DNA from: a bacterium
Lineage (GTDB): Bacteria; Armatimonadota; UBA5829
Assembly (NCBI GenBank): GCA_021373255.1
Contig: JAJFTD010000199.1
Coordinates: 611 to 64,610, forward strand
DNA: 64,000 bases
Direction of reading: 5' to 3'
Shown: piece after piece, positions 1 through 64,000 of the stretch
How the letters are laid out: each line of letters starts with the position of its first letter
How positions within the stretch are numbered: position 1 is the stretch's first letter
The notes under the pieces: generated by a model
What the model was told of the DNA's origin: nothing
The model's input: the letters and a program-made list of their open reading frames with translations, nothing else
The model's database searches: none
Translations under genes and position numbers: made by a program

Positions 1-11
1 TCAATCCCGAG

Positions 12-200
12 ATGACCGCGAGGATTCGCGAGCACTGCCTCGAGAAGAACATGGATATGCTGGGCGAAATCCATTACGATACGGCAGTCACCCGGGCTCA
101 GATAGAAGGTAAGAGTGTTATCGAACACGACAACAGCATTGCGGCACAGGATATCAGAAGCCTGTGGAATACCGTAAGCACAAAACTCAATGACTCATAA
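12..200 (+). CDS. hypothetical protein, probably the 3' end of a gene running off the left edge of the window
   Basis: The reading frame stays open back to position 3 with no upstream stop. I recognised no motif. Confidence 0.3.
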   Translation: MTARIREHCLEKNMDMLGEIHYDTAVTRAQIEGKSVIEHDNSIAAQDIRSLWNTVSTKLNDS

Positions 201-224
201 ATGAAAGGATAACTGAACAAGATC

Positions 225-563
225 ATGAAAATCGCTATTCCAACCTCAAATGGCCTGCTTTGCCCCCACTTTGGGCATTGCGACGAGTTTACAATCGTCG
301 ACGTAAACCCGGAGAGCAAGAAGATCACGAACACAGAGGCGATCCCCGCGCCTGAGCACGAACCTGGGCTGCTTCCGAGGTGGCTGCACGAGATGGGAGC
401 CACCGTCATTATAGCCGGAGGAATGGGTGGTCGCGCACAGGGGTTGTTCGCACAGAACGGAATTCAGGTGTGTATAGGCGCTCCGGTTGCTCCTCCCGCC
501 GAGATAGTGGCTGCATATCTTAGTGGAACGTTGGAAACAGGAGCCAACCTTTGCGATCACTAG
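225..563 (+). CDS. NifX/NifB-like dinitrogenase FeMo-cofactor-family protein (DUF134-like)
   Basis: The N-terminus 'MKIAIPTSNGLLCPHFGHCDEF...VIIAGGMG' is typical of the NifX/NifB C-terminal family. Length is 112 aa. Confidence 0.55.
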   Translation: MKIAIPTSNGLLCPHFGHCDEFTIVDVNPESKKITNTEAIPAPEHEPGLLPRWLHEMGATVIIAGGMGGRAQGLFAQNGIQVCIGAPVAPPAEIVAAYLSGTLETGANLCDH

Positions 564-1021
564 GACAGGCGCAAGCTGCGAAGCAGTTGTATGCGGAGGA
601 TACCGGCAGTGCCGCCGGTCTTCACCGTGACTGCTTCGCCTGCGGGCATGGTGAAGACGGTCTGGGGCTGGTGTTCGACCTAAGTGGCGTCGATGCTGTC
701 TCGGCTGAGTGGTTTTGCGAAGAGAGATTCCAGAGCTATCCGGGAATCATACACGGCGGCATCATAGCTACTGTCCTCGACTGTGCCATGACAAATTGCC
801 TTTTAATTAAGGACATACCAGCGGTAACCGCGGACATGCATATCGAATACATAGAACCCCTGTGGGTCGGCAGCGTGGTGACGGTGAGTGCATCGTTGGT
901 GCGTTCTCGTTCGCCTCTTTTTATGCTTGACGCCAAGGTCGTTCAGAACGGCCGGGTGAGCGCGAGGGCTTCAGCAAAGTTCATGCGCGCGGATATATGG
1001 TCGGATACGAGCCATGTATAA
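551..1021 (+). CDS. PaaI/4HBT-type hotdog-fold thioesterase
   Basis: The motif 'IIHGGIIATVLDCAM' is present. There is an N-terminal CxxC...H pair of the kind seen in some PaaI-like proteins. The true start is probably internal to this ORF. Confidence 0.5.
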   Translation: MRSLGQAQAAKQLYAEDTGSAAGLHRDCFACGHGEDGLGLVFDLSGVDAVSAEWFCEERFQSYPGIIHGGIIATVLDCAMTNCLLIKDIPAVTADMHIEYIEPLWVGSVVTVSASLVRSRSPLFMLDAKVVQNGRVSARASAKFMRADIWSDTSHV

Positions 1022-1424
1022 TGAGATCATTATAGACCACTTTATGAACCCCAGATGTGTCGGTGAACTTGCCGACGCTAACGGCACGGGGACCATCGGA
1101 GACCCTGACTGCGGTGATTTCCTTCGGATTTGCGTCCGCGTCGAGGATGACGCGATACGCGACATCTCTTTCCTGTGCCAGGGCTGTCCCGCCGCAATCG
1201 CAAGCGGCAGCGCGACTTGCGAAATGGCTCTCGGCAAGACTATTCGTGAAGCGGCGCATATAACTGAGGAAGGCGTTTCAGAGTATCTTGGCGGATTGCC
1301 CGGAGAGAAAGTGCACTGCTCGAATCTGGGTGTGGGTGCGTTGAGGTATGCTGTGGCAGACTATCTCGGCATTCGCACAGACTGTCGGCGACAATGTGAT
1401 AATCCTGTCATACTGCTCGGTTGA
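1014..1424 (+). CDS. NifU/IscU/SufU-like Fe-S cluster assembly scaffold (N-terminal domain type)
   Basis: Conserved Cys residues lie in 'DPDCGDFLRI', 'LCQGCPAAIAS' and 'HCSNLG'. Length is about 136 aa. Confidence 0.65.
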   Translation: MYNEIIIDHFMNPRCVGELADANGTGTIGDPDCGDFLRICVRVEDDAIRDISFLCQGCPAAIASGSATCEMALGKTIREAAHITEEGVSEYLGGLPGEKVHCSNLGVGALRYAVADYLGIRTDCRRQCDNPVILLG

Positions 1425-1553
1425 TGAATTCGAACTGCCGGGCTTCAGTCTGACTATGGTTTTTGTCGATGAGCAGAACAATATACTGTAACAATGCGTC
1501 AACTCACCGGTTCTTGGGAACCTAACATCTAGTTCCGATAAGGAGGAAACGTT

Positions 1554-2108
1554 ATGAGAATCAAGTTACTTGTTACGCTGTTAATCTCTGCGCTGGTGCT
1601 CACTGCTGGAACAGTAATCGCTCAACGTGGGCGCGGTGGACCGGGACAAGGAATGGGGATGGGCGCGGGGATGCCCGGCTCATGCGGACTGGGTTTGGGG
1701 CTGGGCATGGGGCCCGCAGCCATAAGCGAGTTGAACCTGAGCAATGATCAGGTCGCCCAACTTCAGAAGATAACAAACCAGTTCATATCCGATACTCAAC
1801 AACTTCGCACTCAACTGCAGACTGAGCTGAGCGAGCTTGCCAAGCTATGGACTGCTGAGAAACCAGACGAGTCCGGCATTCGAAGCAAGATAGCGGAAGT
1901 GGATAGTATCCGAACACGAATCCGGAACGCGATGGTGGACAGGACTTTCGCAGTAATGAGAGTCCTGACGTCGGCGCAGAAGGCCAAATTGCGTAGCCTT
2001 GTAAAGAACCGACCAGGATTCGGAGTAGGTATGGGTTATAGGCTCGGACTGGGATGCGGTATGGGTGGTCCAGGCGGCCAGGGCTATCGCGGAGGCAAAG
2101 GCAACTGA
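1554..2108 (+). CDS. Spy/CpxP/ZraP-family periplasmic protein with LTXXQ motifs and a signal peptide
   Basis: The N-terminal segment 'LLVTLLISALVLTAGTVIA' is hydrophobic. The motifs 'LSNDQ' and 'LTSAQ' are present, and both termini are Gly-rich. A strong RBS 'AAGGAGG' sits 8 nt upstream. Confidence 0.6.
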   Translation: MRIKLLVTLLISALVLTAGTVIAQRGRGGPGQGMGMGAGMPGSCGLGLGLGMGPAAISELNLSNDQVAQLQKITNQFISDTQQLRTQLQTELSELAKLWTAEKPDESGIRSKIAEVDSIRTRIRNAMVDRTFAVMRVLTSAQKAKLRSLVKNRPGFGVGMGYRLGLGCGMGGPGGQGYRGGKGN

Positions 2109-2186
2109 ACACAAGACTAACTGCAGTTTACACTTATCACCCGGCGAGCATAAACATAGTCAGGAAAGAACTGGAGGACTGTGATT

Positions 2187-2882
2187 ATGCTCGCCGCGTT
2201 TGTGACAGGACCTGTTGCAGGTATTCTTAACACTCCACACTGCCTGGGCATGTGTGGAGGTTTTCTGCTGCACCTTGCCAAGTCATCGAAAAAGAGCAAG
2301 GCTACTTTTCGGCAGTTGCTCTTCGTGACAGGCAAGACATTTACCTACATCTTCCTCGGAGCAATAGCCGGAGCCTTGGGCGTCGTAGTGTTTAAGGACT
2401 CATCTATTGCATCATTTGCCCCCGTCCTGCGCGTGGTTGCGGGGCTTATCACCATCACGTTTGGACTCCTAATGATGGGTGTCAGGCTGCCATCCATCAA
2501 AGCGCTTCAAGGAATATCCGAGGCCGGATTTGTTCGCGGCCTATTCGGAGGGCTTTTTTCCAGCCCGAGCCCGGCAGCGGCATTCACCCTCGGTCTTGGC
2601 GTAGGGTTCCTGCCATGTCCGCTGCCCATGGGACTGCTTACCATCGCGGCGCTCTCCCACAACGTGGCTCACGGAATGGCGCTCATGGCGGGAATGGGTG
2701 TTGGCACTGCCCCGGGTTTGCTGGCTGTCGGGCTCTTTGGCGTGGGACTCGACCGCAGGTTCGCGAAAGTCGGGATGAGAGCAGCCGGAGTCGTCCTTGT
2801 CGCGATAGGATTGATCACTCTCGGCAAAGTAGCGGGAGTGGTGCCGGTACCACATCCGGCTATCGGGGGAATGCATCGCTGA
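2187..2882 (+). CDS. DsbD_2/UreH-like polytopic membrane protein, a putative metal or sulfite transporter
   Basis: The motif 'HCLGMCGGF' lies in the first TM helix, followed by several hydrophobic segments. The start could instead be the GTG at 2181. An RBS 'GGAGGA' precedes the ATG at 2187. Confidence 0.45.
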
Positions 2883-3556
2883 TGACCAAGAGCCGAATCT
2901 GCGACTACTGTGGCCTGCCGTTTACGGGCAACGGTTACTCTCCCGATGGTGAGCGCCACTACTGCTGCTATGGATGCCATCTTGTCCATCAGATAGTCCA
3001 TGCCAAGTGTGAGGAAGGATTCGCTACTTGGCTTCTTCTCCGCTTAGGTATCGGCGCGTTCCTCGCAATGAACGTGATGATGCTGAGCCTTGTGCTCTAC
3101 ACCACTTCCGAAGCGGATCTTGGCGTAGCAGAAGTTCAGGGGATCCGCTGGGCGATGTTTATCCTTTCTACCCAAGTTCTAGTCATTCTCGGAAGCCCTT
3201 TCATTCTTGGCGGGCTAAGAGAACTCAGGCGAGGTCGGATCGGAATGGATATGGCCGGCGACGGTATAAACGACGCGCCAGCGCTTGCCGATGCTGATGT
3301 AGGCATAGCTATCGGAGGTGGGACCGATCTTGCCAGACAATCGAGTGATGTTACGCTGATGGGTGACGATATATCCCGCATCCCCGAGATGCTCGCGCTT
3401 TCCAGATTCACTTATCGAGTGATCAGGCAGAACCTGTTGTGGGCATTTGGTTATAACAGCGTATACTACTGGTCAGAAGTGCGGGCGTTTGCTGAGGTCT
3501 TCTACAAGCCGCTCTCCCAGCAGAACCCAAGCGACCATGCGCGCATGGCGGCTTAA
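2882..3556 (+). pseudogene. heavy-metal P-type ATPase (CopA/ZntA-like) remnant with an internal deletion of the whole catalytic core
   Basis: A Cys-rich N-terminus 'CDYCGLPF...HYCCYGCH' is followed by 2 TM helices ending '...RRGRIGMDM'. The reading frame then jumps directly to the hinge motif '[19 protein letters not shown]' and '[12 protein letters not shown]'. The DKTGT phosphorylation domain and the other domains are absent, about 450 aa in all. The start codon overlaps the upstream stop (TGATG). Confidence 0.6.
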
Positions 3557-4580
3557 GGAGAGACTCGGATACAGGCTTATAGCTGATAGACTGACTGAAC
3601 TTGAAATTCCTACTCCGTCAGGCAAGATGGGCTGGTCAGCATCCACTGTTTATTCTCTCATTGGCGAAAAGGATAAGCTTCTACAATATGCTGGCTACAG
3701 CATCTGGAACAGAAGAAATTGCCAGGACGAGGACGGCGTAGTCAGACGTAGCACTTCCGAGTGGGTTGTCACCCAAGAAGCTCATCCAGCAATCATAAGT
3801 AAAGAAGAATGTGAAGACCTTATTGCATTGGCAAGACAAGTAGACCCCCAGCGCAAGGCAACAAAACCTATTTCACGTTTTGCCCTCTCAAGTGGGCCTA
3901 TGGTGTGTGCTCATTGCGGAAGCAGATATGCAGGGGCAAAGCGCCATGGTGGAGATTATTATGCTTGTGGGGCACACCTCTACAGACGTGGGGCAGGTTG
4001 TGGCAGATCCTGGTATATTCCAAAGGAACAGTTCGAGACACTTATCTTTGAGAAGCTCCTAAGCAGGCTTTCGGATGATAATGGAGATCTTTCACGCTGG
4101 ATTGATGAGGTTAATCAAGAGATAGATGCTGAGTGGGAGAAGTTTGCTGCTACCTCAGCTGAAAGAAGGAAGCAAATAGCCGATCTCGAGAAGCAGATGA
4201 GCAATCTTCTAGATCTTGCTGCATCCGGCACTCTTGTCCCTGAGATGGAGCAGAAGATAAAGGAGATATCAGATGTTATTGCCAGACTAAAGCGTCTGGA
4301 GTCGGTTCCAAGGCCAAGCAGGGTTACGGTTGAGGAGATACGGGAAAGCAGGGATACAATCGTTGCTTCCTTTAGGTCGGCTAAGCCTGGAAGACGAAAG
4401 GCAGTTCTTTCTCAGTATGTGGTTAGGATCAGCGTGGATTCCAATGCTCGTGTCGTTGAGGCCCAGTTGGTAGACCCGAGATGCCCTAAAAAGCAGCGAG
4501 GGTCGTCGGAGTTAACCGACGACCCTCATATACAGTTCAATGGTAGCCCCGAAGGGATTCGAGGGAATGGCCACATTTGA
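3447..4580 (+). pseudogene. large serine recombinase, N-terminally truncated: recombinase domain and zinc ribbon are present, the catalytic resolvase domain is missing
   Basis: Homology to the full recombinase at 22209-23906 begins near 3540 ('[16 protein letters not shown]...PTPSG...LLQYAGYSIWNRR' against 'WRLGEKAGPDVIAKRL...PTPRG...LLQYAGVGIWNRR'). The zinc ribbon 'CAHCGSRY...YYACG' is present. No Y-x-R-V-S catalytic region is found. Confidence 0.65.
4541..4561. repeat. 21-bp direct repeat TGGTAGCCCCGAAGGGATTCG, left copy, putative attL core
   Basis: It is an exact match to 23860-23880. It overlaps the last codons of the truncated recombinase. Confidence 0.7.
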
Positions 4581-4610
4581 AATCGTGTTCGGTGACAAAC
4601 GCCGATATCG

Positions 4611-4631
4611 CGTCAGGCTCGCTGCCTGACG
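4611..4631 (+). terminator. hairpin CGTCAGGC-tcgct-GCCTGACG downstream of the recombinase remnant
   Basis: An 8-bp perfect stem 30 nt after the stop codon. There is no U-tract, so its function as a terminator is uncertain. Confidence 0.2.
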
Positions 4632-4945
4632 AAGGTTGCAGGTCGCACACGGAACGGCCGCCCTACCAGAGAACTCTGTCACTCAGTGGGGAATGCTGTC
4701 GCCTGATTCTAATACACTCACGCACTTCCCCTGCGAGCGCGCCGTAGCGTTTCTTATTGAAAGATGCACTAGTCCGCGTGTTTGAAGAACTGACAAGAAC
4801 GCACGTCGTTCGACTGTCTGCGCAGGAAACTCATTCTGTAAGGTAGAACGCTACATTGTCGGGCTGAAGTTGTGCTCGGTGGAAATCAGACACCCGGTTA
4901 CCTTTCCAAGACCGGGCAGCCACACTAATGGTGGGACGCTGAGCA

Positions 4946-7711
4946 ATGCTTGAGAAGGACACTCGCCAACTACTAATAGACAGACGACTGCATCAGGCTG
5001 CATGGGGCGTGGATGACTCGTCCCGCGTCAGCCAGGAACTGCTTGTCCGCTATTCCCCGGAAGCTCTGCTCAGTAGCACCAACCACGGCTTCTGCGACTA
5101 TGTTCTCCTCGACAGGACAGGGACACCCATCGCGTTAGTAGAGGCGAAGAAGACAGCGCGGGACGCTTTGGTCGGCAAACAACAGGCCTCTGACTATGCT
5201 GATGCCATTCTGCGGGAGACTGGCCGAGAGCCATTCATTTTTATGACCAATGGCCCTGAGATCTGGTTCTGGGATCGGAGTTGGGCGGGTCCCAGACCTG
5301 TGCAGGGCTTTCTGAGCTTGGATGATCTTGAGGCCAGGCAATTCCAGAATGCAAATCGCCTATCTCTCCGCGCGACAGAAATTGACAACTCAATAGTCGA
5401 CCGGGACTACCAGATCGAAGCGATCAGGAGGGTTTACGAGAGGCTTGAGGCCAAGCGCCGGAAGTTTCTGCTTGTGCTAGCCACCGGCACCGGTAAGACT
5501 CGCATAGCAATGGCATTCATTGATGGGCTCATGAGAGCCAATTGGGTGAAGCGTGTGCTCTTCCTGGTTGACCGCCGAGCGCTGGCTGACCAGGCTATGG
5601 ACGACCTCAAGGAGCATCTGCCGTCGATTACTCGGGCTCGGATTGAAGCCGGTGAGATCGACACGGGCGCTCGGGCTTTTGTTACCACATACCCGTCTAT
5701 GATGCAGGCGATGGACAGCGTGTCAGTGGGCTTCTTTGACCTCGTGATCTGCGATGAGTCACATCGATCCATCTACAACCGCTACAAAAGACTGCTCGAT
5801 TACTTCGATGCATATCAGCTCGGGCTCACCGCCACCCCGGTAGACTTCATAGAGCGTAACACGTTCAGTCTCTTCGAATGTGACACCAGGCTTCCCACAT
5901 TCTCCTATCCGTTCGAGGATGCCGTCAACAACACGCCGCCGTATCTGACCGACTATAAAGTCTATTCCGCGCAGACGCGTTTCCAGCTCAGGGGGATTAA
6001 GGCCCACGATCTCCCGCCGGAGATTAAGCAACAGGTTGAGGCCCAAGGGATTACGCTTGATGAAATTGACTTCGAGGGCACCGACCTTGAGCGCCGAGTG
6101 ACCAACGCCGGCACTGACGAAGCTCTGGTTCAAGAGTTCATGGATATCTGCATCAAGGATTCCACCGGCACTCTGCCCGGTAAGAGCATCATCTTCGCCA
6201 TATCTCACCGGCACGCCATGAACCTCTATAAGGCCTTTGAAAGGCTTTACCCAGAGTACAGAGGGCGCTTGGTGGAAGTTATCGATTCCCACATGGAAGG
6301 CGCTGAGCGGATGCTCAAGCGCTTCAAGAACGAGAACTACCCGCGCGTGGCGATATCGGTGGACATGTTGGACACCGGCGTCGATATCCGGGAAGTGGTT
6401 AACCTCGTCTTTGCAAAGCCGGTCTACAGCCGCGTGAAGTTCTGGCAGATGATCGGGCGCGGAACCCGCCTGCTAGAACCGAGTAATATGAAACCCTGGT
6501 GCAAAGAGAAACCGCACTTCCTGATTATCGATCACTGGGATAACTTCACCTACTTCGAGATGACCCCGGAAGGGCACACACCGGACGCCAGCGAGGCCCT
6601 GCCTGTGCGCAGGTTCAGGACCCAGATCGATCTAATGGAACTGCTTCAGGGCTTGGGAGAAAGCGACAAGGCATTTCAACTCGGTCGCGAGCTGCGGGCG
6701 ACCATTGAGCTTCTGCCATCAGGTTTTGCCGAAATCAGTGCAGCCCACGCCGATATCGAGCAAGCAGCGCAACCGACATTCTGGGCTTGGCCGGGGGCGC
6801 CCGAACTGACTCACTTGCGTGCGAAGATCGCCCCTCTGTGCCGCTTCCTGATGGATGTCGACGAAGCCGCTATGGTGTTTGCCCTCAAGACCGAGCGCCT
6901 CGCTTTGGGACACCTGCAAAATGATGAGGCTGAGATAGAGCGGCAGAAAGAGCGAATCCGGGCAGACCTCAGACTTTTGCCCACAAACCTGCGAGAGGTC
7001 AAGGTCCACGAACGTGAGCTTATGGACGCAATTGCGGAGCCGTTCTGGGCCACACTCGACTATGATCGGATACTGAAGCTCCGGGACACGTTCGCGCCGC
7101 TGATGCGCTACCGGCGGGCGAATGGGCGGTCACTGATTGAGTTGAATCTGGAAGATACGGTCATTGATCGCCGGTGGATTGCTTTTGGCCCGGGCGGTGA
7201 GGGCGCATATGTGGAGAGCTACCGCGAGGAAGTGGAGGCACGGATTCGCGAACTGGCGGAATCCGACCCCACGATGCAGAAGATCAAGCGCGGCGAGCCC
7301 ATAACTGAGCAGGACCTGCACAATCTCGCTGAAACGCTGGATCAGGCTGATCTGTTCATCACCGAACAGAACTTGAAAGCAACCTATGGCGTGGATAGGG
7401 CTGGGCTGGTAGACTTCGTGCGGCACGCGCTGAATCTGGCTCAGCTAAAGACACAGGCCGATGAGATCGGAGAGGCATTCGACAGGTTCATTGCGGAACA
7501 TCAGAGCTACAGCGCCGATCAGATTCTGTTTATCAGGGTGGTGCGTTCGGTAATCGTTCACGAAGCTGAACTTGACCGACCTGCCAGGCTGACATACAAT
7601 GACTTGTTTGAGCCGCCGTTCACTCGCTTTGGCCGCAATGCAGTTGAGCGGCTCTTTACTCAGGAACAACTCGATGAGCTACTCGGATTTGTGGAACGGC
7701 TTGTTGCATAA
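4946..7711 (+). CDS. hsdR: type I restriction enzyme R subunit (HsdR)
   Basis: The N-terminal nuclease region 'DYVLLDRTGTPIALVEAKK' is present. Helicase motifs are 'LVLATGTGKT', 'VICDESHR' and 'QMIGRGTR'. Length is 921 aa. Confidence 0.85.
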   Translation: MLEKDTRQLLIDRRLHQAAWGVDDSSRVSQELLVRYSPEALLSSTNHGFCDYVLLDRTGTPIALVEAKKTARDALVGKQQASDYADAILRETGREPFIFMTNGPEIWFWDRSWAGPRPVQGFLSLDDLEARQFQNANRLSLRATEIDNSIVDRDYQIEAIRRVYERLEAKRRKFLLVLATGTGKTRIAMAFIDGLMRANWVKRVLFLVDRRALADQAMDDLKEHLPSITRARIEAGEIDTGARAFVTTYPSMMQAMDSVSVGFFDLVICDESHRSIYNRYKRLLDYFDAYQLGLTATPVDFIERNTFSLFECDTRLPTFSYPFEDAVNNTPPYLTDYKVYSAQTRFQLRGIKAHDLPPEIKQQVEAQGITLDEIDFEGTDLERRVTNAGTDEALVQEFMDICIKDSTGTLPGKSIIFAISHRHAMNLYKAFERLYPEYRGRLVEVIDSHMEGAERMLKRFKNENYPRVAISVDMLDTGVDIREVVNLVFAKPVYSRVKFWQMIGRGTRLLEPSNMKPWCKEKPHFLIIDHWDNFTYFEMTPEGHTPDASEALPVRRFRTQIDLMELLQGLGESDKAFQLGRELRATIELLPSGFAEISAAHADIEQAAQPTFWAWPGAPELTHLRAKIAPLCRFLMDVDEAAMVFALKTERLALGHLQNDEAEIERQKERIRADLRLLPTNLREVKVHERELMDAIAEPFWATLDYDRILKLRDTFAPLMRYRRANGRSLIELNLEDTVIDRRWIAFGPGGEGAYVESYREEVEARIRELAESDPTMQKIKRGEPITEQDLHNLAETLDQADLFITEQNLKATYGVDRAGLVDFVRHALNLAQLKTQADEIGEAFDRFIAEHQSYSADQILFIRVVRSVIVHEAELDRPARLTYNDLFEPPFTRFGRNAVERLFTQEQLDELLGFVERLVA

Positions 7712-7723
7712 AGAGGACTACCA

Positions 7724-9244
7724 ATGGCAAGGGAAGACTGGAAAGCAAAGATCGACCGGCTGTGGAACCTGTTCTGGTCGGGAGGCATAGCAAACCCGCT
7801 TTCGGCGATAGAACAGATATCCTATCTGATCTTCCTGAAGCGCCTCTCTGACCTCGACGACCAGGAGATAAAGGACAAGAAGCGTACGGTGTCCAGGTTC
7901 GAGGGGAACGAGCACTGCAAGTGGTCGTACATAAAAGACCTGAGTTCGGCGGATGAGGCGCTGCGAATCGTCCGTGATGAAGTCTTTCCATTCCTCAGAA
8001 GCCCTAAGGTAGGCGATGAGCTCTTCGCGCGAGCGATGCGGGATGCAGTTTTTATCATCCCTAAGCCCTCCCTTCTGCAGGGCGCGATAGACATCATCAA
8101 CGATATCGATATTACCGGGCTCGATGTGGACACTCAGGGCGAGATCTACGAGACTCTACTAGGAGAACTGAGCCAGTCCGGCAAGAACGGCCAGTTCCTG
8201 ACCAAGCGCCATATCGTGCGGACAATTGTGGAACTGGTAGACCCACAGCCTACCGAATACATCTGCGACCCAGCCGCAGGCACTGGTGGCTTCCCTATTG
8301 CTGCGTTCCAGCACATGGCTTACGAACGGACGCCGGGGGACGTGAGGATCAAGCTTCCCGATGGGACTCCACACAATCTGTTTCCGGTCTGGGACGACAA
8401 ACCATCCTGCGCGCAGTTCGTTGGCTACGACTTCGATACCACAATGGCCCGCCTCGGAATGATGAACATGATGCTCCACGGAATCGAGCATCCTTACTTC
8501 CTGTATCAGGATACTCTGTCCAAGACATTCATGCCGGAGCGCTCTAGCTTCGATATAATTCTTACGAATCCACCTTTCACGGGCAGCGTAGATATATCTG
8601 ATGTAAACGAAGACCGAATGCCGATCAAGACGCGAAAGACAGAGCTGCTATTCATTCAGCTCTGCTTGTCCCTGCTCGATATCGGCGGGCGTTGTGCGAT
8701 TATTGTGCCCGAGGGCGTCCTATTCGGCTCAAGCACTGCTCACAAGGATCTCCGCGAAAGACTTGTGAATGAAAATCAGATCGAGGCCGTGATCTCACTC
8801 CCTGCAGGATGCTTCAAGCCGTACACCGGCGTAAAGACTTCCATCCTGTATTTCACGAAGGGCGGCAGCACAGATAGAGTCTGGTTCTACGAGGTTACCG
8901 GCGATGGCTTTACTCTCGACGACAAACGAAATGATGACCCCTCGAACAACGATCTCAAGTACGTGCCCAATGCCTACCGATGCTTTGCGAAAGGTGAGTC
9001 AATTGATTGGAAGTCCGAGGAGGACAAGGCGAAAGCCGAGGCCCGGCAGTGGTGGGGGGAGTTGGAGCAGATCGTTGAAAGAGGTTACAATCTGACCGCT
9101 GGGGCTTATGCGCCAGTGATCCACGTCGCAGCGGAGCACGACAAACCGCGAGATATTATCCAACGCATAAGGAGTCTTGAGGCAGATATATCGGATAGAC
9201 TGGATCAGATTGACGTAGCCATTCTGGAGGCTACAGCCGAATGA
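7724..9244 (+). CDS. hsdM: type I RM N6-adenine DNA methyltransferase (HsdM)
   Basis: Carries the SAM motif 'CDPAAGTGGF' and the catalytic 'NPPF' motif. It lies immediately downstream of hsdR. Confidence 0.85.
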   Translation: MAREDWKAKIDRLWNLFWSGGIANPLSAIEQISYLIFLKRLSDLDDQEIKDKKRTVSRFEGNEHCKWSYIKDLSSADEALRIVRDEVFPFLRSPKVGDELFARAMRDAVFIIPKPSLLQGAIDIINDIDITGLDVDTQGEIYETLLGELSQSGKNGQFLTKRHIVRTIVELVDPQPTEYICDPAAGTGGFPIAAFQHMAYERTPGDVRIKLPDGTPHNLFPVWDDKPSCAQFVGYDFDTTMARLGMMNMMLHGIEHPYFLYQDTLSKTFMPERSSFDIILTNPPFTGSVDISDVNEDRMPIKTRKTELLFIQLCLSLLDIGGRCAIIVPEGVLFGSSTAHKDLRERLVNENQIEAVISLPAGCFKPYTGVKTSILYFTKGGSTDRVWFYEVTGDGFTLDDKRNDDPSNNDLKYVPNAYRCFAKGESIDWKSEEDKAKAEARQWWGELEQIVERGYNLTAGAYAPVIHVAAEHDKPRDIIQRIRSLEADISDRLDQIDVAILEATAE

Positions 9245-11148
9245 TCTCAAACCCTTGGGAGCAGAAGCCCGTCCGTGAAGTATGTGAGTTCATCCGTGGC
9301 TTAACATTTAGTCCGTCCGATGTAACAACATACCAGTCTGATAACAACATTGCGTGTATGCGCACGAAGAATGTTCAGAGCCGACTTGACCTATCTGACA
9401 CCATTTATGTACCAAGAGAGCTAGTTCGGGATCCAAAACAGATGCTTCGGCGTGGGGACATGCTCATATCCGTCGCTAACAGCAGTGAGCAAGTCGGTAA
9501 GTGTTGCCTCGTTGAGGAGTTGCCTTTTGAAGCTACACTTGGTGGATTCATTGCGGCCGCAAGAGCTGATGAAGCCTTGATGGCACCGCGTTTCCTCTAC
9601 TACTGGCTGAGTTCGCCGTGGATTCAGGCAAAGCTACGGCGGACGGCTCGAAAAACAACTAACATAGCGAACCTGCCATTGAGCGATGTTCAACGCTTGA
9701 TTATGCCTGTACCTCCCCTTGCGGAACAGCACAGCATCGTCGATATCCTCGATGCCGCCGATGAAGCCCGCCGCCTACGCGCTGAAGCTGATGGGGAGAT
9801 GAAGAGACTCATCCCGGCGCTGTTTGATGAGATGTTTGGAGACCCGGGTGTAACTTCGAAACAACGCGAACTAATCGAATGCGCGCATTTTGTTAGCGGA
9901 GGCACTCCTTCGAAGACCGAACCACGCTACTGGTCCGGCAATGTGCCTTGGGTATCACCCAAAGACATGAAGGTCGAGGAGCTTTGGGATGCGCAGGACC
10001 ACATCAATGCAGAAGCGGTTCAGTCTGCTGGACTCAAAGTGATTCCACAAGATAGCGTCTTGATCGTCGTGAGAGGTATGATACTGGCACATACGTTGCC
10101 GATTGGACTGAACAGAGTTCCAGTTACTATCAATCAAGATATGAAAGGCCTAATGCCTCGCTCGAATGTGAGTCCAGAGTTTCTGCAGTGGGCACTGCTT
10201 GCCCAGCGTGCGGAGATACTACGAAGCGTGCGCACCGCAGCCCACGGAACTAAGCGGTTGGAAACTGATTGGCTCACCAGTATCCGTTTGCACATTCCCC
10301 CGCGCCCGCTCCAGCGCCAGTTTGCTGCTCATGTCACAGAAATCCGCGCCATCCAAGACCAGCAGGCAAAGAGCCGTGAGGAACTGGACGCGCTATTCGA
10401 GTCTCTATTGCATCGAGCACTTGCGGGAGAGCTGACCGGAGGGACGGCCGAGACACAGACGTGGGCCGGGGCAGATATGCACGGACGTGACTTGACGAAT
10501 TTCACTCTCACAGGCAAAACCATGCGAAGAGCCAACTTGAAAGGCAGCAGATTGTGCGGAGCAATGCTTGCTTCAGCCGATCTTACCGAAGCAGTTCTGG
10601 AACACGCCGATCTTTCTGGTGCAAACTTGGCGGATGCCCAGTTGGGCTGGACAAAACTTAGGGGCGTGAACTTGCAAGATGCTAATCTTGAGAATGCCAG
10701 TCTAATCGGTGCCGACCTGCGGGATTCCAGCTTGGTTGGATGTAAGCTTTCTGGCGCTAATCTGACGTTGGCAAGGTTGGATAACCTTGATCTTTCCATG
10801 CTTGACCTAACGAATGTCAATCTGCGCGGTTCCAGTCGCGACGGATGCAAGATAGGCGATCTACACTTGGCAAGCGCTAAGCGTCGCCCTATTTGGTGGA
10901 GACTTTCAGATAGCCAGCGTTCAGTATGGAGCGCTATCATGCTTATCAAAGGGATATTCGAGGTGAAAGATGTGCTGGACGAACTTCGCTATTATCCTGG
11001 AGACTGGTCCAATAGCGAGCATATTCGTGGCACGCTCGATCTACTGGTGAGCCTGGCTGTACTGATAAAGGTGGACCGACGCGAAGCGTTTGGCTGGCGT
11101 AGATTCGATCCGGACACAGACCAGGAGGTAGTCATTGAGGATATATAA
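9241..11148 (+). CDS. hsdS: type I RM specificity subunit (HsdS) fused to a C-terminal pentapeptide-repeat domain
   Basis: Two target-recognition domains are separated by the conserved 'LPPLAEQHSIVDILD...' region and followed by 'LPPRPLQRQFAAHV...'. Then come 17 consecutive A(D/N)LXX pentapeptides (about 10573-10830) and roughly 105 aa of unknown sequence. The start overlaps the hsdM stop (ATGA). Confidence 0.75.
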   Translation: MISNPWEQKPVREVCEFIRGLTFSPSDVTTYQSDNNIACMRTKNVQSRLDLSDTIYVPRELVRDPKQMLRRGDMLISVANSSEQVGKCCLVEELPFEATLGGFIAAARADEALMAPRFLYYWLSSPWIQAKLRRTARKTTNIANLPLSDVQRLIMPVPPLAEQHSIVDILDAADEARRLRAEADGEMKRLIPALFDEMFGDPGVTSKQRELIECAHFVSGGTPSKTEPRYWSGNVPWVSPKDMKVEELWDAQDHINAEAVQSAGLKVIPQDSVLIVVRGMILAHTLPIGLNRVPVTINQDMKGLMPRSNVSPEFLQWALLAQRAEILRSVRTAAHGTKRLETDWLTSIRLHIPPRPLQRQFAAHVTEIRAIQDQQAKSREELDALFESLLHRALAGELTGGTAETQTWAGADMHGRDLTNFTLTGKTMRRANLKGSRLCGAMLASADLTEAVLEHADLSGANLADAQLGWTKLRGVNLQDANLENASLIGADLRDSSLVGCKLSGANLTLARLDNLDLSMLDLTNVNLRGSSRDGCKIGDLHLASAKRRPIWWRLSDSQRSVWSAIMLIKGIFEVKDVLDELRYYPGDWSNSEHIRGTLDLLVSLAVLIKVDRREAFGWRRFDPDTDQEVVIEDI

Positions 11149-12724
11149 GTTGTGGTTAGAGGACTACTACAACCTCAAGGATTGCACCATCCGCTTCAGG
11201 GACTGCGACTCGATATATGGGTCCGCCAGTATAAGGTTTTTTGTTGGGCTTAATGGGTCAGGGAAATCGCGAGCACTTGAGGCCATCGGCCTCATATTCA
11301 GCCACCTCTCCGCTGACCGCTGTCCTGGGATCGGTTTCGAAATAGATTATGAGCTGAATGGAAGGCAGATCCGCGTTTCTACTCGCAAGGGAAAGATCCT
11401 TGACAGGATCGGCGTTGCACTGATGACTCGAGAGTCGGCAGACGCCGAATGGGAGGATCAGGAAGTTTGGGCTTCGTCCGGCACCGGCATTGTGCCCACC
11501 CTAGTGGTAGGCTACTCTACGGGTCCGACAACGGGTCTGCCCTGGACAATGGTCCAGTCAATCGACAAACGCGCGAAGGACATCCGCGAACCAGAGTCCA
11601 GATCTGGAGGCGATTACTCCACTGAGGAACTGGCTGAGGATCAGCAGAAATCTGCCGACCAACAAGATGTCTACTATGCCGAGTCCAACACGATCTTCTT
11701 GGGTGGCGATGACGCGCTATGTGCAGTGATACCTCTACTTGCCCACGATGGGGTCGCGCCGGAAGAGGTAAAGCGTTACAAGCGTCGACGTAATGGCGTG
11801 ATGGATCGGGTCGGGCTTGACCGCGATGAGCCGCTTCAGGCCTTTTCCCTGCTAGTTGCGGGAGACTGGAGAACAAAGCTCTCCCCACGGCGGAGGACAG
11901 CGCTTAGTCGCCTGTTGCGTCGAGCGCACGGCATAGTCCCGGTTGACGTAGATTCTACTGATAGCGTGCCTCGAACTTCAGACAGCGAGGAAGCACTATC
12001 TGACTTCTGCGCGGCATTCGACATTGACCCGGAATTTCAGGACGTGGTCCTGAAGAAGCTCTATCCAAGACCTCTGGCATTCTTTCGTGAGCTGCTAGCT
12101 TGGAAACGCCAAGGCGCGCTTAGGGAGATCCACTTGGTGCTAAAGAAAAGCGACCCGACCGTCAGGGCACTCTTGCCGGAAAACGCCCTCTCGGACGGCG
12201 AGTACTTATACCTTGGCAGGAACGCCTTGCTGCTGATGGTGCGTGAGACGCCCGAGAGTCTGGTCCTGTTCGACGAACCGGATACACATTACAATGACCA
12301 GTGGAAGAAGGAGATGGTTCAGGACATTAGGCGTTGCCTTAGGGATGTAGACCCCGGATACTCCAAGAGCAGCTATCTGACTGAGGTCTTGGTAGCTACT
12401 CACTCCGACCTAACTCTGACTGATGCCGACCCGAGACAAGTTTACTACTTCGATAAGGGCCAGGTGCGCCCGTCGGTCCCAATCCTCTCATTTGCTGCCG
12501 ACAGAGATCAGGTATCGAAAGCTCTTTCAAATTCCGATGGATCGGTGCGCAGCTACTCGGAGCTGATGGTGGAACGCGCTCTAAGAGGAAAGAGCGAAGA
12601 GCGTGTAAGGGAACTACTGGATATTACCGGCCCTGGATTCACGCGCTACTTGCTCCGCAGGAAACTGGCTAGTCTAACTGGCGATAGCAATTCCGGAGGC
12701 GAAGATGCTTCTTCGTCTGAATAG
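11135..12724 (+). CDS. AAA_15/AAA_21-type ABC-like ATPase, Septu PtuA-like
   Basis: Walker A is 'GLNGSGKS'. Walker B and the D-loop are 'LVLFDEPDTH...VATHS'. The start is TTG, with an RBS 'AGGAGG' 6 nt upstream. The gene is followed by an overlapping HNH gene. Confidence 0.55.
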   Translation: MRIYKLWLEDYYNLKDCTIRFRDCDSIYGSASIRFFVGLNGSGKSRALEAIGLIFSHLSADRCPGIGFEIDYELNGRQIRVSTRKGKILDRIGVALMTRESADAEWEDQEVWASSGTGIVPTLVVGYSTGPTTGLPWTMVQSIDKRAKDIREPESRSGGDYSTEELAEDQQKSADQQDVYYAESNTIFLGGDDALCAVIPLLAHDGVAPEEVKRYKRRRNGVMDRVGLDRDEPLQAFSLLVAGDWRTKLSPRRRTALSRLLRRAHGIVPVDVDSTDSVPRTSDSEEALSDFCAAFDIDPEFQDVVLKKLYPRPLAFFRELLAWKRQGALREIHLVLKKSDPTVRALLPENALSDGEYLYLGRNALLLMVRETPESLVLFDEPDTHYNDQWKKEMVQDIRRCLRDVDPGYSKSSYLTEVLVATHSDLTLTDADPRQVYYFDKGQVRPSVPILSFAADRDQVSKALSNSDGSVRSYSELMVERALRGKSEERVRELLDITGPGFTRYLLRRKLASLTGDSNSGGEDASSSE

Positions 12725-13769
12725 ACCAACTTGCCAGCATGAGTTACGGTGCGTCTCTTGCATGCTCAGTCAGGTATTTGGCTATCTGGCAGAGCAGGAG
12801 AGCACAGCTCTTGACAAAGATGATCTAGAGAAAGCGGTCCACGTGTCAGCGGTCTTGCTTGGCCGGCCGAAGTTCATTGAATATCTCAATACGATTTTGC
12901 AGGAGAGCATGGATGATCGAAAGTGCCTTTGGAACGCCTTTCTCCACGATGTCGACTACCTGAGTCAGAGGACCAGCGCGGAGTTCACACTGGCGTTCGA
13001 CACGTTGCCGGAGAGCATACGTGCCACCACGCGCGAGCTGCTGGGTTGGCTCTATGACGATGTGTTTGTAGATGGATGTTTTCGTGGACTGCCCACCGCT
13101 AATGGGAAGGACCTTAACCGTGCTGTCTATTTCGATTCGCACGAAAAGGCCAACCCCCGGGCATCCAAGATCTGCCCGGTGTGCCTGCAGCCTATCAACG
13201 AGCTAGCCAACGCTGAATGCGATCACTTTCTACCGAGAAACCATTATCCTGCCCTGGCGATCCATCCCGATAATCTGGCCTTTGCCTGCGGCGGATGTAA
13301 TGGCAAATATAAACTAGCGCAGGACCCTCTCAGGGAGGGAACTACAGGGAGTCGGTGTCTTCTTGATAGCTACCTACCATATGAGCGCCCGGCTGAGGAC
13401 GAAGTTGATCTGCAGTTTCAAGTGGACAGCACGTTTCGCACTGCCACGCTGTTTGTGGCGCATCCGCAAGATGACGGACACGCAAGTGAGCGCCTAGGGA
13501 ATCTCGAAAGGCTCTACAGACTATCTAGGAGATTCAGCAGTTTCTTACCTGACACGTACTGCGAGCTTGCGGATCAGATACGGATCGCCATAGGTGAGGG
13601 GCGCGAAAGGGACGTGGTGCTAGGCCAACTGCAGAGCATAGGCAGATCACGCCTGCCGGACTACTACCTGAAGAGCCGGCTGGCGAGGTGGATTGCTGGC
13701 ACTGATTTTGACCAGTTCTATCAGTGCTACCTAGATCCCGACTGGATAGTCTCCTGGAGGCGAAGATGA
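12705..13769 (+). CDS. HNH endonuclease, Septu PtuB-like
   Basis: The HNH signature is 'CPVCLQPINELANAECDHFLP...HPDNLAFACGGCN'. The gene overlaps the ATPase gene by 20 nt. Confidence 0.55.
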   Translation: MLLRLNRPTCQHELRCVSCMLSQVFGYLAEQESTALDKDDLEKAVHVSAVLLGRPKFIEYLNTILQESMDDRKCLWNAFLHDVDYLSQRTSAEFTLAFDTLPESIRATTRELLGWLYDDVFVDGCFRGLPTANGKDLNRAVYFDSHEKANPRASKICPVCLQPINELANAECDHFLPRNHYPALAIHPDNLAFACGGCNGKYKLAQDPLREGTTGSRCLLDSYLPYERPAEDEVDLQFQVDSTFRTATLFVAHPQDDGHASERLGNLERLYRLSRRFSSFLPDTYCELADQIRIAIGEGRERDVVLGQLQSIGRSRLPDYYLKSRLARWIAGTDFDQFYQCYLDPDWIVSWRRR

Positions 13770-14671
13770 GCGATATCAAGCTATTCCGCATGGACAAGAA
13801 CTCCGTAACTGAGATCAAAGGCACATCGGTGGCTTTGGAGAAATCCCTGCAAGTCCTGATAGAGGAGCACCTTGAGGAGTTCTTGGGAGTCCGGTTCCTG
13901 GCAAGTGAGTTCACGACTGGCCCCAAACACGGCGGCCGCATCGACACATTAGGCATCGACGAAAACGGCTGCCCGGTGATTATCGAATATAAGCGGGCTA
14001 TCAACGAGAACGTTATCAATCAGGGCCTGTTCTATCTCGATTGGCTGCTGGATCATACGGGCGAGTTCACCTTACTCGTAATGAACAAGCTGGGGAAGGA
14101 CGTTGCCGATTCTATCGCTTGGAACATACCAAGGCTGCTGTGCATTGCCGGTGATTTCACCAAGTATGACGAGCACGCAGTCCAGCAGATCGGCCGCAAC
14201 ATCGAGCTCATTCGTTACCGGCACTATGGCGACCTGTTGCTACTCGACTTGGTAAACGCGGCCCGCACAGAATCCGTCCAGGAGTCAGCGCAACCCAGTG
14301 GGGGGAAGCAGAAGACCTGGGATAAGACCGTGTCTGAGCAGTTGGAGCAGGCCGACCAAGGCACAAAAGACCGCTTTGAGAGTATCAAGGCTTACCTGCT
14401 GGCCTTGGGCGACGACGTCCAGATGAACACGCTCAAGCTCTATGTGGCGTTCAAGAAGATCAAGAATTTCGTGTGCGTGCAGGTCCAGCCAAAAGTCATC
14501 ACGCTGTATCTCAGGCTAGACCCTGCGTCGGTTGAGATAGAAGACGGCTTCACAAGAGACGTCAGCAAGATTGGACACTGGGGCACTGGCGACTTGGAAG
14601 TGGTCATTCGCTCTGACGATGACTTTGAGAAAGCACAACCCTTATTGGCGAAGGCCTACGAGTTAAGCTAG
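13766..14671 (+). CDS. PD-(D/E)xK nuclease-fold protein with a C-terminal domain that resembles DUF5655 from memory
   Basis: The core 'GGRIDTLGIDENGCPVIIEYKR' gives D...E-x-K. The RBS and start context 'GGAGGCGAAGATG' is identical to that of the HNH gene. Confidence 0.45.
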   Translation: MSDIKLFRMDKNSVTEIKGTSVALEKSLQVLIEEHLEEFLGVRFLASEFTTGPKHGGRIDTLGIDENGCPVIIEYKRAINENVINQGLFYLDWLLDHTGEFTLLVMNKLGKDVADSIAWNIPRLLCIAGDFTKYDEHAVQQIGRNIELIRYRHYGDLLLLDLVNAARTESVQESAQPSGGKQKTWDKTVSEQLEQADQGTKDRFESIKAYLLALGDDVQMNTLKLYVAFKKIKNFVCVQVQPKVITLYLRLDPASVEIEDGFTRDVSKIGHWGTGDLEVVIRSDDDFEKAQPLLAKAYELS

Positions 14672-14699
14672 CATCCCGCAGGCAAGGAGAACCGAACAG

Positions 14700-15578
14700 A
14701 TGGGCCAGTTGAACTACCGCAAACACGAGCCGTTATCGCTGAAGAATCACCCAGATTTCGACGAGAAACGGCTCCAGGGCGTAATCGAAGAAGACCCCTC
14801 CATACTTGGACTCGGCGATCTGGAGGTCAGGGACGTAGAGCGAATCCAGCCCAAGGCGGGGCGGCTCGATCTGCTGCTCCGAGATCCCGAGACGGGGAAG
14901 CGCTACGAGGTCGAGATCATGCTCGGCGCGACTGACGAAAGCCACATCATCAGAACCATTGAATACTGGGACATCGAGCGAAAGCGTTACCCCCAGTATG
15001 ATCACTGCGCTGTGATCGTGGCCGAATGTGTCAATTCCAGATTCCTCAACGTGATCGGTCTCTTCAACAGTGCCATTCCAGTCATCGCAATACAACTCAA
15101 TGCCCTGAAGCTCGGTGATGACATAGTTCTCAGTTTCACGAAGGTCATTGACGAGGCCGCCTTGGGACTGGACGACGAAGACGAAGGCTCTGGCGGTAAG
15201 AGTGTCGACCGAGCTTACTGGGAGACAAAGGGCTCGAAGAAGTCGGTGGCGATTGTCGATGAATGCCTGGAGATCCTTCGAGAAGTTGATCCCCAATTGG
15301 GGCTAAATTACAACAAGAACTACATTGGCTTGGCCAATAGGCACGGCGTTAACAACTTTGTAGTGTTCCGCGCCAAGAAGAACTTCATCCGCACCGAGGC
15401 TAGGGTGCCCGACCAAGAGTCCTGGAAGATTCGGCTTGAGGAGGCTGGTATTGTGGTGCTGCCTGGCGTCACGATTCGAGAGAGGCTGCATTTCCGCTTG
15501 ACCAGCAAAGACATCAAAGCGAATCGCGAAATGCTGAAGGAGCTCTTCCAGACGGCGTACGCCAAAGATCAGGAATAG
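14700..15578 (+). CDS. paralogous nuclease-like protein ('GRLDLLLRD...YEVEI') with a similar C-terminal domain
   Basis: Its architecture parallels the preceding gene. An RBS 'AAGGAG' is present. Confidence 0.4.
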   Translation: MGQLNYRKHEPLSLKNHPDFDEKRLQGVIEEDPSILGLGDLEVRDVERIQPKAGRLDLLLRDPETGKRYEVEIMLGATDESHIIRTIEYWDIERKRYPQYDHCAVIVAECVNSRFLNVIGLFNSAIPVIAIQLNALKLGDDIVLSFTKVIDEAALGLDDEDEGSGGKSVDRAYWETKGSKKSVAIVDECLEILREVDPQLGLNYNKNYIGLANRHGVNNFVVFRAKKNFIRTEARVPDQESWKIRLEEAGIVVLPGVTIRERLHFRLTSKDIKANREMLKELFQTAYAKDQE

Positions 15579-15644
15579 CATTGCAGCGCATGCACATCGA
15601 CTCTGCGGCCAAGCGAACTGTGTCTGAGCGCTCGCTCACGAGAA

Positions 15645-15977
15645 GTGAAACAGAAGCAAGTCATGAACGTCGACCGACCGACATTGACCTTACACGAGGC
15701 GATGGTACAGATACTCAGCAAGTGCGCCGACCAGACGGCTGAACATGTATACCTGGCTTCGGAGATAAGGCGGCAGACTCTCTACTGGCAGAATGACGGC
15801 AGCGCGGCCCCTTCTGGCCAGATTGCCGTAAGAGCCAGGAATTACCCGGACCTGTTCGAGAAAATTCTGGCTGATCAAGTTAGAGGCCAGAGGGCAAAGA
15901 TAAGGCTCAGGTATGGGTCTGACAGCACTGGCACCGACGTGTGGACCCGTGATCATTGCACAAGAGAACTGGAGTGA
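15645..15977 (+). CDS. hypothetical small protein
   Basis: ORF only. No motif recognised. Confidence 0.3.
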   Translation: MKQKQVMNVDRPTLTLHEAMVQILSKCADQTAEHVYLASEIRRQTLYWQNDGSAAPSGQIAVRARNYPDLFEKILADQVRGQRAKIRLRYGSDSTGTDVWTRDHCTRELE

Positions 15978-16009
15978 ACTCAAGTAGCCGCGCTCATTGA
16001 GGCGGGTGA

Positions 16010-17773
16010 ATGACAACTATGGAAACCCCGGACCTTGGTGAACAAATGGACTATGCCAAGACAATAGGAGAACTGGGCGATGTAGTCATGCTTGCGGCCC
16101 ACTCAATGCATGCTAAGCTCGACATCAGCGTTATTCCGCCAATGCGTCGCGTAGCTTGGCCTGCTTGGGATGGCTTTCTGCCCTGGCGATATCCTGACGA
16201 AGCTTATGAAAGCATGGCTGTGTTAGTACGAACAGCGGGCCGGTCGGATGACTGGCTCAGGATGGGGTTCACCGGTCAATCGGGAGCGTCCTCCTACGCG
16301 GCGGAAGAGCACCTGCGCACGTGGAACACCCGTCGCAGCAAGGACCCGGACAAGGCAGCATTTGCCGACGATGTGTGCCGCAACCGATGGCCGCTTGTGG
16401 GTATTGACGAGCTGGCTAACCGTGTGGACGGGCTCGCACGGTATCTTGAAAAGAATGCACCATCGCTGCAGCTTACTGGGTTTCCAGAAACGAGATACCA
16501 GGACTCATTCTGGTTTCATGCCGGATTTGCCACAGTCTATCCAACAAGACTCCCCGTGTACGTTCTGCATCATGCAAGCCCCGCAGACACCTACACGTAC
16601 TTGTGGCCCCGCCAGCCGGCTGCCAGTCTTGACGTCGGTGAGTTGCGGACTCTATTACCTACCGCATTTGGTGAGGGTCCCGGGTTCTGGTATGGTTCGG
16701 GCTTTCGCGCTTACACCTGTGACTGTGAGTTGGTGCAGTGTGTTCCGTACCCTCAGTCGGCTCTATTGGAGTGTTTTACGAGCGCAGATGAGTTGTTGAT
16801 CCCGCGTCTGCGGACGAAGGTCATTGAAATCGGTCGTGCGATTCTTGCGGAACTGTCTAGTTCTCTAACCTCAAGAAACCCGCAGAGCCTTAGACATCGA
16901 TGCGTATCGATACTGACCGAAAGCCTTGATGCGAATGAGTTCGACAGTCTGGCGCTGGCGGATTATGGGATGACCCACAGCCTGGGGCTTGGTTACTCCG
17001 CACTGGGGTGCTACAATCTGGTTCACGGGGGTTTCCTCAGCAACCTCATCACGCTGATTGGCCATTGCGAGGAAGAACTTGCGGTCGGCCGCCTCTGGCA
17101 GACTCGACAGGCTATTGCCGGCGCTTTCTCCAGTGCCATTGCATTCGATGGTTTCGCTCCCGTGCGGTTCTGGTATGACGAAATTGATGGAACAGAGGAT
17201 CAGATCGCTGTCGACCGGGCATATGAAGTGTTCCACTCTCGCGCAAGCCAAGAGAGGGCATTCTGGGACTCATTCCGCCGTTGGATGATTGGGGTTCGGG
17301 ATGAGTTCTACACAGAGATATTTGGGGAGCGAGTCAGACGCCGCAACCAGCCCGAGTTTGAGGCCTATATGCGACAGATGGCAAGACTGGCAGCGAGTTC
17401 CGTAGAACTGACAGGCCAGCTTCCACAGAGCCGGGTCTTTCTGGAAGGTCAAGCTGATACTTGCACTTCTGTCCAGCCCACCATTAACCAGCCTGACCAA
17501 GGCGGCTCGAGGCACCAGTTCCGCCACTGGGACAACTATCGCCAAGTCGAGCGAGATGGCGTCACATATTCCCTTTCCCCCGCGCAGGCTCAGGCCGTCA
17601 GAGTACTTCTCGAAGCACGCGAGGCAGGAGAACAAACCTTATCGGCAGCCACGCTTCTTTCCCGTATGGGGGAACTTGCTCCACTAAGAATTAGCGAGAT
17701 ATTCAGAAGCAATGATCCTCGTAAAGCATTGGTCAAACGGATCGCCAAAGACTCCTATGAGCTGAATATCTGA
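16010..17773 (+). CDS. hypothetical protein of 587 aa, function unknown
   Basis: A long ORF in the same orientation as the element cargo. No recognisable motif. Confidence 0.5.
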   Translation: MTTMETPDLGEQMDYAKTIGELGDVVMLAAHSMHAKLDISVIPPMRRVAWPAWDGFLPWRYPDEAYESMAVLVRTAGRSDDWLRMGFTGQSGASSYAAEEHLRTWNTRRSKDPDKAAFADDVCRNRWPLVGIDELANRVDGLARYLEKNAPSLQLTGFPETRYQDSFWFHAGFATVYPTRLPVYVLHHASPADTYTYLWPRQPAASLDVGELRTLLPTAFGEGPGFWYGSGFRAYTCDCELVQCVPYPQSALLECFTSADELLIPRLRTKVIEIGRAILAELSSSLTSRNPQSLRHRCVSILTESLDANEFDSLALADYGMTHSLGLGYSALGCYNLVHGGFLSNLITLIGHCEEELAVGRLWQTRQAIAGAFSSAIAFDGFAPVRFWYDEIDGTEDQIAVDRAYEVFHSRASQERAFWDSFRRWMIGVRDEFYTEIFGERVRRRNQPEFEAYMRQMARLAASSVELTGQLPQSRVFLEGQADTCTSVQPTINQPDQGGSRHQFRHWDNYRQVERDGVTYSLSPAQAQAVRVLLEAREAGEQTLSAATLLSRMGELAPLRISEIFRSNDPRKALVKRIAKDSYELNI

Positions 17774-17902
17774 TCTCCGAAGCAGTTACGCCTCAATTAC
17801 GCTCCAATAACGCCCGACCTACGCCTAATGACTCCTGCTTTGCCGCTATGCTGAAGATGTGCATGGCCCGGCAAGAGTCCACGCATACAATCTCCTCCTG
17901 AA

Positions 17903-18277
17903 TTGGGAGGATTAGAAGCCCTGAGAGAGCCTTGCCGGGCCTGCCTCTCGGGGCTTTTCTACTTCTCTGTAAGGCGATTAACGATGTGTGGTAAGCATCA
18001 GGAAATCAAAGTGATCATGGAGTTGGCGGATTCCGCAATCCCGTCGGATGCGGACACTGTCGCTGACGCGCTCGCCCTCGACTTGCAGTCGGACGTCGTG
18101 ACGCGCTGGAGCGACGAAGTCCGGGAGGCCATCGCTTGCTCCAAGCGCATTGCAAATCCACTGAGCCCGGTGCAGGCCAACTTGGCTGCGCAGAGAAGAG
18201 ACGAGATTCAAGCCAGGATCACCTTACTAGAGAGGGAGTTGCTGGAACTAAGGAGCGTAGACTATGAGCATAAATAG
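17903..18277 (+). CDS. hypothetical small protein
   Basis: The ORF ends by overlapping the start of the primase gene. Confidence 0.3.
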   Translation: MGGLEALREPCRACLSGLFYFSVRRLTMCGKHQEIKVIMELADSAIPSDADTVADALALDLQSDVVTRWSDEVREAIACSKRIANPLSPVQANLAAQRRDEIQARITLLERELLELRSVDYEHK

Positions 18278-20993
18278 AGAAGTGGTTACGGCAGTCGAAG
18301 CGGCGCTCACGGCTATCACTGAGTCTGGACAGGTAGTCGAACTGCGAGTCCTCGACTACATGCGGCCAGGCTCAAGCTACCCCTGCACGATGTCGGGCTA
18401 CTTTGATGACTACCGGGCAATGGCCGAAGAGGCCGCTAAGCTCACGCCGCACGCTTCGGGAGTTTACTTCACCCCGAACCCCGTGAAGCCTGAACTGCTT
18501 GCCCGCGTCTGTAACAAGACGCGGGCTATGGGAAAGGGTGACAGCACAACTTCTGACAAGGATGTCATCCGGCGAAGGTGGTTCCTTATCGACTGTGACG
18601 CTGCACGAGTAAGCGGCATATCCGCAAGCGATGAAGAACACGCGGCGGCCATCAGCAGAGCTGAGACTATCCGGACGGCCTTGAGCGGGGAAGGATGGCC
18701 GGAACCGATACTTGCGGATTCGGGGAATGGCGGACACCTGATGTATCGCGTTGACATTCCGACAGATGATAAAGGGCTTGTGAAAGCGTGTCTTGAGGCT
18801 TTGGCGCAGCGTTTCAACAGCGACGGGGTACACGTGGACACCGCTGTGTTCAATCCCGCCCGAATCTGGAAGTTGCCCGGCACGCTTGCCCGCAAAGGCG
18901 AAGACATGCCCGGCAGACCCCATAGGTTAGCTAAGCTGTTGAACGTGCCCGAACCACTGGAAGTGGTTGCCGCTGGGCTGCTTCAAACACTTGCTGAGAC
19001 AGCCAATGCCGAAGTGCCTGCCATCGAGCATCCGATTGCCGGCGGGTTTGATCTTGTGTCTTGGATATCAAGCCATCTGGGCGCAGCTTCGCATAAGCGA
19101 ACAGCAGAGGGCGAAGTATGGACAATCGAGGTGTGCCCATTCAATCCAGAGCACCGCCGGGGTGAGGCGTTCATCATCCGCCGCGTCGATGGCACGATCG
19201 GCGCGGGCTGCAAGCACAACTCCTGCGAATGGGGGTGGCGAGAACTGCGGGAGAGATTCGAGCCAGGCTGCTATGATCGAGCACCGGAGATTTCCGCACG
19301 CACCGAAACGGAGTTCCGAAGACCAGACTTCCCTCAAAGCGACTTGGACAACGCGGAGTACTTCGTCACGCGGCACGGACGTAACGTGCGGTTCAACGTC
19401 GATACCGCGCAGTGGCACGTCTGGAATGAAGGGCTGTGGGACGTCGACGGCAAGGGCAACGTGAAGCGACTTGTGGCTGAGTCCGTGCGGTCGATGCACG
19501 CTCTTCTGCCCAACATTACCAACTTCAAGCAACGCGAGGCGCTCTTCCGCCACATCCATACATCGGAAAGCCGTTCCCGGCTTGAGGCTATTGAGAGCTT
19601 GGCACAGAGCAGGGATGGCATTCCTATCCAGAGCGCCGAGCTTAACTGTGACCCGATGCTTCTGAACGTCAGGAACGGCACAATCGACCTGAGAACAGGC
19701 GAGCTGAAACAGCATCAACGTGGTGACTTGATCTCGAAGCTCTGTCCTGTTGCGTATGATCGGGAAGCACAGTGTCCGAGGTGGATGCAGTTTCTTGAAG
19801 AAGTGTTTCAGGGCAACGCTGATCTGATCGGGTTTGCGAAGCGTTCAGTAGGCAACTGGCTTACGGGTGACTGCCGTGAGGAAACCGCTTGGGTGCTCTA
19901 TGGCAAGGCTCAGACCGGCAAGAGCAAGTTCCTCGCAGTGATACGCGCGATCCTTGGCGACTACGCGGCGACAGCGGCCATGACGACATTTATGGGATCG
20001 GGGGAACGCAATACGTATGATCTTGCCGACCTTGCAGGAAGGAGGTTCGTGACGGCATCAGAGGCGAGTGACAGCGAAACGTTCAACGAGCCGCTGCTAA
20101 AAGCGCTCACAGGCAGAGACGCTATAAAGTGCAGACCGATCTACGGCCGCCCGATGGAGTATCTGCCACAATTCAAGATCGTGTTCGCGACAAACGAGCT
20201 TCCACGCATCAAGTCTCAGGGCCTGGACATGCGGCGGCGGCTGAAGGTGATACCGTTCCGCCAGCGTTTCTATGACCCGGATGAAGGCAGACAGCCCGTC
20301 AAAGATGACCGATTGCTCGAAAAGCTCACCAAGGAACTGCCCGGGGTACTGCAGTGGGCGGTAGAAGGGTGCCTTGAATGGCAGCGTGAGGGCTTGGGCG
20401 TGCCTGCCTGCGTCAAAGCAGAGATCAAGTCCATATTCGAGCAGCAAGACCCACTTGCCGAGTTTCTTGAGGAGTGCTGCGTTATCGAGCCAGCCGCACT
20501 GGTAAGGACCTCTGACCTCTACCAAGCACTAGGAGAGTGGAGCGAATCGAAGGGCATTGAGCCGCCTTTCAAGAACACGCAGACGCTCAGCCGAAGCCTC
20601 ACCAAGCGCGACGAAATCGACTCGATCCGCGACTGGACGGGCCAGAGGGTGTTTCGAGGAATTGGTCTCTTGTCGCAATTGACGCAACATGGCAATTCCT
20701 GCAAACCCTCTCACGAGGGGGATTCTTGCGAGGGGGTCTGCGCAAACAGCCCAGATGCGTCAATTGCGTCAGACGACGAGAATACCGATGCACTTGTCTA
20801 CGCTTGCGGAGCGTGCAAAGCACAGGTTTGGCTCACCGACTACAAGCCCCAAGTCTACACTTACTCATGCGAGTCGTGTGGTCATGATGGTATAGTGACT
20901 CACTGTGACTACCGGTTTTGGCTAGGTCATCGAAGTGCTGATACGGCAACAGCAGGTGTACAGCAACAAAGCGGGGAATTGCGCGGGAGGTAA
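18264..20993 (+). CDS. bifunctional primase-polymerase fused to a D5/P4-type SF3 helicase, with a C-terminal zinc ribbon
   Basis: The Prim-Pol-like motif is 'SGNGGHLMYRVDIP'. Walker A of the SF3 helicase is 'GKAQTGKSKF'. The C-terminal zinc ribbon is 'CGACKAQVW...CESCGHDG'. Confidence 0.75.
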   Translation: MSINREVVTAVEAALTAITESGQVVELRVLDYMRPGSSYPCTMSGYFDDYRAMAEEAAKLTPHASGVYFTPNPVKPELLARVCNKTRAMGKGDSTTSDKDVIRRRWFLIDCDAARVSGISASDEEHAAAISRAETIRTALSGEGWPEPILADSGNGGHLMYRVDIPTDDKGLVKACLEALAQRFNSDGVHVDTAVFNPARIWKLPGTLARKGEDMPGRPHRLAKLLNVPEPLEVVAAGLLQTLAETANAEVPAIEHPIAGGFDLVSWISSHLGAASHKRTAEGEVWTIEVCPFNPEHRRGEAFIIRRVDGTIGAGCKHNSCEWGWRELRERFEPGCYDRAPEISARTETEFRRPDFPQSDLDNAEYFVTRHGRNVRFNVDTAQWHVWNEGLWDVDGKGNVKRLVAESVRSMHALLPNITNFKQREALFRHIHTSESRSRLEAIESLAQSRDGIPIQSAELNCDPMLLNVRNGTIDLRTGELKQHQRGDLISKLCPVAYDREAQCPRWMQFLEEVFQGNADLIGFAKRSVGNWLTGDCREETAWVLYGKAQTGKSKFLAVIRAILGDYAATAAMTTFMGSGERNTYDLADLAGRRFVTASEASDSETFNEPLLKALTGRDAIKCRPIYGRPMEYLPQFKIVFATNELPRIKSQGLDMRRRLKVIPFRQRFYDPDEGRQPVKDDRLLEKLTKELPGVLQWAVEGCLEWQREGLGVPACVKAEIKSIFEQQDPLAEFLEECCVIEPAALVRTSDLYQALGEWSESKGIEPPFKNTQTLSRSLTKRDEIDSIRDWTGQRVFRGIGLLSQLTQHGNSCKPSHEGDSCEGVCANSPDASIASDDENTDALVYACGACKAQVWLTDYKPQVYTYSCESCGHDGIVTHCDYRFWLGHRSADTATAGVQQQSGELRGR

Positions 20994-21002
20994 CACAACG
21001 CG

Positions 21003-21341
21003 ATGGGCTGGGAAGCTAGACAACGCGGCGGCCGATACTACACACGGTCCAAGAAAGTCGGCGGGCGGGTAGTGCGGGAATACGTGGGAACCGGCATGGC
21101 GGCAGAACTTGCAGCCGAACTTGACACGCTTGAACGGCAGGAACGCGAGCGTGCGCATGCGGCTGTTAAGTCCGAGCGAGACACCGACAAGACACTGGAA
21201 GCGGCCCTACACGATTACTACAAGATCGTTGATGCAATAACGGAGGAGGCCCTGCTTGCAGCAGGGTACCACAAGCACAAAGGACAATGGAGGCGCAGAC
21301 GTGGCAAGAAAGAAGACGATAACCGACCTGGCAAAGCTTGA
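21003..21341 (+). CDS. hypothetical small basic protein
   Basis: ORF only. Confidence 0.3.
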   Translation: MGWEARQRGGRYYTRSKKVGGRVVREYVGTGMAAELAAELDTLERQERERAHAAVKSERDTDKTLEAALHDYYKIVDAITEEALLAAGYHKHKGQWRRRRGKKEDDNRPGKA

Positions 21342-21387
21342 TGATCTTCATCTGTTGAGAGAGGCAGACGGAGGTAGCCAGGAAGCC

Positions 21388-21864
21388 ATGACGTTGTTGC
21401 AGCAGCATTATGACGCCAATCCGGGCGCCTTTCCATGCGCCGACATGCCAAAGACTGTGGCTGGAGCACGCATGGTACAAGCGGGGCTTCCCGCCGGGAC
21501 TAGACTCGCGCTGCAACACACGAGTGACAGACTCCTCGAAGATGTAGCAGGAAAGAACCCCACCCCGCTTGAAAAACTACTCGCCGAACGCATAGTAGCT
21601 TGCTGGCTTGACGTCCAAATCCTTGAGGTACGCTGGGCATCTGCTCAAGAAGTAACGTGCCAAAAAAGTGAATACTTCTCTCGCATGCTTGACCGTGCTC
21701 ATAGCCGCTATTTATCAGCCATAAAGGTTCTGGCACAGGTGCGAAGACTCAACGCGCCGTTGATACAACTCAACGTAGCCGACAAGCAGATCAACGTGCT
21801 CTCTGGCACAGATATGGGCAATGAAGTGGCCGACGCTCAATGTGCGAGCGGGGACGGCGCATAA
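21388..21864 (+). CDS. hypothetical protein
   Basis: The ORF has an RBS 'GGAGG' before the ATG at 21388. The longer ORF call from 21256 overlaps the upstream gene. Confidence 0.35.
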   Translation: MTLLQQHYDANPGAFPCADMPKTVAGARMVQAGLPAGTRLALQHTSDRLLEDVAGKNPTPLEKLLAERIVACWLDVQILEVRWASAQEVTCQKSEYFSRMLDRAHSRYLSAIKVLAQVRRLNAPLIQLNVADKQINVLSGTDMGNEVADAQCASGDGA

Positions 21865-21999
21865 ACTGAACTCCATTGTGCTTCGGATGAATTCTTCAAG
21901 AATCTCCTCCAGATTAGTTGACGCGTTGTCAACTATGGAGTATATTGACATGTAGGCAAGGGTCGGATGAGAGGCCTGCTGTTTGGAACGGAGGAGACC

Positions 22000-22206
22000 A
22001 TGACTGTCACACTGTCAGAAGCTGCAGAAGCGAAGCATATCAGCCGCAATGCTGTCTGGAAGGCGATAAGGCGCGGTGAGCTCACCGCCCGTAAGTCATC
22101 GGGAGGTGTGTGGCTGGTCGAAGAGGACCAGCAGTGGCAGGACTATAGACCCCGCAACTACGTGGGCAAGCGCGGGGAATCGGCATCCCGCGTTGAGGAG
22201 GAGTAA
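22000..22206 (+). CDS. HTH_17/excisionase-family DNA-binding protein, a likely recombination directionality factor
   Basis: The sequence 'MTVTLSEAAEAKHISRNAVWKAIRRGEL' is a helix-turn-helix. It sits directly upstream of the recombinase. An RBS 'GGAGGA' is present. Confidence 0.55.
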   Translation: MTVTLSEAAEAKHISRNAVWKAIRRGELTARKSSGGVWLVEEDQQWQDYRPRNYVGKRGESASRVEEE

Positions 22207-22208
22207 GC

Positions 22209-23906
22209 ATGGCACTACTTGATCTTGTCAACAACTCTGATGTCAGGTCGGCGGAGACAAAGGCACAGCAGAAAGCCCTCGCTTACATCCGCGTTTCGCA
22301 CGAAGATTCGGCTGACAGGGGAGCCAGTCTTGAGACCCAGCGGCGCGACATCGAGTGCTACGCCGCACGTGAAGGTATTGAGGTTGTCGAATGGTTCGAG
22401 GAGCCCGGCAAGTCAGCATTCAAAGACTCAGCAAAACGCCCGGAGTTCCAGCGAGTCATCAGAAATGCCAAGGAGTGTTCCTCTATCTCAATTATCCTCG
22501 TCTGGAAATCCGATAGGTTCAGCCGCGACCGGTATCTGGCTAGTGCGGTAAAGGGCGAACTCCAGAAAGCAGGGGTCCGAGTGCTGTCCGTTACCGAGCC
22601 TTACGATTCGAGAACCACGTCTGGTATCGTGATGGAATCCGTAACCGACGCAATCAACCAAGTGCGGTCTATGGAGATTGGCTTGGTCACGCACCGAAGC
22701 CTTCTGGTAAATTGCGAAATGCGCGACCCGGCAACTGGCTGGGCATACAAGAACGGTGGAATGGCGCAGTTTGGATACCGCAACCTGCGCGTATATGCGG
22801 ACGTAGATCGGAAGTATCAACGTATCAGTCATTGCGTCTGGGAGCTTGACGATGAGATAGTTGCTGGCAAGCCCATACACGAGTGGGCTCGCGTAGTCTT
22901 GCTTGATTGGCGGCTCGGAGAAAAGGCCGGGCCGGACGTCATCGCCAAGCGACTAACACAGGCGGGCGTGCCCACACCGCGCGGTCGAAAGGCCTGGTCT
23001 GACAGCAGCGTCAACTACCTTCTGATGCCGGATAAGCTTCTTCAGTATGCCGGCGTTGGAATATGGAACAGGCGAGACTTTCGCACTGGCGGCAAGTCGT
23101 GGAAGGACAAAGAAGACTGGAAGGTCGTGGAGAATGCCCATCCCGCAATTATCACGATGGAGCAAGCGGAAGCGATACACGCCATCCGTGAGCAGCGCAC
23201 ATGCCGGCCTGGCAAGCGGGGCAAGAAGCCCTCACCATTCGTTCTATCGGGTGGTCTGTTGGTCTGCTCGCATTGCGGTGCGAACTACGCCGGAAGAAAC
23301 AAGCACTCCGTGGACTACTACGTATGCGGTGCTCAAATCTACCGAGACGGAGCCGACTGCGACACTCCCTGGTATATCAGACGTGAAGATGCTGAAAATG
23401 CCGCCTTTGATTGCATACAGAAGGTGCTATCATCCAGCTCAAAGCACACCCTAAGAGCGGTGAACGCATATAACAAGTGGGTGGACTCTCAACTGTCCCT
23501 CTACGGTTCGACCGAAAACGCCAGGCGCACTGAGATCAAGCGTCTGCGGTCGGAGGTCGACAACCTTATGCAATCACTTGCCGCAGGCATAGACCCCAGC
23601 ACAATCAGTGCGGCCATCAATGAGCGCGCGCAGCACATTCAGAAGCTTGAAGCTCTTGGCGACGTGGAACTACCTCAGAAGATCACGACGAAGGAACTGG
23701 ATGCTCAAGCAGCAGAAGTGCGACAGATCGCGGAGAACTGCCCGCCTGATAAGAAGAGGCTGATTCTCAGGAAGTATATTGACTCAATGCGGGTAGTAGC
23801 AGAAGAGCGGACCATCAAAGTGATGATCCGCCCTCTACCCACGATTTGTGGTCATTGGTTGGTAGCCCCGAAGGGATTCGTTGGCCTGACCAAACGTTCA
23901 GATTGA
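22209..23906 (+). CDS. large serine recombinase (integrase), full length
   Basis: Catalytic motif 'YIRVSHEDS...R', followed by a recombinase domain and the zinc ribbon 'CSHCGANY...YYVCG'. The last 15 codons overlap the right copy of the direct repeat. Confidence 0.85.
   Translation: MALLDLVNNSDVRSAETKAQQKALAYIRVSHEDSADRGASLETQRRDIECYAAREGIEVVEWFEEPGKSAFKDSAKRPEFQRVIRNAKECSSISIILVWKSDRFSRDRYLASAVKGELQKAGVRVLSVTEPYDSRTTSGIVMESVTDAINQVRSMEIGLVTHRSLLVNCEMRDPATGWAYKNGGMAQFGYRNLRVYADVDRKYQRISHCVWELDDEIVAGKPIHEWARVVLLDWRLGEKAGPDVIAKRLTQAGVPTPRGRKAWSDSSVNYLLMPDKLLQYAGVGIWNRRDFRTGGKSWKDKEDWKVVENAHPAIITMEQAEAIHAIREQRTCRPGKRGKKPSPFVLSGGLLVCSHCGANYAGRNKHSVDYYVCGAQIYRDGADCDTPWYIRREDAENAAFDCIQKVLSSSSKHTLRAVNAYNKWVDSQLSLYGSTENARRTEIKRLRSEVDNLMQSLAAGIDPSTISAAINERAQHIQKLEALGDVELPQKITTKELDAQAAEVRQIAENCPPDKKRLILRKYIDSMRVVAEERTIKVMIRPLPTICGHWLVAPKGFVGLTKRSD
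23860..23880. repeat. 21-bp direct repeat TGGTAGCCCCGAAGGGATTCG, right copy, putative attR core
   Basis: It is an exact match to 4541-4561. Here it is translated in a different frame ('VAPKGFV' against 'GSPEGIR'). Confidence 0.7.
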
Positions 23907-23947
23907 GCTGGCGGAACAGGGTATTTGAGCGTGAATTGATCGAGGCG
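23902..23947. repeat. flank sequence immediately right of attR, copy 1
   Basis: It matches 27909-27960 with an 8-nt indel. Read in the frame of the truncated recombinase after the core, it encodes '...WRNRVFERELIEA*'. Confidence 0.55.
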
Positions 23948-24253
23948 TGAACCACAACCGATGAGTTATGCGGCAGCGGATACTCGTCAATTGGCCGTGC
24001 AGTCTGCTCATCGCCCAACCCACTGATGAGCCGATAGTCCCACGATATACCCGAAGTAACATGCTAGAGGCTGGCCAGTATATCCCATGCGCAGTGTCTG
24101 GAACAGCTTGCTTATGCTGTGCCATTCGTGGAAGGCACAACACTGCTTATCCGACTCCAGGAGTGTAGCGGAAGACCAGCTAAGTGCAGTTCTGCCCGAA
24201 AACGAGAGCCGCGTCTTGTTCGGCGGAGACGCAGCGGCGAGGCATCAGTTGGC

Positions 24254-25546
24254 TCAGCGCAGTTGGCCCAGCCACCACTGGCGGCTTCTACGTATGTGCA
24301 GCGACTGGTTCTTCCGCGCGGCGATACTTGGATATGCAATGCGCAGGAATTGCAGAGTATAGTCTATGACTGTAATATCGTCTGATACAGACAGTGTGTG
24401 TGCGGCTAATTCGCAATAGTGTGGCTCAAAGTGTCCCCGCGTACGCAGCCAGTATAGATCCACAGCCTGCAGAGTTTCAGACGCTTCCAGAATAGTGGCC
24501 GCATTGCCGGAATCAAGCTGCTGCAACCTCTGGCCCCAGCCCGATCCCACAATGAACAGCTCTTCCGAAGGTGTCATAGACGGCTTTGCAGCCAGTTCGT
24601 CGAGCCTTTGCCATAGTGGGTTCTGATCTCGTTTGGTGCACAAGGCGACCCATATGCGGTGACCGACAGACTGGCACCCAAGCCATGGTTGCCAGCGCCC
24701 GTTCGGTAGATCGACCACAAGCTCACCACCGGCAGTACTTGCTTCAATATTGGCGGTGCCAGCCAGCGCAGCTATCCCCAAAAGCTCCGCATTGTCTTCT
24801 GTGAAGATGTCCACGCAGTGGACATAGGCTATCTGAAGGTTAGGGATTTCCTCCGTATCCGATGTGAACTGAGCAAACTCGCCTTCGGTAACATATCCGC
24901 AAGCGCCATAGCCCGTTGGTCTTTGAATGTAGAAGTCCTCATCGTCGGGACGGGAAATGCGTAGCAGGTCCGGTGCGGCTTGGGGTGACTTCCTGCCATT
25001 AACCACGGCGACGATATAGACGTCTATGGTCTCACCACTGATGCCGTCGGTTGCCGCAGTCAAGGCTTGCACGATGCGTCGGACCGCGTTGCCTACCCCT
25101 GTCGTGTCAATGCACAGTACCTTGAGCTTATCCTCCGCTTTCGCATTGGCCGCTAGCAGCGCTTCCATCTCGGAGACTGCATAATCAAAGCAAGTAGCAC
25201 CGTGTAGCTTCTGAGGCCAGTTCAGGCCAGGAAGCATGTGGAACACATTCTCAAAGGCCCGAGTGTGCAGTCTGCCAGGCAGATATTGTATGGTCGGGAG
25301 TGCGATGGCTAAGCCCCCACTTGCGAAGAAGAAAACCAAATCTGGCTGCACTGCTGCTATATGGTCAGCCACTCCACTCACGACCGAATAAAGACTGTCG
25401 AACGATGAGTAAGGAATGTGGTATATGTTGCTCAGAGCATTATCAATCTCTTCAGATAATACTGCTGCAAGTTCGTTTTCGGAAGGATGAGCTGTATAAC
25501 TCTGGATTCTTCTGAATACGCGCTCGCCACCGCACATGGTCAGCAC
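24254..25546 (-). CDS. hypothetical protein of 430 aa, with a possible PRTase-like signature
   Basis: The motifs 'LKVLCIDTTGVGNAV' and 'LVFFFASGGLAI' are reminiscent of phosphoribosyltransferase motifs. This is a weak call. Confidence 0.45.
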   Translation of the reverse strand: MLTMCGGERVFRRIQSYTAHPSENELAAVLSEEIDNALSNIYHIPYSSFDSLYSVVSGVADHIAAVQPDLVFFFASGGLAIALPTIQYLPGRLHTRAFENVFHMLPGLNWPQKLHGATCFDYAVSEMEALLAANAKAEDKLKVLCIDTTGVGNAVRRIVQALTAATDGISGETIDVYIVAVVNGRKSPQAAPDLLRISRPDDEDFYIQRPTGYGACGYVTEGEFAQFTSDTEEIPNLQIAYVHCVDIFTEDNAELLGIAALAGTANIEASTAGGELVVDLPNGRWQPWLGCQSVGHRIWVALCTKRDQNPLWQRLDELAAKPSMTPSEELFIVGSGWGQRLQQLDSGNAATILEASETLQAVDLYWLRTRGHFEPHYCELAAHTLSVSDDITVIDYTLQFLRIAYPSIAARKNQSLHIRRSRQWWLGQLR

Positions 25547-26215
25547 CTCCTACGATGATGTGAAAACTGTTGTGATACGACTGATAGCTAGGCAGGCATT
25601 ATGTTAGCATGCCGGTGTTGTCGCCAGGTGACTCCTTTTCGACAAGCGAAATGCCAGACAGCTGCTGACACACATCCCCTGTTGCAGGCTGAACCTTGCA
25701 CTCCAATTCGCGTGCTGCTCTTCAGACTGCCCCTTTAGCATTCCTGCTGGCCTTTCAAGTAAAAGCTCAGTCATCGGCGCTCTTACCTGCAACGGGATTG
25801 GGAGCAACTACATCGGTGAGAAGAAGAAAGCTACGACTTGGAGAGTCTGCGCGTTTTGCGCTGCACTTGTCGCATGATTCATTCACCCGTTCGTTGCTGC
25901 AGGCAGGCCTATAGCCGGACTTACCGGTCTTCGGGCTCTCCCAGCGGCGGGCATACACGTCGTCACGCCCTCGTAAGAGACTGCGGATGAGCGATCTTCT
26001 CTTCTGGAGGCGAGCCGTTCGTCATAGGCGCATCGGCAAATGATGGTGCCGAACATGCTGACTCTCTCTCTCCCGCGCGGCTTGATCCTGGAGTTTGCTC
26101 AGCTCCCGAGTTAATTCAGCACGCTCTGCATCGAGCACTTTCAGTCGCTGTTCAATCTCAATTATTCTGCTTTCGATGTCAAATATCCGGCTGTTCATGC
26201 TTGGCCAAATCCGCG

Positions 26216-27184
26216 TTAGTGAGCCTTTTCACTGTGCCACGGTCCCGGGGCGATCCAGTTTGAGGCAAAAGCTTCACCGGAACATAATGCGACTACTACT
26301 GGGGCAAGAAAGTCTCTCACTGCCGATGTGATCTCGCTAAATTCCACCGGTAAATCTTCTACCTGAAGTCGTTTTCGAAAAGCCACCCATTGTACCTGTT
26401 TCTCGGATGTGAAATCCTCGGAAAACGCCACAATCTCGGCAGGCAGATCCGTATTTCGGTTGCTGAATGTCTGCCTGATAGCTTCGGAAAGCACTGCACC
26501 ATCAAAATCGAACTGGCGAGACAGCAGCCAGATATCGTGGAAATCCTTCATCCGGCTGTTTAACTCACGCAATTTTACCATCGCCTCGAACTTCTCCGCA
26601 ATTGCACTCTCGCGACTATAGCACAGCAATCGCGGCGCCGGAAAATCCAGAATTGTTGGCAGTTCAAATATCTCTGGCTCCGGATGCACAACATCTCCAA
26701 ATCCGATATCGATTTGCATATTGACTCTAGCCGAATCCAGCAGTCCTTGAAAGCGAACTCGTATTCCTTTATAATCTGCCTCTTCCGTGATCTGCTCAGT
26801 CTGGATTGTCTGAAGATCAAAGATGAGCCCGCCCGGCTCGATATCTACTTGCAGCGCATCTCGGAACTGAGCAACGATATCTGACTCACTGTTGCTTGTT
26901 CTGCCCAACATGTCGATATCCATTGTTGGGCGGGTTTCGGGAGAGTTCCAGACGCGCAACAGCAGAGCACCCTTTAGGACGAACCTGCTCGCATGCTTTG
27001 ATTGTGATAAGCGATACAAAAAGCGCTCCATCGCGTAATACTGCAGCAGTTCAGCGAATGGTCGCTTATCAGCCTTGGCTTTATTGAGAAGGCGCTGCCG
27101 GATTGAAGCAGGAAGATTCTTGATAGATCTGGTATTCACAGCATCGCCTCGATATAAGGCCTCATAACGTTTTCGACCCTGCAT
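26216..27184 (-). CDS. AbiEii-type nucleotidyltransferase toxin (DUF1814 family)
   Basis: The hallmark 'LKGALLL...TMDIDM' is present. The gene overlaps the upstream AbiEi-like gene. Confidence 0.7.
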   Translation of the reverse strand: MQGRKRYEALYRGDAVNTRSIKNLPASIRQRLLNKAKADKRPFAELLQYYAMERFLYRLSQSKHASRFVLKGALLLRVWNSPETRPTMDIDMLGRTSNSESDIVAQFRDALQVDIEPGGLIFDLQTIQTEQITEEADYKGIRVRFQGLLDSARVNMQIDIGFGDVVHPEPEIFELPTILDFPAPRLLCYSRESAIAEKFEAMVKLRELNSRMKDFHDIWLLSRQFDFDGAVLSEAIRQTFSNRNTDLPAEIVAFSEDFTSEKQVQWVAFRKRLQVEDLPVEFSEITSAVRDFLAPVVVALCSGEAFASNWIAPGPWHSEKAH

Positions 27185-27756
27185 ATTTTGGCATACTTCA
27201 GCAGCTCGCCGACACTGAATGGTTTCCTTGCCCTATAAAGTCTAAGCGCCTCCAAAACAACATCCATACCGAGCTTGTTTCTGAACCTGAAACAATCCGC
27301 CAGCGTTTTCTCCGGACTGTATACCCTCACCCCAACGTCATCCACTGTATGCTCCTGAATCCCCTGAGTGAGGGCATCGCCAGAGAAGCGATGAACAGTG
27401 ATAGGCGGATAGTCCAGCCGTGGCGTCTCAGCACCTTTTTCGAGTGCTATGGAGATGGTGTGAGGAATCTGCATTGTAATATCGTGGAAAGCCAGAGCAG
27501 AAACAAGGCAGATAACCGCCCTGGGAATGCGAGATGCTACAGTCACAATATCAATGTTGGATACTGGCTGCTGATCTGTCAGCCGATATACACCGCGCGA
27601 TATCTGAACTAGTTCTCCAGCATCACGAAGTTCGTACAGGGTGCGCGGGTGGACACCCGCCTGAATGGCTTCAGCAGTCCGGATAACCCCGCTTTTCTCT
27701 CTTATCAGACGTTTCGCATCTTCTCTTGCGGAAGCGGTTGGGCCACGTTTTCTCAT
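27136..27756 (-). CDS. AbiEi-family antitoxin or transcriptional regulator
   Basis: The N-terminal region 'GVIRTAEAIQAGVHPRTLYELRDAGELVQISRGVYRL' is characteristic of AbiEi. Confidence 0.7.
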   Translation of the reverse strand: MRKRGPTASAREDAKRLIREKSGVIRTAEAIQAGVHPRTLYELRDAGELVQISRGVYRLTDQQPVSNIDIVTVASRIPRAVICLVSALAFHDITMQIPHTISIALEKGAETPRLDYPPITVHRFSGDALTQGIQEHTVDDVGVRVYSPEKTLADCFRFRNKLGMDVVLEALRLYRARKPFSVGELLKYAKICRVENVMRPYIEAML

Positions 27757-27908
27757 GGATAGAATTACCTACGTTTATTGTTGACTATAGGTATTATTAT
27801 CCATGTAGCAAGAAAAAGCAAGTGCCTTCTTTCTAGTTGCCAGCATAGTTGCTATGGATACCCTGGTAGATACGAGTCCTCGGTTCCACGTTTCATATAT
27901 TGCCCTGT

Positions 27909-27960
27909 ATTGAGCTCAAAACTTGGCAAAACAGGGCATTTGAGCGTGAATTAGTAGAGG
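27909..27960. repeat. diverged second copy of the attR right flank, a scar of the 3' end of a third recombinase
   Basis: It encodes '...TWQNRAFERELVEV*', which is conserved at the protein level with copy 1. The upstream recombinase body is absent: there is an in-frame stop at about 27867. Confidence 0.5.
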
Positions 27961-28068
27961 TCTGAGGGGTCGTGTATAGCTTACTAATCATCTTCTGTCG
28001 ATGCATGCACTACGCGATAAGAAAATACTACTCGAGTAGTTGGTAACAGGTACCTGAGATACAGCGTT

Positions 28069-29094
28069 TCAGCCTAAGCCTTTGTGCTGCCGGACGTTTT
28101 GCGCCTTCCACTGAAGCATAGGCTGCAAAGCAATAATGTCCATCATTTCCGTTTCCGTCGTCAGCAGTGAAGGCACAATTTCTCCACGATCCATTACCTG
28201 ATCCAGGAACTCCGTCTCGTTGCCACTCAGCGGCAGGATGGCATCTAACGCCGACCGGCACTCTTCCACGAGCGACTGCGCCCAGGCGTCAAAATCTCCG
28301 ACCGTGCCCAGAAAGTCAGTTCGTAGCACAGGAAGGAGCATCTCTCTCAGCTCCTGCGGATCGAAGCCAACGTCGTCAATGGAGACTGTGCGCCAGTCCT
28401 TGCGGTTCATTGCGCCGTATACTACGAATGCTAGCCGCAGTTTCTCCCTTTCCAACATACCGGCGGTCAGAAGCCGATGTGCATCAAAAAGGTCCCTCCC
28501 TGCGTGCCTAGATAGCAGCGCAGCCAGTTTTCCGGCAGCTAACTCGTGTATGTCCAGCACCGGAACACCGTGAGCACCGTAGCCGCCGACCAATCTGGAA
28601 TCGAGCCTTTGAATCGGCCACATTGGCCGCCTCAACATGAGATTCAAGTCTACTTCCAGATTAGCTCCCTGGGTAGCGGATGTCTGATAACGGAGACGCC
28701 ACTTGCCTCCAGCATGTTCCGCTGGCACTCGTTGAATGCCAAACTCCAGCCTACCGCAAGTAGCAGAGATGGCTTGCTCCAAATCGGGGCGCTCAGCTAG
28801 CATTACTTCCCGGTCATGCGATCCTACGTAGTTTAGGTCGATGTCCACGGAGAGCCTGGGCAAGTCGAATACGAAGAGGTTCAGCGCCGTGCCTCCCTTG
28901 AGGACTAGGCGATGTCTGAGATATGGGTGCTCCACGAACTCTCTGAGAATGGTAAGAAGCTGTGCGACCTTTTCCACAATCTCGGCACGATAACCGGTTG
29001 AAGCGGTCAGTTCATTCAGTCGCTGCGTCGAAATCCTCAAGCTGGTTCCTCCCAAGAGCGATTCAGGATGTCTTGAGGGACAATCAAGTTCCAC
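28069..29094 (-). CDS. AbiEii-like nucleotidyltransferase (DUF1814), second copy
   Basis: The hallmark motif is 'LKGGTALNLF...RLSVDIDL'. Confidence 0.7.
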   Translation of the reverse strand: MELDCPSRHPESLLGGTSLRISTQRLNELTASTGYRAEIVEKVAQLLTILREFVEHPYLRHRLVLKGGTALNLFVFDLPRLSVDIDLNYVGSHDREVMLAERPDLEQAISATCGRLEFGIQRVPAEHAGGKWRLRYQTSATQGANLEVDLNLMLRRPMWPIQRLDSRLVGGYGAHGVPVLDIHELAAGKLAALLSRHAGRDLFDAHRLLTAGMLEREKLRLAFVVYGAMNRKDWRTVSIDDVGFDPQELREMLLPVLRTDFLGTVGDFDAWAQSLVEECRSALDAILPLSGNETEFLDQVMDRGEIVPSLLTTETEMMDIIALQPMLQWKAQNVRQHKGLG

Positions 29095-29840
29095 GAGTCT
29101 ACCAATCGCCCTTGTCCTCTCAGTCTATCCACATAGCGGCGCTGTCGTGGGATAGCCGATCTCAGCCGCTCCAAGTGCTCGGTTGTGACCATGAGCGCAT
29201 CGGCATGTTGTTCCAGGAAGAAACCGACCTTCGCTATCGTAGTGGCGTTGCCTAGAAGTAGGGCATACTCCACTACCTTGTCCAGATGGAAGTACTCAAC
29301 CTGCTCCAGCGACCTCCATATTTCCTCCCAGCCCCCAGATAGGTCGGGACGATCAAGCACATCCACGAGCGTCCTTTCAAAGCTGGCAATCCGCACATCC
29401 AGCCCCGCAATTTCCAATGTCTCTATGCCAAATCCCTGCTGCGACTCTTCCGCAAGCTGTTTCGGGTATGGCACAGCCCGATATTGGCTTCCCCGAAAGG
29501 TGAATGGACGCACCTTGTCGTCCGTTAGGAGTGTGAACGTATTGAAGACCGAATATGCCCGGCCCCGGAACTGCAGCGCCGTGTGATATGCCAATGCTGC
29601 ATCAGGGGCGAGACGGGATGCTACGAGATAGGGGTCGGGGTCAGTTGTTTCCGGTGTTTGTCCGGGAGGCACGCTGGCATATAGCCCACGCCTGATTCTC
29701 ATGATCTGACCGTTGCCGGTATATCGCCTCAAAGCGGCAGTGAGTGTATTAACGTTACCCGAACCGTGCGTGGCTGCGAACGCAGCGAACTCATCGTAGG
29801 TAAACACCGGGTGGGTGGCGAAGAATGTTGTAGTCTTCAT
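29037..29840 (-). CDS. AbiEi-like antitoxin, second copy
   Basis: The N-terminus '...QIMRIRRGLYASVP' matches the AbiEi pattern. The gene overlaps its toxin partner. Confidence 0.65.
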   Translation of the reverse strand: MKTTTFFATHPVFTYDEFAAFAATHGSGNVNTLTAALRRYTGNGQIMRIRRGLYASVPPGQTPETTDPDPYLVASRLAPDAALAYHTALQFRGRAYSVFNTFTLLTDDKVRPFTFRGSQYRAVPYPKQLAEESQQGFGIETLEIAGLDVRIASFERTLVDVLDRPDLSGGWEEIWRSLEQVEYFHLDKVVEYALLLGNATTIAKVGFFLEQHADALMVTTEHLERLRSAIPRQRRYVDRLRGQGRLVDSWNLIVPQDILNRSWEEPA

Positions 29841-30218
29841 CTGTGGCCTGCCTGATGTTGCGTATCAACGCCCGTAGTTGGTAATGGCCAGCAATACCAT
29901 TACAAATAGTAATGGTATTGAGCTGTTTTGTCAACTCGCATGGTATCCTGCTGGGGACATTGTAGACTGTCGGGCACTGCGACGCATCCAACTGCAAACT
30001 CAGTTGGGCCAGCCGTTGATCGTACAATTCGTCGGTATATATCGATAACTACCGACACTTTGTACAAGGAAGCTGAGCGATGTCGGAACTCGCTACCAAT
30101 GAATTGGTGGTTGCCTCCAATATCTATCCTGCTACAAATGCCGCGCGTTCATAGCAAGATTTGTCGGGATGGACCGGCTCGCAACTGCCATTTTCATTGC
30201 GCAGGAAAAGTAGCGAAT

Positions 30219-31394
30219 TCAGCGAGACTTACGAAGCCCGTCACCCTCCAGTGTATCATCATCTTCATCGCTGTCATCGTACCGCTTGCCCAGTATTGGA
30301 TCTTCGCGAGCCACAAGAGGATCGAGCCAGGCGATCTTTTCCCTAGCCCATGCTATGTAGTTCAGCAGCCTGTCCCGCTTTCCAGTATCAGTTTCATTCT
30401 GAGCCTGCTTTTCCAACTCTCCTACATACTGCTCAATTACACGTGCCTTTTGCCAATCGAGAGCGTTTTCTTCCAGAGACTGGAATCGCTCCATTTCTTC
30501 TCTCTGTCGCTCTTCTCGTTCCCGTCGTTCCTGCTCTCGCTGCCATCGGAGTTGTTCTTCGCGGCGACGCTCTTCACGTAATGTCCGCAGAGCATGCGCA
30601 CATTCCAGAAGACCAATCACAAAAGAACCCGCTTCGCTCTCTAACTGCTTTGTTTTTGCATCGCGCCAGTTCTTTCGAGGTGCGTGGTAGTCGTCAATCA
30701 TCAAAGCCAAGTCGTGCTCTTTGCTCCTCAGCCGGATTCGCATCGGCTCTCCCAGCCAGACAATCTGTGTGTGCCTTTCCTTCTCATCTAGCTTGACTGA
30801 ACCACCGAGTTCCTCAACCACATGGAATATGGCATTGAGCAGGCGGTAGGCGCGAGTCATATCATCAGGCTGCACATTAATGTCCAGTATTTTCTTATAC
30901 CAGGTGGACCAATAGTTGTGGTCTGAGTTGTAGTTGCTGTCCAAATAGTTGAAGGGTTTCCTTTCCCGTTCTTTGCGTTTGTGCTCTGCTCGGACTTCTT
31001 GATCCTGCTTGATCAACGGGTGCGGATTTGTAAGTCGGTCCTTCACCTGCAGATTGTCGCAAAGCTGCAGCACCTTAGTCCGCTCATCTTCCTCCAGGAA
31101 TACCAGCCGCTCCCCTGACTTGGCCGGAGTAGTTGGTCGGGGTCGATCCGATGATAGTGATATCCGGCGTATCCTCTTGGGGCCATCGTAAGGCGGTAGT
31201 GGCTCACGTGCAACACTTTGCCCGGCACTCAGCTTCGCCCAATATCCTCGCGGCGGCACAGGCACTTGAAGTCGCTTACATGCCTTGTGAATGGCAACAT
31301 CAGAGACACCATATCGTTTGGCGACCGTAGTAACCGGCTCCGACCAGACCTCCTCATACAGCTTGCCGCGCTCATAACTATTGTCAGTTATCAA
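30219..31394 (-). CDS. hypothetical protein with an N-terminal HTH-like region and a highly charged coiled coil
   Basis: The N-terminal region is 'VAKRYGVSDVAIHKACKRLQVPVPPRGYW'. The coiled-coil stretch is 'RREEQLRWQREQERREREERQREEMERF'. Confidence 0.45.
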   Translation of the reverse strand: MITDNSYERGKLYEEVWSEPVTTVAKRYGVSDVAIHKACKRLQVPVPPRGYWAKLSAGQSVAREPLPPYDGPKRIRRISLSSDRPRPTTPAKSGERLVFLEEDERTKVLQLCDNLQVKDRLTNPHPLIKQDQEVRAEHKRKERERKPFNYLDSNYNSDHNYWSTWYKKILDINVQPDDMTRAYRLLNAIFHVVEELGGSVKLDEKERHTQIVWLGEPMRIRLRSKEHDLALMIDDYHAPRKNWRDAKTKQLESEAGSFVIGLLECAHALRTLREERRREEQLRWQREQERREREERQREEMERFQSLEENALDWQKARVIEQYVGELEKQAQNETDTGKRDRLLNYIAWAREKIAWLDPLVAREDPILGKRYDDSDEDDDTLEGDGLRKSR

Positions 31395-31438
31395 TACCTT
31401 ACCTCATCAAATGGATCAACGACAGACACCAACGTACC

Positions 31439-32323
31439 TCAAACACAAGAGCCGCCTAGTTTCTCCACATCTCTAAGCTGTGCCAGCGCTCGGAACCACT
31501 GGAGCCTGGTTTTGCCATCAAGAAGAACGTCCGCATTAACCCGCCCGGAGGTGGACGGGACAACGAACACCTTGGACGACCCGATGCTTATCCCTGCCAA
31601 TCCATAATGATGATGTCCGGAACCAGCAATGGCAGTGTATGCGGTCTTGCCATTAAAGCAGACGATCTTGGGACTGAAGGCGATTATCTTCTTCTTGAGT
31701 GATGGCGCGCCACCCGATAGTTCTGATCTCGACAGATTGGAATCATCCCCTGCATGCCTATTCTTTACCATGTCGGTCAGACCGACGCCGTATTCGGGGA
31801 GCCTCCAATCATCTTCTAGTCCCAACGGCACTGGGACAATGCCAGCTTGAAATATGCATTTGTAGAATGCATTGTTGTATCCAGAATAGTAGTGTTTCCT
31901 GACCGCAGAGACATCGCTGGCAGCCGTGCCGACAAATACGATGTCGAGCCCGTCTCTAAGATAATCCGGCAACACATGTGGCTGATCGGTTTCCACCTGC
32001 TGGATAGGTATCTCAGGTTTTGCAGGCTCAGCCTGGGCAATGGGTTCGTGGCGGTCATGACCGCACGCTCTGATATACCACCTACCATTGGGTTCTTGAT
32101 GCTGGCCACGAACCTGGCCCTTACGTAACAGATTGCGCAACGGCAGACCGGGCCTACTCGCCGAATCTTTGAGCAGATCTGCCTGGTGCAACCACAGCGC
32201 TGCCTGTATAGCAGTGACTTTGTAGAGGCTCTCACGCTTCAGTCGGTCCTGAAGATATCGGTTGATGGTATTCATATCAGCCACGTAATCATTTCCTCCC
32301 CAAGTGAAAGACCACCGCCTCAT
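31439..32323 (-). CDS. uracil-DNA glycosylase superfamily-like protein with an N-terminal extension
   Basis: The segments 'IVFVGTAASD', 'KIVCFNGKTAY' and 'VFVVPSTSGRVN' resemble the UDG/Mug fold. The family was not resolved. Confidence 0.4.
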   Translation of the reverse strand: MRRWSFTWGGNDYVADMNTINRYLQDRLKRESLYKVTAIQAALWLHQADLLKDSASRPGLPLRNLLRKGQVRGQHQEPNGRWYIRACGHDRHEPIAQAEPAKPEIPIQQVETDQPHVLPDYLRDGLDIVFVGTAASDVSAVRKHYYSGYNNAFYKCIFQAGIVPVPLGLEDDWRLPEYGVGLTDMVKNRHAGDDSNLSRSELSGGAPSLKKKIIAFSPKIVCFNGKTAYTAIAGSGHHHYGLAGISIGSSKVFVVPSTSGRVNADVLLDGKTRLQWFRALAQLRDVEKLGGSCV

Positions 32324-33440
32324 TTAGCAACGTCCGCTTCCTTACCTTGAATCGTCGCTCGAACAGGTCATCAGACTCCCGTTCAATCTCCACCAACCCC
32401 AGGAACTCAGCAAACCCTTTGATACAGCGCGAGGAATAGCAATTGCGCACCGTTTGTTCCGGCGTGCTATACGATAATGAAGGCACCTCTTTCATCACGA
32501 CTGGAAATGCCCGCAGAAAGGTGTCTTCATAGAAACTGTTCGGTCGCCACTCATCACCATAGAGGTCGAGCAGGTAGAGTGTGAACAGGAACGAGTGTTG
32601 AATGAAATCGATCTCTGGATAGCCATCGCGGTAACCCCAATTGAACTGTTCGGCATAGGTACGCAGCAGTCGAGGATATATGCCGGCCAAGCCATGCTCG
32701 CTCAGCAGCTTGCGGCACTCGCGACCCAGGATGAACCTGCCCTTGTACTTGCGCACCAGCCCGTAAAGCTCGGCAACAATCCGGGTGGCGTGCATATCAT
32801 AGAAGTCAGGCTCGGTGTAGATATTGCTGATCTCGGTATGCTTCTTGTATCCCTCTTCGCCCCAGTATGCCAGCCCAGCCTCGCGCAAGAACCTCTGCGG
32901 CAGGTTGCCGGTTGCGGTTGGTTTGAGCCCCTGGTCGCCGATAGCCTTCGCGAGCAATTGGAACAGCATCACAATAGGCGCGGACGGCGGCACATCGAGA
33001 CAGGACGGGAATGTGACCAGTTCCGGGGAATCAAATGGATGATATAGGATCCCGCCCATCTGATCCGATGACAGCCCGTGGAACTCGTCCCTTGGCGCAC
33101 TATTACGCTGTCGCATAAAGCCGTCCAGAAAAACCTGGGCCTCTTCCCGTGAGGTGAACTCCTCGCCCTGCATTGCTTGGCGCACGTCCGCAAATAGCTC
33201 TTCATGCAGGCCCGACGTTGAAGATGCCTCTTCCCGCCCAAGGCAGCATTTCTTGTATTTCAGACCACTGCCACACGGGCAGGGATCATTTCTTCCCACG
33301 CTATACATAGTCTCGCACCCTGTATTCCATAATCCTCTGAACAGCAGCAATTCCTCAATTGTAGCATAGCCAGCGTCCTGAAGTATTAGATGATTCAAGG
33401 CAAGGTCGATGTGGATGCTGCGCCAGATATTGGGAAGCAA
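32289..33440 (-). CDS. SEC-C motif (zinc-binding) domain protein
   Basis: The SEC-C signature 'NDPCPCGSGLKYKKCC' lies near the N-terminus. The true start may be at 'MYSVGRND'. Confidence 0.5.
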   Translation of the reverse strand: MLPNIWRSIHIDLALNHLILQDAGYATIEELLLFRGLWNTGCETMYSVGRNDPCPCGSGLKYKKCCLGREEASSTSGLHEELFADVRQAMQGEEFTSREEAQVFLDGFMRQRNSAPRDEFHGLSSDQMGGILYHPFDSPELVTFPSCLDVPPSAPIVMLFQLLAKAIGDQGLKPTATGNLPQRFLREAGLAYWGEEGYKKHTEISNIYTEPDFYDMHATRIVAELYGLVRKYKGRFILGRECRKLLSEHGLAGIYPRLLRTYAEQFNWGYRDGYPEIDFIQHSFLFTLYLLDLYGDEWRPNSFYEDTFLRAFPVVMKEVPSLSYSTPEQTVRNCYSSRCIKGFAEFLGLVEIERESDDLFERRFKVRKRTLLNEAVVFHLGRK

Positions 33441-34411
33441 GAGCCCTAGGATCCATTGGCAGACAATTCACATCACAGCTCGAAAGCTCCAACACTACGG
33501 ACTTTGCGGCCTCTGCCTGGTCAATTGGGAGTAGTCCGTTTAGGTTACCGCCATTTTGATTCGATCTCACCCTTTGGTGGATTTTTGCATTTTCTTACTG
33601 CGACCGCGGATGCTCTGCAGGTCCAGGTAGACTCGAATTGGTGAAGCAGCACATGCACCGTCAATAGGTCGAGAGCCGTAGGAAACATTTCGGCCACATA
33701 GAGAGTTGAAGCCGACGATCACACCGCTTGCTTACTTGAGAACTCAGGGCTTCCACAAACGGATTCTTCTCTACCGCAGTCTTTGCATATGCAGGCTAAA
33801 AGTTGGAGCGGCAGTTACCGGCAAGGTCCATGTATCTAATGTTTCTCCAAACACAGATATAAGCGGATCACGGAGATATCATAGCTACGAAGATGCCGTG
33901 CATTTGGGAGGTCGCTAATCATTTAGTCGATCTGACTCATAGCATCTCTTGGGATATAGCTGCCCGCTAGATCTGACCTCTATTGACAGGGCGATCTCAT
34001 CTGTGGACATCTTCAGCTTGACGAGCAGATCTAGTCATCGTCCTTCGATAGCGAATCTCGTCTGACATCTTGCATCTGGACCAGAGTTGTCTGTGTAAGC
34101 AAAAGCAAAGACCAACAATGAGCAGGTTTTCCTGTCTACACTTGGTAGGGCAAGAAATCACTGACAAGACTTGTAACTCAGCTTGAGAATGGGGTCGGAG
34201 TTAACTGAATCGATGGCGGAGGAGATCAGCCGTGAGCTAACCTTTTGCCACGGGTTTACCGACAGTGTCAAGTTTGCAGATTTCATCGGCTCGGATAGGA
34301 GACTGCCCGGTATCAGGATGGGCACAGCGTACCCGGGTTATCATCGTTATGCTCGCAGATCGGCAGCGCACTCCTCACCAACCACTACTGAGCTTCTCCT
34401 GCACAGCTCTA

Positions 34412-34933
34412 TCAAATCCAGCTCTCGATCACTACAGCCATCACCAACGCCAGAACAGCCAGAAGTAGAAGAGCAAGCGACCCAACGAACACACGATACT
34501 TCCGCACAGCAATCTGCGAGTTCTGGATGATCTGCTCAGCGTACAGATATTCCTCGTTCCGCCGTGAGGGTGGTTCCGAACCGCAAACACTGTGGAGAGC
34601 ATCCAAATATTTATTTGCGCGGCCGTATTTTGCTATATCCCCCCAGAAAAGCAGGTTATCACCCGTTCTGGGGGTCCCGTAGCCACGCAATAGGCCTATC
34701 CCGCATTTCGGCCACATGGACAGTAAGGCAAGGATAAGGCTAAGCGAGCTTAACGCGGCGGAACAGAGAAGGCAAACTTTGGACGTGTAAGCGAACTTGG
34801 TTGAGTCCTTCAGCAGGGACAAGACTGCGACTGCGGCAGCACCATTCAAAGCCACCAAGGCAGCGTTCTTTGCCTCTGCAAACTTGAGCCACTCATTAAT
34901 ATTGTTGAAGACGAATCTTAGTCTTTCTTCCAT
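34412..34933 (-). CDS. small integral membrane protein with about 3 TM helices
   Basis: Hydrophobic segments are 'AALVALNGAAAVAVLSLL', 'VCLLCSAALSSLSLILALL' and 'FVGSLALLLLAVLALVMAVVI'. Confidence 0.45.
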   Translation of the reverse strand: MEERLRFVFNNINEWLKFAEAKNAALVALNGAAAVAVLSLLKDSTKFAYTSKVCLLCSAALSSLSLILALLSMWPKCGIGLLRGYGTPRTGDNLLFWGDIAKYGRANKYLDALHSVCGSEPPSRRNEEYLYAEQIIQNSQIAVRKYRVFVGSLALLLLAVLALVMAVVIESWI

Positions 34934-35127
34934 ACGTCACTCCTTTGAACTCGCCAATCCTGCAACTGCCACGATCAATCTGACTCGGGAGACCCCTCAA
35001 CCCCAACTTTAGCTCAACGCGTTCCACGAGTGGGGAACGCAGACAGTTGATGATAGCTGTCGCAGATCTGGTAGCACCTAATCTTGTCTGCTTGTCTGGG
35101 CCAGCGCTCTTGGTTGGGCGAATGCTA

Positions 35128-35757
35128 CTAAACCTTGAAGGCTTTAGATCGGAGTACCTCAACGATCTCTGTTCTCGAAAGCAAGGCTAGCGTGTTGTCG
35201 ACAACCGGAACATCGTTCAGAACCCCGACAGCTAAAAGCTGATCCAAATCCTGATGCTCCAGAGAAATCAGGGCATACTCAACGTTAGCATCGGTGAGTT
35301 GTCGCGGTTTCTGGATTCTGTTGATGCAGAAGAATTCGATCCGGTACACGGTCCAGGCGCTTTGCGTCTTCGAGTACTTCAACCAATACTCCGGTTCAAT
35401 GATAGGCGCTGGCTCGATTTCTATTCCGCCGCAGGCATAGAGTGCATCAAACTCTGATGCGGCTTTGGTCAGTCTAGACTCCAGAGGGCACTTAACAACC
35501 TTGTCAAATTCGCTCAGGAGATCGCCGTAGCGCTCTGCTCGAAAGGCATAAATGTCGTTGGTAGTGGAAAAGAACGGCATCCATTCGTTCCACCGAGTCG
35601 GCTCATAGTTGATTACTACCAGTCCGCCTTGATGTGTCGTTTTGTGGTCAATGGCGTACAGCAAGTTCGTAGAGATGGCGTACCTGCTAGGCCTTGCGTC
35701 GACGGGGATGGGTTCATTACTGCCAGCCATTGCGTTCGTAATGCTGATATTGGTCAT
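35128..35757 (-). CDS. hypothetical cytosolic protein upstream of the membrane protein
   Basis: ORF only. It sits in the same orientation as 34412-34933, separated by a 194-nt gap. Confidence 0.4.
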   Translation of the reverse strand: MTNISITNAMAGSNEPIPVDARPSRYAISTNLLYAIDHKTTHQGGLVVINYEPTRWNEWMPFFSTTNDIYAFRAERYGDLLSEFDKVVKCPLESRLTKAASEFDALYACGGIEIEPAPIIEPEYWLKYSKTQSAWTVYRIEFFCINRIQKPRQLTDANVEYALISLEHQDLDQLLAVGVLNDVPVVDNTLALLSRTEIVEVLRSKAFKV

Positions 35758-35802
35758 CTTTCAGGCTCCTTTGGTTTATCAGATTGCCGCTCAATCTCGA
35801 CT

Positions 35803-37152
35803 CTATGGTTGATGCTCCAGTATGCGTAGCTGAATCAGAGACTCCTTCTCCTGTTGCTCATAGGTGTCTACGCAAGCAAACCTATGTTGATCGAATATCT
35901 CTTTATGCCGCTCATAAAAGTCAGGCAATACGGCAAAGTATATTAAGCTCGTTGGCTCTTGTCCTCGTTCTTCCACCCATCTCCGAAGCACACTTTGAAT
36001 CCGCGACAGTGTTATCAGGGCTTTGCCCGTATGGCCACCGGTTTCGCTGTGAAGCCCGCCAGTTTTGCCATATGTGTAATCATCGAGCATTAAAGCACAT
36101 CTTGAACTGAACGAGGCCTCGCTCGCAGTTATTGCATTGTTTACCTTAGCCATAACTGTGATAACAAGTCTCAGCGTTCGGTCGAGTTGGTTAGCAACCT
36201 TTTCCTCTGGCTTGAGGTAGCCGACCTGCTGCCTGAGGGGGGAGGTGGCCAAGAATCCGTCACCTTCAATGACACGCTGGTAATAGCCAAACTTATCCAA
36301 GCTCTGTCTAAAAACGGACGACAGTACCAGCAACAACTCGTGCGCTATCTCCTGACCGCTTTCTGTAAGGGACCTGAATTCATCGTGAACCCTGTAATAG
36401 AACTTCCCGAACGAGACCAGGTCGAAAGATAAGATCAGGCCGTATTCGCTGTACACTAACTCCTGTTCAGATATGTCAATAGGATGACTGCATAATAGCT
36501 GTATCTCATTGGCGAAGAAAGGGTAAGCAACGTTTGTCGATAGGGGCTTGCCTCTAAAAAACATCTTCTCAGGATCATCGCCCGGAATCTCCAGAACCTC
36601 GTTCAAATCCTCGATGCATAGGAACTCAAAGCCCCTAATACACTCCGGATCCGCGACATTCAACTTGCCCAAAGTCTCCAATTCCGTTACGAGGCTCCGC
36701 TTTACGAAGTAACACTTCCACTTGTCTGGCTCCCTCGTGGATCGCTTGAACTCCAGTATGTCATCCATAGGGATTAGACGCCCAGGAGACACTCCCATAT
36801 GGTAGAAGTTGTACGCTATCCTTTCTGCTATCGACGCGGAATGTCGTTCAGTCTCTTCGCGGAAGAACTGCCGGATATGCCCGACTTGATGGTACTTGTT
36901 CGGCCCGCTCTCTACCTTATAGGCTATGTAGGGTGTGGACCAGATACACTCTCTGACGCCCCCGTTCTGGGGCAATCGCCTGGAGTAGCTTGGATACTGC
37001 AAGACAAGATAGTGTTGGCCCCCGTTCCTCAGCACATATATGAAGAGATGGAGAAACCAGAATTCGGACGGTGAGGGGTCTAGTTCATAGGTATCTGGCA
37101 CCATCGTCAAGTCACGCCAGTCATTCGAGTACATATCTCGAGCAGTATTCAT
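35803..37152 (-). CDS. hypothetical protein of 449 aa
   Basis: A long ORF. Its start overlaps the stop of the upstream radical SAM gene by 4 nt. Confidence 0.45.
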   Translation of the reverse strand: MNTARDMYSNDWRDLTMVPDTYELDPSPSEFWFLHLFIYVLRNGGQHYLVLQYPSYSRRLPQNGGVRECIWSTPYIAYKVESGPNKYHQVGHIRQFFREETERHSASIAERIAYNFYHMGVSPGRLIPMDDILEFKRSTREPDKWKCYFVKRSLVTELETLGKLNVADPECIRGFEFLCIEDLNEVLEIPGDDPEKMFFRGKPLSTNVAYPFFANEIQLLCSHPIDISEQELVYSEYGLILSFDLVSFGKFYYRVHDEFRSLTESGQEIAHELLLVLSSVFRQSLDKFGYYQRVIEGDGFLATSPLRQQVGYLKPEEKVANQLDRTLRLVITVMAKVNNAITASEASFSSRCALMLDDYTYGKTGGLHSETGGHTGKALITLSRIQSVLRRWVEERGQEPTSLIYFAVLPDFYERHKEIFDQHRFACVDTYEQQEKESLIQLRILEHQP

Positions 37153-38702
37153 TGAGCACCTACCCTATTATCTAGCCGCCGAGTCATATCCAAGAAGAGC
37201 TTGCGCAGGCGTTTGCCTAGATCTCGAGAGTCCTTCTCCGCTTCACTGCAGCACGCACGCAGCAATTCATAGTCGTGCCTTCTTAAGATGGCTAGTTCAA
37301 GCTTTAAGCCATCGATTCTCTGACTGTCATTAAGATCGCTCCGAATCCTGCTCTGCAGGTCGTATGCCATAGAAATAGAACGTTCTTCCCACCGCGAGTA
37401 GGTATCATATATCAACGCGATATCCTCTGATTGGAAGACAACTTCTACCTCTACACTATCCATGTTCACCCCACTAGTGATCCAGTCTCCATCTTCGTAA
37501 TACTTGAACAAGGACGTGTTAGGTACCGTCCGTAACCGCTTACCAAATCGTGAGTAGTGGCTCAGGAGGCCACTGCGTTCCAGGAAGTCCAGGTTGTCGC
37601 GCAGGTCATGGAGAGTCATCTCAGGATCAAACATAATGAAGCCGGCATCGACATCAAGATCACAACGGGACAGCAGATCTAGTGCCCACATGTTATCATC
37701 GACCGTGACTCCCTTGTTATACCGCGCCAACTGATTGGGATTCCCCGACTCCACACCAAGGAAAAAGCCCAAGAAACCGGCGGTCCTCATAGTCGTCAAT
37801 AGCTCAGTGTTCTCCAACTCGTCATAGCTACCGATAACCGACCGAGTACTCGTGCTAGCATAGAACTTCAAACTAGCATCTATCACTTTATTCCTTTTCA
37901 ACTCTAGGATTTCATTGCACAGGTAGAACATTCGCTGCCTATCAGGCCCGATGAAGTCCTCGTCCGTGAAATAAACTATCCCAGTGCCTGCTTGCGAAAC
38001 TTCAATGATCTCCGAGAGAACTTTCTGCACAGGAAATGGTCTCCAGAGACTCTGGCCGTATTTCCACGGAATTATGCAGAAACTGCATTGGCTCCAGGGG
38101 CAACCTCGGCTTCCTTCAATTCGGATCACCCCATGATTATCTAGTATGCTTTTCACATATGGGCGAAAGGGCTTAACGTAGAAATTCCGGCAGTCTATTG
38201 CGCTTCTGATCGTACACACTACAGTACCCTGACAGTTAATAGCCAGATTAGGGACAGCCCCCTCGACCAATCGTTCTCTAAAAACGTCCGATGCAGTCGG
38301 ACCAAGCGCAAGTGATTGCTCTACTATTGCAGTAATGGCCTCTTCGCCTTCTCCAATCACACAGATCACATCTTCATATCTGGATAGCACATCCGAATAA
38401 GCCATGGTAGGTAAGCTATCACCCAGTATCACAACTGGTACCGGATCCATTTTTAGTATCTCATCTTGCACAAACCGAAGGGTTTCAAACGAACCGATCT
38501 TGCAAGAAATGCCGACAATATCTGGGCGAAAGCTGCCTAGCAGGACTCCAACAGTAGGATGAGCCAACTTGAGGTAGGCTAGTTCTATACGCACGTCCTC
38601 CTCGAAACGCGCTAACAGCGCACCGGCAAGTGCCTCTATACCTAGCGGTTCGTTTAGCTCTTCCCGTGGATAGCCTATATCAATTAACAGAATCTTTAAC
38701 AT
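37149..38702 (-). CDS. B12-binding domain radical SAM protein
   Basis: The N-terminus 'MLKILLIDIGYP...' looks like a B12-binding fold. The Cys cluster is 'GSRGCPWSQCSFC'. The ORF call extends to 38780, but the likely start is at 38702, where 'AAGTGG' precedes the ATG. Confidence 0.65.
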   Translation of the reverse strand: MLKILLIDIGYPREELNEPLGIEALAGALLARFEEDVRIELAYLKLAHPTVGVLLGSFRPDIVGISCKIGSFETLRFVQDEILKMDPVPVVILGDSLPTMAYSDVLSRYEDVICVIGEGEEAITAIVEQSLALGPTASDVFRERLVEGAVPNLAINCQGTVVCTIRSAIDCRNFYVKPFRPYVKSILDNHGVIRIEGSRGCPWSQCSFCIIPWKYGQSLWRPFPVQKVLSEIIEVSQAGTGIVYFTDEDFIGPDRQRMFYLCNEILELKRNKVIDASLKFYASTSTRSVIGSYDELENTELLTTMRTAGFLGFFLGVESGNPNQLARYNKGVTVDDNMWALDLLSRCDLDVDAGFIMFDPEMTLHDLRDNLDFLERSGLLSHYSRFGKRLRTVPNTSLFKYYEDGDWITSGVNMDSVEVEVVFQSEDIALIYDTYSRWEERSISMAYDLQSRIRSDLNDSQRIDGLKLELAILRRHDYELLRACCSEAEKDSRDLGKRLRKLFLDMTRRLDNRVGAQ

Positions 38703-39393
38703 TAAGTGGCCTTTGCTCAGATGCAATGTTGTCGTTTCTTTTGCATTGCTTAAGCGACAGCATTCTAGATAGAATCTCATTGTCGGTTAGTGTGGAACTG
38801 GCACCTGCCAGCCATACGTTAGGACCATTGAAAACCTTAGTATAACCAGTGAGTCCTTCGGGATTGAAACAGATAAAATTCTCGGATGCCGGCTTCTGAA
38901 CAGACTGGCGCTCCACAAATCCCCACTGGTTCACAACTCCCGGTAACGGCACTGTCACACCATCGACAGCCACTGCGATAATGCCCTCGCATTCTCGTCT
39001 ACGGACCGAGAAAACCCGGTGCGTTCCATCACACAGGACAAGTTGCGATTGCCTGCGTTCGATTATGGGAGGAGATACTAGCTGCACGAGATCCTGCTCA
39101 TAGCGGACCAGTATAGGCTCAAACAAACCTATACAGTGAGCACCGTACAGGTCAATAAGCCTTTCAGCAGTCTCTATTCGCCTTTCGTAGACATATCTGG
39201 TTAGGGGAACGATGTTGGCGACACGAATGCGTTCCAGTGTGTAAGTTGCATTAGAATGGCAGGTAAGCCTGCGCAGCAGAAAATCCAGAAAGCAGGTTCT
39301 ATCTACGGGCTTGACGGACTGTATTTGCAGTTGACGCGAATAGTACGGATTAGCCATGGTGCGCCTGACCTCGAGTAATGAAGAAAGGCTCAT
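38680..39393 (-). CDS. ParB/Srx-fold (DGxHR-type) domain protein
   Basis: The segment 'QLVLCDGTHRVFSV' resembles the ParB/sulfiredoxin/DndB 'DGxHR' box. Confidence 0.4.
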   Translation of the reverse strand: MSLSSLLEVRRTMANPYYSRQLQIQSVKPVDRTCFLDFLLRRLTCHSNATYTLERIRVANIVPLTRYVYERRIETAERLIDLYGAHCIGLFEPILVRYEQDLVQLVSPPIIERRQSQLVLCDGTHRVFSVRRRECEGIIAVAVDGVTVPLPGVVNQWGFVERQSVQKPASENFICFNPEGLTGYTKVFNGPNVWLAGASSTLTDNEILSRMLSLKQCKRNDNIASEQRPLNVKDSVN

Positions 39394-39552
39394 CTCGCAA
39401 CATCACCAGGAGTGCCAATGTTGGTGCCCAACGTGGAGTCCGGCAGGGGATGTTCTGGGCATCAGTTGGGCCGCCATAGATGTCTATCCGAGCTGCGTCG
39501 AACTTGCCCATTGATACTACGCAGTGGAAAAAGCTTATGCTCATCCCCGATG

Positions 39553-40791
39553 TCAGCACTCCTCTCGTGCTTCAGTGTTATGTATAATCTCGCAGTAACT
39601 GGAGATTACAGAGTCCCTGTGAAAAACTCTCCTGGCGTGTGCACTAGCATTCTTGCTCATTCGCCTTCTAAGCCTTTCCGAGTTCACTAGAGTCAGTACG
39701 CAGTTGACCGCAGATTCGAAGTCGAAAGAACACCGATTCTTGCCGTCTGAACTGCGAACACAGGAGAACAGCAATCCACACTCGGAGGCGAGAATCTCCT
39801 GGCCGATTCCCACTACATCCGTCGATACGCAAGGCACCCCGCAGGCCATAGCCTCAGCAAGGCTCAGGTTGAATGAGTCGTGAAAGCTGCAATTGAGCTC
39901 GACATCAGCCGCACGCAGCACTTCTTCGACCCTATCAACGACTCCTGTCTGGATCAGACGGAAGTTGCGGCTCCGCTTTCGGGTAGGGAATGCAATCTTC
40001 GGTCCAACCATAGCCAGCGTGATCTGCCTGTCCGTGCGTTCAGCTACTGCGGCGGCGATATCAATCACAGCCTCTGGCATTTTCACAGGTCTCATATTGG
40101 AGTGGGACGATATAAGTAATTCACTCTCGCGCACCTGCAAAACCTTTCTAGCTTGAGCACGTTCTGCGGCCGAGGCTGCATGGAATCTTGAGAAATCGAG
40201 GATAGGGTAGGCAGTAACGAACGGACGGTTCAGTTCGTACATTGTAGTGATCTCGTCCGCAAACTGCCTGGTGTAGGTGATCAGAACAGATACTTCTGAA
40301 CTGCCGAGGATTCCTTTTGTCGTGTTCCGAACCTGCGGTCCAATCTCCCACATATCAGATCCGGCAGGAGTGAGCCAAAGGTCAGCAGGAAGACCCATTT
40401 CGGTTAGGGTGCGCTTACTGAGCCAGGCGGCATGTCCGTACGGAAACATGTATACGCCCCATAGTATAAGCCTGGAACCTGTACTGTGTAGCTTGATGGC
40501 AAGGTCAGTCATTTGCTCAGCTATGGTAAATACGGCAAGGACATCGCTGCTTTTGATTGGTTTTAGATCGCCTATTGCACCTGAACTAATGTCTTTGACT
40601 GTGTGAAAAGCAATCTGATCCGCATCATTAGTTCGGAAACGGAAGGGTCTTTCAAACCCAATGTAGTGGACGCATAGGCCTTCCCTTGAGAGTTCGTATA
40701 TGATGCCACTCATTATTTGTTGGGCACCCGAGAACCCGTGCGGACCAGTTACGATCAAAGCTACATCGTCAGTCGTTGTCGTCATCGTCAT
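39553..40791 (-). CDS. GT4-family (GT-B) glycosyltransferase
   Basis: The C-terminal motif is 'FHDSFNLSLAEAMACGVPCVSTDVVGI'. Length is 412 aa. Confidence 0.75.
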   Translation of the reverse strand: MTMTTTTDDVALIVTGPHGFSGAQQIMSGIIYELSREGLCVHYIGFERPFRFRTNDADQIAFHTVKDISSGAIGDLKPIKSSDVLAVFTIAEQMTDLAIKLHSTGSRLILWGVYMFPYGHAAWLSKRTLTEMGLPADLWLTPAGSDMWEIGPQVRNTTKGILGSSEVSVLITYTRQFADEITTMYELNRPFVTAYPILDFSRFHAASAAERAQARKVLQVRESELLISSHSNMRPVKMPEAVIDIAAAVAERTDRQITLAMVGPKIAFPTRKRSRNFRLIQTGVVDRVEEVLRAADVELNCSFHDSFNLSLAEAMACGVPCVSTDVVGIGQEILASECGLLFSCVRSSDGKNRCSFDFESAVNCVLTLVNSERLRRRMSKNASAHARRVFHRDSVISSYCEIIHNTEAREEC

Positions 40792-41623
40792 GTCTGGTCC
40801 TCATTGGCACTAGAATAGTATGGAGCGAATGTGCGATGCTCTGAGCTGTCCAGTGCTCTTTTTCAAAGTCTATCCCAGCAGCACTTGCATATATCTCGGT
40901 ATCTTGTAAGAATCGATCTATGCAAAAAAGAAGCGAATCAATTATGGAATCAGCATCGTAACGTGGCAACGTGTCGCCCAACGAACCTGCAAGTTCCGTC
41001 CCAAGATCAGTCTCAAACTTCTTTGATGGCAGCCGAAAATCCAATCCCGGCGGGGGTGAGTGCCGCAGAAGCCGGTTGGCAATCAGCAATTGGTCTCTAA
41101 CGTCCGATAGGTGACGTATGGCCAACCAAAGATGACCACGCTGAATATCCTTACACGTTGCCAGAGATCGTAACCAGAAGTAAGTATACGCCGACATGAA
41201 CACCTCGTGGTTGTCGACAGACAAGTCCTGGTTGGCCATGAGGAACGATGTATAGAACCCAGTGTGATCCCAAAGCACGTGGTCGTCTACTTGCATTGGA
41301 GTGGGAATGAGCGTGTCCCTAGTATTGATATTGAGTTGGCACACAAACGATGGAGAGAACAGAACAGTGAAGGAATACCCGTAACCATCAACTAAGACAG
41401 GTCCTCGGAACATGAGTATTTCGCCCAATTGCGACATGATGTCCCGTACGCCAAGCCGAAGAAATGCGTGGAGATCGCAACTGCTGGCGAGAGCGAAAAG
41501 GTCAAGGTCTGAATACCGATCCATCTGCCCCCTGCTAGCAGACCCACCTATAGCAAGCGCCTCCAGGTGCACTGCGCTTTCGTGATGTTGCAGATCTATA
41601 CATCTACTGATAAACTTATCCAT
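40769..41623 (-). CDS. pol-beta superfamily nucleotidyltransferase (KNTase/Lnu/ANT-like)
   Basis: The NTase signature is 'IGGSASRGQMDRYSDLDLFAL'. The gene overlaps the GT gene by 23 nt. Confidence 0.55.
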   Translation of the reverse strand: MDKFISRCIDLQHHESAVHLEALAIGGSASRGQMDRYSDLDLFALASSCDLHAFLRLGVRDIMSQLGEILMFRGPVLVDGYGYSFTVLFSPSFVCQLNINTRDTLIPTPMQVDDHVLWDHTGFYTSFLMANQDLSVDNHEVFMSAYTYFWLRSLATCKDIQRGHLWLAIRHLSDVRDQLLIANRLLRHSPPPGLDFRLPSKKFETDLGTELAGSLGDTLPRYDADSIIDSLLFCIDRFLQDTEIYASAAGIDFEKEHWTAQSIAHSLHTILVPMRTRHDDDDND

Positions 41624-42407
41624 ATCTCAATAACCTTGTCACTGCATCCTGCACAGTGCCTCGTGAGCCAGGCTCAGTTAAACAATACAGCGGATTAATG
41701 TTGATGGAGCATAGCGTGCATTCTGAGAACTTGGCGGATTCTGCCGGCTCAGAATCACTCTCTGCCACCTTGCTTACACCAACATTTCGAGCGCAACGAA
41801 CTTATCAAGACAAGGGCCTTGCATCAAGTTTTTATGGTCTAGGACACAGACGTCTAGCATCGACATTCTCGACAGAAATGCACCCATTCATTGGCAACTT
41901 CCGACTTGTCTGTCCAGCAACGTCAAATGCGATGCACGTATGGAACAAACCTAACTAAAGTCGATGATTCTGATGCCTCTATTGTGTCACCATTGTGACG
42001 TCAGTCGCACGCAGCTTAACAATATGCATGTTCGTCACATGGTGGAAAATGTCCTTCCGAATCATATAAAACTCATTACTGTTGAGTTCTAATGTTGAAA
42101 CGCCACTTTGGTGGTTCACAGGCCGATTCTAGTGGCAGTATGGTAGCCCTGACTCATATCCTGTCCAAACGTACTTCAGCGGTAGATGCTACTCCGCTGC
42201 TGACTACCCTAAAGAGTAATACGAGGAGTGCCTCACAGGTACGACGCAGCATATGACCTACCTCTGTGATTTATGAAAACTCAGAGCTAGCTTGAGAGGG
42301 TCCCGGAAACGGAGAAGTCGGCGGTAGTTAACGAACAACTATTGGGTATTGGTCATTGGAGGTCGGCCTAGGATGACCAATGCCGGCAGGAGAGGAGTGA
42401 AACTCAG

Positions 42408-42930
42408 ATGTCGACCACCAGCAGGGAGCTTAGCCAATCGTTCAGGGCAGACCTCATGAACGGCTTGCTAACGCCCGTCCTGCACCTGGTAAGGGCTGAC
42501 CATACACTTAGCCTTAACATCCGGAATGAGTATATGAACATCTGTTACAGGGGGGGTAACCTGGCTAAGATCAGCAGAGAGAATGGTGGTGGCTATACGT
42601 TCGAGTTCGACCAAATTACGGGAATGTGAGCCGCAAAGGACTTGGTGCATTGCCGCTCCTGAATATAGATGATCTCCCTCGCCATGTGCGACCCGATGGC
42701 AACAGCGACATCGATCAATGGATTGCTTCCGTGCCGTTGCTGAAGTGTACGATGAATCTATGGCTGCGACAGCAGAAGAACAACTTGGAGAGGAATTCCA
42801 GCAACTCGTGGAGCGCGCAAACAACGAGAACTCGGTCAGTGTATCCAATTGCAATATACCCCTGAGCCTTATTCGCCTTATCCAGCGGCGCGGCGGTTGT
42901 CTGGCACCATTACACAGGCTCTCAAGGTGA
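42408..42930 (+). pseudogene. possible frameshifted gene remnant (three short ORFs in different frames)
   Basis: The ORFs 42408-42629, 42626-42865 and 42718-42930 tile the region in shifting frames. No motif was recognised. Confidence 0.2.
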
Positions 42931-45900
42931 TCAAAATCCGAACTCGCTCAACGGCTCGCGCATTCGAGACTTGAGAGATGACAGAGTCTCGAATGTGTCC
43001 GCTACGGGCAAGTGTTCGCCAAGCATACTGTAGAGCCTGTGGCACTCGACTCTTGTCATTCCTCCTACTGCAGCATAGAGCGCGAGCTTCTCTGGCAAAT
43101 CAAAGCCTTCCTTGATACAAGCAGCAAGCACCCCTAGTGTTAACGGCATCTGCTCATCAGTTGAATTGCTCTCTATACATCGGCGGTGGAGCAACGTGAC
43201 CAGACCAACTGCATAGCTGAGTTCGGGAACAACCCGGAGGGCAAACTTACGACCGCGCTCAGCATAACGAGTTTTCGAGTTCAACCCCGTCTCAAGTTGC
43301 TTGATCGTAGCGCCGGAAATCCAAGATCGAGCAACCGAAAACAAAGCCTGGACCAGAGCAGCTTTCTCATCTACTGTGGCTTTCTCTGGTTCTTTAGAGT
43401 TCTTGAGCTTAACGAGCTTGCTAAATGCACCTGAAATAGTTTGGGGCCTAAGTATTCCGAACAGCCAATCCGGGTGCTTCTGAAGCCACTCACAAAACCA
43501 TATTAGCCAATCAGACACAGTCCACATCGGTAACGTTCCGATCTCACGCAACGCACAATGCAGACTCGAGACGATTGCAGGGTCAACTCCACTGTCGTTT
43601 GCTGCCCGCGCGAGCCACAGTGGAACGCTCATATCTGTCTCAACACGGCTTTTGAACTGTGAGAACCGCTGAATCCTCTCCTTAAACTCCGCAGATTGCC
43701 CCCGAATATCTGCATAATAAGCAGATAGGCTCCGATTAAGGAACGAGATGTCAACAATACCAGCATCGTCAACCGGCACGCGGTTTACAAAATACGTAAG
43801 GTCTGGATCATAGTTGCCACCGGCATTCTGTATCTTGTCCAAACACAGGTTTATGGGATCCTCTATTTCAACGCACTGATCACTTTGCGAAAAGACCTGT
43901 CGTTGCAAGTCAAACCATCGAGGATGAATAGCATTCTTCCCTTCGTCAAAGTCCACCACAGAACCGGGAATGATCACCACCATTCCTTGAGGGCAATACC
44001 CAGCTCTGCCGGCGCGACCAGCAGCATTTAGCAACTCGTGTGCCTCAAGAGATCGGGCATGCCCTGAATTTATATCGAACCGGTCATCCCCTGCGATAAT
44101 GACAGCTTCCGCTGGCAAGTTCATTCCTTGTGCTAGGGTGTTCGTAGCCGCGATAAGCTGTATGCCATCGCGTCTGCGAAATGCCTCTTCATTAAGCAAC
44201 CTTTCAGAGGGAAGCATCAAGGCGTGGTGACATCCTGCTAACCCGTCAAACGGACTGTAGACGCAAGCTGCATCGCCCATCTCAACTGCCGCGTTTTCGA
44301 TGAGTTCGAGTTCCCGAGAGGAAGGCACAGCCGACTGTATACTATCCTTTAGCTCCCTGGATGCCTCGCGGGCAAGTGACACAGTGTGAGTAGTGTTCTG
44401 TAGAAAGACCAGAGTCTTCATTCCAGCTTTTGCCATGCGAACGCCAATTGAGCGTGCCACCTCCACACGATTGGGAGTCAACGACCACCAAGCATTTGCC
44501 GACAATGGAACAGCGTCACCAAAGCCTAATAGAGCATAGTCCTTACGATCTGTGGTATTCCAAGTCTGATGTAAGCAAAAGAAACCATGTGGTTCTGCGC
44601 TCAGCTGTCTCACCACGTCCTTGCTGGGTGGCTTTGGTTTCTCACCTCGAGCACGAGCAACACGAAGTATCTGGGCTCTCCCTGCTCCGTTGAGCTGCTT
44701 GTATAGATCACCTATCTGATTAGATGGGTAGACAACACAACCACGTGCCTGACGTGTTGGCTTCCACGGCAGATGGATTGACAAACACATCTTGCCACAG
44801 CGTCCGCTGAGCCATTCAGCTAGCTTGTCTGGGTTCTGCATCATTGCAGATAACAGCAAGACATCTGCGCCCGGAGCAGCAGCCATTACGTGTAATAGAC
44901 ACATCGTAGCATCAATGCTACGTCTTGCCGAATTCGCGTCGTTTTCTGAGTAATGAATCAAGTGGCATTCATCGAAGACTACCAATCCACACGATGTGTA
45001 GGACTCCGGTGCAAAGCGAACTTCTGTCAGACATCGCTCAGGAGTCATTACGGCTACTACTGGGCTTTCAAATGACGGTCTTTCATCAGTTTCGGAATAT
45101 TCCCCGCCTCCTGAAAGATAAGTCAGCACTCGATGCGCAGGGAAAGCTTTTCGTAAGTCACTGATAACCTGACTTACCAGAGCGTGGGTCGGCACAAGGA
45201 ACACTACGCTCTGGCCACGGAGTAGTGCCGTAGCGATTTTCAGTTCTGCAAGAGCTGATTTTCCCGCGCCGGTTGGAAAGCTTACCGCGGCCGAGTGACC
45301 CGGAATCAAGTACCCTTTTCGGATCGCCTCCCAGTGATTTTCCCAAAGATAAGGTCTTCTGGTTGCCAGCCCCCTTACGTAGTGTCTCCATTCTTCTTGG
45401 TCAATCCCCATGGGTGCGCTCAAGGCTATGGCGGACACTTGCATCAAGCGATCTGTAGCTATTGAGAGCAGGGATGCTAGATGATGAGGGCCTCCGAACA
45501 ACTCACAGGCTGAATCAAGATATTCGAGGGGTGCGCCAATCTTTTCTCTGAACTCCGGTGGTGGTTGAAACTGCACAACTGCATCTTTGCGCACGTTGCT
45601 GAACAATCCGTATGGATCAACAGATGGCTTGTCACCAAGTAGCATTTGTGATACTGCCCGAACTCCAGCGTAAAGCCGATTCCACAACACTCGACAGGCA
45701 ATTACGTAGAGATCGTCGGACTCCGGATATGAGCTAGTAACATCCGGCGATAATCTGGCAATTCCGGCCAAGTCACCCTTGGCAAGCCCGGATATCGCAT
45801 TTATGAGTGCAGATTCTATGGTGGATTCAGTTTCAGCATTGACCTTATTGGCGACTGCACTTGCATCGGATGGGTAGCCAGCGATTATAAACAGCAGGAT

Positions 45901-46380
45901 TGCAGATAAGTCAGAGGAAATTGCGTCAGCACGCAGGTAACTAGTGAGGTTCTCATCTCGCCGAATCGACTCGGCAAGGTGAAGCAAATGGCGGGCAGAT
46001 GCGGCTACAAACGCGGCACTTCTTGTCTGGGGATTGTCGGGCTGTACTACAACCAAAGACTCATACGTGTTCGCCAATCGCTTGAGTTTGTCTAGGACCA
46101 TGCTTAACTCGTCTTCTGACGGAGCCGCGTCGTTGGCAAGGGATAGTCGCAAGGATACTATAGTCGCATAGGCCTCTGTCATTTCCTCAGGCAAGCTATC
46201 CAGATCCAATTGGTCCAGAGAAGGGGCTTGCGTAATTAGCAGTCGCGTCGTCGCATCAAACATCGGCTGCCTCGAGAAGTGTTTTGATCTCATCAGAGAC
46301 AGACTTGCAGAAGTTGTCCATCCAAGTGCGCATATCTGAAAAAGCGACTGTTTCAGCTCTGCGGCGCGAGATATTGCCAC
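42931..46380 (-). CDS. SF2 DEAD/DEAH-like helicase of 1149 aa, Hachiman HamB-like
   Basis: Helicase motifs are 'FPTGAGKSALAE', 'VVFDECHLI', 'LLSAMMQ' and 'LNAAGRAGRAG'. It has a large C-terminal extension. Its start overlaps the upstream HamA-like gene. Confidence 0.6.
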   Translation of the reverse strand: MAISRAAELKQSLFQICALGWTTSASLSLMRSKHFSRQPMFDATTRLLITQAPSLDQLDLDSLPEEMTEAYATIVSLRLSLANDAAPSEDELSMVLDKLKRLANTYESLVVVQPDNPQTRSAAFVAASARHLLHLAESIRRDENLTSYLRADAISSDLSAILLFIIAGYPSDASAVANKVNAETESTIESALINAISGLAKGDLAGIARLSPDVTSSYPESDDLYVIACRVLWNRLYAGVRAVSQMLLGDKPSVDPYGLFSNVRKDAVVQFQPPPEFREKIGAPLEYLDSACELFGGPHHLASLLSIATDRLMQVSAIALSAPMGIDQEEWRHYVRGLATRRPYLWENHWEAIRKGYLIPGHSAAVSFPTGAGKSALAELKIATALLRGQSVVFLVPTHALVSQVISDLRKAFPAHRVLTYLSGGGEYSETDERPSFESPVVAVMTPERCLTEVRFAPESYTSCGLVVFDECHLIHYSENDANSARRSIDATMCLLHVMAAAPGADVLLLSAMMQNPDKLAEWLSGRCGKMCLSIHLPWKPTRQARGCVVYPSNQIGDLYKQLNGAGRAQILRVARARGEKPKPPSKDVVRQLSAEPHGFFCLHQTWNTTDRKDYALLGFGDAVPLSANAWWSLTPNRVEVARSIGVRMAKAGMKTLVFLQNTTHTVSLAREASRELKDSIQSAVPSSRELELIENAAVEMGDAACVYSPFDGLAGCHHALMLPSERLLNEEAFRRRDGIQLIAATNTLAQGMNLPAEAVIIAGDDRFDINSGHARSLEAHELLNAAGRAGRAGYCPQGMVVIIPGSVVDFDEGKNAIHPRWFDLQRQVFSQSDQCVEIEDPINLCLDKIQNAGGNYDPDLTYFVNRVPVDDAGIVDISFLNRSLSAYYADIRGQSAEFKERIQRFSQFKSRVETDMSVPLWLARAANDSGVDPAIVSSLHCALREIGTLPMWTVSDWLIWFCEWLQKHPDWLFGILRPQTISGAFSKLVKLKNSKEPEKATVDEKAALVQALFSVARSWISGATIKQLETGLNSKTRYAERGRKFALRVVPELSYAVGLVTLLHRRCIESNSTDEQMPLTLGVLAACIKEGFDLPEKLALYAAVGGMTRVECHRLYSMLGEHLPVADTFETLSSLKSRMREPLSEFGF

Positions 46381-47053
46381 TCACAACCATATCGTACCCT
46401 TTGAACAGAAGTGCGTGGGAGACTGCCGGCTTAACTGTAACGCAAACCCGATACTGCTGATGTTTGTTCCAAAACACATCAGCCACTATATCTTCAGCCT
46501 GCTCTACTCCTTTGGCTGCCAGTATAGTAGACACTTCAGCCATCAGTTCATTGTCGCGTTCACCACGTTCATAGGCTGCAAACTCTGGCCAAACCTTATC
46601 TCTAACCTCATCCCGACTATTGTCAGTGGCCTTATCTTCGCAAATAGTAATCCCCCTCAGTCCACTAACACTATCGTTGAGGTGGACAATGAGCCCATCC
46701 TGTCCCTTCTCCGCTGGTTGCATTTGTGGTCTGCGCAGTATGACTAGGGAATCAGTTGACTGCTTAGCAGCAAGCCAGGAGATCAACTGGAACACCCAAC
46801 CATCGCGATGCCAACGTAGACCATCAGAGGCAGGAGGAGAAAGGTGCTTTAGGGCCGCCTGCGCTGCGTTCACGACCATTTTGGGAGACTTGTGTTGCTC
46901 TCCCTCAAGTATCTTCGCTATGTGGATGTGATAGCCTAGAGCAAGCCACGCAACGTACTGAGCAAGAAGCTCGGCGTCATGGATGGTCCACGTGGCACCA
47001 TGACACAGATTCTCGATGGTATAAGGCTGCAACTGAATAGGCATCGTCGTCAT
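46256..47053 (-). CDS. DUF1837-like PD-(D/E)xK protein, Hachiman HamA-like
   Basis: The D-x(n)-E-D-K arrangement is seen in 'GLIVHLND...ITICEDKATD'. The likely start is 'MTTMPIQ', with an RBS 'AAGGA' 4 nt upstream. The ORF call extends to 47212. Confidence 0.5.
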   Translation of the reverse strand: MTTMPIQLQPYTIENLCHGATWTIHDAELLAQYVAWLALGYHIHIAKILEGEQHKSPKMVVNAAQAALKHLSPPASDGLRWHRDGWVFQLISWLAAKQSTDSLVILRRPQMQPAEKGQDGLIVHLNDSVSGLRGITICEDKATDNSRDEVRDKVWPEFAAYERGERDNELMAEVSTILAAKGVEQAEDIVADVFWNKHQQYRVCVTVKPAVSHALLFKGYDMVVSGNISRRRAETVAFSDMRTWMDNFCKSVSDEIKTLLEAADV

Positions 47054-47181
47054 CCTTACGCAGACACATCCATTGAATACCGAGCCAGCATTCACCAGAC
47101 TGATCGCTGCGACAGCGCCGTTACTAATCGTAACACTTATATCATTCGCTACCAGGCAGACATTTACCTGCCAAACTCGGG

Positions 47182-47229
47182 CGTGTCGCCTCCACACTAG
47201 CGCTGAGTGCAAGGTGTGGAGGCGACACG
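47182..47229. other. 16-bp perfect-stem hairpin with a 16-nt loop, between the DUF4238 and HamA-like genes
   Basis: The stem is CGTGTCGCCTCCACAC...GTGTGGAGGCGACACG. It lies about 130 nt upstream of the HamA-like start, on the minus strand. Confidence 0.4.
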
Positions 47230-47438
47230 GGCTTCCGGCAGCAAGACTGCACCGAGGTTCGCGGCTATCCTATTCAAGGACAGTTGATGTTCCTTCCAGG
47301 TTACTATCCGCAGCATTTCTCCCTAATTGCGGGCTCAGGGCACGAGTGGAGTGTTTGATGATAGGCCGCAATTATGACCCTGTCTGTGTCGGCCACAGCT
47401 GCAGGCAACGCGAACAACGGAGCTCAGTTTGAACATTC

Positions 47439-48377
47439 TTATTCTCTGATCGAATCGGCGGCCGTGATCATTTCCTGGCATACGATGTCTGGATGCCGTG
47501 ACGAGATCATATAGCGATCTGCATTCTGCCACAGCAGAATATTGAAGAATCTCTCATTGTTGGCGGCCAATGGGTAATACTGACATGACGGTTCGTTGCG
47601 CATATCATCCATTGTGAGCAGTCGAGTTGGACTCAACGTAAAAAGAACAACTGTGTGTTTTGTCTTCAGTCCAAATGTGCCTTTAGCCAGGTCACTATTC
47701 GTATAGGTTACCGGATTGTCAGTTGTAATAAATACCGGCTCATCAGCAACGATGACCGACCACCGCTTTTCAAGCAGCACAGTCGCGATTTCTCCGACTG
47801 AGTACTTTATGTGGTCCACAAATATCCTCTGGAGTTCGTTGCCAGAAGCAGACTTGTATGTATTATATGAGGTTGCACCGAACGACATTGCCCGTCCTCG
47901 AAACACAATCTCGCCTATCCTCGGGTTTTCTAGACTATCTTTGGGAAGCGTTTCATAAAAAGAGACCAACTCATCATGTATCTTTTTCGTTTGCTCAAGC
48001 ATTGCGGGAGTTCGCACAAGCATGATGGATGTCAGGAGTGCGATGCCCTTTCTAAGTGATGGGGAACTCAAATCGACAAATCCAGTGGCCAACTGCGGCC
48101 ATATTCGTGAGAGCAATGCCTCAGCTTGTGCGAATCGGCTCTCCATTTCGAATGAATGCTTCCCATCGATATCTGCTGGTGAGTAGAGATGGTTTTGAGC
48201 GCATATATCATTGACTCCTGCAAGAACAGGATCACCATCATGTCGGTGAAAGATCCACACTCGAGGCTTTGGCGTGTTTACTGTCTCAGGTGTGGCAAAG
48301 TACTTGAGATAAAACCTTGGAACCCAATGCTGCTTGACTGGATCGTTCATCTTCTCAGTGCATTCCTCTCTTCTCAT
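47439..48377 (-). CDS. DUF4238 family protein
   Basis: The N-terminus 'QHWVPRFYLKYF' is a hallmark I recall for DUF4238. Confidence 0.5.
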   Translation of the reverse strand: MRREECTEKMNDPVKQHWVPRFYLKYFATPETVNTPKPRVWIFHRHDGDPVLAGVNDICAQNHLYSPADIDGKHSFEMESRFAQAEALLSRIWPQLATGFVDLSSPSLRKGIALLTSIMLVRTPAMLEQTKKIHDELVSFYETLPKDSLENPRIGEIVFRGRAMSFGATSYNTYKSASGNELQRIFVDHIKYSVGEIATVLLEKRWSVIVADEPVFITTDNPVTYTNSDLAKGTFGLKTKHTVVLFTLSPTRLLTMDDMRNEPSCQYYPLAANNERFFNILLWQNADRYMISSRHPDIVCQEMITAADSIRE

Positions 48378-48875
48378 CAGTAGGCAGCAGATTACCGCTG
48401 ATTGTCCATCGCAACGGAAGATCCTGATGAGAAAGCGAGCGATATTTGAGAGCGACTACACTAATGCTCATCACTCATCTACCTCTGCGCATACGAAACG
48501 GCAATCAAAAGCATCCTAGACGCAAACGTTACGGTGCGACGTTGACGGGTTTTCGATGCGCTTCGGCTTCGCTATGACTCCCTTATCCTTCGCCATCTGA
48601 TGTCAATCGTCCACAAGACCGGAACACATACAAAACATTGCCAGTGTCATTATTGCAAGGAACCTGAGCATGATGAGTACCCTCTCAATGTTAGCCAGTA
48701 GCCTTAATAATATTCGGCGATTCTTGTTCTTCGGCCTTCTTGAGAATGGAGGTTGCCTTGGCTAAGCAGCCGCTAATTTGGTAAGATGGTAGCAATTCTA
48801 TCACTATAGATTCACGACTCGTGTGCGCCTGGTAGCATCGAAACCGAGCCTAAATGCCGCGAGTAGGGAAATCCG

Positions 48876-50282
48876 ATGCTCTTAACTATTACTACAACTC
48901 ACAAGCCAGCTACTGATCTCGGTTACCTTCTGCACAAGAATCCGGCGCGGGCGCAAGTATTTGAGCTTGCGTTCGGTCAGGCGCACGTCTTCTATCCGAA
49001 GGCGACGGAGGGTCGCTGCACGGCGGCATTGCTGCTCGATGTTGATCCGGTGGCTCTCGTGCGCGGTAGAAAGAGCGGACCGGAGAGCTTTGCGCTTGGC
49101 CAGTATGTGAACGAGCGACCGTATGTGGTGTCGTCATTTATGAGCAACGCGATCTCGCGAGTCTTTGGCACTGCGATGGGCGGCAGGTGCTCCGGCAAAC
49201 CCGAACTTGCTGACCTGGAGATTCCGCTTGTAGCGAAGCTGTCGGTTGTTCCCTGTCGGGGCGGTGAGGATCTGCTGCGGCGTCTGTTTGAGCCGCTGGG
49301 TTACTCGGTGGCGGCTGAGGGGTACCCGCTTGATGACAAGTTCCCGGACTGGGGCGAGAGCGCGTTCTTCACGGTCAGCCTGAAGAAGACCTGCCGATTG
49401 AGCGAGTTGCTCACGCATCTGTATGTACTGATTCCTGTCCTGGATGACGAGAAGCACTACTGGGTCGGGGAGGACGAAGTCGAAAAGCTCCTCAAGCATG
49501 GCGAGGACTGGCTTTCCTCTCACCCGGAAAAGGACCTGATCGTGAAGCGCTACCTTAGGCACCGCCGAAACCTGATGAGCCAGGCAATGGCGCAGCTAAT
49601 GGAGGAGGATTCGTCTGACCCGGATGAAGTCCAGAAAGTGGCCTCTCAGGAAGAGTGGGTGATAGAGGAACGGATCAGCCTCAACGAACAGAGGATGGGC
49701 GCGGTTGTTGCGGCGCTCCGGGCAATTGGCGCAAAGCGTATTCTGGATCTTGGCTGCGGTGAAGGAAAGCTGATCGGGTCACTCCTCAAAGACAAGGAGT
49801 TTGTCGAGATAGTAGGTGTGGACGTATCGTACCGGACTCTTGAGAGGGCCCAGGACAGGCTGCGCGTTGAACAGATGGCGCCTATGCAGCGGGAGCGCAT
49901 TAAGCTCCTGCACGGGTCCCTGATCTATCGCGACAAGCGGCTGGAGGATTACGACGCAGCTGCGGTGGTCGAGGTGATCGAGCACATGGATCTGGCGCGC
50001 CTGGCTGCGTTCGAGCGGGTTCTTTTCGAGTTCGCAAGGCCTGGGACGGTGGTCCTGACGACCCCCAACTCGGAGTATAACGTGAAGTGGGAGAGCCTGC
50101 CTGCGGGGAAGATGCGGCATCGTGACCACCGGTTCGAGTGGACACGCGAGGAGTTCCAGAACTGGGCAAACGGCATTGGTGAGCGATTTGGCTACAGCGT
50201 GCGTTTCCTGCCCGTTGGGCCGGAGGATGCGGAAGTCGGGGCTCCGACACAAATGGCGGTGTTTGAGAGGGATGCGCGGTAA
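48876..50282 (+). CDS. hen1: bacterial Hen1 RNA 3'-terminal ribose 2'-O-methyltransferase
   Basis: About 260 aa of Hen1-specific N-terminal domain are followed by a methyltransferase domain with SAM motif I 'ILDLGCGEGKL'. Length is 468 aa. Pnkp is encoded in the same locus. Confidence 0.75.
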   Translation: MLLTITTTHKPATDLGYLLHKNPARAQVFELAFGQAHVFYPKATEGRCTAALLLDVDPVALVRGRKSGPESFALGQYVNERPYVVSSFMSNAISRVFGTAMGGRCSGKPELADLEIPLVAKLSVVPCRGGEDLLRRLFEPLGYSVAAEGYPLDDKFPDWGESAFFTVSLKKTCRLSELLTHLYVLIPVLDDEKHYWVGEDEVEKLLKHGEDWLSSHPEKDLIVKRYLRHRRNLMSQAMAQLMEEDSSDPDEVQKVASQEEWVIEERISLNEQRMGAVVAALRAIGAKRILDLGCGEGKLIGSLLKDKEFVEIVGVDVSYRTLERAQDRLRVEQMAPMQRERIKLLHGSLIYRDKRLEDYDAAAVVEVIEHMDLARLAAFERVLFEFARPGTVVLTTPNSEYNVKWESLPAGKMRHRDHRFEWTREEFQNWANGIGERFGYSVRFLPVGPEDAEVGAPTQMAVFERDAR

Positions 50283-50497
50283 TGTCGAGAAGCATCCATA
50301 CCAACCGCAAGGACATCATCGAACTTGCCCAGTGGAAATACGCCGATCCCGAAGTTCGACGAGCTAAGGCTCAAGAACTATGGGCAGATATTCGCCGAAA
50401 GCGAAGGGCAAAGCGACAGGTGAAAGGCGAACGTGCCACCGAAGATGCGATGGTTGCATCCGCAGAGGTCGAGGCCGTGCCCTATATCAGTGCATGA
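50282..50497 (+). CDS. small basic ORF, possibly a frameshifted N-terminus of the following gene
   Basis: It starts in TAATG overlap with the hen1 stop. It overlaps the 50433 ORF in a different frame. Confidence 0.25.
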   Translation: MSRSIHTNRKDIIELAQWKYADPEVRRAKAQELWADIRRKRRAKRQVKGERATEDAMVASAEVEAVPYISA

Positions 50498-52511
50498 CGC
50501 TGGACAATTCGTGCATTTCCCTGCCTCCCCTGATGACATCCGAAATGTCATGCGCCTCCTGCCGGGCGGATCGCTGGACGGGCTCGCCGGAATCGAGCTG
50601 TGCCTGGGAACCGAATACCAGAAAGATCCCTCGGTATACGACCCAGAAGACGGCTACGAACCAGATCCGCTCGTGGGACGCATCGGTGATGAGATGCTTC
50701 CCGGTATCTACAGGGGACACTGCCTGGGTTACTACAGCCGGCCGCACTCAGCAATCCGTGTCTTCGCCTATGTGCACGATCCTGAAAAGGTGGACGTCCG
50801 CCTGTGGGAAATCTACCTGAAGCTGCAAATGCTCGCAACCGTTGTCCACGAGATAGCGCACTCAGTTGATCTTACGACTCGGGTGGCCAAGGATCGCTGG
50901 CTGGCTGATGACAAGTCAAAGGTCGAGATGTATGCCGAGAAGCTGGAATACTCATGGCTGATGGATTGCGTGGTACCTTACTTGGAGATGACATATCCTG
51001 AACAGGTGAAGGCTTTGCTCGATTGGATAGAGCATTACGGCGGTGACCGTATCAGTCTCGCTCTACTTGCGGGAGAACCGCGTCGCACTGGAGCGAAAGG
51101 TATAACGCGCCTTGTTACAGATGCTTCAGAAGCTCTGCACGATCTGGCCCGATCGGTTGCGGATGGTAAGGATCTGAGGGAATCAAGGCTGGACTTCGCC
51201 AGGTATCTTCATAATGCCGAGTTGAATGGTGAGGCGTTGCGGATACTGGATCGGTTGCTGGCCGAGGATCAGAACGACGCTGAAGTGTTTGCACTGAAAG
51301 CTGATGTGTTCTATGATCTTGAGGATTACGAACAGAGCCGGGTAGCCGCCGAGCGGGCGATCTCGTTGGACGCTGATTCCGAAGATGCATGGATCCATCT
51401 TTCCTACGCTCACACGGAGCTTGGGAATTGGGATGACGCAATTCGAGTGACCACCCATCTGCTCGATCACTTCGACTTGCGCAAGCCTCGGAAAGCTAGC
51501 ATGCTGGTTAGTCGCGCGCACGCCAAGCTGAATACGGGCGACATACGGGGAATGAAGTGTGACCTGGGACTTGCGCTGCAGGAAAACGACAAGCCACCTG
51601 TTCGCTGGCAAGTTGCTACTGTTCGAGCACTGCATGAAGCAAGGTTAGACATGGACGGGACTAGAAAGATGAGCGAGACTGCCGGAGAGAATGAGCGCCC
51701 AGCGTCAGAGTTGATCGAGAAAGCTCTGGAGTCGCTGCCGGACCGTGAGGATGTCTACTGGGGCGCTGTCAGGGCATTGTGGACGCGTGGGAGCAAGGAT
51801 GTCTTTGAAGAGGCAAAGCGCCTGTGCTCAAGTGAGAACGCGTTAGAGAGGCGGTTGGGAGTGGATGTCCTCGGACAATTGGATGCTCCGGAGCGCAAGT
51901 TTGCGGGCGAGTCTGTTCTCATCCTTACCGGGATGCTGCGGAGACAGGGCCTGGTCCGCAAGGAGCAGGATCCGAACGTGCTCTACTCAATCGGTATCGC
52001 ACTCGGACATCTTGGCGATCCGAAAGCAACAAAGCCGCTTGCCGGTATGTCCGAGCATCCATCCGCTGCGGTGCGCTATGGCGTCGCCTTCGGCCTGTGT
52101 GGGCACACGAACAAACAGGCCGTGAAGGTCCTGATCGAGCTGTCATCGGACCCATACGCGTTCGTGCGGAACTGGGCCACATTTGGGCTGGCACAGCAGA
52201 TCGACTTGGATACTCCTGCGATCCGTGAGGCATTATTCCAGCGGGTCGATGACGAGGATGATGATACTCGCGCTGAAGCCTTGTTGGGACTTGCTATCAG
52301 AAAAGATGAGAGGGTAATTGAGCCGCTGACCAGCGAACTGAGCCGAGACGATGTGTCAGCACTTGCCATTGAAGCGGCGGAGAAGATGGCTGACCAGAGG
52401 CTGTATCCAGCGTTGCTTGCATTGAGCCAAGATTGGACCGGCGACGATGAGGCACTGGCATCCGCGATTGCCGCTTGTGAACAAGCTACCGGGAGGCCCG
52501 ACCGTGAGTGA
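50433..52511 (+). CDS. putative HExxH zinc-metallopeptidase-like protein with TPR and HEAT/PBS-lyase-like repeats
   Basis: The motif 'VVHEIAHSVD' is present. TPR-like repeats cover about aa 250-380. HEAT-like repeats include 'AVRYGVAFGL' and 'FVRNWATFGL'. The start is uncertain. Confidence 0.45.
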   Translation: MPPKMRWLHPQRSRPCPISVHDAGQFVHFPASPDDIRNVMRLLPGGSLDGLAGIELCLGTEYQKDPSVYDPEDGYEPDPLVGRIGDEMLPGIYRGHCLGYYSRPHSAIRVFAYVHDPEKVDVRLWEIYLKLQMLATVVHEIAHSVDLTTRVAKDRWLADDKSKVEMYAEKLEYSWLMDCVVPYLEMTYPEQVKALLDWIEHYGGDRISLALLAGEPRRTGAKGITRLVTDASEALHDLARSVADGKDLRESRLDFARYLHNAELNGEALRILDRLLAEDQNDAEVFALKADVFYDLEDYEQSRVAAERAISLDADSEDAWIHLSYAHTELGNWDDAIRVTTHLLDHFDLRKPRKASMLVSRAHAKLNTGDIRGMKCDLGLALQENDKPPVRWQVATVRALHEARLDMDGTRKMSETAGENERPASELIEKALESLPDREDVYWGAVRALWTRGSKDVFEEAKRLCSSENALERRLGVDVLGQLDAPERKFAGESVLILTGMLRRQGLVRKEQDPNVLYSIGIALGHLGDPKATKPLAGMSEHPSAAVRYGVAFGLCGHTNKQAVKVLIELSSDPYAFVRNWATFGLAQQIDLDTPAIREALFQRVDDEDDDTRAEALLGLAIRKDERVIEPLTSELSRDDVSALAIEAAEKMADQRLYPALLALSQDWTGDDEALASAIAACEQATGRPDRE

Positions 52512-53442
52512 TGGAGATCAATTCCAATCTCTTGTCCCCACTGGCACCGAGATTGTTACGCGCGCAGTCGCAGGTGAACACCCTGTAGGTTCCGTTGGAG
52601 TCATAACTGCATCGCCGGCGGATAACACGCACTCGTATCAAATCCACCTGGTGGACGGCGCCGAGATCAGCTTGCGGCGAGAGGAGTTTGCGATCTTGAA
52701 GCACTTCCAGCGCCATGGGATCGACGAGCCGGGAGCAGTGCTTGCGGAGTATGATCTGTATGACTGCGTGATCTATCGGTGCGTGGTCGGGTCGCGGGCG
52801 TACGGGCTGGACGGCGATGAGTCGGATATTGATAGGAGAGGGATCTATCTGCCACCGGCTGATCTGCAGTGGTCGCTTTACGGGGTGCCCGAACAGCTTG
52901 AGAACAAGGAGACTGACGAGGCCTATTGGGAGCTAAGGAAGTTCCTGATCCTGGCGCTGAAGGCCAATCCAAATATTCTGGAGTGTCTGCACACGCCTAT
53001 TGTGGAGATGGTGACACCTCTTGCCCAGGAACTGCTCGATATGCGGGAGGCGTTTCTATCGAAGCTGGTCTACCAAACCTACAATGGCTATGTGATATCC
53101 CAGTTCAAGAAGCTGGAGCAGGACCTGCGCACGCGCGGAGAGATTCGCTGGAAGCACGCGATGCACCTGATCCGGCTGCTCCTGTCGGGGATCACGGCGC
53201 TGCGCGAGCGCTATGTGCCGGTAAGCGTGGAGGAGCATCGGGACCGGCTTCTTGCGATCCGGCGGGGCGAAGTGCCGTGGGAGGAGATCGACGCGTGGCG
53301 GCTGGAGTTGCACAAGGAGTTCGATGCGGCGTATGAGAAGACGTCACTGCCGGAGAGGCCGGATTATGCCGGGGCGAATGAATTTCTGATAAAAGCGAGG
53401 AAGATGAGAGCTTTCGAGAATGGGTGCGATGGACATGGATAG
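52504..53442 (+). CDS. pol-beta superfamily nucleotidyltransferase, RlaP-like, associated with an RNA-repair operon
   Basis: The NTase motif is 'VGSRAYGLDGDESDIDRRGIY'. A likely GTG start overlaps the upstream stop. The full ORF call begins at 52447. Confidence 0.5.
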   Translation: MSDGDQFQSLVPTGTEIVTRAVAGEHPVGSVGVITASPADNTHSYQIHLVDGAEISLRREEFAILKHFQRHGIDEPGAVLAEYDLYDCVIYRCVVGSRAYGLDGDESDIDRRGIYLPPADLQWSLYGVPEQLENKETDEAYWELRKFLILALKANPNILECLHTPIVEMVTPLAQELLDMREAFLSKLVYQTYNGYVISQFKKLEQDLRTRGEIRWKHAMHLIRLLLSGITALRERYVPVSVEEHRDRLLAIRRGEVPWEEIDAWRLELHKEFDAAYEKTSLPERPDYAGANEFLIKARKMRAFENGCDGHG

Positions 53443-54409
53443 CAGGCTCACTAAGGTAATCGAGGAACACCCATACCCGCTGCTGTTCGCAACGATCAGC
53501 GGGGCGCATCTCTACGGGTTTCCGTCGCCGGATTCCGACTACGACCTGCGCGGTGTGCACATGCTGCCGGCCAAGGAAGTGGTAGGGCTGGAGCCCGGGC
53601 GGGAGACGATAGAACTGTCGGAAATGCGTGACGGCCTTGAAATCGACCTGGTGACGCACGACATCCGCAAGTTCTTCCTGCTCCTATTGAAGAACAACGG
53701 CTACGTGCTGGAGCAGTTATACTCGCCACTGGTTGTCCATACGACGCCGGAGCACGAGGAACTGAAGCAGATCGCAAGGGGCTGCATTACTCGCCACCAT
53801 GCCCACCACTACATGGGCTTTGCAGAGACTCAGTGGAAGCTCTTCGAGAAAGAACAGCCGCGCCGGGTGAAGCCGCTGCTATATACATTCCGGGTGCTGC
53901 TGACTGGTATCCACCTGATGCGCACGGGTCAGATCGAGGCCAATCTGCCTCGGCTGAATGAAGAGGCGAAGCTGTCCTATATCGATGATCTCATAACCAT
54001 GAAGGTGTCGGGGGCGGAGCAGTCGGCGCTGGATGATGCCAACGTATCATTCTACCTATCGGAGTATGATCGACTGCGGTATGATCTGGAAAACGCTTTC
54101 GGAAAGAGCACGCTGCCGGAGCGACCTCTTCGCCGAGGTGCTCTCAATGATCTCCTTGTCCGGGTGCGCCTGGGTCAAATCGGGGTTACGCCCGGAACTA
54201 CATGCCCCGTATGTGGACTGGAAGATGCATTTGATGAGCCGGGTGGCTATGATATCTGCGAACGATGTGGTTGGGAAGATGATCCCGTCCAGTCCGCCAA
54301 TCCCGATCCTTCCGGTGGAGCGAACAAGGAATCACTGAACGAGGCGCGGAAGCACAGTGAGGAAATGATTGCCCGATGGCAGCGTGTGAGGAGAGCGCAT
54401 GGCAACTGA
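53420..54409 (+). CDS. second RlaP-like pol-beta nucleotidyltransferase (paralogue)
   Basis: The NTase motif is 'SGAHLYGFPSPDSDYDLRGVH'. The C-terminal zinc ribbon is 'CPVCG...CERCGWEDD'. Confidence 0.5.
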   Translation: MGAMDMDSRLTKVIEEHPYPLLFATISGAHLYGFPSPDSDYDLRGVHMLPAKEVVGLEPGRETIELSEMRDGLEIDLVTHDIRKFFLLLLKNNGYVLEQLYSPLVVHTTPEHEELKQIARGCITRHHAHHYMGFAETQWKLFEKEQPRRVKPLLYTFRVLLTGIHLMRTGQIEANLPRLNEEAKLSYIDDLITMKVSGAEQSALDDANVSFYLSEYDRLRYDLENAFGKSTLPERPLRRGALNDLLVRVRLGQIGVTPGTTCPVCGLEDAFDEPGGYDICERCGWEDDPVQSANPDPSGGANKESLNEARKHSEEMIARWQRVRRAHGN

Positions 54410-54635
54410 GAAGATCTACATTCAACTGCTCAATGAGGGCACAGTTGTCTATCGCCCGACGCTTGGTGTAGTAGTGTCGGAAGGAGTATATCGCGTTCTG
54501 CCCACTGAAAACTATGATCCCGAAGACGAGGTGTGGGAGTTTCTGCCAGGTGACACTGTAAAGTGCACAGCAGAGGTGAAATCTGGAGCGCAAGGCGAGG
54601 AGACCGTGCTGGTTGCCAAAGAGAGAGTCGGCTGA
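54399..54635 (+). CDS. hypothetical 78-aa protein
   Basis: An RBS 'AGGAGAG' is present. The gene overlaps the end of the upstream gene. Confidence 0.35.
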   Translation: MATEKIYIQLLNEGTVVYRPTLGVVVSEGVYRVLPTENYDPEDEVWEFLPGDTVKCTAEVKSGAQGEETVLVAKERVG

Positions 54636-54667
54636 GCACACGAGCTACGCCCCCCGATGGAGAAACA

Positions 54668-57220
54668 ATGAAACTAACAATCCCTGAACTTGCCCTGGTG
54701 GTCCTGATCGGCCCATCGGGTTGTGGAAAATCGAGCTTTGCGCGGGCGCAGTTCAAGCCGACGGAGGTTCTATCCTCGGACTTTTACCGCGCGCTGGTTT
54801 CTGACGACGAGAACGATCAGGCGGCGACCAAAGATGCGTTCGAGATCCTGCACTTTATCGCGGCCAAAAGGCTTGCAGCCGGGAAGCTGACTGTGGTGGA
54901 TGCCACGAACGTCCAGCCGGAGGCCCGTAAGCCCCTGGTTGCACTTGCGCGGGAGTATCACTGCCTGCCGGTGGTGATAGTGCTCAACATCAATGAGAGG
55001 ATCTGCCATGATCGCAATCGGGAGCGCCCCGACCGCGACTTCGGCCCGCACGTCATTCGCCAGCAGAGCGCGCAGCTCAAGAAGTCCCTGGGTTACCTCA
55101 AGCGGGAGGGATTCCGGCACGTATTTGAGCTAAGATCGCCTGAGGAGGTTGCCGAGGTCGAGATAGAGCGGCAGCCTCTATGGAACAACAAGCGAGATGA
55201 GCATGGCCCATTCGATATCATCGGAGATGTTCACGGTTGCTTTGACGAGCTTTCCACGCTGATTGCCCATCTCGGTTATGAGGTCTCGGAGAACGTGGCC
55301 AGGCACCCGGAAGGGCGCAAGCTCGTGTTCCTCGGAGACGTCGTTGACCGGGGGCCTGGAATAGTCGAAACGCTGCGGCTGGTGATGGGGTCAGTTGCGG
55401 CGGGTACGGCGCTGTGTGTGCCCGGAAACCACGATATAAAGCTGTTGCGCAAGCTCTCGGGCCGGGACGTGCAAATCACCCACGGTCTTGAGGACTCACT
55501 CTCACAGCTCGCAGATGAGCCTGATGAGTTCAGGGAGCAGGTAAAGTTATTCATCGATGGCCTCGTGAGCCATTATGTGCTTGATGACGACAAACTCGTG
55601 GTAGCGCATGCAGGGATGAAAGAGGAGATGCAGGGGCGAGGCTCCGGCAAGGTCCGTGACTTCGCCTACTACGGCGAGACCACAGGTGAAACCGATGAGT
55701 TCGGTCTGCCGGTCCGTTACAACTGGGCGGCGGAGTATCGGGGAAAGGCCACCGTCGTCTACGGCCACACACCGGTGCCCGAAGCCGATTGGCTGAACCG
55801 CACTATCAATATTGACACCGGCTGCGTGTTCGGCGGGAGCCTCACGGCGCTGCGTTATCCTGAGAAAGAACTCGTGTCGGTTCCGGCAGCCCGGATCTAC
55901 GCAGAGCCCGCTAAGCCATTCGAGCCCAACGCGGACGCGCAGGCACTTTCCGCCCAGCAGGAGCATGATGATATCTTGGATATCGACGATGTCATTGGCA
56001 AGCGGATCGTGTCAACCCGCCTGAACCGCACCGTCACTATCCGGGAAGAGAATGCGACTGCCGCTCTCGAAGTTATGAGCCGGTTTGCCGCCAATCATAG
56101 GTGGCTGATCTACCTGCCGCCGACTATGTCTCCGTGCGAGACAAGTCGCAGACCCGATCTGCTGGAGCACCCCGAAGAGGCATTTTCATACTACCGGCAC
56201 GAGGGAGTATCGCGCGTGGTCTGCGAGCAGAAGCACATGGGCTCGCGGGCAGTTGTGATTGTCTGCCGAGACGAGGACGCCGCTCGCAAGCGCTTTGGTG
56301 TCGTGAGTGAAGGCATCGGCGTCTGCTACACCCGCACGGGCCGTCGGTTCTTCAACGACCTGGAGCTTGAGAAACAAATGTTGGAGGGAGTCCACTCGGC
56401 GCTGGATTCATCCGGCTTCTGGGACGAGTTCGCCACCGACTGGGTCTGCCTGGACTGTGAGCTTATGCCGTGGTCGGCAAAGGCTTATGAGTTGCTAAAG
56501 TCGCAGTATTCCGCCGTCGGGGCGGCATCAAAGGCTTCGCTGAGTGAGGCTGTCGCGGTCCTGGAGACTGCTGTCGGTAATGGCGCCGATGTGTCCGAGC
56601 TTCTTGGAAGATTCCAGAGCCGCAGGGTGATGGTAGGACAATATGTGGATGCGTACCGCCAATACTGCTGGCCTGTGGCTGGAATATCAGACTACAAACT
56701 CGCGCCGTTCCACATCCTGGCGACGGAGAGCGGAGTCCATGTAGACAAAGATCACATCTGGCACATGGATACTCTGGCGAAGATCTGCCGCGCTCTCGAT
56801 GGCGGCGACTCTTTGTTTCTTTCCACCCCGTATAAGGTAGTCGATGTAACCGACCCCGCAAGCCAGGAAGATGGAGTCCGCTGGTGGGAGGAGCTCACTG
56901 GCTCCGGCGGCGAGGGGATGGTTGTCAAGCCAATGGACTTCGTCACCAGGGGCCGCAAGGGCCTTTCGCAGCCAGCGGTGAAATGCCGTGGCCGGGAGTA
57001 CCTGCGTATCATCTACGGACCGGAATATACTGCGCCGGAGAACCTGGAACGACTGCGCTCGCGCGCTCTGGCTGGGAAACGGTCGCTTGCGATACGTGAG
57101 TTCGCCCTCGGAGTGGAGGGCTTGGAGCGGTTCGTTCGCAAGGAGCCGCTCAGACGGGTGCATGAGTGCGTGTTCGGCGTCCTTGCGCTCGAAAGTGAGC
57201 CGGTGGACCCGAGGCTTTAG
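54668..57220 (+). CDS. pnkp: polynucleotide kinase-phosphatase-ligase (bacterial Pnkp)
   Basis: The kinase P-loop is 'GPSGCGKSS'. The calcineurin-like phosphatase motifs are 'DIIGDVHGCFDEL', 'GDVVDRGP' and 'GNHD'. The adenylyltransferase/ligase motifs are 'KHMGSR' and 'GEGMVVKP'. The protein is 850 aa from the ATG at 54668. Confidence 0.8.
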   Translation: MKLTIPELALVVLIGPSGCGKSSFARAQFKPTEVLSSDFYRALVSDDENDQAATKDAFEILHFIAAKRLAAGKLTVVDATNVQPEARKPLVALAREYHCLPVVIVLNINERICHDRNRERPDRDFGPHVIRQQSAQLKKSLGYLKREGFRHVFELRSPEEVAEVEIERQPLWNNKRDEHGPFDIIGDVHGCFDELSTLIAHLGYEVSENVARHPEGRKLVFLGDVVDRGPGIVETLRLVMGSVAAGTALCVPGNHDIKLLRKLSGRDVQITHGLEDSLSQLADEPDEFREQVKLFIDGLVSHYVLDDDKLVVAHAGMKEEMQGRGSGKVRDFAYYGETTGETDEFGLPVRYNWAAEYRGKATVVYGHTPVPEADWLNRTINIDTGCVFGGSLTALRYPEKELVSVPAARIYAEPAKPFEPNADAQALSAQQEHDDILDIDDVIGKRIVSTRLNRTVTIREENATAALEVMSRFAANHRWLIYLPPTMSPCETSRRPDLLEHPEEAFSYYRHEGVSRVVCEQKHMGSRAVVIVCRDEDAARKRFGVVSEGIGVCYTRTGRRFFNDLELEKQMLEGVHSALDSSGFWDEFATDWVCLDCELMPWSAKAYELLKSQYSAVGAASKASLSEAVAVLETAVGNGADVSELLGRFQSRRVMVGQYVDAYRQYCWPVAGISDYKLAPFHILATESGVHVDKDHIWHMDTLAKICRALDGGDSLFLSTPYKVVDVTDPASQEDGVRWWEELTGSGGEGMVVKPMDFVTRGRKGLSQPAVKCRGREYLRIIYGPEYTAPENLERLRSRALAGKRSLAIREFALGVEGLERFVRKEPLRRVHECVFGVLALESEPVDPRL

Positions 57221-57482
57221 TGCTCGGAATACACAAGATCAACTGCCGATCAAGCAGATACACTTTGTAGCTGGGCATAGTGAGGGTGATGCCATTTGTC
57301 CTGTCTGCAGTCTCAAGACTGGCAGTATTGCCAAAGATCGGGACTGTCGCGTTCGTGTAGAAGTGGATTGTCTGTGGCAGTGTCTTGCGGCCATATAGAA
57401 AAGATTCTTTCTCCTATTATGTCCGGAGACCGGAACTGACGGAGGCTGATCCATCTGCTCTATTGTCAACCAGCAGCACACG

Positions 57483-60400
57483 CTATCGCACTCGCGGGCG
57501 CTTGGGAGGAGACAGATCGATTCGATATTGAACGAGTATGTCCTCGCCCGGATCGCTTCCGAGCTTCTGCCTAAGAAACTCTACCAGATCTTCTTGACGC
57601 GGCTGTCCGAATGCCAATCTGTATAGCGCCATGCTGCTCTTCAGGTTCTGTAAGCGTCGTTCGTCTCGGCTCAGTGGCAGTATAGGCACGTGGCGCTCAA
57701 TGCAGTATCCGCCGTTTGCCTCGCATATCCAGAACGGAACCAGATCATTGTCGCCTTTATGTCTTGCAGCAACAGCACGACTAAAGAGAGTTTTCCATGG
57801 GTCCGAGAATGGCTTCCACTCGCGGCACAAACCTCCCAAACCATACGTCTTCGCCAGATTCCGGCGAATAACATGTCCTTTGTAACGGTGGATTCTCCCT
57901 TCACGCTGTTCCATATCTACTGGGTTGGATGGCAGGTTCCAGTGGTATATCCTGTGGCAATACTGGTGGAAGTCCAGTCCTTCCTGCCCGATGGACGTCG
58001 ATGCGAGGATGAATGGTCTGAACGGTGAGTTGAATGCCGACCTAACCTGGTCCTCACGTGTCACATCTTCACCCTCCTCGTTTTTGCCTTCGCCAAACGC
58101 AAGGGCGAAGCGGCATCGGATGCTCCGCTTGACAAGGGGTGTTGTAACCAGCCTGCTAGTCGGATCCAAGCTGATCTCATCGAAGTCTAATCGTGTAGTA
58201 CGGATGGCAACAGCATCATGGATCACCTCTGCAATACCTGGCGCCGCTTTCTCAGGCGATGAGCCCAGTAGACCCAACGATTCGTTTAAGACGTGGACGT
58301 ACTCGTCCATCACTGATTGGATGTTCCCATCGATGCAATAGTCAAGAACCTGCTCCCAGAAAGGCTTTCCCTCACTACTACCTCTAATCAATGCTATGGA
58401 CTCAGGTAGGTTGAACATACTTCGAAAACCCATCGCAATGCGGGCGGCAGCAGTGAGAACTTCCGGCATGGACGTAACATTGTGTCCTGGCCACAGTCTG
58501 CAAAGTGCCCGTAGCGCAGTGACCGCGGGAGACGCAACTGCCAACTTGGATACGAGCTTGACTACTGCCTCGGGCACGCTTCCCAAGTCCTTGGGATTGT
58601 GGAACCACTCGCGGAATAGGTTCAAGTGATCAGCAAAGGAGGTCTGATCCTCATCGTCAACCCGTGTCTTAAGTGTACTCTTCCAGCCGATGGTGTCCGA
58701 ATTGCAGTCCAGCCAGCTTCCGGCTTCATTCTCGGCAAATGCCTTGTCGAGCAAGGCTACAGAAGACCACGCCCATCTATCGTCAAAGCCGTCGTCTCTC
58801 CGCATTCTCTTGTCTGTTGCTTTGCGCAGTAATGCACTGACCTGCTGCTCAATGGCCGATAGGACAAGCTCCTTTGTTGGGGCGATCCCATCTTTAGCCA
58901 AGCGTTTGGATATGGCCAGTGGGTCTATCCCGGTAGCCAAAGACACACATGGGTAGAGCAAGGGTAAGACTGCCATTCCAGTAAGGCGTCCCTCGCTTCT
59001 GGCAAACCTGAGGAGAGGACCGCGCTTTCGTCTCAGTTCGGTATAGTCCGTGCCTAAGTTCCCCAAACTTACCATCTGACGCTCCGCCTCATAGCTGCAT
59101 AGCGCTGCGATGACTTTGGATACCACTTTCCACGATGAAAAGATCAGACTCTTGGTTACATCCTGGACGCCGGCATCCGCAAATACACCGTCGGATTCGT
59201 AGTAGGGAAGTGACGGCGGCACCCATAGTAGCTTCCACGCGCCAGTGTCGAGATATTGCTGCATCAGCGCACGAAGCTTCGCGTTCTGAGCTTTGATCGG
59301 CCTATACTCTAAGAACGTATCCCATGTCAGCACGTAATCCGGATTTGAGATGATCACATCGCTCACGCGTCTGTTGCCGGTCTGGGAGGCCAACTCACGT
59401 TCGAATTGCTTCTTTATCTGGTAGCTGTCCATGAAGTTCAACAGGTACGGGCTTGACTTCCAATACTCGATCTGGTCGCAGGTCTGGAGCCCACGCGCGA
59501 TGCTATCGACGGCTGCATACCCCCGGATATCGTCGCTCTCCAACGTACAAGTTCCGGCCGCACGGTGCACGTCCTGGACCATGCCATTTCTATTGCTGCT
59601 TACCGCCAGGCGTTCCGTCCGAACCATAACACTGCGCAGCATCTCCTCAACTCTGCACTTGATAGTCCTGAGGCCTTTGGTGTCGTCTACACTTGTTCTT
59701 TGGAGTTGCCTTCTATACTGCTCCATCAACACTGCGAACTGAGCCGATTTCTCTTCATCGTCGAGAAGAAACCTAACAGTTCCAAGGAAGTCCCTGTAGT
59801 GATCCTCTTCGGTTCCCTCTTGGCTAAGAGTATACATTTTGTAGGGAGTTGCCGAGAGTAGCACTACCTTGGCATCTTTATACTGGAAGAGTGCTTGTGC
59901 GAGCTGGCTGGCTTCATCATCACCATTCAGAAGGTGCCTGAATCGCTGGAATTCGTCGAGAATTATCAGGTCAGGCTCAAGAGCATTAACGCAGCTTTTT
60001 GCAAGGATGCTCCTTAGCTCGCCAACAACCGCGTTCCTATCCCGTCGATCTTGCGCGGGGACGTTCTTGTAATGCTGCCTGCGACGCTGGAAGCTGGTGC
60101 AGACGTCATCAAACCGATGGCGAACTTCAGGATGCTCCTCCAGATCGCACAGAAAAAGCGCCTGTAGCCTTTTGTCGATGTCTTCTGGGTCAATTCCATG
60201 GTTACACCACCAATCCCAAGAAGTCGAGCTGACGTTCCCTTGGAACACGTTAGCCGCCGCTGTCCCTCGGAATCCCCAGCCGTCTCTAAGCATATGGTAG
60301 ATAAGGGCTCTTTCCTGCATCATCCCCAGATTGGATCCCAAGTCCAGCGAAGTGGCAGGAGTGAACGAAATGAAGTTGAGCTTCTTATCCGTCAAGTCTT

Positions 60401-60743
60401 TGAGACGGAGCGGTAGAAGAGTCAACCGTGAAGCAAGCGGGAAGTGATCTACTCCGACGCTCAGCCGATTTAGATTTTGGCGCGCGATATCTGCATTGGA
60501 GCACACATAGACTACATCGATGCGTTTGGTCGTGTCCCAGAGGCGGTCGACTGCTTTGGCTATGAGGCCACGGGCGACCATTGTCTTACCCAGCCCCACC
60601 TCATCGGCTACGAGGAACCGCTTAGTGGGGTTTTCGCCCTCATACAGCCTTTGGTATACGAAGTCCACTGTATTGCGCTGGAAGTCCTTCAGAGTGTTCA
60701 TGACCTCATCTGGATTAGGACGATTACTGCTCGAATCACTCAT
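57483..60743 (-). CDS. SNF2/RapA-like SF2 helicase of 1086 aa
   Basis: Helicase motifs are 'ADEVGLGKT', 'LIILDEFQRF', 'LLSATP' and 'QREGRIHRYKG'. Confidence 0.75.
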   Translation of the reverse strand: MSDSSSNRPNPDEVMNTLKDFQRNTVDFVYQRLYEGENPTKRFLVADEVGLGKTMVARGLIAKAVDRLWDTTKRIDVVYVCSNADIARQNLNRLSVGVDHFPLASRLTLLPLRLKDLTDKKLNFISFTPATSLDLGSNLGMMQERALIYHMLRDGWGFRGTAAANVFQGNVSSTSWDWWCNHGIDPEDIDKRLQALFLCDLEEHPEVRHRFDDVCTSFQRRRQHYKNVPAQDRRDRNAVVGELRSILAKSCVNALEPDLIILDEFQRFRHLLNGDDEASQLAQALFQYKDAKVVLLSATPYKMYTLSQEGTEEDHYRDFLGTVRFLLDDEEKSAQFAVLMEQYRRQLQRTSVDDTKGLRTIKCRVEEMLRSVMVRTERLAVSSNRNGMVQDVHRAAGTCTLESDDIRGYAAVDSIARGLQTCDQIEYWKSSPYLLNFMDSYQIKKQFERELASQTGNRRVSDVIISNPDYVLTWDTFLEYRPIKAQNAKLRALMQQYLDTGAWKLLWVPPSLPYYESDGVFADAGVQDVTKSLIFSSWKVVSKVIAALCSYEAERQMVSLGNLGTDYTELRRKRGPLLRFARSEGRLTGMAVLPLLYPCVSLATGIDPLAISKRLAKDGIAPTKELVLSAIEQQVSALLRKATDKRMRRDDGFDDRWAWSSVALLDKAFAENEAGSWLDCNSDTIGWKSTLKTRVDDEDQTSFADHLNLFREWFHNPKDLGSVPEAVVKLVSKLAVASPAVTALRALCRLWPGHNVTSMPEVLTAAARIAMGFRSMFNLPESIALIRGSSEGKPFWEQVLDYCIDGNIQSVMDEYVHVLNESLGLLGSSPEKAAPGIAEVIHDAVAIRTTRLDFDEISLDPTSRLVTTPLVKRSIRCRFALAFGEGKNEEGEDVTREDQVRSAFNSPFRPFILASTSIGQEGLDFHQYCHRIYHWNLPSNPVDMEQREGRIHRYKGHVIRRNLAKTYGLGGLCREWKPFSDPWKTLFSRAVAARHKGDNDLVPFWICEANGGYCIERHVPILPLSRDERRLQNLKSSMALYRLAFGQPRQEDLVEFLRQKLGSDPGEDILVQYRIDLSPPKRPRVR

Positions 60744-62577
60744 CTTTACTCCTCCGGATCAGCTCTTCCTCAAATGGTCGCCATATGTCTGCGAATCCGT
60801 GGGGCAGAACCTCATCAGCTCTAGGGTTCTTTTGTATCTCTTTAACCATGGAAGCGATGCGGCCCATCTTATCGGGGTAGCGAGAGAATGCCCTAACCAG
60901 CTCCTCCAGTAGAGGCACGCTCGATAGCCAATTCTCCCAGCTACCAATTCCAGCAATATGACCGGCTATGCGCAATGCAGTTGCGGCGTCATCATCTTCG
61001 CTCTCCGATAGTAAAAACAGCAGATATCGGATGAACCTGTCCTTGTTGCAGATGATCTCCTGTAACACTCGCTCACTTCTCCCGTCTGGCATGCCGGTAA
61101 CAGGCAAGTTAAGCACAAATCGCACAGAATCACAGGTTGTCGCTCCGTCATCGGCCGTAACCTCAAAGGCAACGAAGCTGGTTAACGCCGCAAAAGAGAC
61201 ATTTCCGAACCCAAGCCGACCGCACTCCCACAAACAACTGGCGTCCACAGCCCGCGATTCGTTCAGTGTCACTGGCCAGCATTTTACCTTTAGATCACTA
61301 TGCAATGAGTCTGAGTCCTCCGACTTCAGCAAGGCGAGGTTGTACGTGTCATCTTCGCCACACTCCACCTGCAATCTCAGTCCTGCAATCGAGATTGCTT
61401 CACGTGCCGACTCTACAAGTTGCTGGAGCCTTACCAGCACTGGATCCTGCGCACTTGCTTTGTTTGGTTCCTGGTATTCACAGAGTAGGTGAAGCAACGA
61501 CGAGTCGCTGTCCTGCTGCAGTAGTGCATCGATACCTACCTGACTGCGTTTTCCACTCATCTTTACCAGAAACTCGATATTGTTGCGGAAGGCCGCATTT
61601 GTGGCGTTCGCTGACCCGGTCCACAGATCGGCGTTCCACCCATTCTCTGTGATATACAGCTTTGCATGGAGACCTCTGTTGCTATTAGCTAAAGATGCAT
61701 CTTCAGTTCCATCTTGTTCTTCCGGTTCATCTCCAGTTTCCTCGATGGTGTAAATTCTGCTGAAGTGTTTGCGAGTTTCAGGGTCGAGCTGGTCCAAGCT
61801 CTCAACGCGGGAGACGATTATGGTAGTGTCCGCACTGTTCGCAATCTGTATTGAGACTCGATCTGATACGAATGGAGACACTACGAGCAGCCGCTTGTAA
61901 CCTCCCGGAAATGGGAAAATGCGTCGTCGGCTCATTCCCAGAGGCAAGAACTCCATATCTTCGAATGGAGACGGTGGAACGAAGTCCACGTAACGGATCT
62001 CTTCTGCCATTTCATCAATATCGCTGAGAACGCGCTCGTCGGGGGTTGTGACTGCTATCGTCGGCAGAAATCGCAAGAAGTCAGCTAGCGGTCGGTTCTT
62101 GCCTCGTGGACGTGTCGAAACGCCCCCGTCAATGGTGAGCACAGTATCCCAAGACCGGTCGAAAGTGAGGTTTCGGCTGAGGCAGAGCAGTCTGTAGATC
62201 GGCGCATCTTGCTCGTGAATAAACCGAAGGAACCACAGCTTTGGGTGAAAGACACCCGACCCGGCGGGCTGTACTTCAACCACCATCTTCTCAAGATAGC
62301 TATACAGAAGATTGTCAGGGCTGGGGACCGAGATTCTTCCTCGTTGGCAAAAGACAGATATCCGCTCCGACGTTCTGCGCAGTGCCTCAAGTATAGCCAC
62401 TGGCTCTCGCAACGCTTCGGCTTGGTCATTGATGTCAAAAAGCGAGAAGGACATAGGAGCGACGAGCAGAGCCATGAGGTCCAGAGAGAATGTGGTGGTA
62501 ATGGCTCGGTCAAACCTGTAACCAACGGGTGGCTTCAGTGCATCAAGGTAGACTTGACGGCTGTTCGCATCAAGCAT
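60736..62577 (-). CDS. PLD-family nuclease with two HKD motifs
   Basis: The two HKD motifs are 'FHPKLWFLRF' and 'LHAKLYITENGWNADLWTGSANATN'. Its end overlaps the start of the SNF2 gene by 8 nt. Confidence 0.7.
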   Translation of the reverse strand: MLDANSRQVYLDALKPPVGYRFDRAITTTFSLDLMALLVAPMSFSLFDINDQAEALREPVAILEALRRTSERISVFCQRGRISVPSPDNLLYSYLEKMVVEVQPAGSGVFHPKLWFLRFIHEQDAPIYRLLCLSRNLTFDRSWDTVLTIDGGVSTRPRGKNRPLADFLRFLPTIAVTTPDERVLSDIDEMAEEIRYVDFVPPSPFEDMEFLPLGMSRRRIFPFPGGYKRLLVVSPFVSDRVSIQIANSADTTIIVSRVESLDQLDPETRKHFSRIYTIEETGDEPEEQDGTEDASLANSNRGLHAKLYITENGWNADLWTGSANATNAAFRNNIEFLVKMSGKRSQVGIDALLQQDSDSSLLHLLCEYQEPNKASAQDPVLVRLQQLVESAREAISIAGLRLQVECGEDDTYNLALLKSEDSDSLHSDLKVKCWPVTLNESRAVDASCLWECGRLGFGNVSFAALTSFVAFEVTADDGATTCDSVRFVLNLPVTGMPDGRSERVLQEIICNKDRFIRYLLFLLSESEDDDAATALRIAGHIAGIGSWENWLSSVPLLEELVRAFSRYPDKMGRIASMVKEIQKNPRADEVLPHGFADIWRPFEEELIRRSKDE

Positions 62578-63835
62578 CTGATGCCTCCTTGCTTTTCAGC
62601 CCAGTAAGGATATCGTTCAGTAGCCTGGCAACCACGTTCCAGCGATAGTCGAGCTGGGCAGTTCCAGATGCACCGTTCCAAAGCTCCAGTGCGCGAGTAT
62701 TGACTAATCGTGCTCTGGCGTGTTTCAGCTCGAACTCTCGCCTGCATACCAGATCGCGAGCCATGCTGCGGTCTGCCAGATCCCGCAGATCATCTGAGGT
62801 CATCACAAGCCGTATCCATTCGCTAATGAATCGTTGAGCTCTTGCCGGAATCCTCCTCCAAGAGGATTGCACCACTTCCCAAAACTCAGTCACGTCCCAA
62901 TCCTCCAGTTGCTGCCACCGCCCCTCGATAGCAGCTGTCCAATCTTCAATTGTATGCCGGTAATGCTCAATCCACTCGGTATGGCCACACTTTTCAGCGA
63001 GTAGGAGGTTATAGAGCAGGGCTGATCCACGGATGATCTCAGAGAAGCATCTGGCATGTTCTATCTGAGTTTTTAGACTGGTTGGGAACTTGGAGAGGTC
63101 CGGATGCATCCAGACAAACGGCACGCCTCTGGTCGGCTTTGTATGGTCAACAAGATGGGCAAGGAGTGTTCCTGAACAGCTCATCATCATTCTTTCTTGA
63201 AGATACGAGGCTTGCGCTTTGCTCAGTGCCAGGTTGGCCTTGTTGGGGAAGTCACTCTCCATGGATGGGATACCTGGATCCCAATTACAGGCAACGGTAT
63301 CAAGTATCAACTCGCCGTCGTCTCCCCGGATCTGCCGCTTGTTGATCGCGTAGTAAGTATTCAGGTAACGATGATATTGGTCTTGGGAGCCGGGAAATCT
63401 GAGGATTCCCCAAGTACGTAGTCCGTTCCAGTAGATGCTGCTTGGCGCTCGAACTGGCAGAGCTTTCAGTCGCCTCCCGATTACTCCCTCGAGATCATCC
63501 GACCTGAGCAATGCTCTTACCAAGGCCTCTTCATCCCTGCGCACCTTGCCCCGGATCTCGTGCGACGGTGTCTTACGATCTTCGTGTCGCCTGTATATGC
63601 AAGGAATAAACAGAATGTACTTGGCACGGGTCTGAATGGTGCTGGTGCCTGGGAACATGAGGTCCGCCAGCGCATCACGAACAGGTCCGATGCCGAGCTC
63701 GTCCAGAGTATCAGGCTCCCGAAATGACCTGATGATCTCGAGCATCTTATGTCTATCCTGTTCTGAGAAATCTACCCAACCAAAAGAAGATGGCACTGTT
63801 TGACTCTCCAGTTTACTCATATTGCGGCAGTCCAT
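62570..63835 (-). CDS. hypothetical protein of 421 aa, first gene of the PLD/SNF2 operon
   Basis: A long ORF overlapping the PLD gene by 8 nt. No motif recognised. Confidence 0.45.
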   Translation of the reverse strand: MDCRNMSKLESQTVPSSFGWVDFSEQDRHKMLEIIRSFREPDTLDELGIGPVRDALADLMFPGTSTIQTRAKYILFIPCIYRRHEDRKTPSHEIRGKVRRDEEALVRALLRSDDLEGVIGRRLKALPVRAPSSIYWNGLRTWGILRFPGSQDQYHRYLNTYYAINKRQIRGDDGELILDTVACNWDPGIPSMESDFPNKANLALSKAQASYLQERMMMSCSGTLLAHLVDHTKPTRGVPFVWMHPDLSKFPTSLKTQIEHARCFSEIIRGSALLYNLLLAEKCGHTEWIEHYRHTIEDWTAAIEGRWQQLEDWDVTEFWEVVQSSWRRIPARAQRFISEWIRLVMTSDDLRDLADRSMARDLVCRREFELKHARARLVNTRALELWNGASGTAQLDYRWNVVARLLNDILTGLKSKEASDA

Positions 63836-64000
63836 CAGCCACTTTCACGCTCTTGCAATCGCACTCACGTCTACCCGAACCAACAGATATAGTCGCTAAG
63901 GTTCATGGCAATTTTCGGTGGATTTGAGCTGCATTTGCGCAGAAGATCAGGATTGCCTTACCCACTTATCTGAGAGACCTCTGGCTTAGGATACACGCGT

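Follow-up and report, generated by a model that had tools for sequence, protein, structure and literature searches.

The 64-kb window of Armatimonadota DNA analysed here holds, about 4 kb apart, two short stretches that resemble the 3′ end of a recombinase gene. They raise the question of whether such stretches are genuine recombinase ends and how they came to lie at this locus. Our answer is that the repeat probably represents the 23 codons at the end of a serine integrase gene with its attachment site inside the reading frame, and that its two copies mark successive defence islands.

The attachment core and element B

A 21-bp direct repeat, TGGTAGCCCCGAAGGGATTCG, occurs exactly twice in the window, at 4541-4561 and 23860-23880 on the forward strand, with about 0.01 copies expected by chance. 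The two copies are the left and right att cores (attL and attR) of element B, a 19.3-kb integrative island (4562-23859, forward strand) that codes for a type I R-M system, a Septu-like PtuA/PtuB pair, a D5-type primase, an RDF-like HTH protein (21967-22206) and integrase B. No matches to phage structural genes were found in element B.

Integrase B (22209-23906, forward strand; 565 aa) is a full-length large serine recombinase (LSR) with the Pfam domains Resolvase, Recombinase and Zn_ribbon_recom. Its N-terminal catalytic domain is present (PF00239, E=1.8e-23), with an R-x-S motif within YIRVSHEDS near the N-terminus, and the encoded enzyme would catalyse recombination of attP with attB. In the integrated state the gene reads through the right core and stops 26 nt past it, ending in ...VAPKGFVGLTKRSD. 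Integrase B gains a tail comparable to the one described below (...FGDKRRYRVRLAA) only if its frame is joined to the sequence that follows the left core. The P′ arm of the element (4562-4627, forward strand), translated from the join of 22209-23880 with 4562 onwards, codes for EGMATFEIVFGDKRRYRVRLAA, the tail that integrase B would have once the element is excised as a circle. In the reconstructed attP of element B, the arm AATGGCCACA mirrors TGTGGTCATT (23847-23856), and a dyad about CCCCG/AAGGG has 16 of 30 symmetric positions, against 8 of 30 in the site used. Element B thus has both the short common core at its bounds and the imperfect attP dyad symmetry of an LSR element. Recombination between attP and a hybrid or attP-like site is not expected of LSRs; integrase B nevertheless used such a site, which counts against the explanation that we favour.

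The core is also the reverse complement of the 3′ end of a tRNA-Glu(CTC) gene. It shares 22-23 nt with the tRNA at 5796-5872 of locus L012, an empty site, and the left copy gives an exact 22-nt match to that gene. Beyond the core, L012 continues into the tRNA body, and five other loci (L005, L007, L011, L004 and L014) continue into a segment that we call U3. Before the core, the tRNA-Glu downstream flank and a hairpin are found in L005, L007, L011 and L012, and an apparently diverged form of the flank in L004 and L014. The core is therefore identified, by sequence identity to the L012 tRNA, as a mimic of the tRNA-Glu 3′ end. It is not simply recombinase sequence, and its resemblance to the tRNA had been missed in the initial annotation. 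Within the 64-kb window ARAGORN detected no tRNA gene, blastn with tRNA-Glu matched only the two core copies, and the tRNA-Glu downstream flank was not found, nor was an intact tRNA at one end of the array with a displaced 3′ fragment at the other. The placement of this array at tRNA-Glu in this genome is therefore putative, a weak point that counts against the favoured explanation.

A probable detachable integrase tail

Left of element B lies recombinase A (3537-4580, forward strand), an LSR fragment with only the Recombinase (PF07508) and Zn-ribbon (PF13408) domains, which it has in common with integrase B. It is truncated, lacking the resolvase domain, and at present ends in ...GSPEGIRGNGHI. 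The protein is identical to P0001, described as 'MAG Armatimonadota recombinase family protein', and aligns with residues 234-571 of the full-length homologue P0002. As the initial annotation had proposed, joining 3447-4561 to 23881-23950 gives an in-frame, clean end to the open reading frame (...NGSPEGIRWPDQTFRLSWRNRVFERELIEA, stop at 23948-23950), and recombinase A so joined across the core reads ...GSPEGIRWPDQTFRLSWRNRVFERELIEA.

The segment that supplies this end is copy 1 of U3 (23881-23950, forward strand), the 70 nt right of the right core, an intact 23-codon tail (WPDQTFRLSWRNRVFERELIEA) whose frame continues that of recombinase A when element B is taken out. U3 recurs beside the core in at least eight independent loci. 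Copy 1 is 98.8% identical to that of L004 and 93% to that of L005, and an nhmmer profile built from seven copies of other genomes matches 23858-23951 with E=5.5e-32. Over eight U3 copies, pN/pS is 0.14 in the frame first proposed, whereas the two remaining frames give 1.5 and 1.34; the counts are pairwise and phylogenetically non-independent, with L007 and L009 near-identical in U3. The position of the stop is conserved (TGA in seven copies, TAG in one), an Arg is preserved through a CGG/AGA change, and 12 of the 19 inferred changes are synonymous (P=5e-5). The codons past the core, on its P′ side, are under constraint at the protein level. A-type integrase 3′ ends ([CHS][IM]Q..G[SR]PEG) run in frame into U3 at three loci, namely the window and two other A-type remnants, L006 and L009, and the DNA right of the right core behaves as a genuine protein-coding 3′ end. 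About 300 nt of the integrase 3′ end are kept in L006, about 60 nt in L009 and about 200 nt, fused to a DUF1848 fragment, in L013.

An AlphaFold2 model of the reconstructed recombinase A, based on an alignment of 8 sequences only, predicts a beta-hairpin at residues 346-353 and 356-360 (pLDDT 71-81) behind a disordered linker, and long helices (182-279) that separate the zinc ribbon from the C-terminal strands. In view of its recurrence, its coding signal, the continuity of frame and the predicted hairpin, the most fitting reading of U3 is that of a detachable tail belonging to an LSR with attP inside its own frame.

A conserved segment of this size could also be a small gene in its own right (31-37 codons), or else an RNA, structured or regulatory, situated at the island edge and overlapping the att core by chance. 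An in-frame ATG lies 2-7 codons ahead of the core in five attL-type loci, gene callers gave ORFs of 70-86 aa there (P0012, P0014 and P0015), and the upstream DNA is rich in hairpins. The ATG of L005, L011 and L012, however, falls within the hairpin that follows tRNA-Glu, and is present even at the empty site; the sequence before the core is unrelated among locus types and shifts in frame. Rfam gave no matches, and the substitutions fit coding sequence rather than RNA. We regard this alternative as quite improbable.

The initial annotation proposed looking for an FEREL-type end in other serine recombinases of the organism. Among 5.8 billion and 1.84 billion proteins, no other serine recombinase had such an end and no full-length recombinase with a U3 tail was found, and IMG/VR gave 0 matches to U3, so that the intact gene or the excised junction has never been observed. 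Nor did the likeness of U3 to other tails of the family, limited to a loose F-x3-[YW]-x-R-x-R pattern, reach significance with phmmer. Running into tRNA genes is nevertheless a habit of the family. Among the best 150 homologues, many have C-terminal peptides encoded by antisense tRNA 3′ ends, such as GVEPxxRP, GFEPTTFGL and GNRTH; in P0088 the same FNGSPSGIR frame continues into a tRNA; and the LSR P0011, at L019, overlaps an adjoining tRNA-Ser(CGA) by 52 nt in antisense. P0003, P0004 and P0016, with no adjacent tRNA, have tails of their own of 20-30 residues after P-x-G codons, and P0003 (L016) probably represents the state of intact body, core and tail for a related integrase with a different tail. 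The tails of P0004 and P0016 both end in RGHGFRAA. These ends (...FRAA), as well as the ...RLAA of the excised form of integrase B, are reminiscent of ssrA-like tags, and a role of such tails in degradation is a speculation.

The second copy of the tail

Copy 2 of U3 (27910-27965, forward strand) is truncated, consisting of the last 17 codons and a stop (27963-27965) with no core, and reads ...KTWQNRAFERELVEV. The tail copy that the initial annotation had placed at 27909-27960 is real, although its end was set 5 nt too early. Identity between the two copies is 81% over 42 nt (23909-23950 against 27924-27965), and the 23-mer AACAGGGYATTTGAGCGTGAATT is found in the window solely at the two tails, with 0.00 matches expected. 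Their local alignment score is 44, compared with 14.5 +/- 2.2 and a maximum of 29 in 2000 shuffles and with 25 for the next-best match in the window. Moreover, the profile built only from the seven copies of other genomes matches 27910-27968 with E=3.6e-10. The stretch is short and open frames of 14-23 codons are common, so that chance likeness deserved consideration; the shuffle z-score of about 13, the profile E-value and the expectation of 0.00 matches refute it, leaving chance with a negligible probability and the proposed similarity with statistical support.

The profile also confirms an 8-nt indel noted earlier, as an insertion (tcaaaact) at 27916-27923, and the in-frame stop reported upstream is a TAG at 27867-27869. 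Copy 2 aligns to model positions 49-99 alone and so has neither the core nor the initial ~45 nt of U3. The DNA that follows it (27966-28012, forward strand) is homologous by blastn to the sequence after U3 in L005, of which 3282-3374 match window positions 27929-28012 at 78.5%. Judged by its sequence, copy 2 is a truncated, frameshifted and decayed paralogous tail.

Between the two tails lies an island segment (23951-27909, reverse strand) with a 430-aa unknown (24254-25546), a remnant of a TOTE primase-helicase gene comprising its first ~148 codons (25785-26228), AbiEii (26216-27184) and AbiEi (27136-27756). Positions 25778-27875 are 88% identical to 3843-5941 of L004, and copy 2 sits where two AbiE-bearing island segments meet. 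That the 430-aa gene and the first AbiE pair belong to an older element agrees with L004, which has the segment beside the same tail with different cargo. The serial integration suggested for this site is likewise borne out, several elements being stacked at one att site.

Copy 2 had been described as the decayed 3′ end of a further recombinase gene whose body was lost. It is indeed a decayed homologue of the tail; the loss of a body exactly there is plausible but unproven. Because the tail belongs to the far (P′) side of attP, any integrated element has it at the end opposite to the integrase body, so that a lone tail is by itself no proof that an adjacent body was deleted; and since copy 2 has no core, more than a gene body was lost there. 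A stump left in situ by a third complete gene, with its body immediately to the left (where AbiE pair 1 now lies), is possible, though clearly the less probable reading. Elsewhere, stumps of integrase 3′ ends that run into core and U3 are frequent (L006, L009 and L013), and in a tandem array an integrase body does adjoin the U3 of the next element. On the other hand, the core and the first 45 nt of U3 are missing from copy 2 as well as the body; the sequence on its left shows homology as far as 27875 with the AbiE segment of L004, where no U3 follows; and the tail, being normally opposite to the body, needs no deletion to stand alone. As copy 2 has no core, its status as a former att junction is inferred from homology alone, and it may once have adjoined an integrase.

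Alternatively, the 4-kb AbiE/430-aa cassette could have inserted into one U3, which would make copies 1 and 2 attL/attR-type direct repeats, with the crossover in their shared 15-nt block ATTTGAGCGTGAATT, rather than tails of two different elements; this seems unlikely. It would fit the observation that, on the left side of the block, copy 1 conforms to the U3 family and copy 2 diverges from it, and that, on the right side, copy 2 resembles the post-U3 sequence of L005 and L007 and the homology of copy 1 ends at 23951. Yet the sequence after the U3 stop varies among most loci anyway, the U3 homology of copy 2 extends leftwards from the block for over 20 nt and spans the 8-nt insertion, the AbiE segment of L004 adjoins a U3 with no second one at its far end, and no recombinase is encoded between the two copies.

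Inferred history and relation to known integrases

The two tails are thus probably detachable LSR tails from elements stacked at a tRNA-Glu-type site. Such elements would belong to an LSR clade with attP inside the integrase frame, about 25-30 codons ahead of the stop, and with an attP core that copies a tRNA 3′ end, here that of tRNA-Glu(CTC), read in antisense. Integration would cut the integrase gene at the core. The body would stay at one end of the element and read into whatever adjoins it, a tRNA or a neighbouring element, and the last ~23 codons (U3, WPDQTFRLSWRNRVFEREL[IV]E[AV] and a stop) would move to the opposite end, beside the other core copy.

From the established repeats, core/tRNA-Glu identity, coding signature, frame continuity and family habit of reading into tRNA genes we infer an order of events, as well as the need of the excised form for the tail. 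An A-type element would have lain directly left of a U3-led island, with integrase A complete through the core into copy 1. Element B, with a related integrase and the same 21-bp core, would then have inserted at the core, splitting A from its tail, and later deletions may have removed the N-terminal half of A. Another such element, more diverged, would have contributed copy 2 as its tail; this tail lost the core and its first half, gained the 8-nt insertion and may mark an older junction within the present defence island.

Like phiC31, Bxb1, A118/LI and TP901-1, integrase B combines Resolvase, Recombinase and zinc-ribbon domains with long helices (coiled coil), and element B has a short att site with a dyad centre and a small RDF-like HTH protein. 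Serine integrases have been described with attB in protein-coding genes and with common cores as small as 3 bp, and are stated not to use tRNA genes (PMC9262239, PMC4383910). The common core found here differs in being 21-22 bp long, equal to a tRNA 3′ end and inside the integrase frame. In the myxophage Mx8, attP likewise lies within the integrase coding sequence and integration supplies a new 3′ end to the gene (PMC6070905), but IntP is a tyrosine recombinase, and the effect on activity was tested in Mx8. The SSV-type 'suicidal' integrases have the recombination site in their own gene, which is partitioned upon integration into a tRNA gene, and self-disrupting recombinases are stated in a review to occur only in archaea (PMC8371274); those are archaeal tyrosine recombinases in which the split takes a large part of the enzyme, whereas here only ~23 C-terminal codons are swapped and the body stays intact. 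In the mycobacteriophages BPs and Brujita, the 3′ part of a phage gene contains attP, and integration into a tRNA removes a C-terminal tail (PMC9262239). That integration-dependent immunity differs in that it is the repressor gene that is split, by a tyrosine-type integrase. Copies of tRNA 3′ ends between successive elements or remnants are also seen in Islander-type tDNA islands and in ICE/CIME accretion, the cargo here being defence genes. Known cases of tandem tDNA island accretion are driven by tyrosine integrases (PMC4383910), unlike the present array, where only serine recombinases are present and the repeated unit includes integrase-tail codons as well.

It is conceivable, although we hold it rather doubtful, that a widespread LSR clade targets tRNA 3′ ends with cores of ~20 bp, exchanging its last ~20-30 residues through an in-frame attP and having a conserved structured tail in the excised form only. 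Such a swap might act as a sensor of the integration state, for example in directionality, site choice or protein stability, and might favour the accretion of defence islands at a resident attL.

As decay products, the two tails are ordinary wreckage of mobile elements; what is unusual is the integrase family, which targets tRNA genes. The locus points to a tRNA-targeting serine-integrase lineage with a tRNA 3′-end mimic as att site in its own gene, and with the site so embedded integration rewrites the C-terminus of the enzyme. It would provide a natural test case for how directionality or stability of a serine integrase depends on a C-terminal tail. Genome engineers would gain from the lineage, if it is confirmed, serine integrases with natural landing pads, tRNA genes, that are conserved across many bacteria. 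The array also shows how defence islands grow in Armatimonadota through the stacking of elements at one site.

Core, recombinase tail and the segment between its two copies

The 21-bp core TGGTAGCCCCGAAGGGATTCG was found at 4541-4561 and 23860-23880, with no third site in the window. Recombinase fragment A (3537-4580), a truncated large serine recombinase (LSR), carries the Recombinase and zinc-ribbon domains without the resolvase domain and is identical to P0001, an NCBI protein described as 'MAG: Armatimonadota'; assembly GCA_039683435.1 matches window positions 1-14580 at 99.99%. Integrase B (22209-23906) is a complete LSR. The left edge of the array has been reshaped by several deletions. 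The stretch 2883-3546 holds a wrecked heavy-metal P-type ATPase gene, in which an N-terminal stretch of ~120 codons runs straight into the GDGINDAP...AFGYN C-terminal part, and A starts ~90 nt after that part.

When A is continued through the core into 23881-23950 (copy 1 of the tail-encoding stretch here called U3), the result is an in-frame end ...NGSPEGIRWPDQTFRLSWRNRVFERELIEA followed by a stop, as the initial annotation had claimed. Copy 2 (27910-27965) reads to ...TWQNRAFERELVEV, with the stop codon at 27963-27965. The two stretches are much more alike than chance would allow: they have a 23-mer in common, for which zero chance matches are expected, and their alignment scores 44, against 14.5 +/- 2.2 in shuffles, so that the resemblance originally proposed is supported by alignment statistics. 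The 8-nt insertion in copy 2, which breaks the frame, and the in-frame stop upstream of it were also described correctly; the coordinates given were a few bases short at each stop codon. An FEREL-type tail was absent from the aligned homologues of A (P0002-P0008).

A profile of foreign U3 copies aligns to copy 2 only at model positions 49-99, starting at 27910, so that the core and the initial 45 nt are missing from copy 2. Upstream of it, TGGTAG (27864-27869) was considered as a diverged core and rejected, being part of a segment shared with the related genome locus L004 (CCTAGCAG there) and lying before the start of the profile match. At 27899-27936 the inserted bases give a perfect 7-bp inverted repeat, TGCCCTG...CAGGGCA, absent from the other U3 copies. 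The right flank of copy 2 is similar to the sequence after U3 in another genome locus, L005.

The 4 kb between the copies contain a gene for a 430-aa unknown protein with no match in Pfam, PADLOC or PHROGs, the stump of a TOTE primase-helicase gene (25785-26228, minus strand), and AbiEii and AbiEi. The TOTE-type AEP primase-helicase remnant retains the first ~148 codons, 66% identical to the intact 817-aa gene of L004, and its downstream part has been replaced by the unrelated 430-aa gene. The two U3 copies might be taken for insertion repeats of an AbiE cassette. In L004, the same AbiE pair (88-93% identity) lies beside U3 with the complete 817-aa primase-helicase, and no second U3 accompanies the pair, which argues against such repeats. 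Copy 2 is read as a decayed tail that belonged to another, more diverged element.

Downstream, a long run of defence-type genes occupies the minus strand from 28069 to 48377, including a second AbiE pair, a UDG-like gene, a SEC-C protein, a PycTM effector, a radical SAM/B12 protein, a GT4 'conflict' glycosyltransferase, a 1149-aa helicase and DUF4238. The GC content is ~0.50 in this run and 0.57-0.59 from 49 kb onward. A Hen1–Pnkp RNA repair cluster with two RlaP genes and a TPR/HEAT protein (48876-57220) is followed by a cluster of an SNF2-like helicase, a PLD-domain protein and DUF6361 (57483-63835, minus strand).

The core as a tRNA-Glu 3' end in related loci

Loci carrying the ~90-nt stretch of core and U3 were found by a degenerate scan for the tail codons. 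The scan gave three GTDB genomes (L004-L006), of which two are Armatimonadota, five metagenome contigs (L007-L011) and four loci at which a small ORF had been called (L012-L015). L004 lies on contig CAZBSI010000007.1 (150 kb) and L005 on JBDKSP010000068.1. The core of L012 forms the 3' end of an intact tRNA-Glu(CTC) encoded on the opposite strand and agrees with the window at every position over 22-23 nt. Right of the core lies the tRNA body in L012, and U3 in all other loci and in window copy 1. Left of the core, L012, L005, L007 and L011 carry the tRNA-Glu downstream flank, a ~258-nt unit closing in a 14-bp hairpin, of which a diverged version appears to be present in L004 and L014. Loci in which U3 follows the core thus resemble the attL junctions of islands integrated at tRNA-Glu. 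No tRNA gene is present in the window, nor any of the tRNA-Glu downstream flank.

The flank unit is tandemly duplicated in three loci (L005 2700-3230, L011 2600-3120, and L007 on the reverse strand), and this duplication could be left over from older integrations or could form a structured element. Each unit opens with CCCCAAGAATTCACGC and closes with a degenerate tRNA-Glu 3' end (TTTGGTGCCCC), with 13-17-bp hairpins inside. A large structured RNA made of U3 and the ~600-nt hairpin-rich region upstream of it was rejected for want of Rfam support: nothing was found at the gathering threshold in the window and L004-L006, and the sole match by E-value was a spurious miRNA. That ~600-nt region consists of the tRNA-Glu downstream flank and its hairpin in tandem duplicate; the hairpin, with a 9-nt loop, was not called by a simple terminator scan.

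U3 as coding sequence and the tails of the family

Codon statistics were obtained from eight independent U3 copies, which are short and in part related. In these, pN/pS is 0.14 in the frame first proposed and 1.5 and 1.34 in the other two; synonymous changes make up 12 of the 19 inferred, where 20% is expected (P=5e-5), an Arg is retained despite a CGG/AGA change, and the stop, TGA or TAG, keeps its position. This substitution pattern argues for a coding sequence over a non-coding RNA. Minus-strand ORFs over U3 were rejected, as they lie in the antisense codon register and the pattern does not fit them, and so was an origin as a piece of the adjacent heavy-metal ATPase gene, the sequence being not hydrophobic and without similarity to it. 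Upstream of the core the frame differs between locus types, and in attL-type loci it passes through the hairpin of the tRNA, so U3 does not constitute a separate gene of the host flank.

At three loci, the 3' end of an A-type integrase continues into U3 without a change of frame: HIQFNGSPEG (window), SIQRSGSPEG (L006) and CMQRIGRPEG (L009). P0002 (CIQTSG...), the closest full-length homologue of A, has the same frame. In an AlphaFold2 model of reconstructed A (alignment of 8 sequences, mean pLDDT 74), QTFRLSWR and VFERE form a predicted beta-hairpin (pLDDT 71-81) after a disordered linker. Neither an intact integrase with a U3 tail nor a circle junction was seen, and a scan of IMG/VR for U3 gave 0 matches.

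A profile search for the family recovered 26,016 relatives, 140 of them at E<1e-30, and many of the best-scoring ones (P0016-P0162) terminate in peptides that correspond to tRNA 3' ends translated antisense, such as GVEPxxRP, GFEPTTFGL and GNRTH and, in the A-type frame, FNGSPSGIRTRDLRLEG. These endings use two reading frames, G[VFI]EP... and G[IWR][RT]T.... The LSR P0011 and an oppositely oriented tRNA-Ser(CGA) share 52 nt (L019 5018-5109); on the same contig a tyrosine integrase lies 2 kb upstream. P0003, P0004 and P0016, with no adjacent tRNA, each have a 20-30-residue tail of their own. P0003 is flanked on one side by an HTH/nuclease module and on the other by an amidase module, tRNA-like mimics occur in the DNA of the [AV]PRG codons of P0003 and P0004, and the ending ...RGHGFRAA is common to P0004 and P0016 despite their different 50% clusters. 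At the same place in the gene, P0002 and P0007 carry a different core-like sequence, TGGTAGGGC[AG]CTTTGAA (L002 6195-6225 and L003 1785-1815), which points to another target specificity among members of the clade. Family tails have only a loose aromatic-basic pattern in common, which is not statistically significant, and phmmer searches of tail against tails among 162 family members gave no significant relative.

Integrase B ends in ...VGLTKRSD when integrated and in ...EGMATFEIVFGDKRRYRVRLAA when continued into the DNA to the right of the left core; the excised-circle join of integrase B, core and 4562 onward has the predicted tail ...FGDKRRYRVRLAA. This predicted excised-form tail (4562-4627 joined to 22209-23880) closes in ...RVRLAA, and those of P0004 and P0016 in ...GFRAA. 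All three resemble ssrA-like C-terminal degradation tags, unlike the integrated-form ...TKRSD. The reconstructed phage-type attachment site of B, attP(B), has 16 of 30 positions symmetric about CCCCG|AAGGG.

A model of tail exchange at tandem insertions

We propose that the attP of this clade lies inside the integrase frame and mimics a tRNA 3' end, in which case integration would separate the integrase body from its last ~23 codons, one going to each end of the element. Where elements stand in tandem, the integrase body of the left one would adjoin the tail of the right one. Before the arrival of B, A–core–U3 copy 1 would have been such a junction, encoding a complete 3' end, and B would have inserted at its core. 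The site used by B is not a canonical attB. Element B (19.3 kb) contains type I R-M and Septu-like genes, a D5 primase and a 79-aa RDF-like HTH protein (RDF, recombination directionality factor); no phage structural genes were found in it. Contiguous body, core and U3 with decayed bodies occur in L006 and L009, and B-type remnants lie against U3 in L013. Repeated deletions have left only the last 60-300 nt of the integrase gene on core and U3 in L013 (4240-4545), L006 (reverse strand, ~1990-2290) and L009 (3440-3470), and the stump in L013 is fused to a DUF1848 fragment.

An attP overlapping its own integrase gene, as proposed for this clade, is known from Mx8 (PMC6070905) and from SSV-type archaeal integrases (PMC8371274), but these are tyrosine enzymes, whereas those described here are serine recombinases. 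In mycobacteriophages it is the repressor that loses its C-terminal tail on integration (PMC9262239), and here it would be the integrase. Serine integrases have been described as making no use of tRNA genes and having very small cores (PMC4383910, PMC9262239). In the literature searched, a tRNA-targeting, tail-swapping serine integrase was not described, and large recent surveys may contain such cases. The recombinase 3'-end stumps are themselves ordinary mobile-element decay, and their interest lies in the behaviour of the family behind them.

Follow-up and report, generated by a model that had tools for sequence, protein, structure and literature searches.

The 64,000-nt stretch of DNA analysed here (the window; contig JAJFTD010000199.1, Armatimonadota) very probably carries a conserved defence cassette that is related to the Pycsar systems and includes a cryptic sensor-cyclase. 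The conserved unit comprises six genes, which encode a ParB-like protein, a nucleotidyltransferase (NTase), a B12 radical SAM enzyme (rSAM), a protein with a Nudix-like and a predicted cyclase domain (A), a stand-alone Nudix-like protein (F) and a PycTM-family membrane effector (G); in the window a glycosyltransferase (GT4) brings the number to seven. No paper or PADLOC model was found that describes the six-gene cassette. It is rare yet conserved and apparently undescribed, in line with the original prediction, made from the letters of the window, that these genes form no textbook pathway.

All genes of the cassette lie on the minus strand. The original prediction described a unit of five co-oriented genes (A, rSAM, ParB-like, GT4 and NTase), and all five ORFs are present where it placed them; its boundaries were wrong, however, as the conserved F and PycTM genes lie outside the range and the unconserved GT4 gene lies inside it. 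The overlapping gene ends were found again (4 nt for A and rSAM, 23 nt for GT4 and NTase), and the gap between the ParB-like and GT4 genes is 159 nt instead of the 160 nt claimed. The maximal rSAM ORF (37149–38780, 543 aa) overlaps the ParB-like gene by 101 nt; its first 26 codons are unconserved among homologues, so the true start is probably M27 (38702), from which the overlap is 23 nt. The block is indeed more AT-rich than the window (49.4% vs 53.4% GC), but the whole island at 24–49 kb has 50.9% GC, so the dip belongs to the island and not to the five genes. Among the neighbours are two AbiE pairs, a HamB-like helicase and Azaca ZacA/ZacC, which bears out the earlier description of the region as a defence island.

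Structure prediction for protein A (35803–37152, 449 aa), previously listed as unknown, gave models that show a Nudix-like N-terminal domain fused to a cryptic class III cyclase fold in which the catalytic Asp/Asp/Arg residues are kept. The C-terminal domain (residues 226–449 plus the stop codon, 35803–36477) is predicted to be a class III nucleotidyl cyclase homology domain that has diverged strongly. It has no match in Pfam, NCBIfam or PADLOC, including their cyclase sequence models; a Foldseek search against the PDB returns Cya2 (2w01) as the best match (E 1.4e-8, TMt 0.70), ahead of CyaC, Rv1900c, CyaB and mammalian adenylyl cyclases. Conservation across 90 family representatives is high for D244 (90%), G297-D298-G299 (88–92%), R351 (89%), K/R363 (99%) and R384 (88%). 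The metal-binding aspartates are conserved, and the canonical ribose-binding Asn is missing, its position being occupied by Ile or Val.

The N-terminal domain of A (residues 1–225, 36478–37152; AF2 model with pLDDT 83) is a putative nucleotide-ligand sensor. Its secondary-structure elements occur in the same order as those in the AF2 model of F (35128–35757, 209 aa; pLDDT 95.3), a conserved cassette member, and a Nudix box is absent from both. Nearly all Foldseek matches of F in the PDB and BFVD are Nudix proteins, and the matches are weak (best E 0.015 and 1e-3); the fold assignment draws on low scores (E 1e-3 to 0.1) on which two structure libraries agree. Alignment of the A domain with the F family by hhalign gave a probability of 97% and an E of 1e-10 over 183 columns; at the level of these profiles, F is a stand-alone paralogue of the domain. 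The F family contains 56 clusters at 90% identity. F directly follows A in all related loci that contain both except L005, where a 489-nt gap separates them, and one protein (P0071, 635 aa) is an A–F fusion. Other proteins carry the domain related to the N-terminus of A in fusion with TIR or with unknown N-terminal domains.

The effector partner G (34412–34933, 173 aa) matches the Pfam PycTM model with 42.2 bits (E 1.2e-10; cutoff 27.2 bits) and contains three hydrophobic segments (residues 23–42, 50–82 and 143–173). In PADLOC its best match is the CBASS-type 2TM effector family (E 8.7e-37), with PycTM at E 5.1e-26, which leaves room for a messenger other than a cNMP. Canonical Pycsar systems consist of two genes, a PycC cyclase and a PycTM or PycTIR effector, and signal through cCMP/cUMP. 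The cassette resembles them in combining a class III cyclase fold with a three-TM PycTM effector in a defence island, and A, as PycC, keeps two metal-binding Asp residues. The differences are that A is missed by the PycC and Guanylate_cyc models and has an N-terminal Nudix-like domain, and that the cassette adds the ParB-like, NTase, rSAM and F genes, whose conservation equals that of the cyclase and the effector.

A search for the same block in other genomes recovered the cassette, with defence or mobile surroundings both in the window and elsewhere. The order ParB-like, NTase, rSAM, A, F is common to 15 independent lineages (Armatimonadota, Blautia, Ruminococcus, other Clostridia and metagenomes) and is kept at only 26–45% identity of protein A between lineages, which is beyond what chance would leave. 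The ORFs mostly overlap through the cassette, and the ParB-like gene opens it in most loci. Wherever the contig includes the flanks of the cassette (14 lineages from three deep clades), a PycTM gene adjoins it, on either side depending on the lineage. No other cyclase is found in 11 PycTM-flanked lineages, the window included, and this leaves A as the only candidate signal synthase. PycC-type cyclase genes lie beside PycTM in four lineages: the PADLOC PycC match is strong in L006 and L013 and weak in L002, and the cyclase of L008 is known from a locally built cyclase HMM only. In these four, PycTM might depend on PycC alone, with the cassette as a separate unit next to it; the loci with a PycC-type cyclase are derived subclades. 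Defence, toxin–antitoxin, integrase and transposase genes are found next to the cassette, and its spread across phyla is patchy. The cassette does not map to a core-genome lipid or cell-wall pathway, the finding that had been named in advance as speaking against a defence role.

The rSAM (37149–38702, 517 aa from M27) matches Pfam Radical_SAM with E 2.6e-11, and its B12-binding match (31.4 bits) is just below the 32.1-bit cutoff; together with its nearest solved relative, OxsB, this agrees with the original call of a cobalamin-type enzyme. OxsB (5ul2) matches over residues 32–380 vs 148–499 with E 1e-29 and 106.7 bits, 20 orders of magnitude ahead of the second PDB match, AprD4 (E 2.2e-10). 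The likeness covers both the Cbl-binding and the rSAM domain, and the cluster motif SRGCPW(x2)CSFC is of the unusual CX4CX2C type also described for OxsB (PMC9204698). In one homologous locus (L001) the rSAM is without the Fe–S cysteine motif. OxsB acts on nucleotides (dAMP, dADP and dATP), is also able to methylate dAMP, and leads to the antiviral nucleoside oxetanocin A (PMC9204698). OxsB abstracts H from C2' of these substrates, and the cassette rSAM therefore probably remodels or methylates a nucleotide sugar, although sequence likeness to OxsB does not fix its substrate. The two enzymes also differ: the cassette has no partner of the OxsA HD-phosphohydrolase type, domain I at the N-terminus of OxsB is missing and an NTase takes its place in one clade, R323 after the Cys motif of OxsB is unconserved, and the genomic context is defence instead of natural-product biosynthesis.

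The NTase (40769–41623, 284 aa) is an ANT/KNTase-like nucleotidyltransferase and a conserved cassette member, with homologues in every cassette locus; elsewhere its gene comes after the ParB-like gene. Its Pfam matches are sub-threshold (Adenyl_transf E 4.9e-4, NTP_transf_2 E 0.029), and the best solved relative of the family profile is ANT(6)-Ib (8vxb, E 8e-4 over 178 residues). A GGS...DxD motif is invariant, as are A24, G26-G27-S28, R31, S38-D39 and D41, and the KNTase-like call is upheld by this motif together with the Adenyl_transf match. L002, L011, L018 and L019 encode NTase–rSAM fusion proteins of 756–764 aa, in which the NTase forms the N-terminal part. In the Fom1/Fom3 case (fosfomycin), a nucleotidyltransferase adds a nucleotide handle to the substrate, which is modified in the next step by a B12 radical SAM enzyme. 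This order of steps may offer a rationale for the NTase–rSAM fusions; the context and remaining genes are unrelated to the cassette, and the likeness drawn is one of logic. For the ParB-like protein (38680–39393, 237 aa), the Parb-CE match is sub-threshold in the window (E 6e-4) and present in 9 of 10 family members (best E 3.3e-6). The DG[T/M]HR motif is invariant, which fits the DGxHR assignment made earlier; P108-P109, E112, D122-G123, H125-R126, P149, G152 and W157 are invariant as well. A profile search found no PDB sequence relative of the family, and the analyses run gave no support to a DndB-like DNA-modification role. GT4 (39553–40791, 412 aa) is a GT-B glycosyltransferase as called (Glyco_trans_1_4 56.8 bits, Glycos_transf_1 50.6 bits), and its best NCBIfam match, BshA, scores 109 bits, well under the 273.7-bit cutoff. 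The 23-nt overlap suggests that it is probably co-translated with the NTase. A defining part, as proposed, is not supported by the comparison, since an HMM built from it has no match in 28 related loci; GT4 is a lineage-specific addition, restricted to the window and outside the conserved cassette.

A sister architecture is seen in L033–35, where a cofC/MobA-like protein, a pVip-like rSAM (PADLOC pVip E 7e-42; NCBIfam viperin family E 1e-39) and a TIR–Nudix-like protein occur together. In L029 the pVip-like rSAM is directly upstream of the TIR–Nudix-like gene, where the contig ends; these contexts comprise two protein clusters on short contigs. pVips are radical SAM enzymes of phage defence that produce ddhNTPs, and the cassette rSAM is likewise presumed to act on nucleotide sugars. 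It is, however, a B12-dependent class B enzyme related to viperin only at the superfamily level, and it would belong to a receptor–effector cassette, whereas the description of pVips is that of single enzymes which act directly.

The PycTM effector, the OxsB-like rSAM and the cyclase fold in A make an anti-phage role with nucleotide chemistry, one of the options raised originally, the best reading. For the complete relay, from a ligand made by the rSAM through the Nudix-like domains and the cyclase to PycTM, we would grant somewhat less than an even chance. As proposed from sequence and predicted structure, the NTase, rSAM and ParB-like protein would jointly act on a nucleotide to give a small nucleotide ligand, which GT4 may decorate in the window organism. 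The ligand would be read by the Nudix-like domains of A and F, which would be non-catalytic, and binding would let the cyclase domains of A dimerise into the active form, possibly via release of F. The cyclic nucleotide made by A would then activate PycTM, leading to membrane damage and abortion of the infection.

It is also conceivable, if unlikely, that the product of the rSAM, NTase and ParB-like protein is a chain-terminating nucleotide analogue (for instance oxetane-type or ddh-type) that directly poisons phage polymerases. The Nudix-like domains would guard it, and the cyclase and PycTM (or TIR) would form a second abortive layer that fires when a phage destroys the metabolite or when it accumulates. 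The OxsB product oxetanocin A is antiviral (PMC9204698), the pVip-family enzymes that accompany the Nudix-like domain in the sister loci yield chain terminators, and Nudix hydrolases are common in phages and dominate the BFVD matches. Yet the cassette contains no OxsA-type HD phosphohydrolase, nucleotide kinase or evident resistance or self-protection gene, and the ParB-like protein is left unexplained. The same enzymes could instead supply a modified NTP to A or modify its cyclic product, so that PycTM answers a non-standard messenger proof against phage phosphodiesterases and sponges, with the Nudix-like domains as phage sensors. The NTase–rSAM fusion implies consecutive steps on a single nucleotide, OxsB acts on nucleotides and can methylate dAMP (PMC9204698), and the missing ribose-contacting Asn in A would fit an altered sugar. 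We consider this quite unlikely: a related PycTM stands beside an ordinary PycC in L002, L006, L008 and L013, which argues for an ordinary cNMP, and the TIR–Nudix-like sister system has no cyclase, so that the rSAM product there cannot be a cyclase substrate.

There is little probability that the ParB-like, NTase and rSAM genes (perhaps together with A and F) constitute an independent module for modifying a nucleic acid or metabolite that merely clusters with Pycsar genes, A being a dead or non-cyclase palm protein. A bona fide PycC beside PycTM in L006 and L013 (weaker in L002, by local HMM only in L008), the DNA binding frequent among ParB-fold proteins and the occurrence of PycTM on either side would fit such an arrangement. 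It conflicts with the adjacency of PycTM in 14 of 14 assessable lineages from three deep clades (PycC is absent from 11), with the overlap of ORFs through the cassette, with the strong conservation of the catalytic residues of A, and with the derived position of the PycC-bearing loci. Far less probable is a small glycoconjugate, aminoglycoside-like or antibiotic-modification pathway, the other option of the original prediction. Enzyme types of aminoglycoside pathways are represented by the BshA/MshA-like GT4, the ANT-like NTase and the B12 rSAM, for which AprD4 is a weak match, but this reading loses its main prop with the unconserved glycosyltransferase (0 of 28 related loci). A membrane-disrupting effector and a cyclase fold are always in the cassette, transporter, aminotransferase and sugar-nucleotide genes are absent from it, and the defence and mobile-element surroundings and patchy spread contradict it too.

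A conceptual precedent is the finding that a non-cyclic nucleotide, modified by enzymes at the base, serves as a bacterial immune signal (bioRxiv 10.1101/2024.12.20.629578). That system, which reportedly bears the name Kongming, modifies the nucleobase. If the proposed relay is true, a sugar-directed radical-SAM step and a Nudix-like receptor would be new beside it.

The genes around the 449-aa protein of the window (protein A, 35803-37152, minus strand) very probably belong to a conserved, Pycsar-related defence cassette with a cryptic sensor-cyclase. We read the layout of the cassette from the contigs which carry homologues of A, and 28 loci were annotated with HMMs. The common order is a gene for a ParB-like protein (~180-237 aa), a nucleotidyltransferase (NTase, ~250 aa), a B12 radical SAM enzyme (rSAM, ~500 aa), A (~440 aa) and a further protein, F (~209 aa). 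The gene for the membrane effector PycTM adjoins the cassette in all 14 lineages in which the contig extends over the flanks. Homologues of A are rare. By the identity of A they fall into 15 lineages, grouped in three deep clades that are 26-45% identical to each other; one clade has the NTase and the rSAM joined in a single protein of 756-764 aa. Besides the Armatimonadota MAG from which the window is taken, Ruminococcus, other Clostridia and the cultured isolate Blautia sp. Marseille-P3201 (NZ_LT635470.1, ~1,129-1,137 kb; L007 6581-11898) are among the hosts. The flanking genes are integrases, recombinases, IS elements, toxin-antitoxin pairs, KwaA, OLD-type ATPases and conjugation genes. No relatives of A, F or the TIR fusion (see below) were found in viral contigs, and none of A in plasmids. 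Two contigs, short enough that genes may be cut off, show other arrangements: at L016:1-3645, A and F are followed by convergent ParB-like and NTase genes, and at L028:2-1803 the NTase, ParB-like and F genes adjoin one another and neither rSAM nor A intervenes.

The original prediction had delimited a unit of five minus-strand genes (35803-41623), and all five ORFs are present at these positions. A overlaps the rSAM gene by 4 nt and the glycosyltransferase gene (GT4) overlaps the NTase gene by 23 nt, while the gap between the ParB-like gene and GT4, noted as 160 nt, measures 159 nt. Since homologues show no conservation across the first 26 codons of the rSAM ORF, the start of the gene is likely M27 (38702), in which case its overlap with the ParB-like gene is 23 nt. 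The limits of the unit had to be redrawn: the conserved genes of F (209 aa, 35128-35757, minus strand) and PycTM (173 aa, 34412-34933, minus strand) lie just downstream of the range, whereas the GT4 gene inside it is not conserved. The order in the window is NTase-GT4-ParB, the NTase gene being shifted ahead of the ParB-like gene. Independently of any mechanism, the unit is thereby corrected, and the membrane effector, which had been omitted, belongs to a real system. The low GC content is real (49.4% for the five-gene block vs 53.4% for the window), but the island at 24-49 kb has itself only 50.9%, so that the AT dip is a matter of the island and was rejected as a trait of the block. Promoter and terminator scans gave no signal above shuffled controls, and no Rfam families or tRNAs were found in the window.

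The predicted defence island was confirmed, with two AbiE pairs, a HamB-like helicase and Azaca ZacA/ZacC genes around the cluster; all genes mentioned here are on the minus strand. The two AbiE-type toxin-antitoxin/abortive-infection pairs are located at 26216-29840 (AbiEii at 26216-27184 and 28069-29094, AbiEi at 29037-29840, and an ORF of 206 aa at 27136-27756). Just downstream of PycTM there are three co-oriented genes (30219-33440), which encode proteins of 391 aa (no match), 294 aa (UDG superfamily) and 383 aa (with a SEC-C motif). The DEAD-box helicase (1149 aa, PADLOC HamB E 7e-37, region 42931-47212) has an upstream partner of 318 aa with no Pfam or PADLOC match and no HamA/DUF1837, and together they could be a variant of a Hachiman-like pair. 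The 1.3 kb that separate the NTase gene from the helicase gene (41624-42930) contain only short overlapping ORFs on both strands, for example two plus-strand ORFs that lie in different frames (42408-42629 and 42626-42865); a gene may have decayed here, or the stretch may be regulatory. At the edge of the low-GC island there is a DUF4238 protein (E 9e-30, 47439-48377); the right boundary of the island is the jump in GC from ~0.48 to 0.59 at ~49 kb. The Azaca system is found at 57483-63835 (ZacC E 0, 1141 bits; ZacA E 4e-132), with a middle gene of 613 aa that has a weak PLD-like match.

Concerning protein A, neither it nor its homologue has a match in PADLOC, Pfam or NCBIfam, a sequence search of the PDB returned nothing, and only the fold search resolved the protein. 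The structure prediction proposed for it yielded an AlphaFold model (built on 11 sequences, pLDDT 83) in which residues ~230-449 match the class III adenylyl and guanylyl cyclase domains (Foldseek vs PDB). At the level of domains, Cya2 (2w01, E 1.4e-8, TMt 0.70) comes first, and CyaC, Rv1900c, CyaB and mammalian adenylyl cyclases come next; there are 148 matches with E ≤ 0.001, and the best 50 of them are exclusively class III cyclases. At the sequence level the family stands apart. Run against 1.84 billion representatives, its profile retrieves 187 proteins and draws in no ordinary cyclases, and against the PDB its best match (E 1.1) is the Rv1900c cyclase domain, with the GDGF motifs aligned. 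Using hhalign, the C-terminal domain of A matches the neighbouring canonical cyclases with a probability of 9%, and the catalytic motifs align nonetheless.

Residue conservation was computed across 90 representatives of A. The conserved positions are D244 (90%), G297-D298-G299 (88-92%, D298 89%), R351 (89%), K/R363 (99%) and R384 (88%), and the motifs can be aligned to FxDxxxF and GDG in a canonical cyclase. By this alignment, D244 and D298 correspond to the metal-binding Asp pair of class III cyclases and R384 to their transition-state Arg. Position 380, four residues before the Arg, is Ile or Val in most members (canonical Asn), as judged by motif alignment and not by superposition. The 449-aa protein is a putative sensor-cyclase.

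The effector of the window matches PycTM in Pfam (42.2 bits, cutoff 27.2) and contains three hydrophobic segments. In PADLOC it matches both the 2TM effector (E 8.7e-37) and PycTM (E 5e-26), while A, F, the ParB-like protein and the NTase are left without a match, PADLOC v2 having no model for any of them. The best PADLOC match is the CBASS-type 2TM family, so the effector does not fix the messenger. The cassette shares with Pycsar an adjacent effector (PycTM or PycTIR in Pycsar, PycTM here), and the two catalytic aspartates on which PycC relies are also seen in A. Unlike the cyclases of Pycsar, which are recognised by the PycC and class III Guanylate_cyc sequence models, A is not recognised by them, and whereas Pycsar consists of two genes (cyclase and effector), four further conserved genes are found here. 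PycC-type cyclase genes are present beside PycTM in four lineages (L002, L006, L008 and L013), all in derived subclades; the PADLOC PycC match is strong in L006 and L013 and weak in L002, and the cyclase of L008 is found by the local cyclase HMM only.

F was modelled with a pLDDT of 95. Most of its top fold matches in two independent libraries (PDB and BFVD) are Nudix proteins, with weak scores (best E 0.015 in PDB and 1e-3 in BFVD, TMt up to about 0.5). F and the N-terminal domain of A (residues 1-225) have the same order of secondary-structure elements and share a Trp and the motifs K-x-S, W-x-x-Y and P-x3-N. The two align by hhalign with a probability of 97% (E 1e-10, 183 columns) when a 98-sequence profile is used; an earlier comparison was weak (22%), and the match became convincing only with this profile. 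A fusion of A and F also exists (P0071). F and the N-terminal domain of A are thus paralogues. The Nudix box (GX5EX7REUXEEXGU) is absent from both alignments, in which Trp, Tyr, Lys, Ser and Asn account for most of the conserved residues, and we read both domains as putative non-catalytic Nudix-like ligand-binding domains, the Nudix assignment itself being weak.

A single-sequence word-index search with F matched only F itself, and an alignment query was needed to find relatives; the F family comprises 56 clusters. About 25 proteins among the matches of the A family have only the Nudix-like domain; in five clusters this domain is fused to TIR, and in others to N-terminal domains of unknown type. 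One of the latter is helical, ~200 aa long and without a Pfam match (consensus xWKSxxxFxVFFxAxxKDNT...QYDAVNILL); it is joined to the Nudix-like domain in proteins that may or may not also have the cyclase domain (P0102, P0111, P0113, P0183, P0193, P0162, P0198 and P0199). A second N-terminal domain of unknown type is found on P0094, P0100 and P0127.

The domains assigned to the enzymes in the original prediction differ in strength. Radical_SAM (44.4 bits) and the Glyco_trans_1_4 domain of GT4 (56.8 bits) are solid, B12-binding is marginally below its cutoff (31.4 vs 32.1 bits), and Parb-CE (20.2 bits, cutoff 23) and the Adenyl_transf match of the NTase (19.8 bits, cutoff 22) are sub-threshold. 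The closest solved relative of the rSAM is OxsB (E 1e-29, 106.7 bits), followed by AprD4 (E 2e-10). The alignment covers residues 148-499 of OxsB, that is both the cobalamin-binding and the rSAM domains; the N-terminal domain I of OxsB, in contrast, has no counterpart. The motif CPW(x2)CSFC (CX4CX2C) is found in 10 of the 11 family members (CDYSRCTFC in OxsB), and this spacing distinguishes OxsB from TsrM and TokK (PMC9204698). The rSAM at L001:8445-9914 lacks ~36 residues including the whole CX4CX2C in an otherwise intact cassette, which points to decay of this copy or to a fault in the assembly. The NTase has an invariant G26-G27-S28...D39, D41, which is the Pol-β motif hG[GS]x9-13DxD, and its family profile aligns to ANT(6)-Ib (178 residues, E 8e-4); with this motif and a C-terminal helical domain it fits the ANT/KNTase type. 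Parb-CE is matched by nine of the ten members of the ParB-like family (best E 3.3e-6), whose DG[T/M]HR motif is invariant (D122-G123, H125-R126) and whose profile has no sequence match in the PDB. No feature supporting a DndB-like role in DNA modification was found and this suggestion was dropped.

The contexts of the TIR fusions could be read on the contigs of two clusters (L033-35 and L029). At L033:1215-4014, L034 and L035 the order is a protein of 235 aa with a weak cofC/MobA-like match, a radical SAM gene of 274 aa and an overlapping TIR-Nudix-like gene; at L029:3-1998 the same radical SAM gene is upstream of the TIR-Nudix-like gene. The C-terminal half of the TIR protein is the Nudix-like domain of A and F. 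The radical SAM protein is of the viperin family (NCBIfam NF038283, E 1.1e-39, a full-length match under the cutoff; PADLOC pVip E 7e-42), and PADLOC has no model for the TIR-Nudix-like or the 235-aa protein. The OxsB-like and viperin-like rSAMs are unrelated to each other, characterised relatives of both remodel nucleotide sugars, and each precedes the same Nudix-like domain, fused to an output; the domain may read a nucleotide made by the radical SAM enzyme, and this sister architecture is the strongest hint that it does.

Our model is based on synteny, folds, conserved catalytic residues, fusions and the sister context. In it, a nucleotide-derived ligand would be made jointly by the NTase, the rSAM and the ParB-like protein and bound by the Nudix-like domains of A and F; binding would switch on the cyclase of A, and F may be a competing or inhibitory partner. 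Class III cyclases need dimerisation, and the same is expected of A. The cyclic product would then activate PycTM, and the cell would die before phage maturation. We hold this full relay, from the enzyme-made ligand to PycTM-mediated death, to be possible at somewhat less than an even chance. Its main weak points are the PycC-type cyclase genes beside PycTM in four lineages, the weak Nudix and ParB assignments, the loss of the cysteine motif in the L001 rSAM and the CBASS-type match of the effector.

Other readings of the same genes can be weighed against the relay. The reaction of OxsB, in which the hydrogen at C2' of dAMP, dADP or dATP is abstracted and the sugar ring made smaller, is a step towards the antiviral nucleoside oxetanocin A; the enzyme acts together with the HD phosphohydrolase OxsA, and methylation of dAMP is also among its activities (PMC9204698). 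An arm that makes an antiviral analogue, with the Nudix-like sensors as its guard, is unlikely; the oxetanocin pathway has OxsA, whereas Pfam finds no HD domain in the seven window proteins. That the enzymes tailor the messenger or its precursor is rather improbable; the sister rSAM is followed by a TIR output. Two independent neighbouring modules seem improbable indeed: the PycTM gene is adjacent in every assessable lineage, even if it changes sides, lying directly after F or directly before the ParB-like gene. The glycoconjugate pathway of the original prediction is very unlikely and was dropped, since GT4, sought in the 28 related loci, is absent from all of them and occurs only in the window; in the plasmid collection its sole match is a distant one from Bacillus.

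The systems in recent discovery papers differ from the cassette. Literature searches, with incomplete full-text coverage, turned up nothing that joins PycTM or Pycsar to radical SAM or ParB, nor OxsB to phage; those for viperin, TIR and Nudix with radical SAM gave only unrelated systems (Ophion, a Pycsar-Thoeris operon and Pucsar). A precedent for modified, non-cyclic nucleotides as immune signals is described in a preprint (bioRxiv 10.1101/2024.12.20.629578).

The cassette contains a cyclase family that escapes sequence searches and the only known close OxsB relatives outside natural-product clusters, and Blautia sp. Marseille-P3201 offers a cultured host in which to work on it. A broader proposal, which we make tentatively and consider doubtful rather than probable, is that nucleotide-remodelling rSAMs (OxsB-like and viperin-like) make a new class of immune second messengers, read by a so far unrecognised, non-catalytic Nudix-like receptor domain with interchangeable outputs, either a cyclase feeding PycTM or a TIR. 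If true, the cassette would be a two-tier nucleotide signalling cascade, and some products of the viperin family would be signals and not only chain terminators. Should the cassette work as in the relay, B12-dependent radical-SAM nucleotide chemistry and a new receptor domain would be added to bacterial immune signalling, and Pycsar cyclic-nucleotide signalling would be tied to the nucleotide modification of the viperin type and to the nucleoside chemistry of the oxetanocin type, until now separate fields.

Follow-up and report, generated by a model that had tools for sequence, protein, structure and literature searches.

A Pnkp/Hen1-type RNA-repair locus enlarged by two RlaP nucleotidyltransferases and a zincin-TPR-HEAT protein in an Armatimonadota genome

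Organization of the Locus

The window, i.e., the whole 64,000-nucleotide stretch analysed here, carries a single, tightly packed operon of six genes, in the order hen1, zincin-TPR-HEAT gene, RlaP1, RlaP2-CPCC fusion, 78-aa ORF and pnkp (Table 1). The single-operon reading results from the gene spacing of −23 to +32 nt (overlaps or short gaps) and from internal promoter-like and terminator-like sites that show no excess over chance expectation. Seven co-oriented genes had been counted in a previous, sequence-only reading. Their orientation and spacing hold, but the number is six, as the 71-aa ORF is the N-terminus of the frameshifted zincin gene. All components named in that reading were located where it placed them by profile search or ORF positions, including Pnkp 4.4 kb beyond Hen1, with four genes (4.4 kb) intervening.

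Nucleotide homology (82%) to the orthologous locus of another Armatimonadota MAG (L001) starts at 48619, 257 nt 5' of the hen1 start, and stops at 57219, with both flanks unrelated. The GC content of the cassette is 0.57, versus about 0.50 for the flanks. Based on this confined homology, the unrelated flanks and the GC contrast, the RNA-repair cassette is probably horizontally mobile. No sigma-70-like site was called within the conserved region ahead of hen1. A complete Azaca system adjoins the cassette, and the setting is a defence island.

Table 1. Coordinates of the cassette and its features in the window.
Feature	Position	Strand	Remarks
Conserved leader or promoter region 5' of cassette	48619..48875	+	homology with L001
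RNA-repair cassette	48876-57220	+	six genes
hen1	48876..50282	+	TIGR04074 736 bits (cutoff 340); PF12623 Hen1_L 387 bits
Zincin-TPR-HEAT gene	50282..52511	+	742 aa after removal of 1-nt insertion
Basic N-terminal helix of zincin protein	50282..50478	+	about 66 aa, MSRSIHTNRKD...KRRAKRQVKGER
Frameshift site, CCC run with one extra base	50479..50481	+	DNA alignment with L001
Zincin-fold catalytic domain	50481..51077	+	199 aa, putative
HEIAH motif of zincin domain	50847-50861	+	
Conserved Glu, E149 of zincin domain	50925-50927	+	
TPR region of zincin protein	51111..51464	+	TPR_19 44.8 bits (cutoff 25)
C-terminal HEAT region, YibA-like	51747..52487	+	HEAT_2 69.9 bits (cutoff 27.7)
RlaP1, RlaP-family nucleotidyltransferase	52504..53442	+	312 aa; PF10127 147 bits
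RlaP2, second RlaP paralogue, with C-terminal Cys_rich_CPCC	53420..54409	+	PF10127 192 bits
78-aa ORF	54399..54635	+	called as gene in source record
pnkp, trifunctional polynucleotide kinase / 2',3'-phosphatase / ligase	54668..57220	+	850 aa, ATG start

Hen1 and Pnkp

The identity of the two core enzymes is given by their equivalog scores, about twice the cutoffs for both. Hen1 is composed of Hen1_L (residues 1–241) and a methyltransferase domain (residues 274–435), as delimited by profile search, and shares 92% identity with its L001 orthologue. The pnkp ORF is open from 54563, and its real start is the ATG listed in Table 1. Pnkp matches TIGR04075 with 1442 bits (cutoff 750) over residues 36–885 of the long ORF, contains the AAA_33, Metallophos and PNKP_ligase (614 bits) domains and is 90% identical to L001 Pnkp. 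The kinase, phosphatase and ligase motifs reported previously can all be read in its translation, namely GPSGCGKS as the P-loop, GDVHGC, GDVVDRG and GNHD for the phosphatase, and KHMGSR with the ligase lysine. The position of Hen1 ahead of Pnkp had been considered unusual. This order is in fact canonical, as hen1 is followed by pnkp in all eight plasmid-borne Hen1 loci inspected.

RlaP Pair and 78-aa ORF

Two paralogous, RlaP-like pol-beta nucleotidyltransferases had been proposed, and both proteins indeed match PF10127 (RlaP) rather than a different family. They share 28% identity, and the catalytic motif G[SA]...SDxDxRG is intact in each. RlaP1 carries, at its N-terminus, a conserved extension of about 85 aa, and its orthologues (52–66% identity) are found on Deinococcus plasmids and in L028, L029, L030, L018 and L017. 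A start at 52447 was rejected for RlaP1; the GTG at 52504 gives a protein identical to the NCBI product P0155. In RlaP2, PF10127 covers residues 7–248 and PF14206 (53.9 bits) residues 261–316, the CPCC domain lying at about 54200–54367. RlaP2 is 81% identical to L001 RlaPb across residues 4–251, while the CPCC domain of L001 is carried by its HEAT gene.

The small ORF ahead of pnkp is present as described, with no match in Pfam, NCBIfam or PADLOC. It has no counterpart in L001, where a 178-aa ORF fills that position, and no similarity to the pnkp-upstream ORFs of other loci. By sequence comparison, it is lineage-specific, and it may or may not be expressed.

Zincin-TPR-HEAT Protein

In the assembly, the zincin gene is broken into two ORFs, one of 71 aa (50282–50497) and one of 692 aa (50433–52511). 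The frameshift suspected in 50282–50500 is real. The alignment with L001 contains a single-base gap in L001 (window GTGCCCTATATC versus L001 ATA-CCGATATC), and the homologues P0001–P0004 begin with MSRSIHT and are continuous through the split point. Deletion of one C from the CCC run restores a single 742-aa ORF with no internal stop; the L001 orthologue, which is intact and 723 aa long, shares 81% identity with it. The 1-nt frameshift reflects either an error in the assembly or recent inactivation of the gene, whose protein may be non-functional in the source genome.

Profile searches agree with the earlier description of the 692-aa protein as combining HEIAH, TPR and HEAT elements. TPR_19 and other TPR models cover residues 227–344 of the 692-aa ORF. 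The HEAT region also matches NF007244, a “putative lyase”, over residues 439–685 (219.9 bits, under the cutoff of 275) and shares 50% identity with HEAT-CPCC, a gene of its own in L001. In the N-terminus, S2, R3, S4 and H6 are invariant in a six-sequence alignment, and it is modelled as a long helix (P0001 model). Among 69 family members, the first 60 residues have a mean net charge of +7.3, with 15.5 K+R.

The zincin domain has no Pfam model. Its family comprises 449 clusters at 50% identity; HExxH with a Glu at +26 occurs in 128 of the 153 members examined. Most members contain TPR, with a typical length of 450–530 aa. The fusion to HEAT was seen only in the Armatimonadota lineage, and separate HEAT genes are found in L029 and L030. 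Searches of PLSDB plasmids and IMG/VR contigs yielded no copy of the zincin, and it is missing from all eight plasmid Hen1 loci.

Genomic Linkage of the Zincin to RNA Repair

Among 12 independent loci with usable context, seven have the zincin next to RNA-repair genes, in a small census that was shaped by which contigs were, by chance, long. Four of the seven contain hen1: L001 (Hen1-zincinTPRHEAT-HEAT/CPCC-RlaP-RlaP-Pnkp), the Longimicrobiaceae loci L007 (Hen1-zincinTPR-269 aa-Pnkp) and L029 (RtcB ... Hen1-zincin-HEAT-RlaP-RlaP), and the unassigned metagenome contig L030 (Hen1-TPR-RlaP-DUF2225-HEAT-RlaP-zincinTPR-Pnkp). The hen1...pnkp arrangement is confirmed in two of them, from Armatimonadota and one Longimicrobiaceae; the L030 Pnkp was called by Pfam/tblastn only, and the L029 contig ends before the pnkp position. 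Two further loci have the zincin beside the same RlaP pair, namely L028 (RlaP-ADP-ribosylglycohydrolase-RlaP-zincin) and L016 (zincinTPR, with the RlaP pair 4.5 kb away), and in L006 zincinTPR is convergent with a Rnl-type RNA ligase (PF09414). No RNA-repair neighbour was found in the other five informative loci (L008, L011, L015, L031 and L032), which makes the link facultative, nor on several short zincin contigs. The RNA-repair-linked zincins group in one subfamily and the clearly unlinked ones (L011, L015, L031) in another.

The zincin gene thus co-occurs with Hen1 in other genomes, and intervening genes are conserved with pnkp/hen1 in the Deinococcus plasmids as well as in L001, L007, L029 and L030. 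In the window, one gene encodes the zincin together with TPR and HEAT; elsewhere, the latter two are neighbouring genes of their own. That zincin, TPR, HEAT and CPCC are joined in some cassettes and apart in others argues for their physical cooperation. Since it is found beside RNA-repair genes in several unrelated bacteria, the zincin-TPR-HEAT protein probably belongs to the RNA-repair system as a genuine additional component. The proposal of an unrecognised metallopeptidase-like component is therefore supported, with the restriction that its linkage is facultative.

Proposed Role of the Cassette

The Hen1 C-terminal domain puts a 2'-O-methyl mark on the 3'-terminal nucleotide, and the Pnkp ligase is activated by the Hen1 N-terminal domain, after which the sealed junction withstands re-cleavage (PMC3675462). 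RlaP adds 1–2 NMP at an RNA 3'-OH, proposed to counter nucleotide-excising ribotoxins (bioRxiv 10.64898/2025.12.29.696909), and has been linked to several counter-RNase repair systems (PMC6514570, PMC7824862); its linkage to RNA ligases has also been published. From this activity and the gene order, RlaP1 and RlaP2 would act between healing and sealing, extending the 3'-OH by one or two nucleotides to make up for bases that the toxin had excised as well. As a conserved pair, they may cooperate or differ in nucleotide preference. Counter-defence against tRNA-cleaving toxins is what we infer from the known roles of Pnkp/Hen1 and RlaP.

We read the zincin module as an accessory hydrolase or scaffold of an elaborated ribotoxin-damage repair system. 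It would work like Wss1/SprT, as a protease associated with nucleic acids, with its basic helix docking on RNA and the TPR/HEAT solenoids serving as a scaffold or target-binding platform. Such a protease could clear a protein obstacle, be it the ribotoxin itself or a protein trapped on the damaged tRNA or ribosome, allowing repair to proceed. An unlikely alternative to a protease is a YbeY-like, metal-dependent ribonuclease that trims RNA 3' ends left ragged or wrongly extended; this could either give RlaP a clean primer or take off surplus nucleotides ahead of methylation by Hen1 and ligation by Pnkp.

It is somewhat less likely still that zincin-TPR(-HEAT) is a passenger, a selfish or otherwise unrelated gene that has inserted time and again at permissive spots of mobile cassettes and, having no repair role, is decaying in the window. 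The frameshift in the window would fit, as would the apparent splits, at other positions, of the metagenomic copies L016, L030 and L032, the many zincins found among unrelated genes (efflux, ABC transporter, thyA/folA, two-component system) and the Deinococcus cassettes working without a zincin. However, several of the apparent splits lie on contigs with indels in other genes (RlaP2 in L030), and the 81% identity of the intact L001 zincin, compared with 82–92% for the neighbour enzymes, indicates that it is not evolving like a pseudogene. Moreover, seven independent loci, drawn from four or more lineages, have the zincin among or next to RNA-repair genes; its operon position varies, and it is tightly spaced and co-directional in every hen1-containing cassette. 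In those RNA-repair cassettes, its HEAT, TPR and CPCC partners are fused in some cases and encoded separately in others.

A role as an IrrE/ImmA-type stress-activated regulatory protease, cleaving a repressor or sensor to turn the cassette on while TPR/HEAT sense, is highly improbable: IrrE is the best Foldseek match (weak, E 0.08), TPR and HEAT modules often act as sensor or partner-binding domains, and RNA-repair operons such as rtcBA are under damage-signal regulation, but the IrrE similarity is not significant, Peptidase_M78 is absent among the weak Pfam matches, no HTH or repressor gene lies within any cassette seen, and the zincin is itself a mid-operon gene of the cassette that it would supposedly regulate.

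The locus is thus likely an enlarged Pnkp/Hen1-type RNA-repair cassette that forms a single operon, is horizontally mobile and includes the zincin as a recurrent accessory module. With the corrections given above, this supports the initial view that Pnkp/Hen1 repair is elaborated here by RlaP nucleotidyltransferases and by a metallopeptidase-like repeat protein that had gone unrecognised. The two-RlaP insertion between hen1 and pnkp is a recurrent layout and as such already known. What is new is the zincin domain, a predicted zincin-fold metallohydrolase with a highly basic N-terminal helix, fused to or beside TPR and HEAT.

Comparison with Known Systems

The canonical bacterial Pnkp/Hen1 cassette is that of Clostridium thermocellum and Anabaena variabilis, studied in the Shuman and Huang laboratories. 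The window shares with it a full-length trifunctional Pnkp, a two-domain Hen1 and the co-oriented genes with hen1 upstream of pnkp, but differs by the zincin-TPR-HEAT gene, RlaP1, RlaP2-CPCC and the 78-aa ORF between the two. The chemistry of healing, methylating and sealing is expected to be identical (PMC3675462).

Closer in layout are the cassettes on Deinococcus plasmids (D. ficus pDFI2, D. gobiensis P2). They have the order hen1, RlaP1 with its N-terminal extension, RlaP2 and pnkp, keep the RlaP catalytic motif in both paralogues, and their orthologues are about 53–60% identical to those of the window. In contrast, they are without zincin, TPR, HEAT and CPCC elements, and D. ficus has an unrelated 237-aa ORF ahead of pnkp. 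RlaP-linked repair systems in general are the subject of Burroughs & Aravind 2016, as cited in PMC6514570, and of the Carruthers et al. 2025 preprint.

Unlike Wss1/SPRTN, ArdC and the minigluzincins (Pfam Zincin_1), the zincin of the window belongs to no Pfam or PDB family at the sequence level, and its motif is HExxHHxD with a Glu at +26 instead of HExxHx5H. It is also partnered with RNA repair, rather than with DNA-protein-crosslink repair or anti-restriction as for Wss1/SPRTN and ArdC. The RFH(PrfH)-RtcB repair/ribosome-rescue system differs in having RtcB in place of the Pnkp ligase, another nucleotidyltransferase family, a release factor instead of the zincin and no Hen1, but it is likewise an RNA ligase-centred conflict system with a TPR protein as proposed scaffold and a Pol-beta nucleotidyltransferase (PMC6514570).

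Cassette Organization and the Pnkp/Hen1 Core

Profile searches bear out the identities proposed for Hen1, Pnkp and the RlaP pair (TIGR04074, TIGR04075 and PF10127, respectively). Pnkp scores 1442 bits against TIGR04075 (cutoff 750) and carries the AAA_33, Metallophos and PNKP_ligase domains, corresponding to kinase, metallophosphoesterase and ligase. Its translation shows the P-loop, GDxHG/GDxxDRG/GNHD and KHMGSR, so that all three sets of motifs are present, as had been claimed. Hen1 reaches 736 bits with TIGR04074 (cutoff 340), with the ligase-activating Hen1_L domain in residues 1-241 (387 bits) and methyltransferase domains in residues 274-435. Both are equivalog-level matches, to a trifunctional Pnkp and to a two-domain Hen1.

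In the literature, hen1 and pnkp are described as adjacent co-oriented ORFs; Pnkp heals broken RNA ends, Hen1 methylates the 3'-terminal ribose and activates the Pnkp ligase through its N-terminal domain, and the methylated junction resists re-cleavage (PMC3675462). In the window, both genes belong to one tight, co-oriented operon, but 4.4 kb and four genes lie between them. RlaP genes also part hen1 from pnkp in Deinococcus, and strict adjacency is therefore not universal for this system. The position of hen1 ahead of pnkp, at this distance, was correctly read from the sequence. Its interpretation as a departure from the canonical order is ruled out, since all eight plasmid-borne Hen1 loci inspected have the order hen1 to pnkp, which makes "Hen1 first" normal.

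On the Rhodococcus koreensis plasmid (L023), pnkp is absent from the gene list beside hen1, and tblastn finds it divided between two frames, probably as a frameshifted pseudogene. RtcB-PrfH (Skermanella rosea pSR-1, L025) and RtcB with a metallophosphoesterase (Longimicrobium, L029) lie within a few kb of a Pnkp/Hen1 cassette, which suggests that RNA-repair systems cluster together.

Coordinates of the features at the locus and at the loci compared with it
Feature	Locus	Position	Strand	Remark
Cassette	window	48876-57220	+	co-oriented ORFs that overlap or lie no more than 32 nt apart
Homology to L001	window	48619-57219		from 257 nt upstream of hen1 to the pnkp stop
CCC run with surplus base	window	50479-50481
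RlaP2-CPCC	window	53420-54409		single uninterrupted 329-aa ORF
CPCC protein of source record	window	54164-54409		81 aa
Region upstream of hen1	window	42931-48377	-
1149-aa DEAD helicase	window	within 42931-48377	-	partial similarity to HamB (Hachiman), confined to the helicase core, 125 bits
318-aa ORF without assignment	window	46256-47212	-	upstream of hen1
DUF4238 protein	window	47439-48377	-	upstream of hen1
Azaca system, complete	window	57483-63835	-	convergent with pnkp, 263 nt downstream
ZacC	window	57483-60743	-	PADLOC 1141 bits
ZacB	window	60736-62577	-	PADLOC 596 bits
ZacA	window	62570-63835	-	PADLOC 440 bits
Three genes absent from the window	L001	12209-13252, 14166-14462, 15224-15760
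Pre-pnkp ORF	L007	11363-12172
Pre-pnkp ORF	L029	12388-12844
Zincin cassette	L028	5105-8753
RlaP pair with intervening genes	L018	10001-14604
Source-record calls over RlaP2-CPCC	L019	10939-11906
pnkp in two frames	L023	8433-10957
HGTP_anticodon gene fragment	L003	2-394

Reading Frame of the Zincin Gene

All homologues of the 692-aa repeat protein open with MSRSIHT, as the window's 71-aa ORF does, and run unbroken from there into the zincin domain. A DNA alignment with L001, the orthologous locus in another Armatimonadota MAG (~82% nucleotide identity), places one surplus base of the window in a CCC run, confirming the frameshift suspected at the start of this gene. Removal of one C yields a single 742-aa ORF. 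With the 71-aa and 692-aa ORFs thus joined, the cassette has six genes, not seven; the co-orientation and short spacing described for the seven genes stand. Programmed ribosomal frameshifting at CCC-U is ruled out by the 82%-identical orthologue, which is in frame, and by the other disrupted copies, which are broken at different positions. The surplus base may be an assembly error or a genuine mutation, and the zincin gene may be inactive in this genome because of the frameshift. Contig JBDKRM010000055.1 of the Armatimonadota MAG GCA_039683435.1 matches the window at 100% identity, and an intact orthologue is present in GCA_039680575.1.

Neither the 71-aa nor the 78-aa ORF matches a Pfam or NCBIfam family, and the 78-aa ORF has no match in PADLOC either. 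Homology among the ORFs that precede pnkp (78 aa in the window, 178 aa in L001, 237 aa in D. ficus, 269 aa in L007, and those of Skermanella) is not supported. Among those compared, only the ORFs of the two Longimicrobiaceae genomes, L007 and L029, match each other (31% identity, E 1e-13); Pfam gave no match for them, and they do not resemble the 78-aa ORF of the window. The L007 ORF is overlapped by an alternative frame of 1101 aa, an N-terminal extension of Pnkp. Three genes of the L001 cassette are missing from the window: one encodes a HEAT+CPCC protein that shares 50% identity with the HEAT region of the window, another is a 98-aa ORF faintly similar to PRA-PH/MazG (E 0.13), and the third, a 178-aa ORF, stands where the window has its 78-aa ORF.

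Genomic Context

The flanks of the homology to L001 are unrelated, and the GC content is 0.57 within the cassette and ~0.50 outside. Judged from sequence, it forms a mobile unit located within a defence island. A complete Azaca system was identified downstream by PADLOC. Upstream, HamA was not detected beside the HamB-like helicase, and this region may represent a Hachiman-like or novel defence pair. That the cassette has a Hachiman-like helicase on one side and the complete Azaca system on the other strengthens the evidence for RNA repair in the defence-island repertoire. An Rfam search of window positions 47000-58500 gave no matches, and promoter- and terminator-like sites at the locus did not exceed the number expected by chance.

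RlaP Nucleotidyltransferases

RlaP1 and RlaP2 score 147.3 and 192.3 bits against PF10127 (cutoff 23), and both are encoded between hen1 and pnkp, the gene that carries the ligase. Linkage to RNA ligases is the origin of the RlaP name, and several counter-RNase repair systems are reported to include RlaP (PMC6514570, PMC7824862). The catalytic G[SA]...SDxDxRG motif is kept in both proteins; G96, G101, S107, D108, D110, R112 and G113 are invariant across the two paralogue clades, and the third-position acidic residue (D/E) is retained, completing the catalytic carboxylates. The paralogues are 28% identical to each other, and each has orthologues at 52-66% identity across phyla; by these comparisons, they are distinct clades. 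RlaP1 has a conserved N-terminal extension of ~85 aa, for which no Pfam, NCBIfam or PADLOC match was found. This extension and the recurrent RlaP1+RlaP2 pairing suggest that the two nucleotidyltransferases are not redundant.

Plasmids of Deinococcus ficus and D. gobiensis have the same hen1-RlaP1-RlaP2-pnkp layout, with orthologues 53-60% identical. In Asticcacaulis, two nucleotidyltransferases sit after pnkp. The pair occurs without Pnkp/Hen1 in L016, L018 and L028, and RlaP1 occurs on its own in Microcoleus. In L018, a Phycisphaerae MAG, SIR2 and DUF2310 genes lie between RlaP1 and RlaP2. After the pair come a 21-aa remnant that shares 81% identity with the Pnkp C-terminus and a reverse transcriptase, and the whole has the look of a cassette that has decayed or been remodelled. 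In the source record (L019), the gene calls list only the CPCC part of RlaP2-CPCC, with no entry over the RlaP2 domain, contrary to the single ORF found here. The public record may have the protein wrongly annotated or marked as a pseudogene.

A 2025 preprint reports that RlaPs from Pseudomonas extend RNA 3'-OH ends by one or two NMPs and proposes that RlaPs counter nucleotide-excising ribotoxins (bioRxiv 10.64898/2025.12.29.696909); the activity was shown for the Pseudomonas proteins only.

A Zincin Family Without a Curated Model

The repeat protein had been called an unrecognised component, and its N-terminal 265 aa indeed have no sequence relatives in Pfam, NCBIfam or PDB. All matches to curated peptidase families fell below Pfam and NCBIfam thresholds, the best being Zincin_1 (E 0.041, 5 of 24 members). 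A first, word-indexed homologue search gave just five proteins, and the family became visible only when the 199-aa domain was used in a full HMMER scan. Clustered at 50% identity, the matches have 449 representatives, and E is below 1e-30 for 291 of these. The domain was absent from IMG/VR viral contigs and from PLSDB plasmids. A typical member has 450-530 aa and consists of a basic helix, the zincin domain and TPR repeats; the first 60 residues have a mean net charge of +7.3.

The motif reads HEIAH in the window. Its H, E and H are invariant in alignments of 24 and 30 sequences, and HExxH is found in 151 of the 154 retrieved proteins, usually as HExxHHxD (an alignment of 132 sequences was too divergent for pattern scanning). 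In the predicted model, HExxH lies within helix 110-135, and a Glu 26 residues past the first His, present in 128/153 members, lies in helix 145-171. This Glu is a candidate third metal ligand; the near-invariant HHxD just after the motif could take that role in its place. The full-length AlphaFold model from five sequences was poor (pLDDT 62) and was left out of the fold search. The window's domain has the features of a zincin fold, and the family is a predicted zincin-fold metallohydrolase without a curated model, because it combines a conserved HExxH and Glu +26 with the lack of any curated-family match.

Profile searches place TPR and HEAT repeats on the 692-aa ORF. Its HEAT region matches generic HEAT_2 (69.9 bits, cutoff 27.7); the NF007244 "putative lyase" score of 219.9 bits over residues 439-685 is under the cutoff of 275, and the region is no YibA-type equivalog. 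Among family members, a fused C-terminal HEAT region was observed in the two Armatimonadota genomes alone.

Linkage of the Zincin Family to RNA Repair

Zincin loci were screened with the window's proteins and with Pfam, giving 12 informative loci. Seven independent loci among these have RNA-repair genes as neighbours of the zincin gene.

Gene order at zincin loci with RNA-repair neighbours
Locus	Gene order
Window/L001 (Armatimonadota)	Hen1-zincinTPRHEAT-[HEAT-CPCC]-RlaP1-RlaP2-x-Pnkp
L007 (Longimicrobiaceae)	Hen1-zincinTPR-269 aa-Pnkp
L029 (Longimicrobium)	Hen1-zincin-HEAT-RlaP1-RlaP2; RtcB upstream
L030 (metagenome)	Hen1-TPR-RlaP1-DUF2225-HEAT-RlaP2-zincinTPR-Pnkp
L028	RlaP1-ADP-ribosylglycohydrolase-RlaP2-zincin; close to a Band_7 gene and Mu-like genes
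L016	zincinTPR, RlaP pair 4.5 kb away
L006 (Myxococcales)	zincinTPR tail-to-tail with Rnl-type RNA ligase (PF09414)

The other five (L008, L011, L015, L031 and L032) have no RNA-repair neighbour. As RlaP, Hen1 and Pnkp are rare genes, linkage at seven of twelve loci is far above any plausible background, as an order-of-magnitude inference rather than a computed statistic. In distance clustering, the linked domains and that of the window form one group, and L011, L015 and L031 a separate one. On short contigs (L003, L004, L009, L010, L013, L014 and that of P0004), the immediate neighbours are all unrelated. The intervening genes are conserved with hen1/pnkp elsewhere, the RlaP pair in Deinococcus and the zincin gene in L001, L007, L029 and L030.

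Some cassettes have zincin, TPR, HEAT and CPCC as fusions, others as separate neighbouring genes; CPCC is carried by RlaP2 in the window and by a HEAT protein in L001. Such a pattern is classic evidence for a presumptive physical cooperation. The L028 cassette, with a zincin lacking TPR and without Pnkp/Hen1, adjoins Mu-like genes (Gam, AAA_22, DUF6874) and Band_7, and could be a phage-borne or prophage-adjacent version. In L003, a fragment of an HGTP_anticodon (aminoacyl-tRNA-synthetase anticodon-binding) gene lies directly upstream of the zincin-TPR homologue; this neighbour is tRNA-related, yet the association may be due to chance.

Possible Roles and Comparison with Known Systems

The zincin would act as a hydrolase, and two substrates come into question. 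The main rival to a protease is a YbeY-like enzyme that would trim RNA. A protease, by analogy with Wss1/SprT, is favoured because the family keeps what would be the complete peptidase catalytic set. Such a protease might attack either the toxin or some protein lodged on damaged RNA. The basic helix may contact RNA, and the TPR/HEAT solenoids may serve as scaffold or target binder. Gene order and conservation suggest that the RlaP pair would rebuild excised nucleotides between healing and sealing.

Combined, these steps would describe a "repairosome": an RNA-tethered, TPR/HEAT-guided protease dedicated to the ribotoxin or to a protein stalled on broken tRNA or on the ribosome, followed by rebuilding by RlaP1/RlaP2 and by sealing and methylation by Pnkp/Hen1, all encoded in one mobile defence-island operon. 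This full scheme is put forward as a doubtful proposal. If it were true, a single mobile operon travelling in defence islands would link the repair of RNA to the removal of the toxin.

[quoted passage not shown] A conserved module of predicted zinc hydrolase and solenoid in the same operon points beyond end-healing and sealing, to protein removal or RNA trimming. The cassette supplies a concrete, clonable set of proteins for testing, with the zincin orthologue of GCA_039680575.1 intact. Overall, the observation made from the sequence alone is confirmed, and its interpretation is supported with corrections. Both the Pnkp/Hen1 core and the added RlaP genes belong to kinds already described. Judged by literature other than Burroughs & Aravind 2016, the zincin-TPR-HEAT module is an undescribed accessory of Pnkp/Hen1-RlaP cassettes.
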